Positions 1 through 60,778 of a DNA stretch of 60,778 nucleotides are shown one piece after another. Origin of the DNA: Armatimonadota bacterium (lineage in GTDB: Bacteria > Armatimonadota > JAAZEB01). The notes beneath the pieces are model-generated. The model saw nothing but the letters and a program-made list of their open reading frames with translations, made no database searches and was not told the origin of the DNA. The stretch covers positions 1 to 60,778 of the forward strand of contig JAAZEB010000080.1 of the NCBI GenBank assembly GCA_012512505.1, in the 5' to 3' direction. How positions within the stretch are numbered: position 1 is the stretch's first letter; the number at the start of each line of letters is the position of its first letter. Position numbers and translations under genes: made by a program.

Positions 1-1
1 G

Positions 2-316
2 CGCGCCGCGTGGTGCGACTACTCTGGCCCGGTGGAGGGCAAGTGGGTCGGCATCGCCGTCTTCGACCACCCGGGCAACCTGCGCTACCCCACCTACTGG
101 CACGTGCGCGACTACGGCCTGATGACCGCCAACATGTTCGGCCTCTCGGCGTTCTACAACGACCCGGAGCGCCGCGGCGACTACGTGCTGCCGGCCGGCC
201 AGAGCCTGCGCTTCCGCTACCGCATCTACGTCCACCCCGGCGATGCCCGCCAGGGCGCCGTCGCCGCCAAGTACCACGACTTCATCAATCCCCCAGCCGT
301 CACCGTGGCAGCCTAA
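2..316 (+). CDS. C-terminal part of a PmoA-like (DUF6807-type) protein; 5' end lies outside the window
   Basis: The frame of ORF 32..316 stays open back to the window edge and ends at TAA 314-316. GC3 bias is strong. The peptide GIAVFDHPGNLRYPTYWHVRDYGLMTANMFG recalls the PmoA-like family; this assignment is from memory only. Confidence 0.5.
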   Translation, partial: RAAWCDYSGPVEGKWVGIAVFDHPGNLRYPTYWHVRDYGLMTANMFGLSAFYNDPERRGDYVLPAGQSLRFRYRIYVHPGDARQGAVAAKYHDFINPPAVTVAA

Positions 317-344
317 CGCGCCGCACCACGCGCAACCCTTCGGC

Positions 345-400
345 GTCGGAAACCCCTCCTACCCCGGGACACCCGTTCCGGAGGAGAAGGGGTTTCCGAC
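345..400. repeat. REP-like inverted repeat of the GTCGGA(A/G)ACCCCTCCTAC family
   Basis: The arms gtcggaaacccctcct (345-360) and ggagaaggggtttccgac (382-400) share a perfect 12-bp complementary core. The same word family recurs at 11863-11931, 12140-12154 and 13510-13608. Confidence 0.6.
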
Positions 401-534
401 CATCCTCCTACCTGTCGGCGTCAGAGACCGCGGTCGGAGCGCCGGCCAGAGGCCGGCGATCCGGCCGTGTGCCGCGATTGGGGGTGCGGACACCCGGGTA
501 AAACAACGCGGATTGGCGTCGAGGGGAGGAGCCG

Positions 535-837
535 ATGGCTGCGAAGGTGTTGGAAGGGCCGCTGATTCTGGAGCCGGTGAGCCAGTTCGAGCGAATGCCG
601 CGGGAACTGCAGGGCCCCGATCTGCGCGGCCGCGACGTGGTGAACCCGGTGGGCAACATCGTGGGGCGGGTGGAAGACCTGTTCGTTGATGCCGGCACCA
701 ACGAGGTAAAACTAGTGCGCCTCCAGTTGACCGGCACGCACGGGCGCGCCACCCGGGAGGTGCTGGTGCCGCTGGAAGACGTGGAGATCCTCAACGACCG
801 GGAGGTGCGCGTGCGCCCGGTGGAAGCCGGCCTCTAG
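535..837 (+). CDS. PRC-barrel domain protein
   Basis: 100-aa ORF preceded by GGGGAGGAG. The peptide LRGRDVVNPVGNIVGRVEDLFVDAGTNEVKLVRLQ is typical of PRC-barrel proteins. Confidence 0.65.
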   Translation: MAAKVLEGPLILEPVSQFERMPRELQGPDLRGRDVVNPVGNIVGRVEDLFVDAGTNEVKLVRLQLTGTHGRATREVLVPLEDVEILNDREVRVRPVEAGL

Positions 838-1008
838 AGGGTGTTTGCCCCGCCCGGCGGCGGCACGCCTGAGGGCCGGCCGTGCCCACCGCCGCTGCCA
901 GGGCGGCCTGCCGTGGCCGCCCGGCAGAGCCGGCTCCGGCGCAGGAGGTGAGCGTTCGGCCGAGAAGACTCATCGCGGCAGCGATTCCTTGTGCGAAAGG
1001 AGTGCCCG

Positions 1009-1776
1009 ATGAGTTTCGGCACCATGTCGTTCTTCAGCAAGGCCCTTGGCCGTCCGAAGAGCTATACCATTCTGCTCCCCGATTACGAAGGCGCCACGGG
1101 CGGGCCGTATCCGGTCCTCTACCTGTTGCACGGTCTCTCCGATGACCACCGCGCCTGGTCGTCGTGGACCAGCCTCGACCGCTACGTGCGCCCGTTCCCC
1201 TTGATCGTGGTGATGCCCGACGGCGAGCGGTCCTTCTACAACAACACTGCCGACGGCGCTCCCTACGAGGATTACCTGATGCAGGACCTGATCCCCCACG
1301 TGGAGGGCTGCTATAACGTGCTGAAAGGCGCGCGCCATACCGCCATTGGTGGCCTCTCCATGGGCGGCTATGGGGCGATGAAGCTGGGCCTGAAGTACCC
1401 GGACCGCTTTGGCTCGGTGGGGGCACACTCCGGCGCCCTCGCCGCGGCCCGGCACGCCTGGGAGAATGCCGACCGCCCCGAGCTCCAGCGCCTGTTTGGC
1501 CCGGTGGGCTCGCGCACACGCACCGAGAACGACCCGTTCGCCCTGGCCGAGCGGATCCCGCGCGAGAAGCTGCCGGCACTCTACTTCGATTGCGGCACCG
1601 AGGACTTTCTCCTGGAAGACAACCGTGCCTTCCACGCGCACCTCGAGCACCTTGGGATCGCCCACGAGTACCGGGAGTACCCCGGCGCGCACAACTGGGA
1701 GTACTGGGACGAGCACATCCGCCAGTCGCTGGCGCACCATTGCCAGGCCCTCGGCATCACCGCCGTGCAAGCGTAG
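1009..1776 (+). CDS. Esterase-family alpha/beta hydrolase (putative esterase / S-formylglutathione-hydrolase-like)
   Basis: ATG at 1009 is preceded by AAAGGAG. It carries the nucleophile elbow GLSMGG, the motif YPVLYLLHGLSDDH and a C-terminal PGAHNWEYW, as in the esterase D / putative esterase family. Confidence 0.8.
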   Translation: MSFGTMSFFSKALGRPKSYTILLPDYEGATGGPYPVLYLLHGLSDDHRAWSSWTSLDRYVRPFPLIVVMPDGERSFYNNTADGAPYEDYLMQDLIPHVEGCYNVLKGARHTAIGGLSMGGYGAMKLGLKYPDRFGSVGAHSGALAAARHAWENADRPELQRLFGPVGSRTRTENDPFALAERIPREKLPALYFDCGTEDFLLEDNRAFHAHLEHLGIAHEYREYPGAHNWEYWDEHIRQSLAHHCQALGITAVQA

Positions 1777-1866
1777 CACCCGGCCACGACCGTCCGCGCC
1801 GCAGGCCGAGCCACCCGGCGGGAGTGGTTGGATCCGGATGCCCGGCCGTGGTAGAATGAGGGGGAG

Positions 1867-2910
1867 ATGGCGGAGGCGACCCTGAGCGAACGGATCAAAG
1901 TGGCGGCGCGTGCTCTGGGGTTCGAGTTGGTGGGCATCGCGCCGGCCGAGCCGGGCCCGCACGCGGCGTTCCTGGAGGAGTGGCTGGCCCGCGGTTACGC
2001 CGCCGGAATGGCCTACCTGGGCCGTGACCCGGAGAAGCGGCAAGACCCCCGGAAGGTCGTGCCGGACGCGCGCGCGGTGGTCGTCTGCGGCATGAGCTAC
2101 TACCCCGGCCCGGAGCCGGAGGGCACCGGGGCGGTGGGCCGGGGAATCGTGGCGCGCTACGCCCGCGGCAACGACTACCACGACGTGCTCGGCGAGAAGC
2201 TGCAGGCGCTGTTGGCATTTATCCAGGCCCAGGCGCCGGCGGGGGCAGCCGGCCGCGCCTACGTGGACACCGGGCCAGTGCTGGAGCGAGAGGTGGGCGC
2301 GCTGGCGGGCCTGGGGCAGTTTGGCAAGAACACCACCCTCATCAGCCGCGCCCTCGGCTCCTACTTCTTCCTGGGCGTGGTGATCACCACCCTCGCCCTG
2401 GAGCCCGACCCGCCGGCGTCCTGGAACCTCTGCGGGAGCTGCACCCGCTGTCTCGATGCCTGCCCCACCGGCGCCCTGCGCGCTCCCTATGAGCTGGACG
2501 CGCGCCTCTGCATCTCTTATCTGACTATCGAGCACCGGGGAAGCATCCCCCGGGAGCTGCGCGCCGCGATCGGGGATCGCGTTTTCGGCTGCGACATCTG
2601 CCAGGAGGTGTGCCCCTGGAACCGCCGCGCCCAACCGTGTCGCGAGCCAGCGTTGGCCCCCCGGCCGGAGGCGGAAGCGCCACTGCTGGCCGAACTGCTG
2701 GCACTGAGCCAGGAGGAGTTCTCCCGGCGCTTCCGGGGCAGCGCCGTGAAGCGGGCGAAGTGCCAGGGGCTGCGCCGCAACGCCGCCGTGGCGCTGGGCA
2801 ACACGCGCGACCCCGCCTACGCCCCGGTCCTCACCCGCGCGCTGGCCGACCCCGATCCGGTGATCCGCGAGCACGCTAGCTGGGCGCTGGAGCAGGTGGG
2901 CGGGGAGTAG
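1867..2910 (+). CDS. queG: tRNA epoxyqueuosine(34) reductase (B12- and 4Fe-4S-dependent)
   Basis: N-terminus MAEATLSERIKVAARALGFELVGIA. Two ferredoxin motifs are present: CGSCTRCLDACP and CDICQEVCPWN. It also has CISYLTIEHRG and a C-terminal HEAT-like DPDPVIREHASWAL. Confidence 0.9.
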   Translation: MAEATLSERIKVAARALGFELVGIAPAEPGPHAAFLEEWLARGYAAGMAYLGRDPEKRQDPRKVVPDARAVVVCGMSYYPGPEPEGTGAVGRGIVARYARGNDYHDVLGEKLQALLAFIQAQAPAGAAGRAYVDTGPVLEREVGALAGLGQFGKNTTLISRALGSYFFLGVVITTLALEPDPPASWNLCGSCTRCLDACPTGALRAPYELDARLCISYLTIEHRGSIPRELRAAIGDRVFGCDICQEVCPWNRRAQPCREPALAPRPEAEAPLLAELLALSQEEFSRRFRGSAVKRAKCQGLRRNAAVALGNTRDPAYAPVLTRALADPDPVIREHASWALEQVGGE

Positions 2911-3022
2911 ACCCCGGGCGCTCTCCCGCAGGCGGGCAGGAGGCGCCATGGCGTGAGACGGACCGCCGCACGGGCCTTTGTGCCGTTCAGCAATCCCCGC
3001 GCCGCCGCGGGAGGAAGGAAGC

Positions 3023-4003
3023 ATGCCAATGGGAATGAGCAGTCGCGAAGTGGTGATCCGCACGGTGAAGTTCGCGGGGCCAGACCGGCTGCCGCGCGAC
3101 TTCCCGGCGCCGTTCGGCTCCGACTTCGCCTGGGTGGGGCCAGACCCCTCGCCAGACGCCCGGCCGCGCAGTGGGCGCGACGAATGGGGCGCGCTGTGGC
3201 GCAACATTGGCGCCTCCGGCCTGGGCGAGGTGGCCGAGTTCCCCCTGACCGACTGGGCCGACTTCGCCACGCTGTCGATCCCGGACGTGCGCGACTCGCG
3301 GCGGTGGGGTGCCCTGGCCGGCGTGCGCGAGCGCGCGGGCAACCTGTTCCTGATGGGCGGCGGCTTCTCCCTCTACGAGCGCGTCCACTTCATCCGTGGC
3401 CTGGAGAACACCTGGGCCGACCTCTACGAGCACCCCGACGAACTGCGCCGCCTGCTGGAGGTGCTCGTCGACATGAACCTGGTCGCCATCGAGAAGTACG
3501 CCAGTGCGGGCGTGGATGGCCTCATGTTCTGCGACGACTGGGGCCTGCAGAACCGTCTGATGATCTCTCCCGAGAAGTGGCGCGAGTTCTGGAAACCGTG
3601 CTACGCCCGCGTTTGGGGCGCCGCCCACGAAGCCGGGATGCTCACCTTCCTCCATAGCTGCGGCTACATCACCGACATCCTGGACGACCTGATCGAGGCC
3701 GGCCTCGACGTGATCCAGATGGACCAGCAAGAGAACATGGGCCTGGAGCGCCTCTCCGAGGGCTGGGCCGGCCGCATCACCTTCTATTGCCCGGTGGACA
3801 TCCAGAAGACGATGTGCTATGGGTCACTCGACGAGATCCGGGCCTACTGCCGGAAGCTGGTGCGGTTCCTCGGCCGGCCAGAGGGGGGCTTCATCCCGAA
3901 GTGGTATGGCGACCCGGTCGGGGCCGGCCACCGTCAGGAAGCGATCAACGCCATGTGCGAGGAGTTCCTGCGGATCAGCGAGGAGCTCTATGGGCACAAG
4001 TGA
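3023..4003 (+). CDS. Uroporphyrinogen-decarboxylase (URO-D) family protein, MtaA/CmuA-like methyltransferase paralog
   Basis: ATG at 3023 follows GGAGGAAGGAAG. The peptide FCDDWGLQNRLMISPEKWREFWKPCY...FLHSCGYITDILDDLIEAGLDVIQMDQ matches the C-terminal barrel of URO-D family methyltransferases. Confidence 0.8.
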   Translation: MPMGMSSREVVIRTVKFAGPDRLPRDFPAPFGSDFAWVGPDPSPDARPRSGRDEWGALWRNIGASGLGEVAEFPLTDWADFATLSIPDVRDSRRWGALAGVRERAGNLFLMGGGFSLYERVHFIRGLENTWADLYEHPDELRRLLEVLVDMNLVAIEKYASAGVDGLMFCDDWGLQNRLMISPEKWREFWKPCYARVWGAAHEAGMLTFLHSCGYITDILDDLIEAGLDVIQMDQQENMGLERLSEGWAGRITFYCPVDIQKTMCYGSLDEIRAYCRKLVRFLGRPEGGFIPKWYGDPVGAGHRQEAINAMCEEFLRISEELYGHK

Positions 4004-4318
4004 TCCTCGTGGAAGGAGACGGATATAGCGAAGCTGGGTAAGGGCTGGCTTGTTTGGGCAGTGGTCGTGGCGACGTCAGCCTTGACGACGCTGCTATGCA
4101 ACATGATAATGCGAGCAACCCCCGCTACCGCACAGGCGCCGCCAACGGTGCCTGTCGCGGCGGCGATCAGCGCAGATGGCCACTTCGCCGTCATCGTCAA
4201 GCCGAATTCCTAAATGGTGCTCCGCCCATCATCAGATAACCCGCGAGACAGGGAGAATATGGCCTGGTGAGAACGCGGGGCGCCGACATGCGCGCGTTAC
4301 TGGCGGCGGAGGCACCCT

Positions 4319-5464
4319 TCAGTAGGCGCCGCATTCCTGCAGCGTTTCCCACATCGCGAGGAGGTTCTCGGGGGGCACGTCCGCCTGGATGTTGTGGACG
4401 GTGGTGAAGACGAAGCCGCCGCCGGGCGCCAGGTCGTCAATGCGCCGCCGCACCTCGTCGCGCACCTCCTGGGGCGTGCCGCGCGGCAGCACCCGCTGCG
4501 TGTCTACGCCTCCGCCCCAGAAGACCAGGTCGCGCCCGAACTCGCGCTTGAGGACGCGCGTGTCCATCCCCGCGGCGCTCACCTGCACCGGGTTCAGGAT
4601 ATCGACACCCACCTCGATCAGATCGGGCAGAATCTCGACGACGCTGCCGCACGTGTGGTAGAAGGTGTAGACGGGCGCCTGCTTCTTGATGTGGGAGAAG
4701 AGCGCCGCCTGCCGGGGCTTCACCATCTCCCGGTAGGCCTTCGGGTTCATCAGGAGGCACTGCTGCATCCCCAGGTCGTCGCCCTCCATGGCAATGTCGA
4801 CCAGGTCGCCCACCTCGGCGAGCGCGCGCTCCCAATAGCGCAGCTTCGTCTCCAGGACGAGATCGAGCACCGCCTCAGCCATCGGGCGGTCGGCGGCCAG
4901 GTCGGTGAAGAAGGTCTCGAAGCCGCGCAGCCACAGGCTCATCTCGGTGAGGCCAGCGCAGATGCCCCCCAGGACCACGGCGCACCCGCTGGCGCGGGCG
5001 GCCTCGGCGCGCTCCCTCAGCCCCACAAAACGCGCCGGGTCCTGCGGGTCGGGCCAGGGGAAGCGGCGGACCTCCTCGGGCGCGGCGGCATCGGCTAGAG
5101 GATGGCCGCACAAGTCGTAGTAGCGACGCTCCTCCTTCGGCATGCGCCGCGGCAAGCCCCACTGGTCGGTGTAGTAGTGGTAGCGCGCGTCCTCCTCGAT
5201 GCGGAGCTCCCAGCCCGAGGGGTTCCCGCTGGCAATGCCGCGCGTATCCACCCGGAGCGCCTGCAGCGCATCCTCGTCAACGACGGCAAGCTGCTGGGTG
5301 AGGTCGCTGATGGCCGGTTCGCGGGGCGGCAGGCCGAGCGCCAAGCGCAGGCGAGCGTAGGCGATGCGGTGGATGCCCGTCACCTTGGTGGAGCCAAGGT
5401 CGAACGGCACCCGGTCGGGTTCCCGGTGGCTCAACGCCGTCAGCACGCGGTCACGAGGGGTCAT
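4319..5464 (-). CDS. URO-D family protein, MtaA/CmuA-like methyltransferase paralog
   Basis: N-terminus MTPRDRVLTALSHREPDRVPFD, preceded by AGGAGGTGA. It contains YHTCGSVVEILPDLIEVGVDILNPVQ. It is the last gene of the minus-strand corrinoid cluster. Confidence 0.85.
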   Translation of the reverse strand: MTPRDRVLTALSHREPDRVPFDLGSTKVTGIHRIAYARLRLALGLPPREPAISDLTQQLAVVDEDALQALRVDTRGIASGNPSGWELRIEEDARYHYYTDQWGLPRRMPKEERRYYDLCGHPLADAAAPEEVRRFPWPDPQDPARFVGLRERAEAARASGCAVVLGGICAGLTEMSLWLRGFETFFTDLAADRPMAEAVLDLVLETKLRYWERALAEVGDLVDIAMEGDDLGMQQCLLMNPKAYREMVKPRQAALFSHIKKQAPVYTFYHTCGSVVEILPDLIEVGVDILNPVQVSAAGMDTRVLKREFGRDLVFWGGGVDTQRVLPRGTPQEVRDEVRRRIDDLAPGGGFVFTTVHNIQADVPPENLLAMWETLQECGAY

Positions 5465-5520
5465 CGGCTCACCTCCTGGGGCGTGAAGCGCAACGCGTGA
5501 TGCGCAAGACTGACGCCCGC

Positions 5521-5551
5521 TCTTCTCACGCGTTACGCGTTACTTCTCACG
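5521..5551. repeat. Nested short direct repeats: TTCTCACG x2 flanking ACGCGTT x2
   Basis: The sequence reads tcttctcacgcgttacgcgttacttctcacg. The heptamer acgcgtt occurs at 5528-5534 and 5535-5541. The octamer ttctcacg occurs at 5523-5530 and 5544-5551. The element spans the stop codon of the Fe-S gene and the leader of the next URO-D gene. Confidence 0.8.
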
Positions 5552-6431
5552 TCTCCTCGATGCCCATCCGCAGCAGGAGCCGGGAGTGGACGTGGGCGCG
5601 CAGGGCATCCAGGCCGAGGCGCTGCACCAGTGCCCCCAGGCGCTCGCGGGGCTGCCCGCGGTCGCGCAGGAAGGAGAGGATGCGCAGGGCAATGCCCGCG
5701 GCCTCGCGCTCCGGGAGGAAGCGGGCGAGGACCGTGCCGAACTGCGGCCGGCGCCCGCCGTGTCCCCCGACGTAGACGGTGTAACCAACGCGCCCGGGGC
5801 GCAGCGCGTGCAACTCACAGGCGGCGATGCAGGCGCCGCAGTTGTCGCAGCGCAGTGGATCGCGGCGCGGCAGCCCACGGCGCATCGTCAGCGCGCGCTC
5901 GTCGCAGATCCCGGCGCACCGGCCGCAGCCGTTGCAGGCCGCGCGGTCGAGCACCGGGTCCACGGTACCCACGAAGCCGATGTCAGCCAACTGCGGCGCC
6001 GTACACCCGCTGGAGCAGGCGGCGATCGCGATGCGCACCGGCGAGGGATACTCCTCGCCGCCCAGCAAGAGGTCCAGCATGCTGGCCAGGCCGCGGGCAT
6101 CCACAAAGCAATGGGCGCACTTCTCCTGGCCGGTGCAGACCACCACGTTTTGCGGGTGAGCGCCTGGGCTGCCGGTAGGCAGCCCGGCGGCGGTCAGCGT
6201 CTGCTGAAGGACGGGAAGGTCCCCAAAGCTCACCCCTGGGATCTCAACGCCCTGGCGAGCGGCAAGTTGCACGTAGCCCAGTCCATACTCCCGGGCAACT
6301 TCAGATAGGGTTAGAAGCTGGTCTGCGGAAAGCATCCCCGTTGGCGCGCGCAGCCTCACGGCGAAACGTTCTCGCCCCTGCTCGGCTGCGCCCTGCGGAA
6401 GCCCCACCGCCCGCTCCGGGGGCGCACTCAT
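5547..6431 (-). CDS. Small sulfite/nitrite-reductase-like hemoprotein with an inserted 2x[4Fe-4S] ferredoxin domain
   Basis: I chose the internal ATG at 6431 (MSAPPER), which is preceded by GAGGATGAGGG and lies 7 nt after the upstream stop. The siroheme/cluster motif C-x5-C (CTGQEKC) plus C-x3-C (CSSGC) is present. There are two CxxCxxCxxxC motifs (CNGCGRCAGIC and CDNCGACIAAC). The N-terminal FAVRLRAPTGMLSADQL resembles the NIR_SIR ferredoxin-like half-domain. Confidence 0.75.
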   Translation of the reverse strand: MSAPPERAVGLPQGAAEQGRERFAVRLRAPTGMLSADQLLTLSEVAREYGLGYVQLAARQGVEIPGVSFGDLPVLQQTLTAAGLPTGSPGAHPQNVVVCTGQEKCAHCFVDARGLASMLDLLLGGEEYPSPVRIAIAACSSGCTAPQLADIGFVGTVDPVLDRAACNGCGRCAGICDERALTMRRGLPRRDPLRCDNCGACIAACELHALRPGRVGYTVYVGGHGGRRPQFGTVLARFLPEREAAGIALRILSFLRDRGQPRERLGALVQRLGLDALRAHVHSRLLLRMGIEET

Positions 6432-6438
6432 ACCACCC

Positions 6439-7494
6439 TCATCCTCTCGCTCCGAACTCCTCCACGGCCTGGAAGAACGCCAGAATGTTCTCCCAAGGCA
6501 CATCCGGTTCCAACACGTGCGTCGGGGCAATCACAATGCCCGGCCAGAAGAGGTCTATCATCTCTCGCACGGTCTGGCGCACGTCCGCCGGGGTGCCAAA
6601 CGGCATCACCGTCTGCGTGCCGATGGTGCCCCAGAAAGCCAATCGGTCGCCATACCGCTCCTTCAACCAGCGCAGGTCGAGACACTCCGGCTGCACCGGG
6701 TTCAGCACGGTGACTCCCACCTCGATCAGGTCGTCGATGATGTCGACGATCTTGCCGTCGCTGTGGTACCACACCGGGATCTCCGGGCGCACGGCGCGCG
6801 CGGCGGCGATGACCCGGGCCAGCCGGGGCTTCAGGAAGCGGCGCCACTCGGCCGGCTTCATCATCAGCCGGTCCTGCATCCCCACGTCGTCGCCAACGCG
6901 CAGCATGTCGACGCCCGCCTCGGCGAACCGGCGAGCGCGGAAGGCGTTGTCTTCCGTGATACGATCCAGGACGCGCTCCACCAGGGCCGGGTTCAGCACC
7001 ATGTCCTCGAAGAACTTCTCGAAGCCGAGGATCTGCCACGCCAACTCGAAGATGTGTCCGGCAAAGCCATCCACGAAGAGACCGCGCGCGTGCAGGTCGG
7101 CCACCTGCTGTTCGAGGTGCGCGTGCCGGTAAGAGGGCCGCACGTCCGGCCATGGGTAGGCGTCCACCTCCTGCACCGAGGTGGCGTGGCGCAGCGGGAA
7201 GACGTAGCGGCTGAAGTGGTAGAAGTCACCGGGGATGTTGCCAGTGCCGTACTCGCCGATCGCGATCGGGCGGTCGCTCTGCAGGTCGGCGTAGTAAGCC
7301 TGGTAGTCCGGGTTCTCCTTGAGCGGGCCGAAGCCAACGCCTCGCGTCTCCATGCCGAAGTACTCGGCGGGATCCGAGGCGCCGGTCTCCTGGCGAAAAC
7401 GCTCGTACACCGCCGGCGTGAAGCCTGCCTCCTTCGGCACGCGATCCGGTGGCTGCCGGTTCACTGCCGCCAGCACTCGTTCCCTCGGGGTCAT
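6439..7494 (-). CDS. URO-D family protein, MtaA/CmuA-like methyltransferase paralog
   Basis: N-terminus MTPRERVLAAVNRQPPDRVP, preceded by GAGGAGG. It contains WYHSDGKIVDIIDDLIEVGVTVLNPVQPE. It starts 41 nt downstream of fhs. Confidence 0.85.
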   Translation of the reverse strand: MTPRERVLAAVNRQPPDRVPKEAGFTPAVYERFRQETGASDPAEYFGMETRGVGFGPLKENPDYQAYYADLQSDRPIAIGEYGTGNIPGDFYHFSRYVFPLRHATSVQEVDAYPWPDVRPSYRHAHLEQQVADLHARGLFVDGFAGHIFELAWQILGFEKFFEDMVLNPALVERVLDRITEDNAFRARRFAEAGVDMLRVGDDVGMQDRLMMKPAEWRRFLKPRLARVIAAARAVRPEIPVWYHSDGKIVDIIDDLIEVGVTVLNPVQPECLDLRWLKERYGDRLAFWGTIGTQTVMPFGTPADVRQTVREMIDLFWPGIVIAPTHVLEPDVPWENILAFFQAVEEFGARG

Positions 7495-7535
7495 CGCGGT
7501 TCCTCCTCAACACAAACGCACCGGTGGTGGCTCGC

Positions 7536-9203
7536 TCAGAACAGCCCTTCGATGTGCCAGTGGTCGTCCAGGTTGATGCGGGCGGCGGCCGGCTCCTTCG
7601 GCAGACCGGGCATGGTCAGGATGTTGCCCGCGTAGGCGACGAGGTAGCCGGCGCCGGCAAACACCTTCAGGTCACGGATCGTCACCTGGAACCCGGTGGG
7701 CCGACCGCGCAAGGTGGACTGATCGGAGAGCGAGTTCTGGGTTTTCGCCATGCAGATGGCCAGGTTGGCGTAGCCGTTCGCCTCGATCTCCCGCAGGCGC
7801 TTCTCAGCCTCGGCGGTGTAGACGACCCCCTCGGCACCGTACATGCGGGTGGCGATCATGGCGATCTTCTCTTTCACCGGCTGGTCGAGGTCGTAGAGCG
7901 GGCGGTAGTGGGTGGGCTGGTCCGACAGCTCCACCACCATCTCGGCCAGTTCGCGCCCGCCCTCACCGCCGCGCGCCCAGATGTCGGCCACGGCAAGCGG
8001 CACGCCACGGCGCTCCATCGCCGTAGCTACGGCGGCGATCTCTTCAGGGGAGTCGGTGGTGAAGCGGTTGAGCGCCACGCCCACCGGCAGCCCGAACGCC
8101 TGCATGTTCTCGACGTGCTTCTCCAGGTTCGGGATCCCCGCCTCCACGGCCGCCACGTCTGGCTCGGCGAGGGTGTTCAGCCCCTTGCCCGCCTGGTACT
8201 TCAGGGCGCGGATCGTGCCGCCGACCACCACCGCGTTCGGCGTCAGCCCGGCATGCCGGCACTTGATGTCCAGGAACTTCTCGGCGCCCAGGTCGGAGCC
8301 GAAGCCGGCCTCGGTGACCAGGAACTCGGCCAGTTGCAGCCCAAGGCGGGTGGCCTGAACGCTGCTCACTCCGGGGCCGACGTTGCCGAACGGCCCGGCA
8401 TGCACGAAGGCGGGCACCCCCTCAATCGTCTGCACCAGGTTCGGCTTGAACGCCTCACGCAGGGTTGCCATCATCGCGCCCGGTGCCTCAAGCGCCTGAG
8501 CAGTGACCGGCCGGCCGTCAGTGGTGTAGCCGACCACGATGCGCCCCAGGCGCACGCGCAGGTCCGGCAGGTCGCTCGCCAGGGCGAGGATCGCCATCAC
8601 CTCGGAGGCGGCGGTGATCTCGAACCCACCCTCGCGCGGCACACCGTTGCCCGGCCCGCCAAGGCCGAGGACGATGCTGCGCAGCGCGCGGTCGCACAGG
8701 TCCAACACCCGGGGGAAGACCATGCGGCGGGGATCGAGGCCAAGGGGGTTGCCCTGCTGCAGGTGGTTATCGGCGAGGGCGGCGAGGAGGTTGTGCGCCG
8801 TCGTCACGGCGTGGATGTCGCCGGTGAAGTGGAGGTTGATGTCCTCCATCGGCAGCACCTGCGAGTAGCCGCCGCCGGTGGCGCCGCCCTTGACGCCGAA
8901 GACGGGGCCCAGCGAGGGCTCGCGCAGCGCCACGCAGGCCCGCCGGCCCAGGCGGGCCAGGCCCTGCGCCAGGCCAATCGAGAGCGTGGTCTTCCCCTCG
9001 CCGGCGGGCGTGGGGGTCATCGCGGTCATCAGGATCAGCTTGCCGGCAGGGGCGCCCGCGCGCCGGGCGAGCGCCTCCGGCTTCACCTTCGCCTTGTAGT
9101 CGCCGTACTGTTCCAGTTCGTCCGGCCGCAAGCCCAGGCGCGAGGCCACTTCCGTGATCGGGAGCAGCGTCGCGGCCCGGGCGATGGAGAGATCGTCCGC
9201 CAT
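7536..9203 (-). CDS. fhs: Formate--tetrahydrofolate ligase
   Basis: The 555-aa protein has a PTPAGEGKTT P-loop, EPSLGPVFGVKGGATGGGY and FVHAGPFGN, all hallmark FTHFS motifs. Confidence 0.95.
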   Translation of the reverse strand: MADDLSIARAATLLPITEVASRLGLRPDELEQYGDYKAKVKPEALARRAGAPAGKLILMTAMTPTPAGEGKTTLSIGLAQGLARLGRRACVALREPSLGPVFGVKGGATGGGYSQVLPMEDINLHFTGDIHAVTTAHNLLAALADNHLQQGNPLGLDPRRMVFPRVLDLCDRALRSIVLGLGGPGNGVPREGGFEITAASEVMAILALASDLPDLRVRLGRIVVGYTTDGRPVTAQALEAPGAMMATLREAFKPNLVQTIEGVPAFVHAGPFGNVGPGVSSVQATRLGLQLAEFLVTEAGFGSDLGAEKFLDIKCRHAGLTPNAVVVGGTIRALKYQAGKGLNTLAEPDVAAVEAGIPNLEKHVENMQAFGLPVGVALNRFTTDSPEEIAAVATAMERRGVPLAVADIWARGGEGGRELAEMVVELSDQPTHYRPLYDLDQPVKEKIAMIATRMYGAEGVVYTAEAEKRLREIEANGYANLAICMAKTQNSLSDQSTLRGRPTGFQVTIRDLKVFAGAGYLVAYAGNILTMPGLPKEPAAARINLDDHWHIEGLF

Positions 9204-9219
9204 CGTCCTACTCCTACCG

Positions 9220-10029
9220 CTATTCCTGCCGCTGCTCCAGCTTCCCCTGGCGGGCCATGGCCAGATAGTTGGCGCAATACTCGTCGCGGCCCAGCAGCGC
9301 CTCCCCGGCGTAGAGGAGAGCCATCAGGGCCGGGTCGGTGGGGTCGGCGATCACGCAATCGAGGCCGGCGCCGAGGCAGAGCACCAGGAATGCCTGGTTG
9401 AGCAGCTTGCGGACCGGCAGCCCGTAGGAGACGTTGCTCAAGCCGCAGGTCGTGTGGACTCCGGGATAGGTGGCCCGCACGTAGCGGATCGTCTCCAGCA
9501 CTTGCTTCCCGGCTTCGCCGTTGGTGCTCACCGGGAAAACGAGCGGGTCGAGGTAGATGTCGTCCAGCGGCACGCCCGCCGCGGTCAGGTTGGTCACCAG
9601 GAAGTCGGCCGCCTGGGTGCGCGCCTCCAGCGTCTGCGGAATGCCGCGATCATCCAGGCAGAGGGCGACCACTTTGGCGCGGTACTGCTTTATCAGCGGC
9701 AGGATGCGGGCGAACTTCTCCCGCTCGGCGGTGATGGAGTTGATGAACGGTTGGCCCTGATGCACGGCCAGCGCGGCTTCCATCGCGCCGGGGTTCGGGC
9801 TGTCGATGGCGCAGGGGAGACCGGTAGCCTCCTGGCACGTCTGCACCAACCAGGCCAACGTCTCCGGCTCCGCCTCCACTCCCACGACGGCCCCGTTGCA
9901 GTCCAGGAAGTGGGCACCCGCCGCCGCCTGGGAGAGTGCCTCCTGGCGGATGAAGTCGGTGTCGTGAGCCTTAACCGCCGCTCCGATACTCTTCCGGGTG
10001 CTGTTGATCCGCTCTCCGATGATTAGCAT
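9220..10029 (-). CDS. Pterin-binding methyltetrahydrofolate:corrinoid methyltransferase (MT II; AcsE/MtvA/MtrH-like)
   Basis: It starts MLIIGERINSTRKSIGAAVKAHD, contains SITAEREKF and DPLVFPVSTN, and ends 16 nt before fhs. The fold is dihydropteroate-synthase-like. Confidence 0.85.
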   Translation of the reverse strand: MLIIGERINSTRKSIGAAVKAHDTDFIRQEALSQAAAGAHFLDCNGAVVGVEAEPETLAWLVQTCQEATGLPCAIDSPNPGAMEAALAVHQGQPFINSITAEREKFARILPLIKQYRAKVVALCLDDRGIPQTLEARTQAADFLVTNLTAAGVPLDDIYLDPLVFPVSTNGEAGKQVLETIRYVRATYPGVHTTCGLSNVSYGLPVRKLLNQAFLVLCLGAGLDCVIADPTDPALMALLYAGEALLGRDEYCANYLAMARQGKLEQRQE

Positions 10030-10143
10030 CGCGATCCCCCATGCCGTCGGTGGTTGGCGGCGCTTCAGGCGGCTCCGGGGCTAGCCGCCACGCTGCCAAC
10101 CGGACGGAACAGGTCTTTGCCAGGCAAGCCTGGCCGCAGTGAC

Positions 10144-10155
10144 CACACACACACA
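10144..10155. repeat. (CA)6 dinucleotide microsatellite
   Basis: cacacacacaca is read directly. It is intergenic, between the corrinoid-protein and MT II genes. Confidence 0.9.
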
Positions 10156-10161
10156 ACGAAT

Positions 10162-10216
10162 GGGAGAGCGGGAGAGGCAGAGGCTGGGGAGCATCTCCCC
10201 TTCCTCTCGCTCTCCC
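10162..10216 (-). terminator. Long GC-rich stem-loop: possible intra-operon terminator, attenuator or processing site
   Basis: gggagagcgggagagg (10162-10177) pairs with cctctcgctctccc (10203-10216). An inner stem ggggag-cat-ctcccc lies at 10186-10200. On the minus strand it follows the corrinoid-protein stop and is followed by a T/G-rich tract (ATTCGTTGTGTGTGTG). Confidence 0.4.
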
Positions 10217-10295
10217 ACCCTCCCATTCCGCGAGACGGCCGTGGGTCGTCTGCCAACCACCCCGCCGGGCGGCGGTGGCAGCAGACCCACGAATC

Positions 10296-10940
10296 TCAGG
10301 CAGTGATCCCGAGCAGCGCCTTGGCCGTATCGACAGCGCTCGCCGCGTCCGGGGCGTAGCCATCGGCGCCGATCTCGTCGGCGTAGGCCTGCGTGAGGGG
10401 GGCGCCGCCCACGATCACCTTGACCTGGTCGCGGTAGCCGGCCTCCTGGAGCGCGGCGATCGTCTCCTTCATCGCCGGCATGGTGGTGGTGAGCAGGGCC
10501 GACAGGCCGATCGCGCCCACGCCGCGCTCGCGCACCGCTTCCACGAAGGTGGCCGGGCTGACGTCAGTGCCCAGGTCGATCACCTCAAAGCCAGCGCCCT
10601 CGAGCATCATGCCGACGAGGTTCTTGCCGATGTCATGCAGGTCGCCCTGGACGGTGCCGATAGCAACCTTGCCGACCGGCTGGATGCCGGAGTCGGCGAT
10701 GAGCGGGCGCAGCTTCTCCATCGACTGCTTCATCGCGCGGGCGGCAATGAGCACCTCGGGGATGTAGAACTCATTGCACTTGAACTTCTGGCCCACGACC
10801 TGCATACCCGCGACCAGACCCTTGTTGATGATGTCGGCGACAGGTACTCCGGTGGCCAGTGCCTCGTCGGTCGTCTCTTTGGCCTTCTGCGCATTGCCTT
10901 CAATGACAAACTGCGCCAGGCTCTCCAGCAGGGACGGCAT
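10296..10940 (-). CDS. Cobalamin-binding corrinoid protein (MtaC/MtbC/MtvC-like)
   Basis: It has an N-terminal B12-binding_2 cap helix bundle. The DxHxxG motif is present in GDLHDIGKNLV. A Rossmann-like SALLTTTM...VIVGGAP follows. Confidence 0.9.
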   Translation of the reverse strand: MPSLLESLAQFVIEGNAQKAKETTDEALATGVPVADIINKGLVAGMQVVGQKFKCNEFYIPEVLIAARAMKQSMEKLRPLIADSGIQPVGKVAIGTVQGDLHDIGKNLVGMMLEGAGFEVIDLGTDVSPATFVEAVRERGVGAIGLSALLTTTMPAMKETIAALQEAGYRDQVKVIVGGAPLTQAYADEIGADGYAPDAASAVDTAKALLGITA

Positions 10941-11361
10941 AGTGTCTCCTCCTCCGATGAACAGAGCTTGGGCGCTCCGCCCGCCGTCGCGCGGCGGTGG
11001 TGCCGCTCTCCGTTATTCGGCCTCGCCCTCACTCTCTGCAGGTGCTATCCGGTTCGAGCCTACAAAGGCGGTTGCGCCGAAGCCAGCTCCCCGCAGGCAC
11101 CCTCAACCTCTGCATCTTTCGATTCCTGCCTGGCCGCTTCCTTTCCTTCCCCCGCCGGGGGAACTGTTCGGGCGCAAGGCAGGCGAGGCCCCCGGGGAAC
11201 AGAGAACGGGCCTTGGTTCCTGGCACTCACCGAACCGGAGCCGCTTCCCCCGGTTATTCGCCCAGGGAACTGCTATTCCTGGTGGGGCTTCCGAAGAGAG
11301 ATCCTCGATAAGCCGGTCGGGGTTTGCCGCCGCTTTCGGGGCCTTTGCGGCGGCGCCGCGA

Positions 11362-11673
11362 TCAGCGCGGGCGCAGCAGCACGTCGCGGAAGCAGAGCCG
11401 ATTGGGGTCCGCCTCGGGCCCGATCGCCTCTCTCGCCCAAAACTCTAGCACGTCCCGCAGTTGGGGTTCGTCTGCCAGACGGCCGCTGGCGAAGTGGCGC
11501 AGCGCCTCGTCGAAGCAGGCCAACCGGTAGAGCAAGCGTGCCAGGCATTCGGCCTGCCGCTGCTCATCCTGCGGACACTCCTGCAGGCGCTCTCCTTCCG
11601 GCGTCGGCTTCACCATCCGGCCGGAACATGCCCGACAAAGGCTCTCCCCTACCACTTCAGCCAAGGCTGCCAT
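11362..11673 (-). CDS. Hypothetical small Cys-containing protein
   Basis: An ATG at 11673 opens a frame of about 103 aa with genome-typical GC3 bias. It contains CRAC...C...C, which may bind metal. I recognise no family. Confidence 0.4.
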   Translation of the reverse strand: MAALAEVVGESLCRACSGRMVKPTPEGERLQECPQDEQRQAECLARLLYRLACFDEALRHFASGRLADEPQLRDVLEFWAREAIGPEADPNRLCFRDVLLRPR

Positions 11674-11960
11674 CGCGTCTTTTCCCTTCACACTCGTCGT
11701 TGGGGCCGGATCTCACCGAGTTCCGCGCCCATTGTAACGCGCTGCGAATCGCCAGTCCATCAGGAGATCGGCGGCTTTTTGGATCAGGGGTCTCCCTGAT
11801 CGAGGCAGGGCAGAACCCTTGACTGGCGCCTGCTCCTCGCGCGCCCCCGGGGCACCGATCCGCCCTCCTACGCCAGGTACGCGGTCGGATCGCCGGCGTC
11901 CCGCCGGCCCCCATAGGAGGCGTCCGACGCCGAGGGAGGTGTTCCTCCTCCAGGAGATGG

Positions 11961-12117
11961 CCGGAGTGCCCGAGCCATCGGGCTTCTGGGTCTGGGAAGC
12001 CGCATCGCTGCGGCGCTCCGTTGCTCTCCCAGGCAACTGACCGGAGTGCTCGAGCCATCGGGCCTCTGCCGGGCGGCCGCGTCGCCACGGCGCTCCGCTG
12101 CTCTCCCAGGCGACGGA
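11961..12117. repeat. Tandem duplication of a unit of about 80 nt
   Basis: Unit 1 (11961-12040) begins ccggagtgcccgagccatcgggcttctgg and ends cggcgctccgttgctctcccaggcaact. Unit 2 (12041-12117) begins ccggagtgctcgagccatcgggcctctgc and ends cggcgctccgctgctctcccaggcgacg. The two ends are conserved and the middle has diverged. Confidence 0.85.
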
Positions 12118-12162
12118 GCCCCTTTTCCATCCGCCCAGCGGGGACGCCTCCTACAAGGTGAA

Positions 12163-12891
12163 TCAGGGGAGGATGCGCACTGGGATGCCGACCGGCAGCA
12201 GCGCCAGCAGTTCCTCCATGTCGGCGTTGCGGAGGGCCACGCAGCCGGCGGTCCAGTCGCGGATACGCACGTACTTGCGGGCACCCCGGCGCACCACCTC
12301 ACCGATGCCCCCGCCGTGGATGAAGATGTTGCCGCCCAGGCGGGTGTGCTGGGGAGGCTTGGCCTGCCGAGCGCAGGCGGAGGCAATGCGCTGCTGCATG
12401 GTTGGGCTGATCAGCCCTTGCCGCAGGCCGCGCGCGGCGTCAGTCGGGTTCGGGTAGGAGACGCCGAGGGAGAGGTAGAACCGCGACTGCCAGTTCTTCC
12501 CCCACAGGTAGTAGGTCCCCTCGGGCGTCCGCCCGTCACCCCGCCGCTGCTTGGGGCCCTGGGGGTCGCGCCCCAGGGCGATGAAGTAGCCCTTCACCGG
12601 GATCCCGTCGCAGGTGACCACCATGCGGCGGCTGCTCTTCTTGACGGTGATGCCGAGGGCGCCCCGGCACGCTTCCCCCTGGCGCGCCCGGTGCGCGCGG
12701 AGGCACTCCGCCAGGGAGAGGCCCCAGGTGTTCCAGAAGCCGGAGACCAGCAAGCCCGGTGGCTTCGGCGGGGCATTCACTGGTGGTGGCGAGGGCGGCT
12801 CCGGCGCCAGCGGCGGTGACGGCCGCCGGCAACCACCCAGAGCCAGCAAGCCAAGCAGCAGCAGCAGGATGGGTCTCAAGTTCCAGCGCAT
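12163..12891 (-). CDS. L,D-transpeptidase (YkuD-fold) lipoprotein
   Basis: It has a signal peptide with lipobox LLALGGC, a proline-rich linker, and the catalytic region IFIHGGG...DWTAGCVALRN (His...Cys motif of L,D-transpeptidases). Confidence 0.8.
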   Translation of the reverse strand: MRWNLRPILLLLLGLLALGGCRRPSPPLAPEPPSPPPVNAPPKPPGLLVSGFWNTWGLSLAECLRAHRARQGEACRGALGITVKKSSRRMVVTCDGIPVKGYFIALGRDPQGPKQRRGDGRTPEGTYYLWGKNWQSRFYLSLGVSYPNPTDAARGLRQGLISPTMQQRIASACARQAKPPQHTRLGGNIFIHGGGIGEVVRRGARKYVRIRDWTAGCVALRNADMEELLALLPVGIPVRILP

Positions 12892-12982
12892 AGTCAATAC
12901 AATTATTCGCTAGAACTGGTTGAGATTCCTACCTATGGAAAGGAGCGGGCGTGGGGAAAGACAGGCAGGCGTGGGGAGAAGC

Positions 12983-13058
<76 letters not shown>

Positions 13059-13094
13059 ATCCCGAGGTTGCGACCAGCATCCGGCCGCAATCCC

Positions 13095-13123
13095 ATTATA
13101 GCAAAGCACCCCGGTTGTGACAA
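13095..13123 (-). promoter_or_regulatory. Sigma70-type promoter of tRNA-Arg
   Basis: On the minus strand there is TTGTCA (13123-13118), a 17-nt spacer and TATAAT (13100-13095), about 37 nt upstream of the tRNA 5' end. Confidence 0.65.
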
Positions 13124-13280
13124 GCGTCCCGCGAAGCCAACGAGCGCTCAGGAACGGGGGTCCGGCCGGAGCGCCGGCGTCCCGCCGGCCGCCGTAGGAG
13201 TCCTCCATGCCCGGCCGGCGGGCACCCAAGAGGATGAAACTGGGGCTCCCTCACCAATCTGGGAGGCAGGCAGCCGACCC

Positions 13281-13474
13281 GCACCCCGAAGGGGTGCCAT
13301 CACCCAGCCCAGGGTGCGGCACCCTGGGATACCCCACGAGCGCATTTCGCCTAACCCTGAAAGGGTTGACCGGGGAACCCCCGTTGTGAAACCCTTTCAG
13401 GGTTTCGGGGTTGGGCACGGACGGTTTCCCCAGGGTTCGGAACCCTGGGCTAGGTTGTTCCACCCCTTCGGGGT
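13281..13474. repeat. Two inverted copies of a three-hairpin module of about 90 nt (six palindromic hairpins in total)
   Basis: The hairpins are: caccccgaaggggtg (13281-97), cccagggtgcggcaccctggg (13308-28), aaccctgaaagggtt (13353-67), gaaaccctttcagggtttc (13388-406), ccagggttcggaaccctgg (13429-49) and accccttcggggt (13462-74). The reverse complement of the right half aligns hairpin by hairpin with the left half. Confidence 0.85.
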
Positions 13475-13550
13475 AGGCGGCACCGCCGCTCGGGAAGTTA
13501 GGCCGGCCGCCGTAGGAGGTGTCTCCAGCGCCGAGGGGTGGGAGGTATCA

Positions 13551-13608
13551 GGGTCGGAGACCCCTCCCACAGCGGGGGCGCGTGGCCCGTAGGAGGGGTC
13601 TCCGACCC
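13551..13608. repeat. REP-like inverted repeat GGGTCGGAGACCCCTCC / GGAGGGGTCTCCGACCC
   Basis: The arms lie at 13551-13570 and 13589-13608, separated by about 18 nt. It belongs to the same word family as 345-400 and 11912-11931. Confidence 0.85.
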
Positions 13609-13628
13609 CAAACCGCCGCCGGGGGCGG

Positions 13629-14618
13629 CTACTGCAGCGGCAGGGTTACCACTTGCCCGGTGGTGCCGGAGCGGATCGCCGCCTCGGCGATCTCCACCGC
13701 GGCACGACCGTCGGCGGCGGTCACCACCGGGGGAGTGCCGTTGCGGACCCACTCCACGAAGGAGTTGATCTCGCGGGCGACGCCGTCGGTCATCTGCTGG
13801 ATCTCCTCGGCCGGCACGTTCTGGAGCTCGCCCCCCTGCAGTTGGTAGCTGACGCTGCCCCAATCACAGCGGATGCTCCCCTTCTCGCAGGTGATGCACA
13901 CCTGGTACTGGCCCTGGGGCAGCACCATGTTCGAGTTGAGCAGGCCAGCGCCCCCCTCCTGGAACTGGACGGTGACGTAGTTGATGGCCGGGATGTCGGT
14001 GCCGGGCACCGGCACGGCGGGGATCGCCGCGAAGACCGACTTCGCCTCGCCGAGGATCGCCCGCATGTAGTCGATCTCGTGGACGTTCACCTCGAAGAGG
14101 AAGCCGCCGGTAAGGGCGTAGGAGGAACGCCAGCCGTTCCCGTGGAAGCCCCAGAGGCCGGAGCGCTCGATGGCGACGGCGACCGGCCGGCCCAGTTCGC
14201 CGGAGAGCGCCAGCTCGCGCGCCTTGGCGAAGCCGGGGATCAGGCGCAGCACCTGGCCCACCATCAGCTTCACGCCGGCGCGCTGCGCGGCGGCGATCAT
14301 CGCGTCGCACTCGGCAACGTTCATCGCCATCGGCTTCTCGCAAAACACCTGCTTGCCGGCCTCCACGGCGGCAATCGCCACCTCACGGTGGGCCGTGTTG
14401 GGGGGCGCCACGATTACCGCGTCCAGGTCGGCGCACGCCAGCAGGTCCTGGTAGTTGGTGAACGCCGTGCCGCCGAGCTCGTCGACCGCTTTCTGCGCGG
14501 CCTCCGCCATGGGGTCGGCGACGCCCACGAAGCAGGTATCCTCGCGAGCCTTGGCCGCGCGTGCTAGCGACATCCCCATGCCCCCGGCGCCGATCAGGCC
14601 GAGTCGAAGTTTGCTCAT
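13629..14618 (-). CDS. Gfo/Idh/MocA family NAD(P)-dependent oxidoreductase
   Basis: N-terminus MSKLRLGLIGAGGMGMSLA (Rossmann GxGxxG), plus the EKPMA motif. An RBS GAGAGGAAC lies upstream. Confidence 0.9.
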   Translation of the reverse strand: MSKLRLGLIGAGGMGMSLARAAKAREDTCFVGVADPMAEAAQKAVDELGGTAFTNYQDLLACADLDAVIVAPPNTAHREVAIAAVEAGKQVFCEKPMAMNVAECDAMIAAAQRAGVKLMVGQVLRLIPGFAKARELALSGELGRPVAVAIERSGLWGFHGNGWRSSYALTGGFLFEVNVHEIDYMRAILGEAKSVFAAIPAVPVPGTDIPAINYVTVQFQEGGAGLLNSNMVLPQGQYQVCITCEKGSIRCDWGSVSYQLQGGELQNVPAEEIQQMTDGVAREINSFVEWVRNGTPPVVTAADGRAAVEIAEAAIRSGTTGQVVTLPLQ

Positions 14619-14630
14619 TGTTTGTTCCTC

Positions 14631-16598
14631 TCAGATGAAGATCTTGTAGGTGGCCACCCCGAGCAGCGGCCCGAGGATGGCCCAGAGTGAGCCGACCGTG
14701 TAATCTCCCAGGACCAGCCCCAGGAAGAACGGGATCGCCCCCACGTGCGCCCGGCGGCCGCCAAAGCGGATCAGCGAGACTTTGAACAGCCACGCCAGGA
14801 AGAAGGCGAACCAGAAGTAGTCCATGGCAAAGCTCACGGCCAGGGCGTAGCCGGCCGGGTGAAATGGCCAGCCGGCGAACGCCGTGCGCAGCGTGCGCAG
14901 GCCAAAGACCACCAAGGCGCCGCCGGCGAACGCCATCAGGTTGGGCAGCTCGGTTTTCGAGCCGGTGTCGAGCCACTGTTTGAGGCGCTCGAACGACTCG
15001 GCGCCCACCCAGCTCTTGAACCCAAGGCACTTGGCCTGTGCCCCCGCCGCGTAAGGCACCTGCAGGTTCGCCCAGTAAGCGGCCAGGATGGAGACCACGC
15101 TGGCCAGGATCGTCACGGCAAGGAGGCGTTGGAGGTGGATCCGACCGCCTTCGGCCATCTTGAACGCCTCCAACTGGTTGGGCATCGGGTGCGAGCGGTA
15201 GCAGCGGTGCAGCCAGTACATCCCGGAGATGACGGTCAGGTTCGCCGGGCCAAGGGCGGCGGAGCCGAAGAGGAGCACCATGATCTGCTGGGGGTTAACG
15301 AAGTAGATCTCGTGCGGGCTGCCCAACTCGGCGCGCACCCGCGTCATCGCCAGCGACAAGAGGAAGTAGATGCCAAAGAAGAGGATCACGTAGCCCGGCT
15401 GCATCCCGGCGGCCATGGCGAAGCCCATCAGGAAGACCGCCCCCACCAGCAGCGTGATCAGCGCCCAACGGTAGCGACGCGCCTCCTCGGGGTCCTCTTT
15501 CCAGGCCGAGCCGGCCAGTGCCGCCTCGGCAATCCGCCGCCAGTGGGGGCGTGTCGCCATCACCAGGGTGATCGCCAGCGCCAGCCACGCGCCGGACGAC
15601 ATCTCCCGGAAGTAGGGAAACCCCTTGGCGCGCGCCGCGTCCCACCCGGTCACCGCCCCCAGCACCTCCCACAGGCTGCGCAAGATGAAGAAGAACCAGC
15701 AAGAGAAGAGCAGGTCGGAGGGCATGAAGTAGCCCAGGCCGATGGCGAACGGGTAGGCCGCGGCCATCTTCCAGCCCATGGCGTTCCAGGGCCGGTTCCA
15801 GAACCAGGGGCTCAGGTCTTTCTGCTTGAACCACCCCAGGTAGGGGAAAGTGGGAAACAAGACGTGCAGGCCGTTGATGGTGCCGATGGCGAAGGCCACG
15901 GCGAAGCCGGTCCACATCAGGCGGTTGCGGAAGAAGCCGGTGCTCGCCTCGCCGGTCATCGCCAGGGGAAGCTGCACCAGGGGGAAGACCAACTTCTCGT
16001 GCTCGGTCCACAGCCGCCGCAGCAGCACGTTGATGGCGAGCATCATTGCCACCAGAACGAGCAGGAAAAGGCCCCACCAGGCCAGCGGCACCACCCAGGG
16101 GCGCCAGTTCCCATTCTGCCACGGCGACGACCAGCCGTTGTAGAACCCCTCCAGGGCCTCCTTATCCATCACAAAGAGCCACCGCGGCAGGTACTGGAAG
16201 AAGAACTCCTCGTAGCGGTTCTCCGGGGTGGCCATCCAGCGAGGGTGCCCAATGGCGCCAAACAAGTTCTGGACCGTGTCGTGCGCGGCGAAGACGCCGG
16301 AGATCACGACCATGATGTAGATGACGAGTAGCTCGCCCTGGTCCAGGCCGGCCCGGCCCAACAGCCTGCGCCACGCCATGTTGCCCAGCACCAGAACGAA
16401 GAGGAGGAAAAGAGGGGTAACCATCAGGGGGAGGCAAGTGCCGTCGAGGCTGTACCAGCGCACCTCCACCACGGTGATCCAGAAGGCGTTGATCGGGATG
16501 ATCAACAATCCGATCAGCACGGCGCGCAGGGTAACTCCGCCCGAACGGGAAGCCTGTGTCGGACGGCTCTCTGTGGAGGGCACTGGCTGTGCAACCAT
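14631..16598 (-). CDS. Large polytopic membrane protein of unknown function (possibly the DUF6785/DUF6784 family)
   Basis: The 655-aa protein has many hydrophobic segments rich in W, F and Y. Its ATG overlaps the murJ stop (TAATG). The family name is recalled from memory and not verified. Confidence 0.75.
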   Translation of the reverse strand: MVAQPVPSTESRPTQASRSGGVTLRAVLIGLLIIPINAFWITVVEVRWYSLDGTCLPLMVTPLFLLFVLVLGNMAWRRLLGRAGLDQGELLVIYIMVVISGVFAAHDTVQNLFGAIGHPRWMATPENRYEEFFFQYLPRWLFVMDKEALEGFYNGWSSPWQNGNWRPWVVPLAWWGLFLLVLVAMMLAINVLLRRLWTEHEKLVFPLVQLPLAMTGEASTGFFRNRLMWTGFAVAFAIGTINGLHVLFPTFPYLGWFKQKDLSPWFWNRPWNAMGWKMAAAYPFAIGLGYFMPSDLLFSCWFFFILRSLWEVLGAVTGWDAARAKGFPYFREMSSGAWLALAITLVMATRPHWRRIAEAALAGSAWKEDPEEARRYRWALITLLVGAVFLMGFAMAAGMQPGYVILFFGIYFLLSLAMTRVRAELGSPHEIYFVNPQQIMVLLFGSAALGPANLTVISGMYWLHRCYRSHPMPNQLEAFKMAEGGRIHLQRLLAVTILASVVSILAAYWANLQVPYAAGAQAKCLGFKSWVGAESFERLKQWLDTGSKTELPNLMAFAGGALVVFGLRTLRTAFAGWPFHPAGYALAVSFAMDYFWFAFFLAWLFKVSLIRFGGRRAHVGAIPFFLGLVLGDYTVGSLWAILGPLLGVATYKIFI

Positions 16599-18457
16599 TA
16601 GCGCTTCAGGAACCTCGCCATTCTGCCTCCGAATTTACCCCAGAGGTAGGCGACTTCCTCTTCGCCAAGCGCACGTCCGACCCACACATAAACCGGCAGG
16701 CTCACCACCGCCACCAGCACCGTCTCCACCAGCGCCCCAGCCGCGGAGTGTGAGGCCGGCGCCAGCGCGGCGACCAGGTGCGGCGGCAGCATCCCGGCAA
16801 AGCGGTAGGCCCCAAGAAACACCCCGCCCCCCACCACGGCAGCCAGGGCAACGCGGAGCGGCGTGGGCCCCGGCCGCAAGCGCGCGAGGCGAGCCCGGTA
16901 GGCGATCCAGGCGGGCACGCTGCCGAGCGCCAAGGCCACCGCCACGGCACCGGCCAGCCCCACCGCCGACCCGGACGCGGGCGCCAGCAGGGCGACGGAA
17001 GTGGCGGGCAGGGCGTGCAGACCGCGCTGCACACCCCAGGCAGCGGCAGCCATGGCAAGGGCGGCCAGCAGCATCCGGCGCAGCGAGCGGAGGATCGCCG
17101 GCAGCGCGAGGCCCTGCAGCCGCTTACGCAGGGCGATGAAGATGGCAACCGACTGCAGCGTGATCCCGATCGTGGTGGCCAGCGCCAGCCCCTCGGCGCC
17201 CATCGGGCGCATCAGCACCCAACTCAGTGGGAACATCACCGCCGTGGTGATCGTGCCCAGAAGAGCCGGCGTCAGTGTGTCCTGCAGCGAGTAGAGGCCC
17301 CGCGAAAGCACGTAGTTGGCCGACCAGGCGTACATCCCCAACGCGTACCAGCGCAGCACCGCGGCTACCCGCGCCGTGGCCGCGGCGTCAAACTCGCCCC
17401 GCTGATACACCAGGCGCACGGCCGGCTCCGCCAGCACGATCATCAACACGGTGACCGGGATCACCATCACGCCGACGCGCCCCAGCGCCTCGCGGATCTG
17501 GCGGCGGAACCCGGCGTGGTCTCGCGTGGCTGCCAGCCCCGCCAGGGTGCCAATCGCCGCGGTGGCCGCCGTAATGCCGAACATCCCCACCGGCACCAGC
17601 ATCAGCCGGTAGGCATTGTTCAGCGCCCCAATCGAGCCTTCCGGCAGGTGAACCCCCAGCACCGCGGCGATGATCTGATCCACGAACGAGTAAGAGACGG
17701 CGATCATCAGCGGCAGGGTGAGTACCACGAAGCGGCGCAGGCCCGGGTGGCGCAGGTCCCAGTGGAAGTGGAAGCGGGCGCCGGCATTGCGGGCAGCCAG
17801 CGCCACCAGCAGAAACGGCCCCAGCACCACGCCGACCAATCCGCCCCAGGCGAACGCCTCCACCCCCAACGAAGAGGCCAGCACCAGGCCGCCGACGATG
17901 ATGCCCAGGTTGTAGATCACCGAGCCGATGGCGGGAACCGCCACGTACCACTTGTCGTCGCCGCGGATGCTGTAGATCACCCCGTTGATCAGCCCGCCCA
18001 CCACGAAGCAGATCTGGCCGGGGAGCACGATCCGGGTGATGCGCACCACCAGGTCGAGCTGCGCCGGGGTGAACTTGCCGTGGCCGTAGACGAGCAGCAC
18101 CAGCGGCCGCGTCCAGATCTCAAAGACGAGCACCAGGGCGACCACCAGCACCAGCATCAGGCTGCCAATGACGGCGAAGAAGCGCCAGGCGGCCTGCTCG
18201 CGCTGGTGCTGCCAGTACTCCTGAAAGAGGGGCACGAAGGTGCTGCTGAGGGCGCCGCCGGCCACCAGGTAGTTGAGGATGTCCGGCACGTGGATGGCGG
18301 CATAGTAGGCATCCACGCTGCCGGAGAGGCCGAACTTGTAGGCGATGGTGGCGTCGCGGACAAAGCCAAGGAGGCGGCTGAGAAAGTGAATGAGCACCAG
18401 CAGCAGCGTCGCCTTCGTCAGACGGTCTCGCAGGCTGTCGCCCGAAGGATTGCTCAT
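16598..18457 (-). CDS. murJ: Lipid II flippase MurJ (MviN family) with a C-terminal hydrophobic extension
   Basis: The N-terminus LLLVLIHFLSRLLGFVRDATIAYKFGLSGSVDAYYAAIHVPDILNYLVAGGALSSTFVPLF is the canonical MurJ signature. At 619 aa it is about 90-100 aa longer than typical. Confidence 0.9.
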   Translation of the reverse strand: MSNPSGDSLRDRLTKATLLLVLIHFLSRLLGFVRDATIAYKFGLSGSVDAYYAAIHVPDILNYLVAGGALSSTFVPLFQEYWQHQREQAAWRFFAVIGSLMLVLVVALVLVFEIWTRPLVLLVYGHGKFTPAQLDLVVRITRIVLPGQICFVVGGLINGVIYSIRGDDKWYVAVPAIGSVIYNLGIIVGGLVLASSLGVEAFAWGGLVGVVLGPFLLVALAARNAGARFHFHWDLRHPGLRRFVVLTLPLMIAVSYSFVDQIIAAVLGVHLPEGSIGALNNAYRLMLVPVGMFGITAATAAIGTLAGLAATRDHAGFRRQIREALGRVGVMVIPVTVLMIVLAEPAVRLVYQRGEFDAAATARVAAVLRWYALGMYAWSANYVLSRGLYSLQDTLTPALLGTITTAVMFPLSWVLMRPMGAEGLALATTIGITLQSVAIFIALRKRLQGLALPAILRSLRRMLLAALAMAAAAWGVQRGLHALPATSVALLAPASGSAVGLAGAVAVALALGSVPAWIAYRARLARLRPGPTPLRVALAAVVGGGVFLGAYRFAGMLPPHLVAALAPASHSAAGALVETVLVAVVSLPVYVWVGRALGEEEVAYLWGKFGGRMARFLKR

Positions 18458-18583
18458 ACTGGTCTCACCTGGAACGGATCATCTCGTCTGCGTACCGCGG
18501 GAGCGGAAACAAGGAGCCGGCCAGAAGCCGGCGTCAGGTATCTGGAGGGCGCGGTTTGATGGCGGCAGCCCGACCCCATTTGC

Positions 18584-19738
18584 TCAGCGCCGGCCGCCTG
18601 CCCGAGGCGCGGCGCGGCCCAACGCCTCATGACAAAGCGCCCGGACGCGCTGGAGGCGGCCATCCTCGCCCAGGCGTTTCGCCGCCTCCTCGGCGTGCGA
18701 CAGCGCGGCCTGATAGTTGCCGCAGGTACACTCGGCCACCGCCAGGCGCTGGTGCGCCTGCCCAACCTGCTCGCTCCGCTGTGCCAGCGAGAGCGCCCGC
18801 CAGTAGGCATCCCGCGCCTGATCCAGATAAGAGCGCGCCCGCGGGTCCTCGGCAACGACGCGATTGGCTGCCAACTGCCGCTGCCGCTCGGCGCGCGCCG
18901 TGTCGCTCGCCGGCAGGCGAATCGGTTCGGGCGCGTGCCGGGGTGGACCCGCCACCATGCGCGCGTAGAGCAGATAGTGGTCGCCCAGCGCGAGGCTGCG
19001 GCCATAAGTGGGATCCGCGCGCTCGAGGGCGGCGATCTCGGTCGCCAGGCCGGTCAACGGGGCATCGCCGTAGGAGGAGGGAACCACCGACCCAGGCGTC
19101 GGGTAAGCCCCAGCGTTCTCCGCGTCCATCATGTTGCCGCTACGGCCCTGGCTGAAGCGGCCGCCACCGAATCCCTCGGTGCCCCTCGGGTTGGCGGTCA
19201 GTGGCATCGCCGGCGGGCCGTTTCCTGGCCAGCCCCTGGGGCCCATTCCCGGCATCCCGCCTTTGGGCCCCGGCATGCCCCCTTTAGGCCCCATCATCCC
19301 CGGCATCCCCTGCCCGGGGTAGCCGGGCGGGCCGGGCATCCCAGGCCCAAGGTAGCCGGGGGGCCCCATCTGGGGGCTGTTCGCGGGCATTCCCCGCTGG
19401 GCCATCCAGGGGGGCGACAGGTTGCCGATCCCGTTTGCGGGGCGGTTGCCGCCAGCATTACGGGAGTAGGACTGCGGTGAGGGCACCAACCACGCCAGGA
19501 GGGCGACACCGCCCCCCAGGAGCGCCAGCGACCGCACCCGCGCCAGCCAGCGCGCCAGGCGTCGGCGGCCGGGCGTGGCCGGCGTCCCGAGGACGCGGCC
19601 ACAGTTGCCACAGGCAAAGCGGCCCCCTGCCGGCGACGGCAGGTTCACCTGGCCACAGCGGCGGCAAGGCACGCCCTCCGCCGGAGCCGGCCAACCGGTA
19701 TCCACCGCGCGCACGCCTTTCCAGGAGGCACCCAGCAT
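18584..19738 (-). CDS. Zinc-ribbon / single-TM protein with a Gly-Pro-Met-rich low-complexity region and a helical C-terminal domain
   Basis: It has CRRCGQVN...FACGNCG (CxxC...CxxC), a TM segment LALLGGGVALLAWLV, the tract GMPGPPGYPGQGMPGMMGPKGGMPGPKGGMPGMGP, and a TPR-like C-terminus. The start site is uncertain because no clear RBS is present. Confidence 0.6.
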   Translation of the reverse strand: MLGASWKGVRAVDTGWPAPAEGVPCRRCGQVNLPSPAGGRFACGNCGRVLGTPATPGRRRLARWLARVRSLALLGGGVALLAWLVPSPQSYSRNAGGNRPANGIGNLSPPWMAQRGMPANSPQMGPPGYLGPGMPGPPGYPGQGMPGMMGPKGGMPGPKGGMPGMGPRGWPGNGPPAMPLTANPRGTEGFGGGRFSQGRSGNMMDAENAGAYPTPGSVVPSSYGDAPLTGLATEIAALERADPTYGRSLALGDHYLLYARMVAGPPRHAPEPIRLPASDTARAERQRQLAANRVVAEDPRARSYLDQARDAYWRALSLAQRSEQVGQAHQRLAVAECTCGNYQAALSHAEEAAKRLGEDGRLQRVRALCHEALGRAAPRAGGRR

Positions 19739-19926
19739 GGAGCAGCAGTCGCGGGGCGGCAGGCGACTGCCCGCCTTCGGGCCGCCACCCCGCGCGCCTC
19801 GCGCGGTAGGACGCCGAAGTGAATGGGCGCTCTCGCGAACGACGGTCGGGCGAAGGGAGAGTGCGCCCTCACTCCCGCGTCTTGCGCCGCCCGGGGTACC
19901 GGATCGACACCGCGGGCGAGGGGTCG

Positions 19927-20024
19927 TGGCGGAGGCGTGTGAGAATCGAACTCACCCAGGACAGCTCTCGCTGCCCCGCACAGGGTTTGAAGCCCAGGCC
20001 CTTCACCAGAAGAGACCCGCCCCC
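19927..20024 (-). tRNA. selC: tRNA-Sec (anticodon UCA)
   Basis: The minus-strand 98-mer is GGGGGCGGGTCTCTTCTGGTGAAGGGCCTGGGCTTCAAACCCTGTGCGGGGCAGCGAGAGCTGTCCTGGGTGAGTTCGATTCTCACACGCCTCCGCCA. Acceptor GGGGGCG pairs with CGCCTCC (one G-U). The 6-bp D stem CTCTTC/GAAGGG with the 4-nt loop TGGT is the tRNA-Sec hallmark. The anticodon loop is CTTCAAA. The 7-bp variable arm is GGGCAGC-GAGA-GCTGTCC. The T arm is GTGAG-TTCGATT-CTCAC, followed by discriminator G and CCA. The weak point is the anticodon stem, which is GGG/CCC plus C-G with an internal U-U mismatch. Confidence 0.75.
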
Positions 20025-20054
20025 ATCGGCGCTCCACGCTAACCCACCAGCTAC

Positions 20055-20083
20055 ATACTACCACGGCCGGCGCGTGCGGTCAA
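20055..20083 (-). promoter_or_regulatory. Sigma70-type promoter of selC
   Basis: On the minus strand there is TTGACC (20083-20078), a 17-nt spacer and TAGTAT (20060-20055), about 30 nt upstream of the tRNA-Sec 5' end. Confidence 0.6.
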
Positions 20084-20193
20084 GATCTCAGTGAGAGCTC
20101 AGGAATGGAAGTACGGCGGGCCACAGGCGGGCACGGACTGAGGGGCGCCCGGTAGCCGGCGCGCGGCGGGCACGGTGGCGCGCGGCCAGGCCT

Positions 20194-20820
20194 CTAGCTT
20201 TCGACGAAGCTGCGGAGGGCGCGCCGCAGGCTGTCGCGCCCGCGGGACAGACGCGATTTGACGGTGCCAACCGGCACCCCCACCACCTGGGCGATGTAGT
20301 CTACCGGCAGCCCCTCCAGGTGGTGCATCACCACCACCTCGCGGTGGTCCGGCGACAGGGTCTCGATAGCCTTGCGGACCGCCTCGGCGGTGGCGCTAAC
20401 CTCGGCCAGGCGGGCCGGCTCGTAGGAGGAGTCGGCCACCTCCAGCGGGGCGTACTCGCCATCGAGCAGGAACCCCTCGTCCAACGATAGCGGGGGCAAG
20501 TGGGCCCGACCGCGGCGGAAGTTGCGGCACAAGTTCACCGCGATGCGGCAGAGCCAGGCGAAGAACGCCTGCCCGTCGCGCAGGCTTCCCAAGGCACGGT
20601 ACGCCTTCACGAATGCATCCTGAACGAGGTCCGCAGCATCCTCTTGGTTGGAGACCATTCCATAGACCACATTGTGGATGCGGGCGTGGTAGCGGGCGAA
20701 GAGCGCCTCGAAGGCCGCCAGGTCGCCGGCCTGGGCACTGCGCACCAATGCGACGTCGCCCGCGTAGGCGGCCCGTTCTTCGGCCGTTCGCCGCACCTCA
20801 ACTGTGGAAGCCGCTGCCAT
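20194..20820 (-). CDS. ECF-type RNA polymerase sigma-70 family factor
   Basis: Region 2 reads FEALFARYHARIHNVVYGMVSNQEDAADLVQDAFVKAY. Region 4 reads LSPDHREVVVMHHLEGLPVDYIAQVVGVPVGTVKSRLSRGR. An RBS GGAAGGGGGA lies upstream. Confidence 0.9.
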   Translation of the reverse strand: MAAASTVEVRRTAEERAAYAGDVALVRSAQAGDLAAFEALFARYHARIHNVVYGMVSNQEDAADLVQDAFVKAYRALGSLRDGQAFFAWLCRIAVNLCRNFRRGRAHLPPLSLDEGFLLDGEYAPLEVADSSYEPARLAEVSATAEAVRKAIETLSPDHREVVVMHHLEGLPVDYIAQVVGVPVGTVKSRLSRGRDSLRRALRSFVES

Positions 20821-20984
20821 GCATCCCCCTTCCGTGGGTCGTGGCGCTGTCGGGTTACCGGCTCGATTCTAGCATGCCAACGTCCATTTGGTCATCAGGG
20901 TTTCCCCTCACCTGCCTCGGGGTTTTTGCTGATCGCCGCCTGATTGCCGCCAGATCCCCGTCGAAATCGCCGTGCCAGGGCGGC

Positions 20985-21013
20985 TTGACTCCGCCCCGGC
21001 CTCCGGGTACAAT
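20985..21013 (+). promoter_or_regulatory. Near-consensus sigma70 promoter of the DtxR-family gene
   Basis: TTGACT (20985-20990), a 17-nt spacer and TACAAT (21008-21013), about 35 nt upstream of ATG 21048. Confidence 0.6.
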
Positions 21014-21047
21014 GCTTGCAAGATACTCCGGCAGCAGCGAGAGGGCA

Positions 21048-21722
21048 ATGGCAAGCGAGTCGGTTCAAGACTATCTGAAAGCAGTATACTCCCTGGGACG
21101 CGGGCAGGAGAACGTGCCCACCTCGGCGATCGCCACCTACCTGGACGTGGCGCCGGCCTCGGTCACCAAGATGGTGAAGCGCCTGGCGGACGAGGGCTAC
21201 CTGCGTCACGTTCCTTACCAGGGGGTGGCCCTCACCGAAGAGGGCCACCGCGCCGCGCTGCGTGTCATTCGCCACCATCGTCTGCTCGAACTGTACCTCA
21301 CTGAGGCGCTCGGTTTCCCCTGGGACCTCGTCGATGCCGAGGCAGAGCGCCTAGAACACGTTATTTCTGACGAGATGGAGTCGCGAATCGATGCGGCGCT
21401 CGGCTATCCCACCACCGACCCGCACGGGCACCCGATCCCCCAGCGCGATGGCACCCTGCCGGAAGAAGACCTGGTCTGTCTCGACAGCGTGGAGGCTGGC
21501 GCCCGCGTCGCTATCCGCCGCGTGAGCGATGCCGACCCGGAGCTGCTGCGCTACCTCGGTGGCCTCGGCCTCTACCCGGGCACCACCGTGAACGTGTGCG
21601 CGCACGTCCCGTTTGGCGGCCCGATCCACCTGCAGGTGGACGGCCGCGACATCCACCTCGGCCGCGAACCGGCCGCCCACATCTTTGTCTGCCCGCTCGC
21701 CGCGGAAACGCCGTCGCACTGA
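21048..21722 (+). CDS. DtxR/IdeR/MntR-family metal-dependent transcriptional regulator
   Basis: ATG at 21048 follows GAGAGGG. The N-terminus is SVQDYLKAVYSLG..., and the helix-turn-helix is TSAIATYLDVAPASVTKMVKRL. Metal-site residues lie in AEAERLEHVISDEM, and there is a C-terminal FeoA/SH3-like domain. The promoter lies inside the longer ORF 20613.., so the upstream extension is rejected. Confidence 0.9.
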   Translation: MASESVQDYLKAVYSLGRGQENVPTSAIATYLDVAPASVTKMVKRLADEGYLRHVPYQGVALTEEGHRAALRVIRHHRLLELYLTEALGFPWDLVDAEAERLEHVISDEMESRIDAALGYPTTDPHGHPIPQRDGTLPEEDLVCLDSVEAGARVAIRRVSDADPELLRYLGGLGLYPGTTVNVCAHVPFGGPIHLQVDGRDIHLGREPAAHIFVCPLAAETPSH

Positions 21723-21844
21723 CCACCGGTTGGTCCCCGCGGGCAATGAGGAGAGACGCCGCCGGGCAGCCCGCGCGCGGCGAGCGCGGTGAGTCGAGGG
21801 AGAGCACCTGCGGGCGGTAGGGGAGGCGCGGGGCGAGCGACCGG

Positions 21845-22666
21845 CTAATCGGCGTGGGTGAGGCGGTGCAGGGCAATCTCGGGGCGGGCGAGGAAGCGCA
21901 CGCCGAAGCGGACCATCCCCACGCCGCGGCTGGTGTAGATCCAGGTGCTGCCGGCGCGCCGCAGCCCACGGGCAAAGCGGCGACCCAGGCGGCTTTCGGT
22001 GACAATCGGCCCGTAGAACGGAGCGCAAACCTGCCCGCCGTGGGTGTGCCCGCTCAGCACCAGGTCGATCTTTCGCTCGGCGGCCTCCCAGGCGATGTCG
22101 GGCGAATGCGCCAGCAGGATCGTGCGCGCGCCCTCCGGCACCGACGCCAGGGCGGCATCCAGCCGGTCGAGGTAGTACTCCGAGTTGTCGCGCACGCCGA
22201 CGACCCAAAGGGGGGTGGCGCCCGCGACCACCGGGGCCGCTTCGTTGCGCAGGAGGTGAATGCCGTTCGCGGCGAAGGCGCGGCGGAAGGCGCGCTCGCC
22301 GGCGGTGATATCGTGGCCCCCGAGCACCGCCCACACGCCGAGCCGGGCGCGCAGCCGGCCCAACTCCCGGGCGATCGGCTCCACCTCGTGGGGATACTGA
22401 TCCACGAAGTCGCCGGTCAGGGCGATCAGGTCCGGCTGCAGGGCGTTGGTGCGGGTGATCAGGGCTTCCAGCAGCCTCGGGGCCAGCAGCCGTCCGTAGT
22501 GGATGTCGGACAGGTGGGCCACCGTCAGGCCCCGCAGCGCCTCCGGGATGCAGGGCAGCGCGATGTCGCGGCGGGTCACTTGCAGCCACCGGGGTTCCAG
22601 CGCGCCGGCATAGGCGGCAAGCAAGACGCCGGCAACCGCGGCGCCGCCCACAAGGTCAGCGGTCAT
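21845..22666 (-). CDS. Membrane-anchored calcineurin-like metallophosphoesterase
   Basis: The motifs HLSDIHYG, GDFVD, GGHD and GHTHGG occur in canonical order, after an N-terminal hydrophobic segment. Confidence 0.85.
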   Translation of the reverse strand: MTADLVGGAAVAGVLLAAYAGALEPRWLQVTRRDIALPCIPEALRGLTVAHLSDIHYGRLLAPRLLEALITRTNALQPDLIALTGDFVDQYPHEVEPIARELGRLRARLGVWAVLGGHDITAGERAFRRAFAANGIHLLRNEAAPVVAGATPLWVVGVRDNSEYYLDRLDAALASVPEGARTILLAHSPDIAWEAAERKIDLVLSGHTHGGQVCAPFYGPIVTESRLGRRFARGLRRAGSTWIYTSRGVGMVRFGVRFLARPEIALHRLTHAD

Positions 22667-22691
22667 CTGGCCGGGCTCCCACCCCAGTCGC

Positions 22692-23045
22692 TCACCGGCA
22701 GCACGCCTGTTGGACCGGGATCAAGCAGAGGAACTTGAGGCGGCGGTCCGGCGCGCCCCGGAACTGATGCTCCTCGTTGGGGGCCAGGTAGACGGCGGTG
22801 CCCGGAGAGAGCGGCACGCTGCCCTCGGCCGTCTCCACGTTGCCGCCCCCCTCCAGCACGAACACCTCGTGCTCCCAGGGATGAGAGTGCCGCGGCGTGC
22901 AGCCTCCCGGCGCCAGCTCGAAGACGCGCATCGCGAAGGTGGGCGCGCCCGTTTCGGCCGTGAAGATCTCGCGGATGGTGGCGCGCTCGGCACCTTCCAC
23001 CGCCACCGGCTTCGCCTCTACCTGCTGGTGGTGGATCACCTGCAT
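22692..23045 (-). CDS. Cupin domain protein
   Basis: ATG at 23045 follows AAGGAG. The cupin motifs are PRHSHPWEHEVFVLEG and PNEEHQF. Confidence 0.75.
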   Translation of the reverse strand: MQVIHHQQVEAKPVAVEGAERATIREIFTAETGAPTFAMRVFELAPGGCTPRHSHPWEHEVFVLEGGGNVETAEGSVPLSPGTAVYLAPNEEHQFRGAPDRRLKFLCLIPVQQACCR

Positions 23046-23172
23046 CTGTCGCTCCTTGCTCCCGGCCAGTGTGTTGCCGGCGATCATTCTACCACATCCT
23101 CCCGGGGCACGCAAACAGTACCGTGAGCCCGCCCGGCGCCCCGCGGTGAGAGGCGTTGGCGCCCGGCGAGGC

Positions 23173-24417
23173 TCACTGGAGGCGGTAGAGCCGCTCGCCG
23201 GCCTGGGGCACGAGCAGGATCCCCTCCGCCTCGCGGCCGGTCCACTCCTCTGGGCGGAAAGTAGCCGGGTCGCGGTAGCCCAGCGTGGCCCGCGCGCACA
23301 CCTCGCGGGGAATGCCGGTCGCCAGGACCACGTTCACCCGCGGGCGCTCCACGCCGTTGAGGTAGGTGCCATCCCCTTTCACCAGGGTGGAGTGTGCCAG
23401 GATGCACCCCGGCACCGACTGGTACTCTTCCCAGCGCGCCAGGAAGTAGTCGCGCACGTGGTAGCCGCTGCGTTCGAGGAGCGCGCCGTGGGTGTAGGAG
23501 AAACAGCGAACCCGGGGAGCGTAGATGATCACCGTGCCGCCATCGGCCACCACCGGCTCCACCTTGTACATCCCCTTGCCGGCCGTCCACAGGTCCTCGT
23601 ACATGGCCGGCATCACGGAGACGACGGTATGGAAAGGCCGCGCCACGCGCGTCACGTGAACCCGCGCCGAGAGCGCGGCGGCCGCCGCCTGAGACTCCTC
23701 CGGGGTGCCGAAGTAAAGGCCGTGCAGGTGTTGGGGATCGGCGGTGACCAGGCTGAGGCACCAGCGGGGCACCCGGAGCGCTTGCGCGGCCCGGTCCACC
23801 ACGGCACGAACCGGGTTTGGCTGCCGGCCGATGAGGGCGCGGTTGGTGATCAGCGCCGAGAGCCAGTGGAAGCAGTGGATCACCGCGGGGCCGGAGACGC
23901 CGGGGAAGAGGTACTTATTGCCGCCGGAGAAGCCCATCGCCTCGTGGGGAAAGACGGGGCCACAGAGGAGGAGGCGGTCATACTCCAGCAGGCGCGCGTT
24001 GATCTGCACCGGCACGTCGCGCGAGAGCCGGCCGCCGGTCAGCGCCGCCAACTCGGCGGCAGGGATGGTGCCAAGGGTAGTGAGATCACGGCGCCAGTCA
24101 TGCTGGAAGATGCCGACGTGGCGGTAGGTGCTGGCGCGCTGCTCGGGGGTGATGCCCAGGTGGCGGTAGAGCTGCGCCTCGCTCATCGGCGGGTGGGTGC
24201 CGAGGGCCACCAGGAAGTCGAGGCGAGCGGCCACGCGGCCCAGCAGCTCCACCAGCAAGCGAAAACAGAGCGGGAGCGGCCCGGAGCGCGTGCCATCCGG
24301 GATGATGACGAGGACGCGCTTCCCCGCCGCCTCAATCTGCGCCACGCCCGCCTCCAGCAGTGCCCGTATCTCCGGCTCGGTCAGGTGCCGGTCCTCACTC
24401 CCCACGCCCAGGAGCAT
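23173..24417 (-). CDS. LarA-like (lactate racemase / DUF2088 family) protein
   Basis: ATG at 24417 opens MLLGVGSEDRH. It contains VIIPDGTRSGP, ALGTHPPM and FPHEAMGFSGGNKYLFPG, which are typical of the nickel-pincer-dependent LarA family. The remainder of the 952-aa ORF is antisense to the next gene and is rejected. Confidence 0.8.
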   Translation of the reverse strand: MLLGVGSEDRHLTEPEIRALLEAGVAQIEAAGKRVLVIIPDGTRSGPLPLCFRLLVELLGRVAARLDFLVALGTHPPMSEAQLYRHLGITPEQRASTYRHVGIFQHDWRRDLTTLGTIPAAELAALTGGRLSRDVPVQINARLLEYDRLLLCGPVFPHEAMGFSGGNKYLFPGVSGPAVIHCFHWLSALITNRALIGRQPNPVRAVVDRAAQALRVPRWCLSLVTADPQHLHGLYFGTPEESQAAAAALSARVHVTRVARPFHTVVSVMPAMYEDLWTAGKGMYKVEPVVADGGTVIIYAPRVRCFSYTHGALLERSGYHVRDYFLARWEEYQSVPGCILAHSTLVKGDGTYLNGVERPRVNVVLATGIPREVCARATLGYRDPATFRPEEWTGREAEGILLVPQAGERLYRLQ

Positions 24418-24615
24418 CGCGCCTCCTCCGCTACCGGCGGTCCCGGTTGCTTTCCGGTGCCGACCACTGTAAGGACGTTCGCGAGCGGTCACCTCGCTCC
24501 CCCCAGCGTTGAGTGTTGGGTTCAGGAATGGGAGTAGGATCTGCAGGACGCGGGCCGGGGAGGCAGGCAGGGATCGGCCGCGCGGCCCGGGAATAGGCAC
24601 GGGGAGGGCCGACGG

Positions 24616-26418
24616 ATGACTGTGACCCGGGCTATCGCCTGCGTGCTCTGCGCCGTGCTGGGCGCCGCCAGCGCCCGTGCCGCCGAGGTGGTGATCATGC
24701 CGGAAGGCGACGAGCGGCGGGTGCAGACCTCGCGCTACGAGGCCAGGATCGGCCGGGATGGCTGCTTCACCAGCCTGAAGGTGGCCGGCATGGAGTTCTT
24801 CACCACGAGTGAGTCCGGGCCGCGCGGCGCCTACTTCTATCAAGATGCCCTGATCCCGCTGCCGGAGGTGACCCAGCCGGACGACCACACCGTGGTGGCG
24901 ACCAGCGAGAAGGCTTCCGCGCGTTACCAGTTCGCGCCGGACCGCCTCACCTGGACCCTCACGAACGCCACGGCGAAGGCGATGGTCTTTGTCATCGTCT
25001 TCGACCCGGCGGTGAAGGCGGGGATGGACGACACGGGTCGGTTTGAGCAGGCACCGGCCTTGCTTGGGTGGAAACTCTCTACCTGGTTCCGCGGCCGGGC
25101 CAACGTGCGCCTCACCGGCAGCACCCGCCTCTGGCCCTGGAACGGCCAGCACCAGGTCTGGGAGGTTGGCCTTGGCCCGAAGGAGACCCGCACCGTGACA
25201 CTCGAGATCGGAACAGCAACAGACGAGGAGATCGAGCAGGCCGCCGAAGTGGCGCAAGCCCCTCCCCCACCCCCGCCCACCGACCCCGTTGGGCCGATGT
25301 GGGACCTGAAGGCGCTCTCGAAGCCGCCGCGCGTCTACCCGGCCGAGGAGTTCGTGGAGGAGGGCGTGCAGGCGCTCTTCTTCGAGGGCGTGCCCTACCG
25401 GGGAAAGCCGACGCGCGTCTTCGCCTGGCTCGGCCTGCCGCGGGTAGCGCCGGGCCAGAAGGTGCCCGGCATGGTGCTGGTGCATGGCGGCGGCGGCACA
25501 GCCTTTGCCGAGTGGGTGCGCCTGTGGACCGGGCGCGGCTACGCGGCGATTGCCCTGGACACCTGCGGCTGCGTGCCCAAAGGCACCTATGGCAACTGGG
25601 AGCGCCACCCCCACGGCGGCCCGCCAGGGTGGGGCGGCTTCGACCAGCTCGACTGGCCGCGTGAGGACCAGTGGACCTACCACGCCGTGGCCGATGCCAT
25701 CCTGGCGCACTCGCTGCTGCGCTCGCTGCCGGAGGTGGATCCCCAGCGCATCGGTGTTACCGGGATCTCCTGGGGCGGCTACCTCACCTGCATCATCGCC
25801 GGCGTCGACCCGCGCTTCCGGCTGGCAGTGCCGGTCTACGGCTGCGGCTACACGCTGGACATGGCGTTCGCCTCCGCGGTGACCTCCCAGGGGGAGGAGC
25901 GGGCGCGGCGCTGGATGCGCTGGTGGGATCCCTCGGTCTACCTGGCAGACGCGGCGATGCCGATGCTGTGGGTGACCGGGAGCAACGACTTCGCCTATAC
26001 GCTGAACGCGCTGCAGCAGTCGTACCGTCAACCGAAGGGGAGCCGCACGCTGTGCATCCGCCTACGGATGCCGCATGGGCATGGCGGCCCCGGCGAGAAC
26101 CCGGAGGAGATCCGCGTCTTTGCCGACAGCATCCTGCGCGACGGCGAGCCGCTGCCCACGATCACCGCTCAGGGGCGGGAGGGAGAGCGCGTCTGGGCCA
26201 CCTACCAGAGCCAGCGCCCGGTGGTGAAGGCGGAGCTGAACGTGACGAAAGACCTGGGCGCCTGGCAAGAGCGCCACTGGGAGGCTCTTCCCGCCCAGCT
26301 TGAGGCGAACGGGCGGGTGACGGCCACGCTGCCGGCCGGCGTCACCGTCTACTACCTGAACCTCTACGACGACCGCGACTGCGTCGTCAGCACCGAGCAC
26401 GTGGAACTGGCACGATAG
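24616..26418 (+). CDS. Secreted alpha/beta hydrolase (acetyl-xylan-esterase / dienelactone-hydrolase-like) with an N-terminal beta-sandwich domain
   Basis: It has the signal peptide MTVTRAIACVLCAVLGAASARA, the motif VLVHGGGGTAFAEW and the nucleophile elbow GISWGGY. Confidence 0.8.
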   Translation: MTVTRAIACVLCAVLGAASARAAEVVIMPEGDERRVQTSRYEARIGRDGCFTSLKVAGMEFFTTSESGPRGAYFYQDALIPLPEVTQPDDHTVVATSEKASARYQFAPDRLTWTLTNATAKAMVFVIVFDPAVKAGMDDTGRFEQAPALLGWKLSTWFRGRANVRLTGSTRLWPWNGQHQVWEVGLGPKETRTVTLEIGTATDEEIEQAAEVAQAPPPPPPTDPVGPMWDLKALSKPPRVYPAEEFVEEGVQALFFEGVPYRGKPTRVFAWLGLPRVAPGQKVPGMVLVHGGGGTAFAEWVRLWTGRGYAAIALDTCGCVPKGTYGNWERHPHGGPPGWGGFDQLDWPREDQWTYHAVADAILAHSLLRSLPEVDPQRIGVTGISWGGYLTCIIAGVDPRFRLAVPVYGCGYTLDMAFASAVTSQGEERARRWMRWWDPSVYLADAAMPMLWVTGSNDFAYTLNALQQSYRQPKGSRTLCIRLRMPHGHGGPGENPEEIRVFADSILRDGEPLPTITAQGREGERVWATYQSQRPVVKAELNVTKDLGAWQERHWEALPAQLEANGRVTATLPAGVTVYYLNLYDDRDCVVSTEHVELAR

Positions 26419-26430
26419 GAGGCCCCCCTA

Positions 26431-26612
26431 CCCCCCCGATTCCGGGGGGGAACTGGTTGGGTGGCCCTCCGAAGCCGGGGGGTCCAACCAGCGTCTCCCC
26501 CCGATCTCGGGGGGCCGGGGGGGCTTCACGGGTAGCCCTCCCCCCCGAAGCCGGGGGGCTTCCAACCAGCGTCTCCCCCCGATCTCGGGGGGCCGGGGGG
26601 GCTTCACGGGCA
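26431..26612. repeat. G7/C7 hairpin followed by a tandem pair of units of about 71-78 nt, each rich in poly-C/poly-G hairpins
   Basis: The hairpin cccccccgattccggggggg lies at 26431-26450. The units at 26464-26534 and 26535-26612 share ccaaccagcgtctccccccgatctcggggggccgggggggcttcacggg. The element lies between convergent genes. Confidence 0.85.
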
Positions 26613-26695
26613 GCCCAGAGCATGCTCGCGGGGCGTAAGCATCATGCCGACCTGGCGTCTCCCTCAAGCCATGGTGCCACACCGACCGCGACCCA

Positions 26696-27970
26696 TCAAC
26701 GGCGCGGCGCCAGGCGGTTCGGACGCGACCAGATGATGCGGGCGATGAAGGCGCTGCCGTCCGCCCCACGCGCATCCGGCCTGTCGCTCATGATGTACTC
26801 CGCGTCGGTCACCCACGACTCTCGGGGGCTAATGGCGCACGCCCCGAAGTTCCCAAGCATGGCGCCCCGCTCCGGGATGAGCACACGCTCGGTGTCGCGC
26901 AGCACGCAGAGGCGTTCGGGGTCGACGCGCGCGATGAAGATCGGGGCGCGGCTGCGGGGAATGTGGTCGTTGTTAGCCCCGCGCCGGGTGTAAGAGAGGT
27001 AGAGGCCGTCGCTGTGCGCCACCCAGTGCTGCTGCGTGTTGTAGCTGCCTAGCTCGGTGCCGTCATCAAAGACCCAGGGCTGGATGGCTCGGTAGTGCAG
27101 GCCATCCTCGCTCACCGTCACATAGCCCTTGACGTCGTTCCGAATCGTGAGGTAATAGCGGCCGCCGAAGAAGGCGACGGAGGGCTCGCAAAGGCCGCGC
27201 TCCACGTTCAGCTCCATCACGTTGCCGTGCCGTAGGCACTTCAGTTCCTGCCCATCGAAGGCACACTGCGCCACCGTCACCGCCATCGGCTCGTTCGCGT
27301 TGCGGCCGATGTACAGGGGCACCAGCAGCGTGCCGTCCGGCTGCACCAACCACTGGGCGCAGGCGCTGCGCGCGTAGTCAAACTGCTTGTCCGGGGGCAT
27401 CTCCAGCCGTTTCCAGCGAGACCACGCACCCGTCCGCGGGTCGTGAACGGCGTAGGCCGTCTGGTGCGCCCGGTGGGTATCCTCGAGCTGGTCGCCGCCC
27501 TGGTTGTAGCGCACCTGGGCGCCAATGGCGATCAGCCTGCGTGTCTGCGGATGCCAGCCGGGCGTCACGTCGGCCACGGCGACGGTGACGCCGTTCGGCT
27601 CGTGCACCCACCCCAGCTCCGGCACCTCGGTTGGGCCGGTCCAGGTCTTGCCCAGATCGTCACTGCGCATTGTGTAAAGGCCTGAGTAGTGATCCGAAGC
27701 CCTCAGGTGCTTCTGCAGCGTGACGATGACCGCCGGGTGGCCGTCGCGGCCGGCGCCCGGGATCGCCGCGGCTCGCGGGTGGAACCAGCAGAACTCAGGG
27801 CTCAGCTCCCGGTGAAGCACGTCCAGCCTCACGTCGAAGTCCAGCTTCTGCATCCTCTTCCTCTCCGCAGGCCGGGCATGCCCCGGCATCGCCGCCGCGG
27901 CGAGCACGACGGCGGCGACGGCCAGCAGCCCGCCAACGCGCAGCAGCTCCCTGTCCCTCATCCAGCGCAT
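26696..27970 (-). CDS. Secreted sialidase-fold (BNR/Asp-box) glycoside-hydrolase-like protein
   Basis: It has a signal/anchor LLAVAAVVLAAAAMPGHA and the Asp-box SDDLGKTW. Length and beta-rich composition are consistent with a six-bladed propeller. Confidence 0.65.
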   Translation of the reverse strand: MRWMRDRELLRVGGLLAVAAVVLAAAAMPGHARPAERKRMQKLDFDVRLDVLHRELSPEFCWFHPRAAAIPGAGRDGHPAVIVTLQKHLRASDHYSGLYTMRSDDLGKTWTGPTEVPELGWVHEPNGVTVAVADVTPGWHPQTRRLIAIGAQVRYNQGGDQLEDTHRAHQTAYAVHDPRTGAWSRWKRLEMPPDKQFDYARSACAQWLVQPDGTLLVPLYIGRNANEPMAVTVAQCAFDGQELKCLRHGNVMELNVERGLCEPSVAFFGGRYYLTIRNDVKGYVTVSEDGLHYRAIQPWVFDDGTELGSYNTQQHWVAHSDGLYLSYTRRGANNDHIPRSRAPIFIARVDPERLCVLRDTERVLIPERGAMLGNFGACAISPRESWVTDAEYIMSDRPDARGADGSAFIARIIWSRPNRLAPRR

Positions 27971-28173
27971 CGTTGCTCCCCTGCTTTGCCGCGCCCGAAC
28001 ATCTCGCGCAGCAACGGCCGGCCGCGGCGGTAAGCCTCGGCGCAGGCGCTCGGGTCCAGGTTGAACTCCCGGATCGGCACGCCGGTCACCGCCCGCAGCG
28101 CCCCTTGCGAGCCGCCCACCGACCAGGTGAAGCCGGCCTCCCGCCGGGCAGTCTCGTAGTCTGGCTTAGGCAT
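27958..28173 (-). CDS. Short ORF: possible gene remnant or translationally coupled small protein
   Basis: The 71-aa ORF starts with ATG and has genome-typical GC3 bias over about 60 codons. Its stop overlaps the start of the downstream gene (ATGCGCTGGATGA). I recognise no motif. Confidence 0.3.
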   Translation of the reverse strand: MPKPDYETARREAGFTWSVGGSQGALRAVTGVPIREFNLDPSACAEAYRRGRPLLREMFGRGKAGEQRCAG

Positions 28174-28237
28174 CTGCGGCTTCGCCTGTCATGGCCGGCC
28201 GGCATCAGCACCACGCAGAGGCTGGCGCTCCCGGGGG

Positions 28238-29887
28238 CTACTTCACCACCACGCCGCTCACCCAGGCGTTCGTCTTGATGCGCGGGTCTCCCGGTACCAG
28301 GCGCTTGCCGTTGATCACCACGTTGTCGAAGGTGACGCCCTCGATGGGGCTTTCCGGTCCCTCGGCGATCAGGACCACGTCGGTGTTGCGGCAGTTGAGC
28401 ACCTGCACGTTGCGGAAGAGCACGTCGCGGATGGCGCCGCTCGGCTGCTCGCGCTTGGGCGGGTTCAGCAGCTCGTAGGGCGAGTCCGGTTTCGTGGGGC
28501 ACTCCAGGTGCCAGTCATCCCAGTTGTTGATCACCTTCAGCGCCGGCCGGCGCGGGCCGCGCACGTCCTCGATCACGATGTTCTCGAAGCGGAAGCCGCG
28601 CGCGCTCCCCCGCCCGGTCAGCTTCAAGCCGGCCACCGGGCAAACCGACATGTCGTCTGTCGAGTGGATCACCGTGCAGTTCTCGTAGACGACGTTCTCG
28701 ATGCCGCCGTCCGACTCGTGCATCAGCCCGAGGCTGCCCCCCACGTCGTTCCACACCACGCAGTTGCGGAAGGTGACGTTGCGTTGGGGGATCCATACCT
28801 TCACCTGCAGGCTGTCGTCGGCGTTGTGGGTGAAGCAATCTTCCACCAAGGCGTCGGAGGTGCCGCCGATCGGAATGCCATCGTTGTTCACGTAGTGGCC
28901 GACGATCTTCACGTTGCGGATGTGCACCCGCTGGCAGTTGGTGGTGTAGATCGACCAGACGGCCGCTTCGCGGATGATGATCCCCTCGATCGTCAGGTCC
29001 TCGGCCCACTCGTTGCGGATCAGGTGGCCGCGCTGGAACTGCTCCAGCGCCTTACGCCCGCAGAGGATGCCCCGGCCGCGGATCGTCACGTTCTTCTTCC
29101 CACTGCTGTGGAAAAGGCCCGGCGCCCAGTAGGTATCCACCCCATAGTTCTGGTGGAGGCTGCCGGCCGGCAGCTTTTCCGGCGGGCTTGGCTTCAGGCT
29201 CACGATGGCACCGCCGGCGATGTAAACCGTCTCGCCGCTCTGCAGCTCCACCTCGCTTGCCTCGTGGTAGCCGGGGCCGTAGTAGCGCACCTTCGGGTCG
29301 TTCGGGTCCGGCACGTCCTTCTCCAACGGGTTGGCGAAGAGGTGCAGCGGGTGCCGAATTGCGCCGCCCGGCTCGATGCTGAGCTGGCACGGCTTCTGGA
29401 TGCGGAAGCGGATGCGGCCATCGCGCACCCGCGGACGGATCCCATGGGAGAGTGGCCGTACCACCACGCGGGAGGTATCCAGACCCGCTTCCTTGAGCCC
29501 CTCCAGGAAGCGCACCTCCACCTCCACCTCGCCCTCGTGGTCGAAGCTGCAGAAGGTAACCGGCGAGACCGGCCGCCCGGCAATCGTCGTCTTCGACTCC
29601 GGGTCGAAGCGGTAGGAGGTGTAGCAGAACACCGGCCGGCCGTTGACGTGCACCGCGTAATCCTTCGAGGCGGGCTCGCCCGGCGGCGCGGGATAGGTGA
29701 TCAGGCGTGAGGGGCGCTCGGCAGCACGCTCCGCCGGCGCTGACACGGTAGACATGAGACCTCCTGCAATCAGAACGGCCGCCAGCGCGGCCAGGGCCGT
29801 CAGGGCGCGGCGCCCCCCGCCGGACACCACGATGCTCTCGCGGTTGAGCCGCCGCCGGGGGCGGCCGGGTGACACACCACTGCGCAT
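28238..29887 (-). CDS. Right-handed beta-helix glycoside hydrolase, GH28-like
   Basis: It shows repetitive beta-helix coils with the motifs NNDGIPIGG and HNADDSLQVKVW. The N-terminal GGGRRALTALAALAAVL resembles a Tat/Sec signal. The start is ambiguous between 29887 and 29932. Confidence 0.7.
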   Translation of the reverse strand: MRSGVSPGRPRRRLNRESIVVSGGGRRALTALAALAAVLIAGGLMSTVSAPAERAAERPSRLITYPAPPGEPASKDYAVHVNGRPVFCYTSYRFDPESKTTIAGRPVSPVTFCSFDHEGEVEVEVRFLEGLKEAGLDTSRVVVRPLSHGIRPRVRDGRIRFRIQKPCQLSIEPGGAIRHPLHLFANPLEKDVPDPNDPKVRYYGPGYHEASEVELQSGETVYIAGGAIVSLKPSPPEKLPAGSLHQNYGVDTYWAPGLFHSSGKKNVTIRGRGILCGRKALEQFQRGHLIRNEWAEDLTIEGIIIREAAVWSIYTTNCQRVHIRNVKIVGHYVNNDGIPIGGTSDALVEDCFTHNADDSLQVKVWIPQRNVTFRNCVVWNDVGGSLGLMHESDGGIENVVYENCTVIHSTDDMSVCPVAGLKLTGRGSARGFRFENIVIEDVRGPRRPALKVINNWDDWHLECPTKPDSPYELLNPPKREQPSGAIRDVLFRNVQVLNCRNTDVVLIAEGPESPIEGVTFDNVVINGKRLVPGDPRIKTNAWVSGVVVK

Positions 29888-30010
29888 CAGCCGGTACTCC
29901 CTTCCCACCAGCAACGTTCGACCGGGGGGCACGGCTCCCCTCCCCGTTCCCTCGCCGCCGACAAAGCCACCGGCAGGCGCGGATAGAAAAGCACCCCGAT
30001 GGGTAGTGGA

Positions 30011-32995
30011 TCACTCCGCTACGCTGGCAATCGAGCGCGCCAGGCCGTGGTGGCGAAGGACGGCCAGGTCGTTGAAGTCGCCCATCGGGGCCGCCTCGAT
30101 CCCCCGGCCGAAGAAAGCCACGAAGAGGTCGTTGTCCTCGGTGCCGCGCACGTTGCCAAACCAGCGCGCGGCGAAGGCGATGTCGCCCCGGAAGAAGCAG
30201 GCGCCGGGCGCCGAGCGGCTGGTGGTCCACTCATCGTAGTAGCGCCGCGTCAACCAGCCGCCGTTCACCGACCGATCGGCGACGCGGGTGCAGACGTAGT
30301 GGCAGGCCCACGGCGCCTCCTTGCCGAAAAGCCCGCACGCCAGGAAGTAGAGCTGCCCTTGCTCCCCGAAACTGCGGTTCGGCTCCCACAGCAGCAGTAC
30401 CCGGCTGCTGCCCCGCTCGCCCCCTTGCTCACCGCCCACCCACTCTTGCGAGAGCTGGCGGACGCGCCCTCCGCGCTCCAGCACGAAGTGGCGCACTTGG
30501 AAGCGCGCCGGGTGGCCGCCGGGGATGTCTTGCATTCCCCCCACCCACAGTGTCGGCCGCCCGCCCCGGGGGCTTCCCGCCGCGGCCCCCACCGGCACGG
30601 TGCTCGTGAAGCCGAGCGACTGCACGCTCGTCACCCGGGGCACGCCATCGCGCCCCACGGCCAGCAGCCGCAGTTCCACCGGCGCGCGCGCCGTGCGCCA
30701 GAGGAGCAGGCCCAGCCGTCCGGCAAACGATACCAGGGTGGGACAGGTGCCGGCACTGTCCGGAACGTCATAGGCCGGACCAACCTGCAGCTTGCCCCGG
30801 GGACCGAACCGCAGCGAGCGGAGGCGCACCCCCGTGCGCATCGGGAAGGCCACCCAGGTGGCCCCCTGGTGGTAGATCGCCGACGGGTCCCCCGTTACCC
30901 CGGCAGGTTCCACCACCAGCTCATCCGACCACCGCGGGCCATCGCGCTCCCGGTCACGCCCGGTCCACAGCCGCAGGCAGAGCTTGCCCGGCAGCTCCGG
31001 GCAGAGGCTGGGGTGCGTCGCCGAGGCATCGGCAGGCGGCACCGGCACGCCCTCCGGGAGCTGGCCGCAGAAGAGAAGGAGTCGGGCGCTGCTCCCTCGA
31101 CCATGAGCCACCAACGCCGGCGCGGTGTAGCTTTTCCCGATGATGTGCCGCAAGCCGGCAGTGGTCGAGTAGCCGTAGTTGATGTCTGCCGCCACCCGTT
31201 TCTCGCCGAAGACGCCGTTCCAGTTCCAGTCGATCAACGTCTCTCGGCCGCCCGGCGCCGGCTTCAGCCGGTAATGGTAGGGTGGGCCGGCGAGAAACGA
31301 CACCGCCTCCGGTGGGAACGGTAGGCGCTCGGAGAGGCGGCGCTCGTCCAGCACCAGGGAGGCAAACCGCCCGTCGGAGTAGCGGATCTGGTCGCCGCGC
31401 CCGTTGAGCTGGTAGTTGTAAGCGTAGTTCATCACGCTGGGGTAGATCGGGCACCAGGCTGGCTCCCAGCGGCCGGAGTGGTCCAGGCCGAGCTGGTGGC
31501 CGAACTCGTGGATGAAGGTGGCGTAGAAGCCGTGGAAGCCGCAGCTTCCACGGTCGGCCATCTCGCCCGACTGCCCCCCGCCGGCGTTGTAGACGACCAT
31601 CCAGTGCGTCACGCCGCGGTGCGCCCGGGCGTGGAACTGTTCTCCCAGCTCCCACCACGGCTTGCCGGCGTCCGCCGCCGGCACCGGGGGCAGGTAAAGC
31701 ACGCGCAGGGCGATCCCCGGTTGCCCATCCGGGTTCTCAATCGGCAGCGCGGCATAGTAGGCCACGACGCGCTGCATCTCCTCCCGGAGGCGATCCTCCG
31801 GCACGCCGGGCATCGGCTGCAGCTCCACCAGCACATCGCGGTGCCGGGGCGAGCAGCCAAGCGCCGGCAGGTCGAGGCCGCCCGGCTTCACCTGGCCACT
31901 CTCCCAGGCGTTCAACAGGCCATCCTGGTCGGCGTCGGCAAAGGGGGCGTCTTCCGGGGCATCGCCGGTGCAGGCGTAATGCAGGTAGAGGCAGTCGCCA
32001 TCGACGGGATCGCCGGAGCGCTGGGCCCGCAGCAGGTCGTCCTTGCCGTCGCCATCAAAGTCGGCGGCCAGCCAGGCGTAATCGGTGCGGGCCTGGTCGG
32101 CCGGCGGCAGGGTGGGCAGCGGGATCGCCCCGGCAGCCTCGCCACGGGGCAGCAGCTTCTGCCCCAGGATGAGGTCGTACCCCGGGGCGCCCAGGAAGCG
32201 TCCGCATGCCAGCCCGTCGCCGGGCGCGCCCGTGGCCACCACGGCACGTGCCTGGAGGTGGACCGTCTTGCCATCGCCCAGGGCCAGGGAGGCTCGCCAG
32301 AGGCGTCCCCGCCGGTCGAGCCAGGCGATCTCCCAGCGGCCATCGCCGTCCAGGTCGCCGGCCGCCAGGCGCCTCAGTTCGGGCAGCCGCTCGCTCACCG
32401 GGCGTGCCGCGAAGCGGGGCAACGCGCCGCTATCGGGGCGGTTGTGCAGCAAGAGCAGCCGACCACTGGCATCGGCCAGGAGGGCATCCTGCCGCCCATC
32501 GCCGTCGGCATCGAGGGCCACGGCCCGCGCCGGCGCCCGCGGCAGCGGCGCCTCCACCGCGCCCACCGGGTCGAGGCGCGCGAAGGTCGTCGTCTCCGGC
32601 TGCAGATCGTGCGCCAGGCGCAGCGTGCCGTCGGGAAGGAGCAAGAGCACGCTGGCGCGTTGGTCTACAAAGGGTGCGGCCAACACGGCGAGGGCATCCT
32701 CGCCTGCCCGCGTGGCGGCCTGCGCGCCGAAGCGCAGCTTGCCGAGCGCCGAGGTGCAGGCGGCGTCGAGGATCCCCTCGCCGCCCGGGTAGTAGCCGAT
32801 GAAGTCGGCACGGCCGTCGCCGTTCAGATCGCCGGCCAGCGCGGTGCGGGGCGCGGCGTAGGCCCCGAGGATCACGCCGGGAGCCATCCGCAGCGCTGGT
32901 GTCGGTTCGGCGGCCGTTGGCTGGCTGGCGGCCAGCAGGGCAACGACCGTCCACAGAGCCAGGAGCATCCTGCCACGAGGCCGGTTGAGAAGCAT
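30011..32995 (-). CDS. Secreted FG-GAP/VCBS-repeat protein fused to a metzincin-type zinc protease and a large C-terminal domain
   Basis: ATG at 32995 opens a signal peptide (MLLALWTVVALLAASQPTAA). There are four DxDGDG-type loops: DLNGDGRAD, DADGDGRQD, DLDGDGRWE and DFDGDGKDD. The zinc motif is HEFGHQLGLDH. Confidence 0.8.
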   Translation of the reverse strand: MLLNRPRGRMLLALWTVVALLAASQPTAAEPTPALRMAPGVILGAYAAPRTALAGDLNGDGRADFIGYYPGGEGILDAACTSALGKLRFGAQAATRAGEDALAVLAAPFVDQRASVLLLLPDGTLRLAHDLQPETTTFARLDPVGAVEAPLPRAPARAVALDADGDGRQDALLADASGRLLLLHNRPDSGALPRFAARPVSERLPELRRLAAGDLDGDGRWEIAWLDRRGRLWRASLALGDGKTVHLQARAVVATGAPGDGLACGRFLGAPGYDLILGQKLLPRGEAAGAIPLPTLPPADQARTDYAWLAADFDGDGKDDLLRAQRSGDPVDGDCLYLHYACTGDAPEDAPFADADQDGLLNAWESGQVKPGGLDLPALGCSPRHRDVLVELQPMPGVPEDRLREEMQRVVAYYAALPIENPDGQPGIALRVLYLPPVPAADAGKPWWELGEQFHARAHRGVTHWMVVYNAGGGQSGEMADRGSCGFHGFYATFIHEFGHQLGLDHSGRWEPAWCPIYPSVMNYAYNYQLNGRGDQIRYSDGRFASLVLDERRLSERLPFPPEAVSFLAGPPYHYRLKPAPGGRETLIDWNWNGVFGEKRVAADINYGYSTTAGLRHIIGKSYTAPALVAHGRGSSARLLLFCGQLPEGVPVPPADASATHPSLCPELPGKLCLRLWTGRDRERDGPRWSDELVVEPAGVTGDPSAIYHQGATWVAFPMRTGVRLRSLRFGPRGKLQVGPAYDVPDSAGTCPTLVSFAGRLGLLLWRTARAPVELRLLAVGRDGVPRVTSVQSLGFTSTVPVGAAAGSPRGGRPTLWVGGMQDIPGGHPARFQVRHFVLERGGRVRQLSQEWVGGEQGGERGSSRVLLLWEPNRSFGEQGQLYFLACGLFGKEAPWACHYVCTRVADRSVNGGWLTRRYYDEWTTSRSAPGACFFRGDIAFAARWFGNVRGTEDNDLFVAFFGRGIEAAPMGDFNDLAVLRHHGLARSIASVAE

Positions 32996-33206
32996 CCGCG
33001 CGCTTTCCGTTCCGTGAGTTGAGGCAGGCCCGGGCGCCGGCTCCAGGAGCACGCGCCTGGTGGGCTCTCGGAGGGAGTTCCCCGCGTTGGCTGCCTCTCC
33101 TGCCGGCCAAGCAGGAGGATGCGCGCGCGAGGGTGTAAGGGAGGTAGGGGCCGGCAGGAAGGCCGGTGGCGAAGTGCCGGCCGCGGCCGGCAGGGGCGGG
33201 AGACCA

Positions 33207-35951
33207 ATGGTTCTGGGAGCACTTCTGGCAGCAGCAATGATACCCACCAACCTTCAGTGCGAGTACCTCACCAATCCCCTGGGCATCGACTGCCCGCGGC
33301 CACGCCTGAGCTGGGCGCTGGAGTCCGGCCGGCGGGGTGACACGCAGTGCGCCTACCAGGTGCAGGTCGCCAGCAGCGTGGAGCGGCTGCGCCGGGGCCG
33401 GCCGGACCTGTGGGACAGCGGCAAGGTGACCAGCAGCCAGTCGCTCGGCATCGCCTACGACGGCCAGCCGCTGGGCACCGGGGCGCGCGCCTGGTGGCGG
33501 GTGCGCGTGTGGGATGGCGCCGGGAAGGTTTCCCGTTACAGCCCGCCCGCCTGGTGGGAGATGGCGCTGACGGCACCGACGGAGTGGCGCGCGCGCTGGA
33601 TTGCCGACTCGCGACCGGAGCCCCAAAGCGACGCGGAGCGCTTCGGGGACAACCCGGCGCCCCTCTTCCGCCGCGAGTTCTCGCTGGGCAAAGAGATTCG
33701 GCGCGCTCGGGCCTACGTGACCGGCCTCGGCTATTACGAGCTGTACCTGAACGGGCAGAAGGTGGGCGACCAGGTCCTTGATCCCGGCTGGACCACCTAC
33801 TCGCGGCGGGTGCTTTACGCCACGCACGATGTGACGACGCTCTTGCGGCGCGGCGCCAACGCCGTGGGGCTGCTGGCCGGCAACGGCTGGTACAACCCGC
33901 TGCCGCTACGCCTCTGGGGCCGGATCAACCTGCGCGAGTACCTCCCCGTCGGCCCGCCGCGGGTGCTGCTGCAACTGGAGGTGGAGTACGCCGATGGCAC
34001 GCGCGAGCGCCTTGTCACCGACGAGCATTGGCGCGTGGGCGACTCGCCGATCCTCCGCAACAGCCTCTACCTGGGAGAGGTCTACGATGCCCGGCAGGAA
34101 CAGCCGGGTTGGGCCCAGCCGGGCTTCGACGACTCGGCCTGGCGGCCGGCGCGGATCGCCACGGAGCCGGTGGGCCCGCTGCAGGCACAGACGGCACCAC
34201 CGATCCGGGCGACGGAGACGCTGCGCCCGGTGGCGGTAAGCGAGCCCCAGCCCGGCGTCTTCATCTTCGACCTGGGGCAAAACTTCGCCGGGTGGGTGAC
34301 GCTGCGGGTGCGCGGGCCGGCGGGCACCCGGATACAGCTTCGCTATGGCGAGCTGCTCGCTCCCGACGGCACGCTGAACCCGTTGACCTCCGTGTGCGGG
34401 CAGATCAAGCGGCAAGAAGCACCCCCGGGCTCCGGCGAGCCGGCCACGGCGTGGCAAAGCGACACCTACGTGCTGCGCGGCGATGGCCTGGAGCACTACA
34501 CGCCCCGCTTCACCTGGCACGCCTTCCGCTACGTGGAGGTCTCCGGCTTCCCCGGCACGCCCACCCGCGACGCCCTGGAGGGGCACCGGCTCCACTCGGC
34601 GGTGGAGTCGGTGGGCAGCTTCGCCTGCTCGAACGAGCTGTTGAACCGCGTGCAGACGGTCACCCGCCGCACGCTGCTCAGCAACGTGTTCAGCGTGCAG
34701 TCCGATTGCCCGCACCGCGAGCGCTTCGGCTACGGCGGCGACATCGTGGCGGCCAGCGAGATGGCGCTGCTCAACTTCGACATGGCGCAGTTCTACGCGA
34801 AGACGGTTCGCGACTTCGCCGACGCCCAGCGCGAGAACGGGGGCTTCACTGAGACCGCGCCATTCGTGGGGATCGCCGATGCCGGCTTCGGCGGCGACTC
34901 GGGGCCGATCGGCTGGGGCACCGCCCACCCGCTGCTGCTGTGGCAGCTTTATCAGTACTACGGCAACCGGGCGCTGCTGGCAGAGCAGTACGACGCTGCC
35001 CGGCGGTGGCTGGCCCTCCTGGAAGCCAACGCCCCGGAGCACCTCATCGACGCCGGCATCGGCGATCACGAGAGCCTGGTGCCCAAGGAGACAGCCGTCT
35101 CCGGCACGGCGTTCTACTACTACAACGCGCATCTGATGGCGAAGATTGCCCGCGCGCTGGACCGGGCGGCGGACGCCGAGCGCTACGCCAACCTCGCGGC
35201 GGCGATCCGGGAGGCGTTCTGCCGGCGCTTCCTGGACCCGGAAACCGGCCGAATCGGCACCGGCACCCAGGCCAACCAGGCGTTTGCCCTTGCCTATGAC
35301 CTGGTACCCCCGCCGCAGCGCGAGCGCGTGCTGGCCTACCTGGTGCGTGACATCCTGGAGGAACGCGGCGGCCACCTCACCACCGGCATCTTTGGCACCA
35401 AACACCTCCTCCACGCGCTGACTGCCTGCGGCCGGGGCGATGTGGCCTACACCGTGGCAAGCAAGAAGACGTTCCCCAGTTGGGGCTACATGCTGGAACA
35501 CGGCGCTACCACCCTCTGGGAGACCTGGGCGTTCAGCGACAACACCTTCTCGCACAACCACCCGATGTTCGGGTCGGTGAGCGAGTGGTTCTTCAAGGCG
35601 CTGGCTGGCATCCAGCCGCACCCGGACGCGGTCGGCTTCGATCAGGTGATCGTTCGCCCGCAGGTGGTGGGCGATCTGACCTGGGCCAAGGGGAGCTACC
35701 GCTCGGTGCGCGGCCCGATCACCAGCGAATGGCGCCGTGAGGGGGAGACGCTGCTGCTGGACGTGTCGCTGCCGCCGAACACCACCGGCACGGTCTACCT
35801 GCCGACCACGGATCCAGACGCCGTGAGCGAGGGCGGCCGTCCGGCGGCCGAGGCGGAAGGCGTCACCTTTGTCGGCCACGCGGAAGGCGAGTGCCTCTAC
35901 CGCATCGGGGGCGGCACCTACCACTTCGTGGTCACCGGCTTGCGCCCGTAG
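33207..35951 (+). CDS. Alpha-L-rhamnosidase (GH78)
   Basis: The N-terminus reads [24 protein letters not shown]. Size is about 910 aa, and the six-hairpin region contains [14 protein letters not shown] and TLWETW. The start is 33207 or 33237. Confidence 0.9.
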
Positions 35952-36048
35952 ACGGCGGGGTTACCCGCGGGCAACTGCCCGGCGGGAGGTAAGCAACCGC
36001 GAGGCCCAGGCCACTGGCCGTCGGGAGGCCGACCGGAGAGGAGAGAAG

Positions 36049-36483
36049 ATGCTCAAAGGGATCTCACCACTATTGAGCCCTGAGCTGCTGGCAGTACTTG
36101 CCCGCATGGGGCACGGAGATGAGATTGTCTTGGCCGACGCGCACTTCCCCGGCGAGACGTTTGGCCAGCGCGTGCTCCGTGCTGATGGCCTGCGCATCGC
36201 CGACCTGCTGGATGCGATCTTGCCGCTGTTTGAGCTAGACAGCTACGTGGACGCGCCGGTAGTGATGATGGCGGCGGTGCCCGGCGACACGCTGGACCCG
36301 GCGGTGGAGCAAGCCTACCGTGCCGTCATCGACCGGCACGCCCCGGCCACGCCACCGATTGCCCGTATCGAGCGCTTCACCTTCTACGAGCGTGCCAGGG
36401 CAGCGTTCGCTGTGGTGATGACCGGCGAGACCGCCAAGTACGGCAACGTGATCCTGAAGAAGGGGGTCACCCCCTCGGGTTGA
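36049..36483 (+). CDS. RbsD/FucU-family sugar mutarotase
   Basis: ATG at 36049 follows GGAGAGGAGAG. The peptide [27 protein letters not shown] is the family signature. Confidence 0.85.
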
Positions 36484-36677
36484 GGGGCCGCCCGGCTGAC
36501 GTCGCGCATCCCTCCGAGTTCGCCGGATGCACGTTAGGAGCCATATCCTCCAGCAGAAACTGAGCACAGGCGTGGTAGAGAAGTGGTGAATGCCGGGAGC
36601 CGGGGAGGAAGACGCCCACGCCCTTCGCCCGGCAAGGATCATCCCGGGAGGGAGAACATGGAGGAACTGCACCAGGG

Positions 36678-37310
36678 ATGAAGCGCACTTACCTGTGGGG
36701 GGAGTTCGTGCTCCTCTTCTGGGGCCTGCCGGTGTTCCTGGCGCTGTATCCGCTGCCGATCCCGAAGGTGCTGCTCCTGCTCCCGGTGGCCGGCCTCTGT
36801 TTGGTATCGCTGCTGCGCGACCGTTCCTTCGACCGGACGCAGCTTTGGAACGCGGCCGCCGCGCGAGAGGGACTGCCGCGGGTGCTGCTTCTCTTCGCCC
36901 TCACCGCCCCGATCCTGGCTGCCGGCGTGCTGCTGTTCCTGCCGTCGGCCTTCCTCGGGCTGGCGCGGCGGGCGCCCTTCCTCTGGGGCGCCATCATGCT
37001 GCTCTACCCGCTGCTGTCGGTCTACCCCCAGGAGCTGATCTACCGGGCGTTTCTCTTCCAGCGCTACCGGCCGCTCCTGGGCGGCGACGCGGCCCTCACG
37101 GGATGGAGCGCGGCGGCGTTTGGCTTCGTCCACATCCTCTACGGGAGCTTCGTCTCCGTGCTCCTCTCCCTGGCTGGCGGCTACCTGTTCGCCACCAGCT
37201 ACCGGCGCTCGCGCTCGCTGCTCCTCGCCGCCGTACAGCACGCCCTCTACGGCGACCTGATCTTCACCCTCGGCCTCGGGCAGTTCTTCTACCGGCCACC
37301 GACACCATAG
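36678..37310 (+). CDS. CPBP-family (CAAX) intramembrane glutamic endopeptidase
   Basis: It is multi-TM, with the motif 1 variant QELIYRAFLF, and FGFVH and the HALYG motif. Confidence 0.85.
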   Translation: MKRTYLWGEFVLLFWGLPVFLALYPLPIPKVLLLLPVAGLCLVSLLRDRSFDRTQLWNAAAAREGLPRVLLLFALTAPILAAGVLLFLPSAFLGLARRAPFLWGAIMLLYPLLSVYPQELIYRAFLFQRYRPLLGGDAALTGWSAAAFGFVHILYGSFVSVLLSLAGGYLFATSYRRSRSLLLAAVQHALYGDLIFTLGLGQFFYRPPTP

Positions 37311-37358
37311 GCGGGGGCACGGTAGCGCGCAGACCGCCCTGAAACGTCGCGCGCCGGC

Positions 37359-38774
<1,416 letters not shown>

Positions 38775-38842
38775 GGTACCTCCGGCGGCCAGACGGCGCC
38801 CCTGCCCAGCGCGTCACACTCGCGGGGCACCGCGCCCCGGTC

Positions 38843-39688
38843 TCAGCGGCGGAGGGCCAGCAGCTCGACGAGCTGCGCCAGCACTTCGTCACGATCGCAG
38901 CCGTTGAGGGCCAGCGCCAGTTGGGCCACCAGCAGGCCATACTTCACGCCGATGTCGTAGCGTCGGCCCTGCGCCTCGAAGGCCAGGTAACGCTCGCGCA
39001 CGGCCAGTTGCCCCAGAGCGGGCGAGAGCCACACCTGCCCGCCCTCCGCCGGTGCCGCCGCCACGCGCTCGCCCAGGATCTCCATGATCGTGGGCGTCAG
39101 CACGTGCATACCGAAGAAGCAGAGGTAGTGGCCGGCACGCAACCCGGGAACCACCAACTGCTGCTCCGCCTCGGTCGGCGTCGGCTTCTCGATCACGGCC
39201 TGGATCACGTAGAGGTGCTGGCGGCCCGGCACCCGCGGCCCCCCCACCGTGCCGTAGTAGGGAAGCAGGTTCTCGCGGATCGCCTGCACCGCGGAAACCG
39301 CGCAGTCCTCGGCCACGGCTACCTTCACAAGTTGCTGGGCGCAGCTATCGGCCTCCTGGCTCACGTAGAGGTGGTCGCACACCAGGTGGAGGAAGGCGTC
39401 GTCGCCCACGAAACCGCGCGCGCACCAGATCGCGTGTCCGTAGCCCAGCGGCTCCTCCTGCGCGACGAAGTGCAGCCGCGCCGCGTGCTCGCCGACCACC
39501 GCGGCGTAGGCTTCCTGGTCGCCCGGGCGCACCACCAGACAGACATCCTCCACGCCGGCGCGCACCGCCTCCTCAACGACGATGCGCAGCGCCGGCTTGG
39601 GGATCCCGTCCTGGTCCACGAGCGTCTGAAACCCCAACGTGCGCTGATTCTGGCCGGCCGCCGTGATGACGGCCTTGGTGATCTTCAC
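38843..39688 (-). CDS. Sugar-phosphate nucleotidyltransferase (GalU/RmlA-like NTP_transferase fold)
   Basis: A GTG start follows AGGGAG. The N-terminus is [12 protein letters not shown], a variant of the AAGxGTR loop. It also has [11 protein letters not shown] and YDIGVKYG, and is 281 aa long. Confidence 0.7.
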
Positions 39689-40132
39689 GGGCTACTCCCT
39701 GCTGCCGGTCACGCCACAAAGCAAGATGAAGAGCCACGAAGGGCGGGGCCGCCCGGAGTCGGGTTCGTGCCTCTTCGTCAGGCCCCTGCCGGAGGTGCCC
39801 TCAAGCGGCGGTGCCAGGGTGCCGCCGCCCCGGGAGAAGGCTCACCGCGACCGGCGGGCGTGCCTTCCCGCGGTGACGTGGCAACGGCGTACTGTTCGTT
39901 CAGAACTGGCACGGCTCCTGCTCGAGGTGACGCTCACCTCAGGGCGCCGGGGGCGCCCGCGACCGCGCACCCCGGCGGCGCCGCCACGAAACGGCAGCGG
40001 CACCCCGTGGATGCTCGCGCGGGGCCTCACTTGCCGTCGGGTGGCCCGGCGCATCCCCCTGAGCCGCACGGAGGAGGCGACCGGTTTGGTGTCTGCTCGA
40101 TGCGGGTATGACAAAAACGAGGCTTTCCGGCA

Positions 40133-40630
40133 ATGAATGACTGTGGCGTTAACCGATACCGTTGGGGCCGTCTCGACATCCCGAGTCGGCCAGAGTGCGT
40201 GCCCGTCGTGCGACACGCCATCGCTCGCCTGGCGCAGCAGACCAGCTTGAGCGCCGAGGAGCGAGGAGACCTAGACCTCGCCGTGACGGAGGCGTGCGCC
40301 AACGCGGTGCGGCACGGCTCGCCCCAACGGGAGCGGAACACCGTCTGCGTCGCCTACTTCGCCGGGCCGGACGCGGTGCTGGTGGAGATCCGTGACCAGG
40401 GCGGCGGCTTCAGCGCGGCGGCAAAGGCCCCGCCGGCGGCCGGCGAGCTGCGCGACGGGGGCTATGGGATCCACATCATGCGGCAGGTGATGGACGACGT
40501 GGAGATCGCCTGGCAGGGGGGCACCGTGGTGCGCCTCCTCAAGCGGCGCCGCCAGGGCCGGCCCGGCGCCCCAGCCAGAGGAGCCACTCTCGTCGCGCCT
40601 GGCCCGGGGCGGCTGCCGGTGCCGGCGTAG
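40133..40630 (+). CDS. RsbW/SpoIIAB-like anti-sigma-factor serine kinase (HATPase_c_2)
   Basis: It has the N-box AVTEACANAVRHG, the G1 motif IRDQGGGF and the G2 motif GGYGIHIM. The C-terminal tail is Arg/Pro-rich. Confidence 0.75.
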   Translation: MNDCGVNRYRWGRLDIPSRPECVPVVRHAIARLAQQTSLSAEERGDLDLAVTEACANAVRHGSPQRERNTVCVAYFAGPDAVLVEIRDQGGGFSAAAKAPPAAGELRDGGYGIHIMRQVMDDVEIAWQGGTVVRLLKRRRQGRPGAPARGATLVAPGPGRLPVPA

Positions 40631-40651
40631 CCGGGCGCGGCCACCCGCCGC

Positions 40652-41602
40652 ATGGGGCAGCAGATGGCGAGCCGACACACAGGGAGGCCACCGGACGGGC
40701 GCTGCCGCTGCGTGATCATCGGCGGCGGGCCGGCTGGCCTGGCGTGCGGGCTCTACTTCTCGCGGCTCAACTGCGAGACCGTCGTCATCTTTCGCGAGGA
40801 TCAGCGCGCGCGGCTCATTCCACACACCTGGAACGTGCCCGGCTACCCCGACGGCATCGCCGGCGACGAACTGATCGAGCGCTGCAAGGCGCACGCCCGC
40901 CGCTATGGCGCCGCTTTCGTCAATGGCGAGGTGGACCAGGTGCGCGGCACCATGTGGAACTTTGAGGTGTGCCTGACCGACGGGCGCGAGTTCCCCGCGT
41001 GCCACGTCGTCTTCGCCACCGGAGTAGAGGATATTCCGCCGGACATCCCCCGGGTTCACAAGTACGTGGGGCGCGGCCTGCGCCACTGCCCGATCTGCGA
41101 CGGCTACGAGGCGAATGGGCAGCGGCTGGCGATCTTCGGCACCGGCAACCGGGTGGCGCGCCATGCCCTCTACCTGACCACCTTCACCGACCGCGTCACG
41201 ATCCTGCTGAACGGGCAGGGCTCCCCGGACGACATCGACCCGGCATTGCGGGAGGACCTGGCGCGGTACGGCATCCGCTGCTTGCCGGCGCGGGTGGCCG
41301 AGGTGCTGGATGAAGGCAGCGAGATCCGTGGCTTCCTCCTGGAAGACGGCACCTTGTTGGAGGTGGACCGGGCCTACAGCGCCCTTGGCATCCGCCCCCG
41401 CTCCGAGGTAGCCCAACGCCTCGGCGTGGCGGTAGACGAGCGCGGCTTCATCAAGGTGGATGCCTACGGCGCCACCAACGTCGAGGGCGTCTACGCCGTC
41501 GGCGACGTGGTGAACGCCGACTATTCGCAGGTCGTGATCGGCATGGGCCAGGCTGCCACCGCTGCCATCCACATCCACGCCCGCTACCTCTCCGAGGGGT
41601 GA
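40652..41602 (+). CDS. Thioredoxin-reductase-like FAD/NAD(P)-dependent oxidoreductase
   Basis: It has the GGGPAG FAD motif, the redox pair CPICDG, a second Rossmann motif AIFGTGNRVA and GVYAVGDV. It starts 21 nt after the kinase gene. Confidence 0.8.
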   Translation: MGQQMASRHTGRPPDGRCRCVIIGGGPAGLACGLYFSRLNCETVVIFREDQRARLIPHTWNVPGYPDGIAGDELIERCKAHARRYGAAFVNGEVDQVRGTMWNFEVCLTDGREFPACHVVFATGVEDIPPDIPRVHKYVGRGLRHCPICDGYEANGQRLAIFGTGNRVARHALYLTTFTDRVTILLNGQGSPDDIDPALREDLARYGIRCLPARVAEVLDEGSEIRGFLLEDGTLLEVDRAYSALGIRPRSEVAQRLGVAVDERGFIKVDAYGATNVEGVYAVGDVVNADYSQVVIGMGQAATAAIHIHARYLSEG

Positions 41603-41665
41603 GGCGCCCCGCCGCAGGACGCGACCCGCCGGGCGGCGAACCTTCAGCGGCAGGGAGAGTGGAGG

Positions 41666-42718
41666 ATGACCTCAAAGGAACGGGTGTGGACGCTGCTTCA
41701 GGGAGAGCTGCCGGATCGCTGCCCCTACTTCGACCTGGTGCGCAACGACGCGGTGATCACGCATTTCGCCGGTGAAGCGCTGACGCTGGAGAACGCCCCC
41801 GAGGTAGTCTACCGTGCCGTTTCCCGCGCAGTGGACGCCACCCGGCCGGCGGTGCGGCTTCCGGATCGCGAGGGCGTGGAAGTGCTTCCCGACGGCCGGC
41901 AGATGCGCCGCTTCCGTTGGACCACCTGGATCGACAAGGTGCGCTTCGCGGACACGGAGGCGTTCGCGGCCTGGCTGCGGCAGGCGCTGGAAGCGCCGGT
42001 GGAATGGTCCGCCGCCGATGAGCGGAACGCGCAAGACACCCTGCGCACTTATGCCGATCTGGAAGCGCGCCTGGACGATGTCTTCCTGGTGTGGGGCAGC
42101 GTGTGCGGCGACCCGCTGACCGGCGTCTGCCACACGGTGGGCCTGGAGCAGTTCTCTTACTACCTGGCGGACTGCCCTGATCTGATCGCCGCCTACATCG
42201 AGCACGGGTTTGCCCGCGCGGAGACGCTGGCCCGGCACTTCCCCTTCCCGGCGCACGTGCGCGCCGTCTTCCTCGGCAGCGACATCGCCCTCAACACCGG
42301 GCCGATGTTCCGCCCGGCTTATCTGCGCCAGCACTACTTCCCCGGCATCCACCGCATCGTGGAGGCCTACCACGCCCGCGGTATCAAGGTGCTCTACCAT
42401 TCCGACGGCAACCTGATGCCGATTCTGGATGATCTGGCCGCCTGTGGCATCGATGCCCTGAACCCAATCGAAGTGATCTGCGGCATGGACATCCGGGAGA
42501 TCCACCGGCGCTACCCGCGCCTAGTGCTCGTCGGCGGCATCGACGTGAGTCAGTTGCTCCCGTTCGGCACCCCGCAGCAGGTGCGTGACGCCGTGGTGCG
42601 GGCAATCGAGGATGCCGAGGGGCGGATCATGGTCGGCTCTTCCACCGAACTACAGTACACCGTGCCGCTGGCCAACGCCCTGGCGATGATCGAGGCCGCC
42701 CACGCCTACCGCTACTGA
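41666..42718 (+). CDS. URO-D family protein, MtaA/CmuA-like methyltransferase paralog (fourth in the window)
   Basis: It opens MTSKERVWTLLQGELPDRCPYFD and contains YHSDGNLMPILDDLAACGIDALNPIEV. Confidence 0.85.
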   Translation: MTSKERVWTLLQGELPDRCPYFDLVRNDAVITHFAGEALTLENAPEVVYRAVSRAVDATRPAVRLPDREGVEVLPDGRQMRRFRWTTWIDKVRFADTEAFAAWLRQALEAPVEWSAADERNAQDTLRTYADLEARLDDVFLVWGSVCGDPLTGVCHTVGLEQFSYYLADCPDLIAAYIEHGFARAETLARHFPFPAHVRAVFLGSDIALNTGPMFRPAYLRQHYFPGIHRIVEAYHARGIKVLYHSDGNLMPILDDLAACGIDALNPIEVICGMDIREIHRRYPRLVLVGGIDVSQLLPFGTPQQVRDAVVRAIEDAEGRIMVGSSTELQYTVPLANALAMIEAAHAYRY

Positions 42719-42846
42719 AGGCCGATCATACCTGCTGCATCCTATCGGCGTCTCACCGGCAAGCCCTGGCCATCGGCGGCCCTCGCGCTCAGGCGGGAGC
42801 CGGCGGGGCGTCGGCGATCCGGCCCGTACCGGCCGGCGCGGGCCGG

Positions 42847-45147
42847 CTATTGCTCGGGCTGCACCCGCCAATGGAGGGGTTTGCCAACCTCTTCCATCTG
42901 CTTGATGCCGAGGTAGCCGAGGAGGGCCACCGAGAGCATCCCGTTGGCGGCGGCACGGCCGACGTAACCGGTCTCATCGCGCGGTCGGTCCAGGAAGTCG
43001 CGCCACTCACGCTCCACGCTCCAGGTCCGGTCGAGCCAACGCAGCCACTCGGCGAGGACCGGCTCCGGCCCCACGGTATCGAGGTACTCGGTGAAGAGCC
43101 AGTAGACGTACGGCCCTACCCAGAACTCGGTGGCGGCAGACTGGTCACGGAAGAGCACCCCCTTCACCGTGCAGTGGTCGGTCACGTAGCGGTAGGCTTT
43201 GCGAGCCACCTCGGCGGCGTAGTCGGCGGAAGCCTCACGGCCAGCCAGGCGGTTAGCCAGGTAGACGCCAAAGATCCCTTCGCCAACGTAGATGTTGCCC
43301 AGGAAGGTGTGACAGCCGCCCTCGACGATGTCTTCGCACTGCCAGTCGAACCAGCCATCCGACTTCATCTTCCGGTCGCACCAGCGCACGGTGTTGTCCA
43401 TCACCGTGAACCAGTGGGGCGGCACCGGCTCGCCAAGGAGCTGCCGGGCATAGGCATAGTAGGAGAGGCCCGCGAGCGCGCGGCCGAGGTAGACATCGCA
43501 CTGCCGGCCCTCCTGGTAGTAGGTCACCTGCTGCACGCTGCCATCCCGCTGCTCGTTGAGGGTGAGGTGGCGCAGCACGTGGGGAATGCCGTCGGATTCC
43601 TGCAGCGAGTGGGCCACCAGGTAATCGGCCGACTTCCGGCAGGCGGCACTCAGCGCGCGCGCGTGGGCGCGCCGATCGGGAATGCGGCTGTAGTGGATGA
43701 TCGCGTAGGTGAGGGCGCGCATCCACTCGCCGATCTGGTTGCTGTCGTAAGAGCCGAAGCCCATCACGCCGCCGCCCCGGCCGATGCCGGCCTGCTCCAA
43801 CTCGTTGGTCATCATGATCGTGCCGCCGGAGGGCGCCTGCATCTTGGTGATCATGTGCCGGATGCTGTCGTCCAGCAGCCACTCGGCGAAGCGGGCGCGC
43901 TGCAAGTCGCCGCTCTTGCGGAACGCCTCCGCCGCCAGCGCCAGGCCGGTGTCGCCCGCCTCGTTCCCCTCGGTGTGTTTCCAGGTGCAGTCGGCGTAGA
44001 GGCGAAGGAACTCGGCGTAGGTGCGGCGGTTCAGCGGGTCGTAGGTGTGCGGCAGCGCCGCCCGGCACCAGCCCATGATGTCGCCGTGGAGCAGGTCGCG
44101 CAGCCACAGCACCATGCCGGTGCGCAGCGAGAGCACGGTGTAGGTCATGCTCTCGCCCTGCTTCCGCACGTAGAGGTCATCGGCGCCCACGCGCCCGTCC
44201 AGCAGCGACTTGCCGGCACGGCGCACGTCGAGGGTCACCAGATAGTAGCCGGGCGGAAGCGGGCCGGTCGTCAGAGTCCGGCGCAGGCGGGTGACGCGGC
44301 CGGCCGGCACCGAACGCCCGAGGCGGAGAGTGTGCCAGGTCGTCTTCTTGCTGAAAACCTCGTACAGCTTCAGGCGCAGCGTGTCGCTGGGGCGCAGCGA
44401 GACGCCCGGACCGGTTCCGAGGACGAGGAGCGCGGGAAGGGTGCGGGTGCCGGCGGGCCGGATCACGATCCGCTCGCTGCTGTCGCCGCGTTCGCCCACC
44501 CACAGCGCCATCGCCGCCTGCCCGGCCGCCAGATCCTCCAACTCGCGGCGCGTCTCCAGGAGCTGGAAGCCGCCAATCTCGAAGGTCATCTCGTCGCCGT
44601 CGTCGTACTCGTTCTCGCTCAGGAAGAAGTGAAGGCGCTCCACCCGATCGAGACGCGGCACCGCGGCAAGCGAGTGGGTGACCTGGATCCACCGACCGGG
44701 GCGCACGCCGGGGATCCGCTCGTTGATGCGCCCCGCCCCATCCGTCCAGAGGATGAAGCGCAGCGCCTGCTCGCGCTCCAGCTTCGTCTCGCAGCGGATC
44801 CAGTAGCGGATCAGGCCGTAGCCGCTGAAGTCGAGGTTTGGTCGCGGCTGCACCTCGAACGCCGGCCACCCCTGGCCGTTGGAATAATCGATCTTCACCT
44901 GGAAGCGGAAGTAAGGCCCGCCCCAGGGGCCGTTCTCCTGCGAGCGCGAGAGCACCCCCTCCTTGCCGCCGGTGCTCGCCCAGGGGAGGTCGAACACCGC
45001 CGCGAGCGGCTTCGCGGTTTCCTCCACCGGTTTCTCAACCCACTGCTGCCAGGGCAGCAACCGCTCCGGGGCCGCCGTGGCCGGTCGGGCATCCAGGCCA
45101 ATTCCCGCGGCGGCAAGCAGAAGAAGGAGGCCAATCGCTCGCAGCAT
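42847..45147 (-). CDS. Large secreted protein of unknown function: N-terminal beta-rich half and C-terminal helical (alpha/alpha-toroid-like) half
   Basis: The internal ATG at 45147 gives the signal peptide MLRAIGLLLLLAAAGIGLDARPATA. The protein is about 766 aa. I recognise no catalytic motif. Confidence 0.65.
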   Translation of the reverse strand: MLRAIGLLLLLAAAGIGLDARPATAAPERLLPWQQWVEKPVEETAKPLAAVFDLPWASTGGKEGVLSRSQENGPWGGPYFRFQVKIDYSNGQGWPAFEVQPRPNLDFSGYGLIRYWIRCETKLEREQALRFILWTDGAGRINERIPGVRPGRWIQVTHSLAAVPRLDRVERLHFFLSENEYDDGDEMTFEIGGFQLLETRRELEDLAAGQAAMALWVGERGDSSERIVIRPAGTRTLPALLVLGTGPGVSLRPSDTLRLKLYEVFSKKTTWHTLRLGRSVPAGRVTRLRRTLTTGPLPPGYYLVTLDVRRAGKSLLDGRVGADDLYVRKQGESMTYTVLSLRTGMVLWLRDLLHGDIMGWCRAALPHTYDPLNRRTYAEFLRLYADCTWKHTEGNEAGDTGLALAAEAFRKSGDLQRARFAEWLLDDSIRHMITKMQAPSGGTIMMTNELEQAGIGRGGGVMGFGSYDSNQIGEWMRALTYAIIHYSRIPDRRAHARALSAACRKSADYLVAHSLQESDGIPHVLRHLTLNEQRDGSVQQVTYYQEGRQCDVYLGRALAGLSYYAYARQLLGEPVPPHWFTVMDNTVRWCDRKMKSDGWFDWQCEDIVEGGCHTFLGNIYVGEGIFGVYLANRLAGREASADYAAEVARKAYRYVTDHCTVKGVLFRDQSAATEFWVGPYVYWLFTEYLDTVGPEPVLAEWLRWLDRTWSVEREWRDFLDRPRDETGYVGRAAANGMLSVALLGYLGIKQMEEVGKPLHWRVQPEQ

Positions 45148-45215
45148 CAGGTTTCCTTTCGTTCGCGGTGGCGTCGGCCGGCCGCCGGTAAGGCGCCAGG
45201 ATGCCGGCGTTGCCC

Positions 45216-46544
45216 TCACAGCTTCGCCAGGGCGGCCTCAAAGAGGTCCAGGCTCTCGTGGGCCTCGGCCTCGGTGATCACCAGGGGCGGGGCCACGCGG
45301 ATCACGTTGCCGAAGACACCCACCGAGCCGATCAGCAGCCCTTCCTCCGCGGCCAGGCCGATCAGGCGGCGGGTCAACTCCGGCGCCGGCTCCTTCGTCG
45401 TCTTGTCTTTCACCAGTTCAACGCCGAAGACCAGGCCCATGCCGCGCACGTCGCCCACGTAGGGGCTGCGCTCCTGGATCTCGCGGAGGCGCGCCTGGAA
45501 GAGCTCGCCCATGCGGCGGGCGTTCTCCACCAGCCCCTCCCGCTGCAGGATCTCGATGACGGCGGTGACGGCCGCCGAGCAGACCGGGTTGCCCCCCATG
45601 GTGCTGCTCATCTCCCCCGGGCCGAGCACGCCGATCACCTCGCCGCGCGCGGCAATGGCCGAGACCGGCACGCTGCTGCCGATTCCCTTGCCGATGCAGA
45701 GGAGGTCCGGTTGCAGCCCTTCCCACTCCAGCGCCCAGAACTTGCCGGTGCGCCCGAAGGAGGCCTGCACCTCGTCCAGCGTGAAGAGGATGCCCCGCGC
45801 GCGGATCCACTGTTCGAGGCGCTTCAGCCACCCTTGCGGGGGAAAGATGAAGCCGGCCGCGCCCTGGTACGGCTCGACGATCACCCCGGCCAGGCTGCCG
45901 GTGCTCTCTGCCCGCACCACGTCGTCCAGGAACTCCAGGCACAGCAGGCCGCACGAGTCGGGGTTTGCCCGGAAGGGGCAGCGGTAGCAGTAAGGATAGG
46001 GCACGCGGATCGCCCCGGGGAGGGTTGGGCCGTAGCCCTTCTTCGGGCCAGGCAGGCCGCCAGCGGCGGCGGCGGCATAGGTGCGCCCGTGGAACGCCCC
46101 ATAGAAGCTGACTACCTCCCAGTTACCGCTGTGCCGCTTCATGATCCGCAGGGCAGCTTCCACCGCCTCGCTGCCGGTGCTCAGGAAGAAGCACTGGTCG
46201 AGGTGCGGCGGGGTGACCGAGATCAGCTTCTCGGCGGCTAGCACGCGCGGCTCGTTGGCGCACTCGTAGTTGTTCAGCAGCTTTTCGGACGCCTGCTGAA
46301 GGGCGCGCACCAGATCCGGGTGGCAGTGGCCCACGTTCGTCACCAGCACCCCGGAAGTCCAATCGAGGAACGTGTTGCCATCCACGTCGTGGACCACCAC
46401 GCCGCGGGCACGGTCCCACACCACCGGCGCCTGGAAGCCGGTACACTGCGCCTCCACCTTCTGCCAGCGTTCCAGCAGTGCGCGCGAGCGCGGCCCCGGC
46501 AGGGGTCCCTTCACACACGCCACCTTCGTTCTCTTCTCCATCAT
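45216..46544 (-). CDS. Class III PLP-dependent aminotransferase (GabT/ArgD-like)
   Basis: It contains LSTGSEAVEAAL, FTLDEVQASFGRTGKFWA (the DEVQ...GRTGK lysine motif) and GGNPV. Confidence 0.9.
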   Translation of the reverse strand: MMEKRTKVACVKGPLPGPRSRALLERWQKVEAQCTGFQAPVVWDRARGVVVHDVDGNTFLDWTSGVLVTNVGHCHPDLVRALQQASEKLLNNYECANEPRVLAAEKLISVTPPHLDQCFFLSTGSEAVEAALRIMKRHSGNWEVVSFYGAFHGRTYAAAAAGGLPGPKKGYGPTLPGAIRVPYPYCYRCPFRANPDSCGLLCLEFLDDVVRAESTGSLAGVIVEPYQGAAGFIFPPQGWLKRLEQWIRARGILFTLDEVQASFGRTGKFWALEWEGLQPDLLCIGKGIGSSVPVSAIAARGEVIGVLGPGEMSSTMGGNPVCSAAVTAVIEILQREGLVENARRMGELFQARLREIQERSPYVGDVRGMGLVFGVELVKDKTTKEPAPELTRRLIGLAAEEGLLIGSVGVFGNVIRVAPPLVITEAEAHESLDLFEAALAKL

Positions 46545-46629
46545 TCAATCCTCACCCCAAAACGGCGCCACCGCGGCAGCCGCCGATGATCGATGCGCAA
46601 CGGCCGCGCCCCAACAACCCGCCGCCAGG

Positions 46630-47616
46630 TCAGGCCAACGTCTGCGGGTTGACACAGTAGCGCGGCGGCAGGCCGGCCACGAAGCGGTCGACCTCCTCGA
46701 TAATGATCTCGCGGATGCGCCAGGCCGCGTCTTCGGAGTACCAGGCCAGGTGGGGCGTCAGCAGCGCGTTTGGCAGGCCGAACAGCGGGTAGTCGGGCTC
46801 CGGCGGCTCCCGGTCGAACACGTCGATCGCCGCGCCAGCAATCGTGCCGTTCCGCAGCGCCTCGGCCAGCGCCTGGTGATCCACCATCGGCCCGCGCGAG
46901 GTGTTCACCAGGTAGGCCGTGGGCTTCATCAGCGCCAGCGTCTTGGCGTTCACCAGGTGGCGCGTCTCCTCCGTCAGCGGCGTGTGGATGGTGATCAGGT
47001 CGGCGTTGCGGAACACCGTCTCCTGGTCCACCACCGTGATGCCCAGCTCCCGCTGGCGCTCCTCACTGAGGTAAGGGTCGCAAATCAGGAAATCGCAACC
47101 GAAGGAGCGCAGTTTCTCGTAGACCCGGCTGCCGATGCGCCCGCAGCCGATGATGCCGATCTTCTTGCCGGCAATGCGGAACACCGGGATGACGGCGGTG
47201 AAATCCCACTGCCCCCGCGCCGAGGATTCTTCCAGCACCTTGCGGCTTTCCGCGAGGCGGCGCGCGCCAGCGAAGAGAAGCGCGATGGCGTGCTCGGCCA
47301 CCTCCTCGGTGCAGTAGTCGGGGATGTAACACAGCGGGATGCCGGCCTGGGTGAGCGCCGGCACATCGACGTTGTCATAGCCGACGCCGTGCCGGATCAC
47401 CAGCCGCGGCTTCTCCCAGCCGGCCACCACCTCCGGGGTGATCTTCACCATGTTCACCACCACGATGTCTGCATCGCGGGTGGCCTCGATCACCCGGGCG
47501 GCCGGCGCAAACTTGAGTTGGTGGCAGCCAAAGGCGATGCCGCGCTTTGCCAGCTCCGCCGCTTCCCACTCCAGGTCCGGCTCGATGTAATCCGTTACCA
47601 CGCACTTCACGCCCAT
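46630..47616 (-). CDS. D-isomer-specific 2-hydroxyacid dehydrogenase
   Basis: The NAD motif is GIIGCGRIGSRV, and it contains NTSRGPMVD and TPHLAWYS (the catalytic Arg/Glu/His region). Confidence 0.9.
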   Translation of the reverse strand: MGVKCVVTDYIEPDLEWEAAELAKRGIAFGCHQLKFAPAARVIEATRDADIVVVNMVKITPEVVAGWEKPRLVIRHGVGYDNVDVPALTQAGIPLCYIPDYCTEEVAEHAIALLFAGARRLAESRKVLEESSARGQWDFTAVIPVFRIAGKKIGIIGCGRIGSRVYEKLRSFGCDFLICDPYLSEERQRELGITVVDQETVFRNADLITIHTPLTEETRHLVNAKTLALMKPTAYLVNTSRGPMVDHQALAEALRNGTIAGAAIDVFDREPPEPDYPLFGLPNALLTPHLAWYSEDAAWRIREIIIEEVDRFVAGLPPRYCVNPQTLA

Positions 47617-47696
47617 GGCTACTCCAGCCTATCGGGGGCAGTGGTGAAGGGAGTGGTGGCGTGCTGGGGATTCCCGCACGCCACGGCCCCATCCCC

Positions 47697-48752
47697 TCAC
47701 ACCCGCACCGCGGCGCCGCTTTGCGCCGAGCGGTAAATCGCCTCGACCACCTGCAGGGCACGCAGGCCATCCTCGCCGGTGATCGCCGCCGGCTTGCCTT
47801 CGCGGATCGCGGCGACCAACTCGTCGATGAACTGCTGGCCCATGATGCCGCTGTAGCCCGCCGCCGTGGTCAGCTCGAAGTTGAGGTGCCGGCGCGGCGC
47901 GGAGGCGAAGTCCCCGCTGTCGCTGCAGACAAAGAGCGTCTCGCGCACGCCCTCGTAGGAGGGGGTCCAGGCCAGGGTGCCCCCGGTGCCGCGCAGCGAT
48001 AGCGAGAGGTCGCGGCCGTAAGGGTAGGCGTCTGGCACGGTGTAGCTGATGTCGAGGGCGATCACCGTGCCGCGCGAGAAGGTGAGCAGGGCGAAGGAGT
48101 TGTCCTCGATGTCGTACTCCTGGTTCACCTTCACGTTCTTGCCGAAGACTTCGACCACCTCATCGTCCAGCATCCAGCGGTAGAGGTCGATCCAGTGGAC
48201 ACCGAGGTTGAACATCGGGCCACCGCCGCTGAGGGCGCGCGTGAGCATCCAGCGGGCGTTGCCCTCGATGTAGCGGTGCAGACGGCCGGCGGCGCAGCGC
48301 CCCTCGCCGCCGACGGGGCTGCCCAGCACGCCTTGCTGCACCAGGCGCCGCATCTCCCGGGCCACCGGGTGATAGCGCCAGCAGTAGGCGGTGCTCAGCA
48401 GCACGCCCGCCTGCTGCGTGGCGGTGATCATCCGCTGCACGCCGGCGGCACTGGCGGCCATCGGCTTCTCCACCAGCACGTGGATCCGGCGCTCGGCGCA
48501 GGCGACGGCCGCGTCCGGGCACTCTGCGTGCGGCAGGAAGATCACCGCCAGATCGAGCGATTCTTTGTCGAGCATCTCCCGCCAGTCGGCGTAGCCGTGC
48601 ACCGGGAACTCCCGGGTGAAGGCGTCGAGCACCGCCGGGTTGGCCTCGGCTACGGCGACGACCGGCGCATCCGCGGTGGCTGCGAAGAGCGGCATGTAGC
48701 TGCGTGGGTGCAGGTGAGCGAGCCCGATGAAACCGACAGACAACGTGCGCAT
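47697..48752 (-). CDS. Gfo/Idh/MocA family oxidoreductase
   Basis: The internal ATG at 48752 follows GGAGG. It opens MRTLSVGFIGLAHLH and contains the VEKPMA motif. The upstream 157 codons of the ORF have no support. Confidence 0.85.
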   Translation of the reverse strand: MRTLSVGFIGLAHLHPRSYMPLFAATADAPVVAVAEANPAVLDAFTREFPVHGYADWREMLDKESLDLAVIFLPHAECPDAAVACAERRIHVLVEKPMAASAAGVQRMITATQQAGVLLSTAYCWRYHPVAREMRRLVQQGVLGSPVGGEGRCAAGRLHRYIEGNARWMLTRALSGGGPMFNLGVHWIDLYRWMLDDEVVEVFGKNVKVNQEYDIEDNSFALLTFSRGTVIALDISYTVPDAYPYGRDLSLSLRGTGGTLAWTPSYEGVRETLFVCSDSGDFASAPRRHLNFELTTAAGYSGIMGQQFIDELVAAIREGKPAAITGEDGLRALQVVEAIYRSAQSGAAVRV

Positions 48753-48875
48753 GGGGCGAGGCGACCTCCAATCGTTGATATCGTTTTCTTGGCGGCGCCC
48801 GGGGGCGTTTCCTGCTTGCGTCTGGCCCGCAGGAGCTGCCCGGCCGCCGGGCGAACTGGGCAGCAGGAGCAGGTG

Positions 48876-49301
48876 ATGGCGACCGAGTTGATCTACGAAC
48901 TGAATGGTCCGGTGCGGCCGGAGGAGGTGAACGCCCTCTACGCGGCCGTTGGCTGGCCCACGCGCCCGCTCGCCGTGGTTGCCGGCTCGATGGCCGGTTC
49001 CACCGCCTACGTGACCGTGCGCGATGGCGACCGGCTGGTGGGCACCGGCCGGCTCCTCTCCGACGGCCACGTCCTCGGCTACATCAACAGCATGGTGATC
49101 CACCCCGACTACCAGGGGCGGGGGATCGGCAGCCGTATCCTGGAGATGCTGACGGAACAGGCGCGCGGCCTGGAGATGCTGTTTCTCTACACCGACAGCG
49201 CCGACGCGTTCTACCAGCGCCACGGTTTCGAGCGCTCGGAGAAACGCCTCTACGTGAAGCGCTGGCCTGGCAGTGCCACGGGGCGCGAAGAGGTGGGGTA
49301 G
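48876..49301 (+). CDS. GNAT-family N-acetyltransferase
   Basis: An ATG at 48876 opens a 141-aa protein. Motif A is HPDYQGRGIGSRIL, and YQRHGFE lies near the C-terminus. Confidence 0.8.
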   Translation: MATELIYELNGPVRPEEVNALYAAVGWPTRPLAVVAGSMAGSTAYVTVRDGDRLVGTGRLLSDGHVLGYINSMVIHPDYQGRGIGSRILEMLTEQARGLEMLFLYTDSADAFYQRHGFERSEKRLYVKRWPGSATGREEVG

Positions 49302-49340
49302 CGGGCGCGGGCTCGTCTACCTGGATGGGAGAACTAAGCG

Positions 49341-50588
49341 ATGGCCCAACTGGCTCTTGCGGCGGTCCAGACCGCGGTGGAGGCACTGCTCCCAGAGGCG
49401 GAGCGGCTGCTGTGTGAGCTGATCCGCCTCCCCTCCACGCCCGGCCAGGAGGCCGCGGCGATGGAGTGTGCCGCCCGCTACTTCGCGGAACTGGGCACGG
49501 TGGAGCGCATTCCCCTCAGCAACGCGCTTCGCGAGGACGAGGATTACTCCGCCCCGATCCCCGACCTGCAGTACGACGGCCGCTGCAACCTGCGCGTGCG
49601 CCTGCCGGGCACCGGCGGGGGGCGGTCGCTGCTGTTCAACACGCACCTCGACGTGGTGCCGCCCTCGCCGGGGCAGGAGCAGCCGTTCGAGCCACGGGTG
49701 GTCGGCGGCGTGGTGTTGGGCCGGGGGGCGTGCGACGCCAAAGGCCAGGTGGCCGCGCTTTTCCTGGCGCTGGCGGCCTTGCGCCGTCTGGGCGTGTCGC
49801 TGAAAGGCGACGTGCTGGCGCACCTGGTGGTGGAGGAGGAGGTGGGCGGCAACGGCACCCTGGCGATGGTGCGCCACGGCGAGCAGGCCGATGCCTGCAT
49901 CGTGATGGAGCCCACCGACGCGCGCATCTTCTCCTCGGTGCGCGGCGCGGTGTGGTTCCGCGTGACCTGCACCGGCAAGGCGGGGCACAGCGGCCGCGCC
50001 GGCGACACGGTGAGCGCCCTGAAGATGGCAACGCGGGTGATGGCGATCCTGGAGGAGTACCACGCGCGCTTGCTGGCGGCCAGCCGTGGCATTCCCCTCT
50101 TCGACACCTTCCCCAACCCGATGCCGCTCACTTTCGGCAAGCTGCAGGCGGGCAACTGGCCGGCTACGGCGCCCAGCCAGGCCATCCTGGAAGGGGTACT
50201 CGGGCTGCTGCCGAATAAGACTCGTTACCAGGTGATGGAGGAGATGCGCCAGGCGATCGCGGCCGGCGGTGACGAGTGGCTGCGCGAGCACTGCACCCTC
50301 CAGTTCCTGTACCGCCACGATGCCCACGTCACGTCCACCGATCACCCGCTGGTGACCGGTCTGCAGGCGTGCTGCCGCGAGACGGGCGCCACCGGCGAGG
50401 TGACGGCGATGACCGCCTCCTGCGACTCCTGGTTCTACAGCAACCAGTTGGGAATCCCCACGGTGGTCTTCGGGCCAGGCAGCCTGCGCTTCGCGCACTC
50501 CAACGAGGAGCAGATCGCCCTGGCCGACCTCGCGGCCGCCGCGGCGATCCTGGCGCGGTTCGTGGCGCGATGGTGTGAGGAAGGGTAG
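49341..50588 (+). CDS. M20-family metallohydrolase (ArgE/DapE-like deacylase)
   Basis: It contains FNTHLDVVPP, RGACDAKG and EEEVGGNG, the metal-ligand motifs of the family. Confidence 0.85.
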   Translation: MAQLALAAVQTAVEALLPEAERLLCELIRLPSTPGQEAAAMECAARYFAELGTVERIPLSNALREDEDYSAPIPDLQYDGRCNLRVRLPGTGGGRSLLFNTHLDVVPPSPGQEQPFEPRVVGGVVLGRGACDAKGQVAALFLALAALRRLGVSLKGDVLAHLVVEEEVGGNGTLAMVRHGEQADACIVMEPTDARIFSSVRGAVWFRVTCTGKAGHSGRAGDTVSALKMATRVMAILEEYHARLLAASRGIPLFDTFPNPMPLTFGKLQAGNWPATAPSQAILEGVLGLLPNKTRYQVMEEMRQAIAAGGDEWLREHCTLQFLYRHDAHVTSTDHPLVTGLQACCRETGATGEVTAMTASCDSWFYSNQLGIPTVVFGPGSLRFAHSNEEQIALADLAAAAAILARFVARWCEEG

Positions 50589-50594
50589 ATTCGC

Positions 50595-51629
50595 ATGCTG
50601 GCGCTGATGAAGACGCAGAAGGGCGTCGGGTTTCTGGAGCTGCGCGAGGTGCCGGAGCCGGTGCCTGGGCCGGGCGAGGTGCTGATCGAGGTGAAAGCCT
50701 GCGGCATCTGCGGCACCGACCTGCACGTGCTGCACGACCAGTTCCCCTACTGGCCGCCGGTGATCCTCGGGCACGAGTTCGCCGGCCAGGTGGTGGCCTT
50801 GGGGCCAGACGTGACGCGCACCCAGGTGGGCGACCGGGTGGTGGGCGAACCACACACCCAGGCGTGCGGACACTGCTACCTCTGCCGCACCGGCAACATC
50901 CAGATCTGCCCAGACAAGCGCTCGCCAGGCTGGGGCATTGATGGCGCCTTCGCCCGCTACCTGAAGATGCCGGAGCGTCTCCTGCACCGCATCCCGGACG
51001 AGATGAGCTACGACGTGGCCGCCGTGGTGGAACCGACCGCCAACACCGTCCACGACGTGGTGGAACGGGCGAAGGTGGAAGCAGGCGATCTGGTAGTGGT
51101 CCTCGGCCCGGGGCCGATCGGGCTGCTGGCGGCACTGACCGCCCGCGCCGGCGGTGCCCGCCACATCGTGATGGTCGGCACGCCGGCCGACGAGGCAATC
51201 CGGCTGAAGAAGGCACGCGCCCTCGGCTTCGAGACGGTGATCAACGTGGCGGAGCAGAACCCCCTGGAAGTGGTGCGCGACCTGACCGGCGGCATCGGCG
51301 CCGACCTGGTGGTGGAATGCAGCGGTGCCGCGCCGGCCATCGCCTCCACCGTGGAACTGGTCCGCAAGAAGGGGCGCATCTGCGCCATCGGCCTCACCGG
51401 CAAGGAGTCGATCAGCTTCCCTTGGGACAAGGCGGCCGCCAAGGTAGTGGACCTGTTTTTCAGCATGTCGACTAGCCACACCAGTTGGAACCGGACGATC
51501 CACCTGATCGCCACCGGGCGCATCCCGGCTGGCGAGGTGATCACCCACCGGTTCCCCCTGACCGAGTGGCAGCAGGCGTTCGAGGAGGTCGAGGCGCAGC
51601 GGACGCTGAAGGTGCTGCTGGTACCCTGA
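50595..51629 (+). CDS. Zinc-dependent medium-chain alcohol/polyol dehydrogenase (threonine/sorbitol-DH-like)
   Basis: It has CGICGTDLH, GHEFAG and the structural-zinc CGHCYLCRTGNIQIC, plus the GPGPIGLL Rossmann motif. It starts 6 nt after the M20 gene. Confidence 0.9.
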   Translation: MLALMKTQKGVGFLELREVPEPVPGPGEVLIEVKACGICGTDLHVLHDQFPYWPPVILGHEFAGQVVALGPDVTRTQVGDRVVGEPHTQACGHCYLCRTGNIQICPDKRSPGWGIDGAFARYLKMPERLLHRIPDEMSYDVAAVVEPTANTVHDVVERAKVEAGDLVVVLGPGPIGLLAALTARAGGARHIVMVGTPADEAIRLKKARALGFETVINVAEQNPLEVVRDLTGGIGADLVVECSGAAPAIASTVELVRKKGRICAIGLTGKESISFPWDKAAAKVVDLFFSMSTSHTSWNRTIHLIATGRIPAGEVITHRFPLTEWQQAFEEVEAQRTLKVLLVP

Positions 51630-51643
51630 CGCAGGATGCGTAG

Positions 51644-51657
51644 CAAGTGACAAGTGA
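51644..51657. repeat. Heptamer CAAGTGA x2
   Basis: caagtgacaagtga is read directly, 15 nt after the dehydrogenase stop codon. Confidence 0.7.
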
Positions 51658-51957
51658 CCCGGGGCGGACCCGGGGGTAACACGGGAAGAGCACAGGCCAG
51701 CCCCCGATCTACGCACACGCTGTCACAACCTGTCATCTTGATGCGAAGCGAAAGATCTCTTCCCAGGACAATGCCGTCTGCGTGCCCGGGGAGCAGATCC
51801 TTTGTCGTACTCCTGACGACACAGGCCAGCGGGCCGCACGATACTGAGAGAGATCCCTCGTGGCGGCCGCTCGGGAGGAGCATTTTCGGCGGCTTGTGGA
51901 TCACTCTGGGGCGGTGGCGCGTCCTTCCGTGGTTACCGTATGGAGGAGTGAGTATTC

Positions 51958-53025
51958 ATGTCTGATACGCGGATCGGTTTCGGGCTCTACGGCGCCGGGT
52001 TGGTGGCGCCATTCCACGCGAAGGCACTGCAGGCGTCCTCCAAGGCGAAGCTGGTGGCCGTGGCCGGCCGCAGCCCGGACAAGGTGGGCAAACTGACCGC
52101 CGAGTTTGGCTGCCGGGGCTACGCATCCCTGGAAGAGATGCTGGCGGACCCCGCGGTGCAGGTGGTGAACATCCTCACGCCAAACGACCTGCACTTCGAC
52201 GCGGTGATCGCCTGCGCCAAGGCGGGCCGGCACGTGCTGGTCGAGAAGCCGCCAGCGGTGACCCTGCGGGAGACCGACGCGATGGCGCAGGCGTGCCGCG
52301 AGGCGGGCGTGAAGCTGGGCGTGGTGCTGCAGTGCCGAGTGCGCCAGCCGATCCAGGCGATGAAGGCCGCCATCGCCCAGGGCCGCTTCGGGCGCATTTA
52401 CCACGCCGATGCCTTCATGAAGTGGTACCGGGCTGAGGATTACTACCTGATGAACCCCTGGCGCAGCTCGCGCCGCGCCGGCGCCGGCGTCACCGTGCAG
52501 CACGCCTTCCACTATATCGATCTCCTGCAGTACCTGGTGGGCCCGGTGCAGCGCGTCACCGCGCGCATGAGCAACCTGGCGCATCCCCGCGTGGAACTGG
52601 AAGACACCCTCCTCGCCCTGGTCGATTACGCCAACGGCGCGCAAGGCGTGGTGGAAGCCTCCACCGCGCTGTGGCCCGGCACCGACCTGCGCATCGAGAT
52701 CAACGGCGAGAACGGCACCGCCATCATGGTGGGCGAGCACATGGAGGTCTGGAAGTTCAAGGAGGAACGCCCCGAGGACGAGGGGATCCGGCAGCTTGGC
52801 GATGCCTCCCAGGCCACCGGCGCCACCGGCCCCGCCGCCCTCGGCTTCCAGGACCACCAGGTGGTGATCGACGACATGGTGGACGCCATTCGCGAGGGGC
52901 GCGACCCGTGCATCCCGGTGGAGAGCGTGCGCCCCACGCTGGAGTGGGCCCTGGCGATGTACCTGTCGGCCAAGGAGGGCACAGCAGTTACCCTCCCCCT
53001 CGTCGATGAGGATGCCGTGTGGTAA
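51958..53025 (+). CDS. Gfo/Idh/MocA family oxidoreductase
   Basis: It opens IGFGLYGAGLVAPFHA and contains the VEKPPA motif. An RBS GGAGGAG lies upstream. Confidence 0.9.
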   Translation: MSDTRIGFGLYGAGLVAPFHAKALQASSKAKLVAVAGRSPDKVGKLTAEFGCRGYASLEEMLADPAVQVVNILTPNDLHFDAVIACAKAGRHVLVEKPPAVTLRETDAMAQACREAGVKLGVVLQCRVRQPIQAMKAAIAQGRFGRIYHADAFMKWYRAEDYYLMNPWRSSRRAGAGVTVQHAFHYIDLLQYLVGPVQRVTARMSNLAHPRVELEDTLLALVDYANGAQGVVEASTALWPGTDLRIEINGENGTAIMVGEHMEVWKFKEERPEDEGIRQLGDASQATGATGPAALGFQDHQVVIDDMVDAIREGRDPCIPVESVRPTLEWALAMYLSAKEGTAVTLPLVDEDAVW

Positions 53026-53258
53026 GGCGCGACAGGACCCCCCTCGCGCGAGCCGAAACGAAGTGCAAGCAGCAGTGGGCACCGCGAGAGTTCAGAAATT
53101 GGGAGCCGGTTCCGGTGACGGCGGCCGGAGCGCTGGCCGCTGGTCGGCTTGGAGCTTCCGGCAGCGACCGGCGGAATGCCGGCGCTTGGATGCGGCTCCC
53201 ATCGCCGAACTCTGACCGGGCACCCGCCCGCATCCATGGGAGGGAATGAGGCACAGCA

Positions 53259-54317
53259 ATGGCATTGGAGAAAAACACCGGCGCGCCCGTGGCGCCGCCT
53301 ATCGAGACCGTGGAGCAGCTAGAGGAGATCCTGTCGCGACCCACGCCCGGCGTGGTGGCAGACTTGGCCCGCCTGGAAGGCGACCTGGTGATCCTGGGGT
53401 GCGGCGGCAAGATCGGCCCCACCCTGGCCCGCATGGCCCGACGCGCGCTGGACGAGGCCGGATCGAAGTGTGCCGTCATCGGTGTCGACCTGTTTCCCCA
53501 GCCCGGCCCCCGGCAGGCTCTGGAGGCGGTTGGGGTGCGCACGGTGGCCTGTGACCTGCTGGACCGTGACCAGGTGATGGCGCTGCCGGACGCCGGCAAC
53601 ATCATCTTCATGGCCGGCACCAAGTTCGGCTCCACCGGCGCGGAGGCATTCACCTGGGCGATGAACGCCTACATGCCCGGGGTGGTGGCCGACCGCTACC
53701 GCGGCGCGCGAACCGTGGTCTTCTCCACCGGATGCGTCTACCCATTGGTGCCAGTGACGAGCGGCGGCGCGACCGAGGAACTGCCCCCCGATCCGATTGG
53801 GGAGTATTCGCAGTCTACCCTGGGCCGCGAGCGCGTCTTCGAGCATTTCTCGCGCACCTTCGGCACGCCGACGACGATCTTCCGGCTCAACTACGCCGTG
53901 GAGCTGCGTTACGGGGTGCTGCTGGACGTGGCGCAGAAGGTGAACAGTGGAATACCGATTGACCTGACGATGGGGGCCGCGAACGTGATCTGGCAAGGCG
54001 ACGCCAGCGCCGCGGCGCTGCGCTGCCTTGGCGTGGCCCAGTCGCCCCCGATGGTGCTGAACGTCACCGGTCCGGAAACATTCTCGATCCGCGCGGTGGC
54101 CTGCCGCTTCGGCGATCTTCTGGGGCGCGAGCCGCTCTTCGAGGGCAAGCCAGCCAAGACGGCGCTGCTCAGCAACGCCTCCAAGGCGCACGGCCTCTTC
54201 GGCTACCCGACGGTGCCGCTGGACACGATCCTGCAGTGGGTCGCGCACTGGGTTAAGATCGAGGGGCCCACCCTGAACAAGCCGACGCATTACGAGACCC
54301 GCGACGGCAAGTTCTGA
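53259..54317 (+). CDS. NAD-dependent epimerase/dehydratase-family (extended SDR) protein
   Basis: The nucleotide-binding loop is LVILGCGGKIGPTLA, and a Y-x3-K-like region lies in YSQSTLGRE. It is 352 aa long. Confidence 0.75.
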   Translation: MALEKNTGAPVAPPIETVEQLEEILSRPTPGVVADLARLEGDLVILGCGGKIGPTLARMARRALDEAGSKCAVIGVDLFPQPGPRQALEAVGVRTVACDLLDRDQVMALPDAGNIIFMAGTKFGSTGAEAFTWAMNAYMPGVVADRYRGARTVVFSTGCVYPLVPVTSGGATEELPPDPIGEYSQSTLGRERVFEHFSRTFGTPTTIFRLNYAVELRYGVLLDVAQKVNSGIPIDLTMGAANVIWQGDASAAALRCLGVAQSPPMVLNVTGPETFSIRAVACRFGDLLGREPLFEGKPAKTALLSNASKAHGLFGYPTVPLDTILQWVAHWVKIEGPTLNKPTHYETRDGKF

Positions 54318-54484
54318 GGCTCAGCCCCGGCGCAAGCGGCCTCGCGCGGCGATGCACCCGCGCGGGGCCGAGCGCCCTTCAGGACGGGTGGTAGGCAGGT
54401 AGCCCGGCACCCGGCACCGGCGCCCGGGGCGAGTGGCCAGCGAACGGGTGGGTCAGGGGCATCGTTTACGGCGCCCCGTACCAG

Positions 54485-54527
54485 CACCCTGTCACCTGTC
54501 ACCTGTCACCTAACACCTGTCACCTGG
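54485..54527. repeat. Heptanucleotide tandem repeat (CACCTGT) x6, slightly degenerate
   Basis: The sequence reads caccctgt cacctgt cacctgt cacctaa cacctgt cacctgg. It lies between convergent genes and ends 7 nt before the NYN-CSD stop codon. Confidence 0.9.
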
Positions 54528-54533
54528 CGCCGC

Positions 54534-55652
54534 TCACTCCTCGGGGGGCGCTTCCACCTCGACGGGGGCCGGCGCGCTGATCGGTTCGGGGCCGGCGCCA
54601 CGGCGGCGCACGTTCTGCGCCGCGCCGGCCTTGCCGTCCGGGCTGGGCTGACGCTTGATCTCAAAGTCTACCTGCAGGCCCTCCTCGATCTCGTAGAAGT
54701 CGAGGCCGTTCTGCAGGTCGGTGAGGTGGAAGAAGTAGTTGGCGCCGTCGGGGGCCTCGATGAAGCCGAAGCCGCGGTCGGCGATCTTGCGGTTGACGGT
54801 GCCGGTGAGCAGCAGGCCGTTGCGCGGGCTGTCGCCGTTGTGGCCGCCGTTCTCCCCTTCCAGATGAGAGGTGACAAACTCGCGCTGCGCCTCCTGCTTC
54901 TGGCGGGAGGCCTCCTGGCGGCAGGCATCACAAAAGAAGCGCTGGCCCTTGCGGGGATGGAACGTCGTCCACACCTCGCGCTTCCCCTTGTGGTAGGGCG
55001 ACTCGCACTGCAGCAAGTGGCGTTCGTACTTTAGTTCGAGGCGGTGCAGCAGGTCGTCCAGCCAGATGATATCGAAATCCTTCACGCGCGCCTGGTCGCG
55101 CGGGTCGGCAAAGTCGGGCGCGCAGCTCCCTTTGATGCTGGCAACGGCAACGCGCTTGCCCAGCCGCCGCACGTGCTGGAAAGCGGGCTTGAAGTCGCGG
55201 TCGCCTACCAGGGCGATGGCGATGTCGTAGGCGCCGGGGATGGCGGCGAAGTAGAGCATGCAGGTAGCCAGGGAGATGTCGACGCACTTCTCCTGGGGTT
55301 CAAAGGGGTCGTTGGCGTCGCGGTCCGCTTTGCGCAAGCGGCGGCCCATGAAGTTGATCGGAAACGTCTCGACCTCGTAGTGATACTCTTCTTTGAGCAT
55401 CTCGAAGAAGTCGCGTCGCCGTTGGACCGTGTCTTCATCGCGCAGGTCGTAGTTGGCGGCGTAGCTGCCGAAAAGGTAGGTGCGGACGATATCGACCGGC
55501 ATTCCGCCCATCTGCTTGGCGACCTCCTCCGCCAATACGGCGGGCAGCTTGCCGAAATCAACCCGAAAGTCCTGTTGTCCATACGCCTCACTCAACCGCG
55601 GGGTGTTGGAGTAGAGCCAGGTACCATCAATGAAGACCATCGCCTTCGGCAT
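54534..55652 (-). CDS. NYN (PIN-like RNase) domain - zinc ribbon - cold-shock domain fusion protein
   Basis: ATG at 55652 follows GGAAGGA. The NYN acidic residues lie in VFIDGTW, EKCVDISL and VGDRDF. The Cys/His pairs are CESPYH...CDAC. The C-terminal CSD is GTVNRKIADRGFGFIEAPDGANYFFH. Confidence 0.75.
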   Translation of the reverse strand: MPKAMVFIDGTWLYSNTPRLSEAYGQQDFRVDFGKLPAVLAEEVAKQMGGMPVDIVRTYLFGSYAANYDLRDEDTVQRRRDFFEMLKEEYHYEVETFPINFMGRRLRKADRDANDPFEPQEKCVDISLATCMLYFAAIPGAYDIAIALVGDRDFKPAFQHVRRLGKRVAVASIKGSCAPDFADPRDQARVKDFDIIWLDDLLHRLELKYERHLLQCESPYHKGKREVWTTFHPRKGQRFFCDACRQEASRQKQEAQREFVTSHLEGENGGHNGDSPRNGLLLTGTVNRKIADRGFGFIEAPDGANYFFHLTDLQNGLDFYEIEEGLQVDFEIKRQPSPDGKAGAAQNVRRRGAGPEPISAPAPVEVEAPPEE

Positions 55653-55948
55653 TACCACCGATCCTTCCGCCAACCAAATCGAATGCTTCGACGGATGCAC
55701 TTTGGAAAGAGTCCAAGACACGAGCTTACCGTTCGAGGATGGAGTTGAAGAAGCACGGGCGCGAGCCCCAGGCACCGCCGGCAGGATAGCAAGGGTTCAA
55801 ACGAGGCCAACCCCGCGGTAACCCGGGCGCGGCCCAGACCGAGACCGGCACCACGCATCCTCCGGTCCATTATAACCTGCGCGCCGAAGGGTGTCAACGC
55901 GCGCCGCCGGGCAGCCGCCTGCCAGCCACGCCAGCGGCTGCGCGGCGC

Positions 55949-55977
55949 TTGACAGTAAGCCGTGATTGTGGTGCAAT
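55949..55977 (+). promoter_or_regulatory. Sigma70-type promoter of hflX
   Basis: TTGACA (55949-55954), a 17-nt spacer and TGCAAT (55972-55977). The first in-frame start (GTG 55989) is only about 12 nt downstream of the -10 element. Confidence 0.5.
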
Positions 55978-55988
55978 AGTATAGTACC

Positions 55989-57350
55989 GTGAAAGCAACG
56001 GCGAACTCGGGAGGGGATGTGACGAGAGCAGCAGAGCGAGCGAAATCAGGGCGCGATTGGGCCGAGACACCACAGCGGCACGCCAACCAGCGCGTCATCC
56101 TCATCGGCGTCGATGGGGATGATGGCGATTTCGCACGGGCGTTCGACGAGTTGGCCGCGCTGTGCCAAACGGCCGGCGCGGAGGTCGTCGGGCAGATCGT
56201 GCAGCGCCGCGACACGCCGGACCCTGCCACCTACATCGGCTCCGGGAAGGCGCAGGAGGCGGCCGACCTGGCACGCGACCGGGGGGCGGACCTGGTGATC
56301 GTCAACGCCGAACTGGCGCCGACGCAGCAGCGCAACCTCAGCCGCACCCTTGGCGTCTCGGTGATCGACCGCACCCAGCTCATCCTGGACATCTTCGCCC
56401 AGCGCGCGCGCACCCACGAGGGGAAGCTGCAGGTGGAGCTGGCGCAGCTCAACTACCTGATGCCCCGGCTGGCCGGCATGTGGACCCACCTGGAGCGGCA
56501 GGCGGGTGGCATCGGCGCCCGCGGCCCGGGGGAAAGCCAGCTTGAGTCGGACCGGCGCCACATCGCGCGCCGCATCCAAACCCTCAAGGAGGCCCTGAAG
56601 GAGGTCAGCCGCCACCGCGAGCGGGCGCGCTCATCCCGGCAGGCGGTGCCGTTCCCGGTGGTGGCCCTCGTCGGCTACAGCAACGCCGGCAAGTCCACCC
56701 TGCTCAACGCGCTCTCTGGCGCCGAAGTGTACGCCGACGACCGCCTCTTCGCCACCCTGGATCCAACCACGCGTAAGGTGCGCCTCCCTGGCGGCTGGGA
56801 GGTCCTGGTCACCGATACCGTCGGCTTCGTCAGCAACCTGCCCCACCACCTGGTGGCCGCCTTCCGCGCCACCCTGGAAGAGGTGGTCGAGGCCGACCTG
56901 CTGGTGCATGTGGTCGATGCCAGCCGCGAGGACTGGCCGGACCAGGCAGACGCCGTCTTTGGCGTGTTGGAGCAACTCGGCGCCGACGAGAAGCCGATGC
57001 TGACCGTCTTCAACAAGGTGGATCGGGTGGCCGATCAGGCCGGCCTGCGGCGTCTGGTGGCGGAAACGCCCCACTCCGTCGGCATCTCCGCGCTGAATGG
57101 CCGCGGCCTGCCAGCCCTGCTGGAGGGGATCGAGGAGATGCTGGCGGTGAAGATGGTGCCGGTGGCGGTGCTGCTTCCCTACCAGCGCGGCGACCTGGTG
57201 GCCCTCTGCTACGAGCGCGGGCGCGTGCGCGTCCGTGAGGACCGGCCAGACGGCGTCTACCTGGAGGTGGATCTGCCCCAGGGCCTGGCCGGCAGGGTAA
57301 CCGCCCTCGCCTCCCCTACTCCGCCCGCCGAGGCGCTCGCTACCCGCTGA
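55989..57350 (+). CDS. hflX: Ribosome-associated GTPase HflX
   Basis: The HflX N-domain contains SGKAQEAADLA and QQRNLSRTLGVSVIDRTQLILDIF. The motifs are G1 GYSNAGKST, G3 DTVGF and G4 NKVD. The start could alternatively be GTG 56019. Confidence 0.9.
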   Translation: MKATANSGGDVTRAAERAKSGRDWAETPQRHANQRVILIGVDGDDGDFARAFDELAALCQTAGAEVVGQIVQRRDTPDPATYIGSGKAQEAADLARDRGADLVIVNAELAPTQQRNLSRTLGVSVIDRTQLILDIFAQRARTHEGKLQVELAQLNYLMPRLAGMWTHLERQAGGIGARGPGESQLESDRRHIARRIQTLKEALKEVSRHRERARSSRQAVPFPVVALVGYSNAGKSTLLNALSGAEVYADDRLFATLDPTTRKVRLPGGWEVLVTDTVGFVSNLPHHLVAAFRATLEEVVEADLLVHVVDASREDWPDQADAVFGVLEQLGADEKPMLTVFNKVDRVADQAGLRRLVAETPHSVGISALNGRGLPALLEGIEEMLAVKMVPVAVLLPYQRGDLVALCYERGRVRVREDRPDGVYLEVDLPQGLAGRVTALASPTPPAEALATR

Positions 57351-57371
57351 CGGTGCCTCCCGGCTTGGGGG

Positions 57372-58634
57372 CTACGGCGGCGGGGCCTGGGCTACCGGGG
57401 CGGACGTCTCGGCGAGCCGGTAGCTCACCAACTCCTGGGTGATGCCCTCGGCCGGCCAGACGCATTTCACCAGGCCGGCACCCTCGGCAAACCACCCCTC
57501 GGCGGCAACGGAGCCATCGGCGGCCAACTGCCGCAGGCGCACGCACTGGAACTCGCCGGCCGGAACGATCACCTGCTCCCGCGTCTGGCCGCTGTCGGCC
57601 GCGAAGCTCCATTCGTGGTGCCAGGCAGCGCCAACGTGGTCGCCGCACGGCCGGCGGAGGATGCCCGCGGCCACCGGCGCCACCCAGGCAGCGACGGTGG
57701 GCCCCTGGTCGTAGGCGGTCTCCAGGCGGAAGATGCCCCCGGGCGCCGTGGGATGCTGCTCGACCACGCGCACCGTCGCCCGCGTCACGCCCCCTTCGGT
57801 CGCGACGACTCGGTAGGTCCAGGTGCTGCCAACCGCCAGCGGAAAGAGAGGGGTGGGCCGCGGCGGCACCGGTGGGGCGTTCCACGTCAGCGCTGGCACC
57901 ACCACCGTCGCGGGTGCCAGCTTCAGCTCCGGCCGCGCTTTCAGCTCCTTCGCCAGCGCCGCCAGCGCCTCTTTCCGGTTCTGGGTGTGTGGGTGGCTGG
58001 AGAGGAACTCCGGGTGGCGCGCCTTCTCCGAGAGCCGCAGCAGCGTCTCCATTGCCAGCACGCCGCCGTCGACGTCAAAGCCGGCCCGCACGATGTAGTT
58101 CAGCCCCTCACGATCCGACTGGCGCTCGTCGTCGCGGGAGAAGCGCCGGCTGAGGATCACCTTCAGCAGGTCACGCCCGAAGGTGCCGAGGACGCCGGAG
58201 AGCGGGGCGGTGACCACGCGGACGATCTGGTTCTTCTCGAACTGGCGCAGGGCGTGCCGATGCACCGCGTGGGCGATCTCGTGTCCGAGGATGAACGCCA
58301 GGGCGTCGTCGTTCGGAACGCCCTGCAGCAGGCCGCGGAAGACGTAGACGAACCCGCCCGGCAAGCAGAAGGCGTTGATGTCCGGCGTGTCGACCACGTG
58401 GAACTCGAACGGCAGGTCTGGCCGGCCGCAGACGCCGGCAAGGCGGCGCCCAATGCGCTGCACCCGGGCCAGCAGCACCGGATCGGTGGAAATCGGGTAC
58501 TGCGTCTCTACGATCCGGGCAGTCTCCCGGCCGATGCTGATCTCGGCGCTCAGCGGCAGCACATCCGCCCGGGCGGGGGCCATCCCCGCGGCCACCGCGA
58601 GCGCCAGGCCCACGAGAACTCCTCTGTAGCTCAT
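57372..58634 (-). CDS. Secreted M48-family zinc metallopeptidase with an extra C-terminal domain
   Basis: It has the signal peptide MSYRGVLVGLALAVAAGMAPARA and the zinc motif GHEIAHAVHRH. About 170 C-terminal residues lack a recognisable motif. Confidence 0.85.
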   Translation of the reverse strand: MSYRGVLVGLALAVAAGMAPARADVLPLSAEISIGRETARIVETQYPISTDPVLLARVQRIGRRLAGVCGRPDLPFEFHVVDTPDINAFCLPGGFVYVFRGLLQGVPNDDALAFILGHEIAHAVHRHALRQFEKNQIVRVVTAPLSGVLGTFGRDLLKVILSRRFSRDDERQSDREGLNYIVRAGFDVDGGVLAMETLLRLSEKARHPEFLSSHPHTQNRKEALAALAKELKARPELKLAPATVVVPALTWNAPPVPPRPTPLFPLAVGSTWTYRVVATEGGVTRATVRVVEQHPTAPGGIFRLETAYDQGPTVAAWVAPVAAGILRRPCGDHVGAAWHHEWSFAADSGQTREQVIVPAGEFQCVRLRQLAADGSVAAEGWFAEGAGLVKCVWPAEGITQELVSYRLAETSAPVAQAPPP

Positions 58635-58709
58635 CCTACCATCCGTTCGGGGAACCCCCGGCCGCGACCAGGGGTTGGGCAGCAGGCACCAACCGCCAGG
58701 CAGAGCCGG

Positions 58710-60776
58710 CTATAGCTCTAGGCGTCGGGCGCGAAGCAGGTAGGCCTGGCCGCGCGCCGTGTCGCCGGCCTCGAAGGCGAGGCGGGCCAGCGCCTCGAGA
58801 GCGCGGCGATGCTCCGGTTCGACGCGCACCAGCTCCTCCAGCAGGCGGCGAGCCTCGGACCGCTGCTCCAGGCGCAGGTGGGCCAGTGCCACCACGTAGC
58901 GGGCGTCGTTGGGCGCAAAGCCGCGCGCGGCGGCGCGGCGCACCAGCGTCAAACCGTTGTCTGCCAGGCCAAGCTCCACCATCGCCGCGCCAGCCAGATA
59001 CTCGGCCACCGGGCTTTCGGGCGTGCGCTTGAGCTGGCGTAGGCCGTGGAGAAGTGCGTAGTCGAGCGCGGCCTCCGGCTGCTCGAAGCGGTCGATGGCA
59101 ACGCGTTTGGGGGCGATGCTGAGCATGCCCAGACCGGTGTAGACCTGGGTGCCGGTAAGCTGCCCTTTCTCCCGTGCCAGGTTGATCGCCCGGCCGAGCG
59201 CCTCCATCGCGGCGTCCGTCTCCCCGGCGGCCAGGAGCATCAGCCCAAGGCCGTGCTGCACGCGGAAGTCGTAGCGCCGGGCCGGCGCGGCGGCCACCTG
59301 GCGATACGCCGCCAGCGCCTCTGGGAAGTGCCCCTGGCGGCGGAGGCAGTCGGCAAGGGCGAGCTGCGCCTCCAGGTTTTCGGGAGCAAGCTGGGCTGCC
59401 TGCTGGTAATGAGGCAGCGCGTCGCGGTCGCGTCCGGCGGCGGTGAGGCACTGGGCCAGGTCGAGGTGGGCCCACACGTTGCCGGGGTCGCGCCGAAGCG
59501 CCTGGTGGTGCTCGGTGGCGGCTTCCTCATACCGCTGCATGTCGAACAACGCCCGGGCCAGGCCGAGGCGCGCGTCCGGGTCCTCGGGATTGGCCTTCAC
59601 CGCGGCGCGGGCGCGCTCCAGGTGAAACCGCTGGGCCACCTCGCCCGGAACGCGGCCGATCTTCACCGCCCGGGCGTAATACTGGTCGGCGCGCGTCAAG
59701 TCGTTGCGCGCCAGGTGGGTGCGGGCCAGCGCCAGGAGGAACTCGCGCGGGAGCCGCTTGCGCTTGTCCGCCTTCTCCTCCACGGCGGTGAGAATGTCGA
59801 GGGCGCGCTGCGTCTCCCCCGCCGCCAGCAGCGCGGTGGCAAAGTGGGAGGTGGCCACCTCGTGGTGTTCGGGATCGGTGGCTACCAGCTTCTCGAAAGC
59901 GGCCACGGAGTCGCGCGGGCGGTTGAGCTGCAGCGAGAGGTAGCCGATTCGCGCCCACAGTGAGGGGCGCTTGGGCGCGGTGGCGACCGCCTCCTGGTAG
60001 CGCGCCAGCGCCTCCGCCGGGCGATCTTGCGTTTCCAGGGCAAAGGCGGCTTGCGCCTGGGTGGCGGCTTCGCGCTCTTCGGGGGTGCGCGCCACCTGCA
60101 GCAACACGTCCTTCACCCCGGGCAGCTCCACCTCGTTGTACTTCTCGTCACGATCCAGCCAGAGGCGCAGCGCGGCCCACTCGCCCCGGGGGCGCTTGGG
60201 GATCTCGAGCACACGCTGGAAGGTGATGGCACCGGTCTCCGGGTCGGGGTGGCGAGCCCGCTTCAGCGTGAAGTCATCGAACTTGAACAGGGCGTTGGGC
60301 GTGTAGAAGCCGGCGGTGTAGCGGGCGCCATCCTGGGGCAGGCGGAAGCGGGCGGTAAAGGTGACCTTCTCGCCCGGAGCGGCGATGGCCGGCTCCACGG
60401 AATAGGCGAGCAGCCGCTCGCGGGGCCGCTCCGGCGGGGCCGCCGAGAGCAGCGGGCTTTCCACCGGCGCCAACAGCACATCGACGTTGTGCAGCGTGTA
60501 GCGCCGGGCCGAGGGCACCTGCGCCGCCACGAGGCCGACAAACGGCTTGTAGCCAGCGCGCTCCACCCGCATCGCGCTCTGGCGCAGGTCCACGATCCGG
60601 GTGTGCTTGAACAGGCCCCAGGGCATGATCAGGCCGATCGGGAAGCCCTCCACCAGGCTCATCAGGTCGAGCTTCGACGACTTGCGGCCGATGAGGGCAC
60701 TCACCTGGTAGCGCCCCTCCGCATCGGTGCTGCCGGTCGTGCGGCCGCTCGTGGCGAACTGACCGGCGTGCTCCAC
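58710..60776 (-). CDS. TPR-repeat protein; 5' end lies outside the window
   Basis: The frame is open to the window edge. The C-terminal roughly 430 aa consist of consecutive 34-residue A/L/Y-rich TPR-like repeats. The N-terminal part is beta-rich. Confidence 0.8.
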   Translation of the reverse strand: MEHAGQFATSGRTTGSTDAEGRYQVSALIGRKSSKLDLMSLVEGFPIGLIMPWGLFKHTRIVDLRQSAMRVERAGYKPFVGLVAAQVPSARRYTLHNVDVLLAPVESPLLSAAPPERPRERLLAYSVEPAIAAPGEKVTFTARFRLPQDGARYTAGFYTPNALFKFDDFTLKRARHPDPETGAITFQRVLEIPKRPRGEWAALRLWLDRDEKYNEVELPGVKDVLLQVARTPEEREAATQAQAAFALETQDRPAEALARYQEAVATAPKRPSLWARIGYLSLQLNRPRDSVAAFEKLVATDPEHHEVATSHFATALLAAGETQRALDILTAVEEKADKRKRLPREFLLALARTHLARNDLTRADQYYARAVKIGRVPGEVAQRFHLERARAAVKANPEDPDARLGLARALFDMQRYEEAATEHHQALRRDPGNVWAHLDLAQCLTAAGRDRDALPHYQQAAQLAPENLEAQLALADCLRRQGHFPEALAAYRQVAAAPARRYDFRVQHGLGLMLLAAGETDAAMEALGRAINLAREKGQLTGTQVYTGLGMLSIAPKRVAIDRFEQPEAALDYALLHGLRQLKRTPESPVAEYLAGAAMVELGLADNGLTLVRRAAARGFAPNDARYVVALAHLRLEQRSEARRLLEELVRVEPEHRRALEALARLAFEAGDTARGQAYLLRARRLEL

Positions 60777-60778
60777 CA

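Follow-up and report, generated by a model that had tools for sequence, protein, structure and literature searches.

The O-demethylases and the methyl-transfer systems of methylotrophic acetogens and methanogens share a three-component logic, in which a first methyltransferase (MT I), a corrinoid protein, and a second methyltransferase (MT II) work together. Thiol methyltransferases related to MT I carry a His-Cys-Cys zinc triad, and O-demethylating members have been described in which one triad cysteine is replaced by glycine or aspartate. Here, we compare with these systems a row of genes at 11673–4319 (minus strand) in a 60,778-nt stretch of DNA (the window) from an uncultured Armatimonadota bacterium. 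Judged from its sequence, we give about even odds that the row is one operon-like module encoding a corrinoid-dependent demethylation system.

Gene content and order of the row

The row holds seven genes. Six were listed in an earlier note on this DNA; codon-position GC content and Pfam matches back these six and the convergent U326 gene described below, Pfam HMM scans reproduced all domain assignments, and the intergenic gaps (266, 16, 41, 7, and 82 nt) were exact on recount. The seventh is a small leading ORF missing from that list, the ATG of which is at 11673. This Cys-rich ORF (11362–11673, minus; 103 aa, with a CxxC and four more cysteines) is probably the first gene of the operon. Its GC content by codon position is coding-like (0.75/0.49/0.78), and it has homologs in two related loci, L007 (74% identity over 103 aa) and L099 (104 aa), both between YkuD and the corrinoid-protein gene; searches of Pfam and NCBIfam returned zero matches. 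About 58 nt upstream lies a sigma-70-like promoter match, TGGACT-17-TACAAT (11731–11759, minus; a consensus match only), of which two sites occur in 9.3 kb versus 0.7 expected.

The next gene (10296–10940, minus) encodes a 214-aa corrinoid methyl-carrier protein that matches both B12-binding models (PF02310, 103.5 bits; B12-binding_2, PF02607, 74.4 bits) and has, from residue 100, a complete His-on motif, DxHxxG-x41-SxL-x28-GG (here DLHDIG-x41-SAL-x28-GG). It is followed by a structured spacer (10030–10295, minus; MFE –169.8 kcal/mol, z = –8.1) with a long GC-rich hairpin, core ∼10157–10230, that is the sole one of its kind in the window. Strong hairpins occupy the equivalent position in L007 (z –5.5), L099 (z –4.5), and L100 (z –4.6) with no conservation of sequence, while the structure at this position in L008 was not significant. 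Because a U-tail is absent, the hairpin is not a classical terminator. Beyond the spacer, the MT II gene (9220–10029, minus; 269 aa) encodes a pterin-binding TIM barrel (Pterin_bind, PF00809, 83 bits) that scores 348.8 bits against the NCBIfam model for methyl-THF:corrinoid/Fe–S protein methyltransferases (PRK07535; cut-off 259 bits). These domain scores support the three-component logic proposed in the earlier note. Next is Fhs, formate–tetrahydrofolate ligase (7536–9203, minus; 555 aa), which matches FTHFS (PF01268) across the full model with 802.9 bits. The row continues with U351, SiR*, and U381, described below.

We found the module in five Armatimonadota lineages (the window, L007, L099, L100, and L008/L092–094), so that the gene order is indeed kept in relatives. 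The order corrinoid protein, MT II, SiR*, U381 is constant in all five, with Fhs and U351 as variable insertions. Since the same contig was recovered in several metagenomes and four other lineages share the core order, the arrangement does not arise by chance; moreover, the module sits at different places relative to a shared backbone (a GFO-type oxidoreductase, MurJ, an ECF sigma factor, a DtxR-type regulator, and Metallophos), indicating that it moves as a unit. Fhs, to which the earlier note had tied the methyl-transfer genes, is present in the window row, but it recurs only in the L008/L092–094 lineage and is absent from L007, L099, and L100, so any transcriptional link to it is optional.

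The URO-D-family paralogs

Two candidate URO-D-family methyltransferases lie in the row, U351 (6439–7494, minus; 351 aa) and U381 (4319–5464, minus; 381 aa). U381 follows SiR* in five of five lineages, overlapping it by 4 nt in L008/L092, whereas U351 is found in two of the five, its L100 ortholog being 82% identical and equivalently placed. Two further paralogs noted earlier were located as described: U326 (3023–4003, plus; 326 aa), which converges from behind QueG (1867–2910, plus; 112-nt gap) and is separated from the U381 gene by 315 nt, and U350 (41666–42718, plus), which is unlinked to the row and lies behind a thioredoxin-reductase-like flavoprotein with Pyr_redox_2 and HATPase_c_2 proteins as neighbors. 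U326 is 32 to 35% identical to U381 and U351 and adjoins the module only in the contigs L001–L006, which come from the same organism as the window; near the modules of the other lineages, no counterpart of U326 or U350 turned up. We conclude that neither belongs to the conserved module and that U326 is peripheral. Thus, the paralog expansion described earlier holds as a count of four genes but is largely not one system.

All four match PF01208 (U351 101, U381 78.8, U326 65.2, and U350 52.4 bits), a family with tetrapyrrole ties that it shares with the family of SiR*. The row could on this account be a tetrapyrrole locus, with decarboxylases and a siroheme enzyme grouped by shared chemistry. 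We regard this as exceedingly improbable: NCBIfam hemE scores do not exceed 25 bits (cut-off 303), the paralogs begin with an MtaA-like EPDRVP motif in place of the RQAGR-type motif that we take to mark the HemE N terminus, and the genes are embedded among those for the corrinoid protein, MT II, and Fhs. MtaA (4AY7) is the top fold hit, at E 2.7e–15 for the U381 model (AlphaFold pLDDT 93), and U351 matches MtaA 4AY7 at E 3e–11; by sequence and fold the paralogs are distant MtaA-like proteins and not HemE. The earlier proposal would have fallen had the paralogs been HemE enzymes, had the 214-aa protein failed the B12-binding models, or had no relative kept the gene order and the genes been transcribed independently, and none of these was observed.

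The metal motifs are H-S-D in U351 and U350, H-T-C in U381, and H-S-C in U326. U381 thus keeps an H-x-C motif, like MetE and MtaA, but has glycine at the third zinc cysteine of MtaA; the thiol-type His-Cys-Cys triad is in none of the paralogs, which with one cysteine changed to glycine or aspartate resemble the O-demethylating members. The U381 and U351 proteins linked to the module fall into subclades of their own, with ∼81 to 84% identity within and a drop to 66 to 72% beyond, and they could therefore have changed substrate.

The sulfite-reductase-like protein

SiR* (5547–6431, minus; 294 aa) combines NIR_SIR_ferr (PF03460) and NIR_SIR (PF01077) with an inserted 2×[4Fe–4S] ferredoxin domain, and its nearest match is the sulfite-reductase half of Fsr (7NP8; E 2e–69 with a profile from alignment A2, comprising the SiR-like clade plus outgroups, and E 7e–21 in a fold search started from the modeled window protein). 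The CX5C and CX3C cysteines are retained, and all eight relevant cluster cysteines are conserved. The anion pocket is altered: Fsr Arg423, Lys460, and Lys462 correspond to Gln94, Pro131, and Arg133 in the window protein, and Lys460, which belongs to a set of four sulfite-binding residues described as universal, is replaced by P, Q, or V in all 11 members of the module-linked clade. The full sulfite-binding signature occurs in 80 of 125 other representatives and in all outgroups. This clade is small and isolated among the 1.84 billion representatives in the library. The sulfite-reductase-like assignment of the earlier note therefore stands for fold and domains, with the qualification that its clade is a distinct one in which sulfite-binding residues have been lost. 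On these sequence features, SiR* is probably not an ordinary sulfite reductase, although Arg and Lys substitutions are not proof that sulfite reduction has been lost; a Group II Fsr with substitutions reduces nitrite.

SiR* is the gene most tightly coupled to U381 and is probably not a passenger. Its presence bears on whether the row is simply an aromatic O-demethylase, methylamine, or methanol system of the acetogen or methanogen type, as the earlier note implied, beside an unrelated SiR-like gene. The MT I/corrinoid protein/MT II architecture would be identical, and the top NCBIfam matches of the corrinoid protein are MtgC/MtbC-type. Each of these, however, falls under its equivalog cut-off, and neither the corrinoid protein nor any of the URO-D proteins comes near such a cut-off in NCBIfam; an MttB/MtaB-type gene is absent; the SiR-like gene is in every lineage, always beside U381 and in a clade of its own; and the URO-D relatives elsewhere lie in sugar-metabolism contexts. 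We consider this explanation unlikely.

Could the module instead build methylated sulfur compounds? In such a scheme, the SiR-like enzyme would make sulfide, formate would enter the THF pool via Fhs, and methyl groups would pass from methyl-THF through MT II and the corrinoid protein to a URO-D/MetE-like enzyme and on to homocysteine or sulfide, as in a split MetH-like methionine synthase or a methanethiol synthase. URO-D and MetE share a fold on comparison, U381 has the MetE-like motif noted above, the B12 and pterin modules of MetH are further NCBIfam matches of the corrinoid protein and MT II, C1 units could come from Fhs, and ThiS/ThiF/TusA/PALP sulfur-assimilation loci contain the four outgroups of SiR* that we checked, its nearest relatives outside the clade. 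Those relatives, though, keep the sulfite-binding signature that the module-linked clade lacks; U381 has glycine at the zinc position and no paralog the thiol-type triad; none of the five modules contains a homocysteine or cysteine synthesis gene; and relatives of U381 and U351 lie in sugar catabolic operons, one with MTHFR. Taken as a whole, this scheme seems quite unlikely.

A catabolic variant, in which a URO-D protein demethylates a methylated S (or Se, N) oxyanion or organosulfur compound and SiR* reduces a leaving group that is not sulfite, or is bulkier, with electrons from methyl oxidation through Fhs, would account for the coupling of SiR* to U381, overlap included. The remodeled, less basic pocket suggests a different substrate, as has been argued for Group II Fsr, and by our own arithmetic six electrons are released when a methyl group is oxidized to CO2, which matches a six-electron siroheme reduction. 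Yet the module lacks any sulfur-related gene, transporter, or sulfatase, the paralogs have O-type rather than S-type metal sites, the wider U381 and U351 families go with sugar genes and not with sulfur genes, and we know of no pathway of this kind. We therefore rate this combination as very unlikely.

Genomic context of the URO-D subfamilies

U381 and U351 each belong to large subfamilies whose members elsewhere adjoin, or are fused to, corrinoid proteins in sugar and amino-sugar operons. Among 80 species-level U381 loci from other phyla, a corrinoid-protein gene is immediately downstream in 10, and in L045 the two are fused; that locus also holds MT II and an MTHFR, a tie to methyl-THF oxidation. 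At least one sugar-type neighbor family is present in 47 of the 80 and at least two in 36, as raw counts in phyla that are sugar-rich; nearly all of these neighbors are co-directional. Within 3.5 kb are CUT2 ABC transporters and NagA-like and NagB-like proteins, and further neighbors include ROK and FGGY kinases, xylose-isomerase-like TIM barrels, and LacI or GntR regulators. In L102, the U351 ortholog (70% identity) comes third in a row, after a corrinoid protein and a URO-D protein, and is translationally coupled to the gene for a galactokinase-like kinase that follows it. The module itself contains no sugar gene, and the window encodes GH28, a GH78 rhamnosidase, and an acetyl-xylan-esterase-like protein. 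In place of the methoxy-aromatics, methylamines, and methylthiols suggested in the earlier note, this context points to a substrate that is probably an O-methylated sugar or amino sugar, as judged from subfamily members only 45 to 70% identical and in other genomic settings.

Discussion

From these features we infer which way the flux runs, what class of substrate is used, and what SiR* may do. Our best reading, to which we assign a probability of roughly 0.5, is catabolic demethylation in which methyl-THF would be oxidized toward formate and ATP with SiR* as redox partner. A URO-D-family methyltransferase would demethylate a small substrate and load the methyl group onto the Co(I) corrinoid protein, with U381 as MT I in every lineage and U351 as an extra or alternative MT I in the window. 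MT II would then methylate tetrahydrofolate, enzymes of the MetF and FolD types with genes elsewhere in the genome would oxidize methyl-THF to 10-formyl-THF, and, in the window lineage, Fhs would turn this into formate and ATP.

Several points count against this reading: the Fhs reaction is reversible, its gene is missing from three of the five modules, and Co(I) attack would have to displace an aliphatic alkoxide, a poor leaving group. Pfam scans of all GC3-supported ORFs in the window, and of extra ORFs in its unassigned stretches, found no RACo/RamA, MetF, or FolD domain, bearing out the absence recorded earlier. Because activase genes are often located elsewhere in the genome, the missing activase in 60 kb says little.

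Under the demethylation reading, we propose that SiR* is a dedicated siroheme/[4Fe–4S] redox partner of the module with an altered anion pocket, and two roles rank highest. It may supply low-potential electrons that re-reduce inactive Co(II) corrinoid protein, replacing the missing activase, or it may be an electron sink for the equivalents of methyl oxidation, acting on an oxyanion that is not sulfite or is bound differently. For the first role, we know of no precedent of a siroheme protein without an ATPase as corrinoid activase. Compared with described systems, the general operon type, methyl transfer through a B12 protein, is already known; the SiR-like partner and the sugar-linked relatives of its methyltransferases are the new findings.

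A minus-strand gene row combines predicted corrinoid methyl transfer with a siroheme-type protein

Because the window is ~69% G+C, we called genes by codon-position GC and then checked them with Pfam and NCBIfam. One row of genes runs on the minus strand in the following order: a 103-aa Cys-rich ORF (11362-11673), a 214-aa corrinoid protein (10296-10940), a 269-aa pterin-binding methyl-THF:corrinoid methyltransferase (MT II, 9220-10029), the 555-aa Fhs (7536-9203), a 351-aa URO-D-family protein (U351, 6439-7494), a 294-aa NIR_SIR_ferr/NIR_SIR protein into which a di-cluster ferredoxin domain is inserted (hereafter the siroheme protein, 5547-6431), and a 381-aa URO-D-family protein (U381, 4319-5464). 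The corrinoid protein matches B12-binding_2 (PF02607, 74.4 bits) and B12-binding (PF02310, 103.5 bits) and carries a His-on motif of the DxHxxG...SxL...GG type, DLHDIG-x41-SAL-x28-GG. MT II matches PF00809 (83 bits) and, well above the cut-off of 259, the NCBIfam model PRK07535 for methyl-THF:corrinoid/Fe-S protein methyltransferases (348.8 bits), and Fhs contains a full-length FTHFS domain (PF01268, 802.9 bits, residues 3-555 of 555). From the small ORF to U381 the successive gaps are 421, 266, 16, 41, 7, and 82 nt; no terminator-like site was found interrupting the row, and the sole promoter-like match on its strand lies ~58 nt upstream of the small ORF. Two further URO-D-family genes are on the plus strand: that for the 326-aa U326 (3023-4003), which converges with U381 and starts 112 nt behind QueG (1867-2910, +), and that for U350 (41666-42718).

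An earlier note on this DNA had listed six genes of this row with their domains, gaps, and the positions of the URO-D paralogs, and gene calling, Pfam, and NCBIfam reproduced every element; its interval starts with U326, the third paralog, and ends with the small ORF, which was missing from its list. It had also reported that RACo- or RamA-type activases, MetF, and FolD were not to be seen, and a Pfam search of all GC3-supported ORFs and extra gap ORFs likewise found none of them in the window. No RACo or DUF4445-type domain was present among the predicted proteins of the window or the called genes of five loci from other Armatimonadota lineages (L007, L008, L092, L099, and L100). An activase gene may be located elsewhere in the genome.

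A four-gene core is conserved in five Armatimonadota lineages

Contigs from several metagenomes, as well as the NCBI MAG GCA_040364295.1, encode identical proteins, and close homologs are annotated as Armatimonadota. When homologs of the siroheme protein with 53-60% identity were looked up on their own contigs, all were in the same arrangement. The order is YkuD, small ORF, corrinoid protein, MT II, siroheme protein, U381 in both L007 and L099; corrinoid protein, MT II, U351-type, siroheme protein, U381-type in L100; and DtxR-type regulator, corrinoid protein, MT II, Fhs, siroheme protein, U381 in L008/L092-094, where the siroheme protein and U381 genes overlap by 4 nt. Because the arrangement recurs in the loci of all five lineages, we conclude that the conserved core is the corrinoid protein, MT II, the siroheme protein, and U381. 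The gene-order conservation that the earlier note asked about is thus borne out in four other lineages, with two of its emphases narrowed. Fhs, described there as wired into the module, is present in the window and in L008/L092-094 and missing in the other three lineages, making it an optional member (2/5). Of the proposed URO-D expansion, U381 (5/5) and the likewise optional U351 (2/5) belong to the module; U326 and U350 turned up near it in none of the other lineages.

The module lies between a DtxR-type regulator gene and a Metallophos gene in L008. In the window these two genes (~21051-21722, +, and 21845-22666, -) are adjacent and the module is ~9 kb off, beyond MurJ. This difference in placement relative to the DtxR-type/Metallophos pair indicates that the module relocates as a unit. 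The regulator in the window is a metal regulator with a FeoA domain and is divergent from an ECF sigma factor (20194-20820, -); immediately upstream of the module in L008 (3955-5870) and L092 is a DtxR-type regulator.

In four of the five lineages, the corrinoid-protein gene has a long GC-rich hairpin at its 3' side: in the window (10030-10295, -; z -8.1), L007 (4505-4646; z -5.5), L099 (5342-5433; z -4.5), and L100 (3414-3556; z -4.6). Its placement is kept between lineages and its sequence is not, and a U-tail is absent. The hairpin may stabilize the transcript, or it may attenuate read-through and so yield corrinoid protein in excess over the products of the downstream genes. A repeated mobile element was ruled out, the hairpin occurring once in the window. 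We also dropped a riboswitch or leader ahead of the operon: within the window, Rfam at the gathering threshold gave tRNA-Sec, one tRNA, and nothing else; a permissive scan of 10000-12300 yielded nothing beyond spurious resemblances of the spacer hairpin to miRNA precursors; and when the sequences upstream of the corrinoid-protein gene in the five lineages are aligned, only the Shine-Dalgarno sequence is conserved.

The small ORF has the cysteine pattern CRAC...C...C...C...C and no family match in Pfam or NCBIfam. In the three lineages that carry it, it is always between the YkuD and corrinoid-protein genes, and it might serve the module as a metal-binding or regulatory accessory. The stretch from the YkuD gene to this ORF holds, at 11958-12117, two tandem copies of a ~78-80-nt unit, 83-90% identical; no second site for the unit was found elsewhere in the window.

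The siroheme protein has a sulfite-reductase scaffold with an altered anion site

A profile built from the module-linked clade of siroheme proteins together with its outgroups found as its best match the C-terminal sulfite-reductase half of F420-dependent sulfite reductase (Fsr; 7NP8, E 2e-69), and a fold search with a model of the window protein returned the same structure (E 7e-21, 30% identity). The CX5C...CX3C cysteines for the siroheme-[4Fe-4S] center (C99, C105, C139, and C143) are invariant, and those of the two ferredoxin clusters largely so. In fold and cluster cysteines, the protein matches siroheme sulfite reductases of the Fsr-C/small assimilatory/AsrC type.

Its anion site departs from that type. 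Sulfite is bound in MjFsr by Arg355, Arg423, Lys460, and Lys462, which are described as "perfectly conserved across sulfite reductases" (Jespersen et al., PMC10229431). We mapped these residues by ungapped alignment around both Cys motifs. The equivalent of Arg355 (R26 in the window protein) is conserved in the clade; that of Arg423 (Q94) is lost in 2 of 11 members, the window protein and P0010; that of Lys460 (P131) is P, Q, or V in all 11; and that of Lys462 (R133) is K or R. The siroheme protein does not carry the four-residue sulfite signature, which is complete in 80 of 125 other representative homologs and in all of the outgroups to the clade (P0012-P0018). The four outgroup contigs that were checked (for P0013, P0014, and P0017) are sulfur-assimilation loci with ThiS, ThiF, TusA, and PALP genes. 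A library of 1.84 billion representatives contained one further cluster of the clade (56% identity), the next match being at 47% and the rest at or below 40%. Altered specificity after such substitutions has a precedent, as Group II Fsr, with Arg-to-Gly and Arg-to-Lys changes, is a nitrite reductase. These comparisons indicate that the siroheme protein keeps the cofactor scaffold and not the canonical sulfite pocket, and that it was probably recruited into, and co-inherited with, the corrinoid methyltransferase module.

The URO-D paralogs look like neither HemE nor MtaA-type thiol methyltransferases

We judged the identity of the four paralogs by model scores, motif comparison, and fold search. 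They are 24-35% identical to one another. The best model type for all four is MtaA/CmuA (TIGR01463), at 44-56 bits against a cut-off of 235. The hemE model TIGR01464 (cut-off 303) gave 21.8 bits for U351, 24.9 bits for U326, and no match for U381 or U350. MtaA 4AY7 is the only PDB sequence match of U381, and U351 has an additional weak match to HemE. For the AlphaFold model of U381 (pLDDT 93), the fold matches, at TM ~0.63-0.70, are led by MtaA, followed by HemE structures, and the N-termini of the paralogs have MtaA-like EPDRVP instead of the HemE active-site motif. HemE identity is rejected on scores of at most 25 bits versus 303, on the N-termini, and on the fold ranking. A role of the module in tetrapyrrole metabolism, for which the tetrapyrrole links of both the URO-D and the NIR_SIR families might speak, is highly improbable.

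Aligned to MtaA, the zinc His-x-Cys positions read H-T-C in U381, H-S-C in U326, and H-S-D in U351 and U350, and the third zinc ligand (the Cys of PGCG in MtaA) is aligned with Gly in U381. Within the URO-D superfamily, S-methyltransferases have His-Cys-Cys, and O-methyltransferases have carboxylates or non-ligands for one or both Cys (Kountz & Balskus, PMC10418091). Judged by this rule, the four do not resemble thiol methyltransferases; with His-Cys-Cys incomplete and TIGR01463 at 44-56 bits versus 235, membership in the MtaA/MtbA/MtsA/SCMT group was rejected. The same zinc-ligand analysis, with that of the anion site, downgrades anabolic thiol methylation of a methionine-synthase-like kind, which the distant relatives of the siroheme protein in ThiS/TusA/PALP loci would favor and which we now regard as unlikely.

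U350 is encoded in a separate group at 40133-42718 (+); the genes before it encode an anti-sigma-type HATPase_c_2 protein and, across a 63-nt gap, a thioredoxin-reductase-like flavoprotein, and no corrinoid protein was seen close by.

Relatives of U381 and U351 lie among corrinoid-protein and sugar genes

A word-indexed search returned 7,999 matches for U381 and 5,331 for U351. The best 120 of each are at least 56% identical to the query and carry no annotation beyond "uroporphyrinogen decarboxylase family protein" or hypothetical. Hosts of the subfamilies include Armatimonadota, Chloroflexota, Planctomycetota, Verrucomicrobiota, Latescibacterota, Spirochaetota, and Bacteroidota, among others. 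Neighborhoods of the U381 family were counted in 80 species-level genome loci; in 10 of them the next gene downstream encodes a corrinoid protein, and in L045 the two are fused. Recurrent neighbors are a CUT2 ABC transporter, NagA-like and NagB-like enzymes, and ROK and FGGY kinases, joined by GFO/IDH/MocA oxidoreductases, a xylose-isomerase-like TIM barrel, creatininase-family proteins, DUF4380, and LacI/GntR regulators. At least one sugar-type family is present in 47 of the 80 loci and at least two in 36, as raw counts. Nearly all sugar-type neighbors are co-directional, and the NagA-like, NagB-like, creatininase, and corrinoid-protein genes are always within 3.5 kb of the U381-family gene.

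Two loci illustrate these links. In an Aggregatilineales MAG (L045, 4673-10325), a U381-type URO-D domain and a corrinoid-binding domain are joined in one 650-aa protein; after it come a xylose-isomerase-like TIM barrel, MT II, and an MTHFR to which a MetV-like domain is fused, and before it lie a CUT2 ABC ATPase, DUF4380, and a creatininase-family protein. In the Armatimonadota genome GCA_026003175.1 (L102, 8163-12947), genes for a corrinoid protein, a URO-D protein, a U351 ortholog, a galactokinase-like kinase, and a sugar-phosphate nucleotidyltransferase are co-directional with overlapping stop and start codons, the kinase and U351 genes overlapping by 4 nt. In one Planctomycetota locus, a glycoside-hydrolase-like gene is surrounded by four URO-D paralogs. 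We conclude that both subfamilies are tied to corrinoid proteins and to carbohydrate catabolism, and we propose methylated sugars as substrates for this reason. The proposal is an inference, both because it builds on raw neighbor counts and because the module-linked members of the U381 and U351 families make up separate subclades (~81-84% identical inside, 66-72% to the rest).

Arrays of four to seven URO-D paralogs also occur in Planctomycetota, Latescibacterota, and Chloroflexota (L095/L096, 5570-11936; L084; L079); some surround glycoside-hydrolase-like genes, and a corrinoid protein is absent within 10 kb. The window itself has plant-cell-wall degradation genes at 24616-35951 (acetyl-xylan-esterase-like, GH28-like, GH78 alpha-L-rhamnosidase, and an FG-GAP protein) and several GFO/IDH/MocA oxidoreductases elsewhere, a gene set that fits a pectin- or rhamnogalacturonan-degrading lifestyle. 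A 655-aa DUF6785/DUF6784 membrane protein, which may be a transporter, is encoded between MurJ and a GFO/IDH/MocA gene (14631-16598, -).

Proposed pathway and its significance

Parts list, motifs, and conservation are the level at which the module is established. From these we propose, with fair confidence, that U381 or U351, acting as the substrate-specific methyltransferase (MT I), would move a donor's methyl group to the corrinoid protein, and that MT II would then move it from the corrinoid protein to THF. With moderate confidence, the direction of flux is probably catabolic, given the MTHFR in L045, Fhs in the window, and catabolic sugar operons elsewhere. A tRNA-Sec gene is present at 19931-20024 (-, 72.3 bits), indicating that the organism makes selenoproteins; these might include a formate dehydrogenase acting after Fhs.

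For the siroheme protein, the option that we rank first is a dedicated electron donor for Co(II) reactivation, because it fills the place of the fourth component (the activating enzyme) and is translationally coupled to MT I in one lineage; it has no ATPase domain, which argues against a RACo-like uphill mechanism. Ranked second, it might serve as an electron sink or oxyanion reductase that balances methyl oxidation. The boldest reading, to which we assign a probability of roughly 15%, is that the siroheme protein would be a dedicated redox component of a new kind for corrinoid methyltransferase systems, either an ATPase-free reactivator of the Co(II) corrinoid protein or an obligatory partner of MT I, and that both URO-D subfamilies would be the missing anaerobic B12-dependent methylated-sugar O-demethylases of saccharolytic phyla (Armatimonadota, Chloroflexota, Planctomycetota, Verrucomicrobiota, and Latescibacterota).

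The general logic of MT I, corrinoid protein, and MT II is already textbook. What is known of corrinoid methyltransferase systems comes mainly from acetogens, methanogens, and specialists for organohalides or one-carbon compounds, and their known substrates are aromatic ethers, methylamines, methanol, methyl halides, and methylated thiols. The surprise for a specialist would lie in the conserved, remodelled siroheme partner and in finding two very large, unannotated URO-D subfamilies linked to sugar genes. If our reading of the context is true, corrinoid chemistry reaches common, mostly uncultured polysaccharide degraders and methylated carbohydrates, and a function would be assigned to two subfamilies now called "uroporphyrinogen decarboxylase family protein." The siroheme protein would be an accessible example of a siroheme enzyme that has taken on a new role, and possibly a fresh explanation of how Co(II) corrinoid proteins stay active where no RACo/RamA activase is at hand. 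Within the library and terms used, our literature search found no paper on the module or on corrinoid-dependent sugar demethylation, and none on SiR-like proteins in corrinoid methyltransferase clusters; the only route of methylated-sugar demethylation that it turned up was an oxygen-dependent P450 (PMC6292453).

Comparison with known systems

Three- and four-component corrinoid O-demethylases of bacteria and archaea include MtvABC of Moorella, OdmABCD and Vdm of Acetobacterium/Desulfitobacterium, and the archaeal MtoABCD. Like the module, they are organized as operons and combine a URO-D-family MT I with a small His-on corrinoid protein, capped by B12-binding_2, and with a pterin-binding MT II for the methylation of THF. 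Corrinoid protein, MT II, and coupled MT I are thus all present and a co-encoded activase is not; the three-component logic invoked in the earlier note stands on Pfam, NCBIfam, and an operonic MT I in five lineages. Unlike the O-demethylases, however, the module and the window have no ATP-dependent activating enzyme of the RACo/RamA type; an Fsr-type siroheme/Fe-S protein takes the place of the fourth component, and Fhs is within the operon. The host, too, is a saccharolytic armatimonadote and no acetogen or methanogen. The resemblance to the O-demethylases would suit a classical aromatic or amine system with the SiR-like gene as a passenger, which we consider unlikely: the SiR-like gene is part of the core in all five lineages, and the MT I subfamilies of the module are uncharacterized and found elsewhere with sugar genes rather than aromatic-compound genes.

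Fsr and the siroheme protein have in common one sulfite/nitrite-reductase repeat, the CX5C...CX3C motif, an inserted 2x[4Fe-4S] ferredoxin domain, and ~30% identity. The siroheme protein differs from Fsr in that it has no F420H2-oxidase half and is encoded among corrinoid methyltransferase genes, and its clade has no equivalent of Lys460 and often Arg for Lys462.

In type 1 mlp clusters, too, non-methanogens pair a corrinoid protein with several MtaA-like URO-D paralogs, and for both these clusters and the module function has been deduced from context and zinc ligands. The mlp proteins have His-Cys-Cys sites and a Ram/RACE activase and no THF methyltransferase, come mostly from Firmicutes, and are linked to methyl-sulfur or methyl-selenium metabolism (Kountz & Balskus, PMC10418091). 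With the triad absent, no Ram/RACE seen, and a THF methyltransferase present, the module is not such a cluster. Catabolism of methyl-sulfur compounds or oxyanions, for which the tight coupling of the siroheme protein to U381 and the altered anion site could speak, is quite improbable: the zinc sites are of the O-type, and the wider U381 and U351 families go with sugar genes rather than sulfur genes.

The chloromethane and dichloromethane systems are CmuAB with metF/folD/purU, CdmBCA, and the mec cassette. Like the module, they transfer methyl groups through corrinoid to THF and have genes linked to the THF C1 oxidation branch. In contrast to the chloromethane systems, the window has no CmuA-type fusion, has Fhs instead of PurU/FolD/MetF, and contains an SiR-like component; profile similarity to CdmB is marginal (E 0.099).

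Follow-up and report, generated by a model that had tools for sequence, protein, structure and literature searches.

Sulfite or nitrite reduction is the role generally given to Dsr-like siroheme proteins. The C-terminal half of F420-dependent sulfite reductase (Fsr; 7NP8/7NPA) and the group IIId Dsr-like proteins that occur free-standing in methanogens share a common domain order, in which a NIR_SIR_ferr half-domain is followed by a NIR_SIR domain with the CX5C...CX3C motif and an inserted 2x[4Fe-4S] ferredoxin. In M. maripaludis, a group IIId Dsr-LP functions as a sulfite reductase (10.1101/2024.03.05.583561). The roles of the substrate-site residues have been described for Fsr (PMC10229431). 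The FsrII protein of ANME lacks the second Arg of this substrate-site set and reduces nitrite and hydroxylamine, but not sulfite (PMC9295563). Among the corrinoid-dependent systems, type 1 mlp clusters encode several MtaA-like URO-D proteins together with a corrinoid protein, and some of these clusters adjoin sulfur genes, including that for CysI (Kountz and Balskus 2023, PMC10418091). A literature search identified no SiR-like protein described within a corrinoid methyltransferase cluster, an absence which is in itself no proof.

The window analyzed here is the whole of a 60,778-nucleotide stretch of contig JAAZEB010000080.1 (assembly GCA_012512505.1) of an uncultured Armatimonadota bacterium. 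It encodes a SiR-like protein (P0001) with the same domain order as the C-terminal half of Fsr and the group IIId proteins. The SiR-like protein lacks the N-terminal F420H2-oxidase (FrhB-like) half of Fsr and, in contrast to both Fsr and the group IIId proteins, is bacterial and encoded within a corrinoid methyltransferase operon rather than standing alone. ANME FsrII (the F420-dependent nitrite reductase FNiR) similarly differs in being fused to an F420H2 oxidase and lacking a link to corrinoid genes. The combination of altered substrate-site residues is also not the one seen here, where the third of these residues is lost across the clade and the second is additionally lost in P0001. The best NCBIfam model for the SiR-like protein is that of AsrC, the catalytic subunit of the anaerobic sulfite reductase AsrABC (TIGR02912), with which it has the group III architecture in common, but its score of 96.9 bits falls below the equivalog cut-off of 324.1 and no asrA or asrB genes adjoin the SiR-like gene, whose neighbors are URO-D genes. 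As in the type 1 mlp clusters, URO-D proteins and a corrinoid protein are encoded together in the operon. The mlp clusters, however, contain RACE and lack a H4folate methyltransferase, while the reverse is observed here. Furthermore, Mlp2 and Mlp3 have a His-Cys-Cys zinc site, whereas the constant URO-D partner of the SiR-like protein lacks the third Cys, and the CysI named in the mlp cluster legend is an assimilatory sulfite reductase, as opposed to the small Dsr-like protein encoded here.

Domain architecture and fold of the SiR-like protein

The SiR-like gene is located on the minus strand (5547..6431) and consists of an ATG to TGA open reading frame coding for 294 aa, with a group III Dsr-like architecture. 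A sequence-only reading of this DNA had described the product as a sulfite/nitrite reductase-like Fe-S protein of the small Dsr-like or low-molecular-weight sulfite reductase group. The reading frame, the domains and all four of the cysteine motifs it had named were recovered in our analysis, as was the group placement. In the translation, the siroheme/cluster motifs CTGQEKC and CSSGC span C99-C105 and C139-C143, respectively, while the ferredoxin motifs CNGCGRCAGIC (C166-C176) and CDNCGACIAAC (C195-C205) form a 2x[4Fe-4S] insert composed of two CX2CX2CX3C motifs (C166/169/172/176 and C195/198/201/205). The NIR_SIR_ferr half-domain (6189..6383, minus strand; residues 17-81) and the NIR_SIR domain (5577..6161, minus strand; residues 91-285) both score above the curated Pfam cut-offs (59.5 bits against 24 and 76.1 bits against 27, respectively). 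The inserted ferredoxin domain (5796..5963, minus strand; residues 157-212) is matched by Fer4 families over residues 159-210. R26, which lies inside the NIR_SIR_ferr half-domain, aligns with Arg355 of Fsr and is invariant in the clade to which P0001 belongs. The NIR_SIR domain contains the predicted siroheme-[4Fe-4S] cysteines C99, C105, C139 and C143, the last of which corresponds in the alignment to Cys472, the bridging cysteine in MjFsr. These CX5C...CX3C cysteines are invariant among the 17 homologs of alignment A1, the type B sequences and the close genomic homologs, with the exception of some rows of the latter in which C105 is replaced by N.

The best solved relative of the SiR-like protein is the C-terminal half of Fsr (7npa/7np8; E about 1e-35), with which it shares ~30% identity over ~255 residues, restricted to residues 349-606 of Fsr. 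The AlphaFold2 model (mean pLDDT 80) matches Fsr, DsrB/DsrA, SiRHP and NirA in Foldseek searches (E from 3e-21 to 1e-5). The SiR fold is therefore retained, and a plain polyferredoxin, which the sequence-only reading had named as a possible outcome, is ruled out. Each of the four genomes with SiR-like/corrinoid clusters encodes ALAD and, as a strong match, a SirC-like NAD_binding_7 protein, making a supply of siroheme plausible, and the SiR-like protein, whose scaffold residues are conserved, is predicted to bind this cofactor. The alternative that another tetrapyrrole is bound, with the genome unable to make siroheme, was unsupported given the presence of these two genes in 4/4 genomes.

The corrinoid operon and its conservation

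The SiR-like gene forms part of a predicted six-gene operon on the minus strand, with the order corrinoid protein - MeTr - FTHFS - URO-D - SiR-like - URO-D. The corrinoid protein gene (10296..10940, minus strand; Pfam B12-binding_2 and B12-binding) is followed by a gene for a pterin-binding methyl-THF:corrinoid protein methyltransferase (MeTr; 9220..10029, minus strand; NCBIfam PRK07535, 348.8 bits against a cut-off of 259), which is the sole stand-alone MeTr in the genome, and by a formate-tetrahydrofolate ligase gene (FTHFS; 7536..9203, minus strand; Pfam FTHFS, 802.9 bits). The upstream URO-D-family gene (6439..7494, minus strand; 351 aa; Pfam URO-D, 101 bits) codes for H-S-D at the site where MtaA has H-x-C, as compared by eye. 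In the downstream URO-D-family methyltransferase-like protein (4319..5464, minus strand; 381 aa; Pfam URO-D, 78.8 bits) the H-x-C metal ligands are kept, with Gly in place of the third Cys. The SiR-like ATG at 6431 is preceded by GAGG and lies seven bases beyond the TGA (6439-6441) of the upstream URO-D gene, the spacing given in the sequence-only reading, while the second URO-D gene, which that reading had also placed after the SiR-like gene, starts at 5464, 82 nt past the SiR-like stop, and is preceded by AGGAGG. The further claim that the SiR-like protein is the only redox protein of the cluster holds for the six-gene operon, but the B12/Fe-S epoxyqueuosine reductase QueG is encoded just beyond it on the plus strand (1867-2910). 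A RACo gene is absent from the window's cluster, as are genes for APS/PAPS reductase, TusA and CysO/ThiS-type carriers from the operon. Rfam detected no riboswitch at gathering thresholds in the leader of 420 nt that precedes the corrinoid protein gene, and a permissive scan of positions 10900-12200 yielded chance-level matches only.

A tRNA-Sec is encoded at 19931-20024, and the organism decodes selenocysteine, a further point in common with the type 1 mlp systems. Approximately 40 URO-D paralogs are encoded in the genome. A split methionine synthase, comprising the corrinoid protein, MeTr and URO-D with the SiR-like protein supplying sulfide, was considered and rejected. A MetH-like pterin and B12 ORF is located on contig C33, a homocysteine S-methyltransferase already sits with AcsC and RACo on contig C347, and the URO-D partner lacks a full thiol-type zinc site.

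The clade of the SiR-like gene is confined to one Armatimonadota family and is monophyletic (100/100) with a long stem. All clade loci with sufficient flanking sequence (the window, L003/L015/L049/L055/L059, L004, L005 and L133) share the arrangement corrinoid protein-MeTr-(FTHFS)-(URO-D)-SiR-like-URO-D. A scan of genome contigs yielded two loci, and the additional loci recovered by a metagenome scan all derive from already-known clades. Contigs of this kind occur in samples from anaerobic digesters and groundwater. The downstream URO-D is the constant partner, with orthologs sharing 82-84% identity and always located directly downstream of the SiR-like gene. By comparison, the upstream URO-D gene is variable, being present in L133, absent in G001 and reduced to a 56-aa remnant in G017. 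FTHFS is found in the operon of the G001-type loci and is absent in G017, L005 and L133 (3/5 distinct locus versions). The operon context is retained even though the SiR-like proteins are only 46-63% identical, and the SiR-like gene is closely coupled to the next gene, which it overlaps by 4 nt in L003 and precedes by 11 nt in L005. As the clade occurs in one family, recent shared ancestry could account for part of this syntenic conservation.

Origin, substrate site and rate of evolution

The nearest outgroups to the clade share 33-47% identity with it, retain the full Arg/Arg/Lys/Lys set and are encoded adjacent to TusA, ThiS/ThiF or PAPS reductase genes, suggesting that they are small assimilatory sulfite reductases. 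These uncharacterised bacterial proteins (P0012, P0014, P0017 and those of the Armatimonadota loci L019-L036) are the closest relatives outside the clade and have the same length and cluster motifs as the SiR-like protein. They differ from the clade in keeping R-R-K-K, H55 and Y255, in their mostly acidic ferredoxin surface at the positions that are basic in the clade, and in their localization in sulfur-assimilation loci rather than corrinoid operons. The sister sequence P0012 (47% identity; RRKK) is encoded by a gene overlapping a TusA gene, while the next outgroup, P0013/P0014, is found among ThiS/ThiF/TusA/PALP genes. Similarly, 15 of the 20 other Armatimonadota homolog loci adjoin PAPS reductase, TusA, ThiS-PALP, ThiF or JAB genes.

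The substrate-site residues were mapped through the 7np8 alignment. The oxyanion site of P0001 reads R, Q, P, R, with two members of the Arg/Lys quartet kept (R26 and R133) and Q94, P131 and R133 substituting for Arg423, Lys460 and Lys462, respectively. The Lys460 equivalent is lost in all eleven clade members, where position 131 is Q, P or V, and is kept in 26/26 assimilatory-context homologs. H55 and Y255 are also lost in the clade, while the Arg423 equivalent (position 94) is lost in two of its eleven members, P0001 and P0010. Group III Dsr-like proteins are defined by having three or four of these residues, with subgroups a-d distinguished by the one that is missing (Susanti and Mukhopadhyay 2012). 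Most clade members retain three of the four anion-binding residues and would, by their residues, be classed as IIIc-like, while P0001 itself has fewer than this definition asks for. Deviant residue sets, with patterns such as R-D-N-x and K-D-N-K, also occur in other relatives. The variation at positions 94 and 131 is more suggestive of a pocket under relaxed constraint than of a site adapted to bind a new ligand. The ferredoxin insert is, by comparison with the remainder of the protein, the best conserved region within the clade, and carries a clade-specific basic patch (R163, R184, R185 and R189; motif MRRGLPRRD) at positions which in the assimilatory homologs are most often Glu, Asp or Val. 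This switch to a basic surface points to a new docking partner.

It is unlikely that the SiR-like protein is an ordinary small sulfite reductase functioning in assimilation or detoxification, with no functional tie to the methyltransferases. Its relatives are assimilatory, it is encoded by the sole NIR_SIR gene of a genome that is 97% complete, and the two siroheme synthesis genes searched for, ALAD and a SirC-like gene, are present. Furthermore, P0001 has the fourth residue of the Arg/Lys set, which is described as universally conserved (PMC3448663). Against this stand the loss throughout the clade of the Lys equivalent that is invariant in the assimilatory-context homologs, the additional loss of the second Arg in P0001, and the conservation of the operon context, with tight coupling to the next gene, among divergent SiR-like proteins. 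The window's genome, moreover, shows no match to TusA and no convincing PAPS/APS reductase (CysH), the sole PAPS_reduct match (46 bits) being an SGGKDS PP-loop protein, while the sister genome G017 carries both a clade-type SiR-like gene and a separate SiR-TusA copy. As such, the best reading is that the SiR-like protein is not a housekeeping sulfite reductase.

The SiR-like protein evolves more rapidly than the proteins encoded around it, sharing 52-60% identity between genomes compared to 77-89% for its neighbors, with a dN approximately three times theirs. Together with the varying pocket residues, this could indicate a non-catalytic or decaying protein, such as a redox sensor, a DsrB-like non-catalytic siroheme subunit or a relic under weak selection, which we regard as improbable. 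No locus has a disrupted reading frame, and the dN/dS of 0.22-0.36 (0.08-0.25 for the neighboring genes), including a value of 0.28 for a 97%-identical pair, shows that the SiR-like protein is under purifying selection and still functional. In addition, the four siroheme-cluster cysteines and many scaffold residues are invariant across the clade, the clade-specific basic patch is conserved, and seven of the eight ferredoxin cysteines, all of which are present in P0001, are likewise invariant in the f1 clade, with C169 being replaced in P0010 and P0011.

Possible redox roles in the methyl-transfer operon

The corrinoid protein of the operon belongs to a lineage found in 220 of 401 Armatimonadota genomes, nearly all of which lack a SiR-like partner. 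In other Armatimonadota families the orthologous corrinoid protein adjoins RACo in 14 of the 20 loci, and no SiR-like gene is found in these corrinoid protein/RACo loci, which bears out the earlier observation that the SiR-like gene is located where an activase is normally encoded. The single TAG seen in many corrinoid protein matches is an artefact, being the stop codon of the gene itself at the end of the alignment. A second SiR-like lineage occurs in MtaB/URO-D/corrinoid clusters with the order MtaB - UROD-B12 - CP - UROD - AKR-Fer4 - SiR-like - 2xUROD, while the G036 locus has the order MtaB - UROD-B12 - CP - RACo - 3xUROD. At most one of the four anion-binding residues is kept in this second lineage, and an acidic residue is present in the pocket, which is hard to reconcile with an oxyanion of any kind. 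The two SiR-linked cluster types have a common corrinoid protein lineage and different URO-D subfamilies, suggesting that the tie is to the corrinoid protein and not to a particular methyl substrate or product. Inheritance of the SiR-like/URO-D pair as a unit across both cluster types was rejected, since the URO-D partners belong to different subfamilies.

A functional tie to the corrinoid genes, as opposed to an ordinary sulfite reductase, is supported by the synteny conserved across the clade, the loss of sulfite-binding residues, the coexistence of an assimilatory-type copy in the sister genome and the occurrence of a second, more degenerate lineage in another type of corrinoid cluster. The sequence-only reading stood in terms of the protein family and its tie to corrinoid genes, but neither of its two specific proposals, a corrinoid reductive activator or a cluster acting on a substrate that releases a sulfur or nitrogen oxyanion, was established.

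For the latter proposal, a URO-D protein would demethylate a methylated S/N oxy-compound, such as methanesulfonate or nitromethane, and the SiR-like protein would reduce the freed sulfite or nitrite, with six electrons derived from oxidation of the methyl group via THF to formate, giving an internally balanced fermentation. The adjoining SiR-like and URO-D genes form one operon with MeTr and FTHFS, our own arithmetic gives a balanced stoichiometry (CH3SO3- + H+ -> CO2 + H2S + H2O), three of the four anion-binding residues are found in most clade members, and the genome lacks another sulfite-making route. The proposal is nevertheless weakened by the two of four residues left in P0001 and by the second lineage, with at most one such residue and its acidic pocket residue, located beside the methanol methyltransferase MtaB. 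FTHFS is furthermore missing from the operon in most of the distinct locus versions, and the literature search turned up no such methyltransferase; to our knowledge, none that releases sulfite or nitrite from a methylated S/N oxy-compound is known. We therefore consider this role very improbable, and there is correspondingly only a slim chance that a methyl-sulfonate or methyl-nitro compound is fermented through the operon, with the SiR-like protein reducing the released oxyanion.

The former proposal, which the sequence-only reading had worded as an activator or electron entry point, corresponds to an electron-input module, in which the SiR-like protein would supply low-potential electrons to the corrinoid protein, either directly or via an unlinked RACo, to keep the cobalt as Co(I), and in the second cluster type would act with the adjacent aldo/keto-reductase-Fe-S protein. 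Classic methyl-transfer operons are made up of MT1, a corrinoid protein and MT2. The operon has this make-up, with a redox protein in the usual place of the activase. This role is also favored by the RACo neighbors of the corrinoid protein in the loci without a SiR-like gene, by the position of RACo in G036 compared to that of AKR-Fer4 and SiR-like in the second cluster type, by the corrinoid protein lineage common to cluster types with differing URO-D subfamilies, by the well-conserved ferredoxin insert with its switch to a basic surface, and by the poorly constrained substrate pocket. In addition, this family has a divergent RACo that is ~120 aa shorter.

The SiR-like gene holds the operon place of RACo beside the corrinoid protein and methyltransferases, but the protein shares no homology with the RACE/RACo/RamA activases, lacking an ASKHA ATPase domain and any match to PF14574. 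For corrinoid proteins of this kind, the Co(II)/Co(I) potential lies at ~-530 mV, and both the activase and ATP are needed to raise it to -250 mV (PMC6739815). RACo-type activases are, moreover, encoded elsewhere in all four genomes with SiR-like/corrinoid clusters, which together with the missing ATPase module weakens the case for a new activator. The PF14574 proteins of the window's genome are encoded on contigs C347 and C137, with the RACo of this family at C137:13595-15316. The RACo of G087 is an ortholog of a corrinoid protein-adjacent RACo and differs in being unlinked. The possibility that RACo is absent where the SiR-like gene is present is accordingly ruled out. An apparent 1703-aa RACo in G017 is an artefact in which a normal gene is preceded by a high-GC open frame. 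Furthermore, it is not evident why a simple electron carrier would retain the siroheme-coupled cluster cysteines and scaffold residues, and the corrinoid protein lineage lacks a SiR-like partner in nearly all genomes in which it occurs. The electron-input role is as such possible but doubtful.

We tentatively prefer the explanation that the SiR-like protein is a re-purposed siroheme/Fe-S redox component dedicated to the methyl-transfer operon, and neither a housekeeping sulfite reductase nor a RACE-type activase. The loss of part of the sulfite-binding site and the capture in a B12 operon suggest that the captured protein probably performs a new redox job. The fold, motifs, ancestry, synteny, residue losses and selection regime are established here. 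In this explanation, a small assimilatory sulfite reductase of the SiR-TusA type was captured in one Armatimonadota family and remodelled afterwards. The protein may function as a homodimer, like the C-terminal half of Fsr, with low-potential electrons entering through the ferredoxin insert with its basic surface and moving on, via the peripheral cluster, to the one coupled to siroheme. The distal pocket, in which the cationic character of true sulfite reductases is reduced, would then be the site of reduction of a small N- or S-oxy compound. Candidates are a compound resembling nitrite or hydroxylamine, for which the activity of ANME FsrII provides a precedent, or else sulfite, reduced with low efficiency. 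The operon would benefit from an electron sink for methyl-group oxidation or from the shielding of Co(I)/methyl-Co chemistry against these oxidants. That a candidate substrate cannot be named from sequence counts against this explanation, as do the variable pocket residues within the clade, the poor fit of the second lineage's pocket with an oxyanion, the corrinoid protein lineage as the common element of the two cluster types, and the restriction of the clade to one family.

The labels 'anaerobic sulfite reductase subunit C' and '4Fe-4S binding protein' attached to such genes provide no basis for assigning sulfite metabolism, and caution is warranted in their annotation. The clade and the second lineage have left sulfur assimilation and become fixed in B12 methyl-transfer operons, with the oxyanion site dismantled, providing a concrete example, open to testing, of the siroheme fold in a new role. 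We see a limited chance that the recruitment of SiR-fold siroheme/Fe-S proteins as redox partners of a new class, which would feed electrons to the corrinoid protein alone or via RACo, took place at least once and perhaps twice. For the Armatimonadota, an understudied phylum, a widespread corrinoid protein lineage is revealed. The supply of low-potential electrons to corrinoid proteins and their protection are poorly known in uncultured anaerobes, and if the SiR-like protein feeds or guards the cobalt centre, this would bear on anaerobic C1 metabolism.

The SiR-like protein and its operon

The sulfite reductase-like (SiR-like) gene (5547-6431, minus strand) is an ATG-to-TGA open reading frame encoding 294 amino acids (P0001), in which all cysteine motifs named in the sequence-only reading are present: CTGQEKC (C99-C105), CSSGC (C139-C143), CNGCGRCAGIC (C166-C176) and CDNCGACIAAC (C195-C205). 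Both domains of the NIR_SIR type score well over their Pfam cut-offs, with NIR_SIR_ferr at residues 17-81 (59.5 bits) and NIR_SIR at residues 91-285 (76.1 bits), and Fer4 families match at residues 159-210. The top NCBIfam model, AsrC, scores 96.9 bits where 324 are required, and no equivalog model was reached. Among solved structures, the C-terminal half of F420-dependent sulfite reductase (Fsr; 7NPA and 7NP8; E ~1e-35) is nearest, and the AlphaFold2 model (mean pLDDT 80) matches Fsr, then DsrB/DsrA, and then SiRHP and NirA. With SiR domains and an Fsr-like fold, the protein is therefore not the plain polyferredoxin that the sequence-only reading had considered as the contrary case.

By profile annotation, the gene is preceded on the minus strand by genes for a corrinoid protein (10296-10940), a methyl-THF:corrinoid protein methyltransferase (MeTr; 9220-10029), a formate-THF ligase (FTHFS; 7536-9203) and a URO-D protein (6439-7494), and is followed by a further URO-D gene (4319-5464). 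As previously noted, it starts 7 nt past the stop codon (TGA) of the URO-D gene before it, here with a preceding GAGG; the downstream URO-D gene begins 82 nt past the end of the SiR-like gene, behind AGGAGG. No promoter-like or terminator-like sites were found in a consensus scan of the minus strand from 4000 to 11500. The 82-nt spacer (5465-5546, minus strand) contains a 13-bp stem of ACGCGT repeats (AACGCGUGA...UCACGCGUU; minimum free energy -35.5 kcal/mol; z-score -2.0 against shuffles) with no T-run after it, and this hairpin could be a processing or regulatory element. Elsewhere in the window are two further URO-D-family genes (2978-4003 and 41603-42715, both plus strand) and a tRNA-Sec gene (19931-20024, minus strand; Rfam 72.3 bits). 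Selenocysteine is therefore decoded in this organism, and standard ORF calling may break up genes that contain an internal TGA.

Ancestry and conserved operon linkage

Homologs of the SiR-like protein carry Armatimonadota labels. Among 401 scanned Armatimonadota genomes, close orthologs are confined to the family of the window (genomes G001, 52% identity, and G017, 60%), and homologs of 29-37% identity occur in ~20 further genomes, where PAPS reductase, TusA, ThiS-PALP, ThiF or JAB genes lie within 1.5 kb in 15/20 loci. ThiS, ThiF, TusA, cysteine synthase-type and PAPS reductase genes are likewise the neighbours of more distant homologs (33-42% identity). In the maximum-likelihood tree, the operon-linked proteins form a single clade (support 100/100) on a long stem. 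P0012, the sister of this clade, is encoded by a gene that overlaps TusA; a ThiS/ThiF/TusA locus holds the next outgroup (P0013/P0014); and a group IIId Dsr-like protein of Methanococcus maripaludis is a functional sulfite reductase by genetics (10.1101/2024.03.05.583561). Together, these argue that the clade very probably arose from a small sulfite reductase of the assimilatory type. The SiR-like gene is the only NIR_SIR gene in the genome of the window (contig C361 of a 5.66 Mb assembly, 97% complete). No TusA match and no convincing CysH were found in this genome, the sole PAPS_reduct match (46 bits) being a PP-loop protein with SGGKDS. Siroheme synthesis is plausible, as the genome contains ALAD and a SirC-like gene.

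All clade members with sufficient flanking DNA share one arrangement, with a constant core of corrinoid protein, MeTr, SiR-like protein and downstream URO-D, and with FTHFS and the upstream URO-D as variable members. The order corrinoid protein - MeTr - FTHFS - SiR-like - URO-D is found in the G001-type contigs (L003, L015, L049, L055 and L059) and in the window, with its extra URO-D (6439-7494). The loci L004 (G017) and L005 have corrinoid protein - MeTr - SiR-like - URO-D, and L133 has corrinoid protein - MeTr - URO-D - SiR-like - URO-D. A 56-aa remnant of the upstream URO-D between the MeTr and SiR-like genes of G017 (L004 5557-5787) shows that this gene was recently lost in one lineage. 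G017 furthermore carries a second SiR-like gene that has all four substrate residues and precedes TusA, so both types are present in one genome and neither is redundant. The clade comprises one family and a few metagenome contigs, whose sources are groundwater and, by sample names, perhaps anaerobic digesters.

Substrate site, ferredoxin insert and selection

In MjFsr, sulfite is bound by Arg355, Arg423, Lys460 and Lys462, and Cys472 bridges to the siroheme (PMC10229431). The 7NP8 alignment places these residues at positions 26, 94, 131, 133 and 143 of the SiR-like protein. The first four read R/R/K/K in Fsr and in 26 homologs from sulfur-assimilation contexts (the assimilatory set), as well as in 94 of the 118 nearest 50%-identity cluster representatives, four others of which have R-R-K-N, presumably the pattern of plant NirA-type nitrite reductases. 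In the clade (n=11), position 26 is R, 94 is R in 9/11 (Q in P0001, S in P0010), 131 is Q, P or V, and 133 is K or R, a pattern not found outside the clade among the 118 representatives. H55 and Y255, nearly invariant in the assimilatory set, are also gone. As for the siroheme pocket, which the sequence-only reading had proposed to examine by structure prediction, the clade retains all four cysteines of the siroheme cluster and most of the scaffold residues. Of the four sulfite residues, the protein of the window keeps two (26 and 133). This differs from the Dsr-LP scheme of Susanti and Mukhopadhyay, in which each member has three or four Arg/Lys residues and always keeps the fourth (PMC3448663). 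A precedent for such loss is the group II Fsr of ANME, which lacks the second Arg and has shifted to reducing nitrite/hydroxylamine in place of sulfite (PMC9295563). A role of the protein as an ordinary sulfite reductase appears unlikely. Deviant substrate residues, including R-D-N-T, K-D-N-K and Q-L-R-Q, were also observed in small metagenomic NIR_SIR proteins with intact cluster cysteines (P0041, P0046, P0047, P0051, P0074, P0084, P0127 and P0150).

Within the clade, conservation is highest in the ferredoxin insert (mean identity 67%, versus 40% in the assimilatory set), where seven of eight cysteines are invariant and C169 is replaced in P0010 and P0011. Arg has been gained at positions 163, 184, 185 and 189, which are mostly Glu, Asp or Val in assimilatory homologs, and this basic insert suggests a new docking partner. 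Across genomes, the SiR-like protein shares 52-60% identity, against 77-89% for its operon neighbours, with dN/dS values of 0.22-0.36 against 0.08-0.25 (0.28 for a 97%-identical pair). Selection on the gene is purifying but relaxed. A non-catalytic or decaying protein seems quite unlikely.

Corrinoid activation and possible function

The corrinoid-protein lineage of the window is present in 220/401 Armatimonadota genomes. In 20 loci sampled from other families (L108-L127; ~20 kb each), the corrinoid protein directly adjoins a gene for RACo, the ATP-dependent corrinoid reductive activase, in 14, and a MeTr or SiR-like gene is nearby in none. The RACo - corrinoid protein pair is conserved across many Armatimonadota families, usually without a methyltransferase gene within 10 kb (20 loci).

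A second SiR-like lineage (L046 2642-3472, minus strand; L050 8871-9725; L051; L053) was observed, with a 277-aa SiR-like protein encoded amid corrinoid and URO-D genes in G087, a genome of another family (56% GC). Relatives of this protein (46-92% identity) keep the cluster, with MtaB added, in the order URO-D-B12 fusion - corrinoid protein - URO-D - aldo/keto-reductase-Fe-S protein - SiR-like - URO-D - URO-D. The aldo/keto-reductase-4Fe-4S protein always adjoins the SiR-like gene inside these MtaB/URO-D/corrinoid clusters. The siroheme-cluster cysteines are kept, but the 'additional' [4Fe-4S] site is lost, unlike in the clade of the window, and no more than one of the four substrate Arg/Lys residues is left (N/R, D/E, Y/H/R/P and S/G, respectively). 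Relative to the Dsr-LP scheme, this lineage lacks the fourth residue; having a single ferredoxin cluster left, it is similar to the hypothetical 'group II'. Its placement in the maximum-likelihood tree is uncertain because of its long branch. The corrinoid protein belongs to the same lineage as that of the window (~65% identity), and the URO-D partners to other subfamilies. In G036 (MtaB - UROD-B12 - corrinoid protein - RACo - three URO-D), RACo stands in place of the aldo/keto-reductase-Fe-S and SiR-like genes of this cluster type; this order and the 14/20 RACo-adjacent loci bear out the proposal that the SiR-like gene occupies the usual activase position.

The variable pocket, and a corrinoid protein common to both cluster types where the URO-D partners differ, would fit an SiR-like protein that donates electrons to the corrinoid system. 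The siroheme site is, however, retained, and RACo is still encoded in 4/4 genomes with SiR-linked clusters. Furthermore, the Co(II)/Co(I) couple of such corrinoid proteins (~-530 mV) is reachable only with an activase and ATP (PMC6739815), and the SiR-like protein contains no ATPase, leaving the donor role rather doubtful. The RACo of G087 is sister to the corrinoid-protein-adjacent RACo of G036, and that of the window's family is divergent and ~120 aa shorter, with its [2Fe-2S] cysteines kept.

Both RACo-type activases of the window's genome are on other contigs. One forms a row (C347:9322-14497, minus strand) with genes for a stand-alone homocysteine S-methyltransferase and an AcsC-like corrinoid Fe-S protein, which looks like a methionine synthase taking its methyl group from the corrinoid Fe-S protein; the other is an orphan among unrelated neighbours (sequences judged by eye). 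The genome also encodes ~40 URO-D paralogs, which fall into many deep subfamilies in the URO-D tree, two stand-alone corrinoid proteins, one stand-alone MeTr and a MetH-like ORF. At C304:7188-9131 (plus strand), the second corrinoid protein precedes a URO-D that carries the motifs HICGH and PGCEI, which by eye we take to be a full thiol-type zinc site; a HEAT-repeat protein follows.

In gene clusters reported by Kountz and Balskus, MtaA-like URO-D proteins are encoded alongside a corrinoid protein and a RACE activase, and some of these clusters adjoin sulfur genes, CysI included (PMC10418091). The cluster of the window is unlike them in that it encodes MeTr, lacks RACE and has a constant URO-D whose zinc site is incomplete. 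A full-text literature search found no description of an SiR-like component in corrinoid methyltransferase clusters.

These computational results show or strongly indicate that an SiR-fold protein descended from assimilatory enzymes was fixed, under selection, in a corrinoid methyl-transfer operon, with its oxyanion site partly lost. Reduction of the leaving group of a methyl-sulfonate or methyl-nitro substrate is a highly improbable role for it. We tentatively favour the reading that it may still be a siroheme reductase, acting on a small N- or S-oxy compound that is less anionic, and would thereby serve the operon as an electron sink or in the protection of its Co(I) chemistry.
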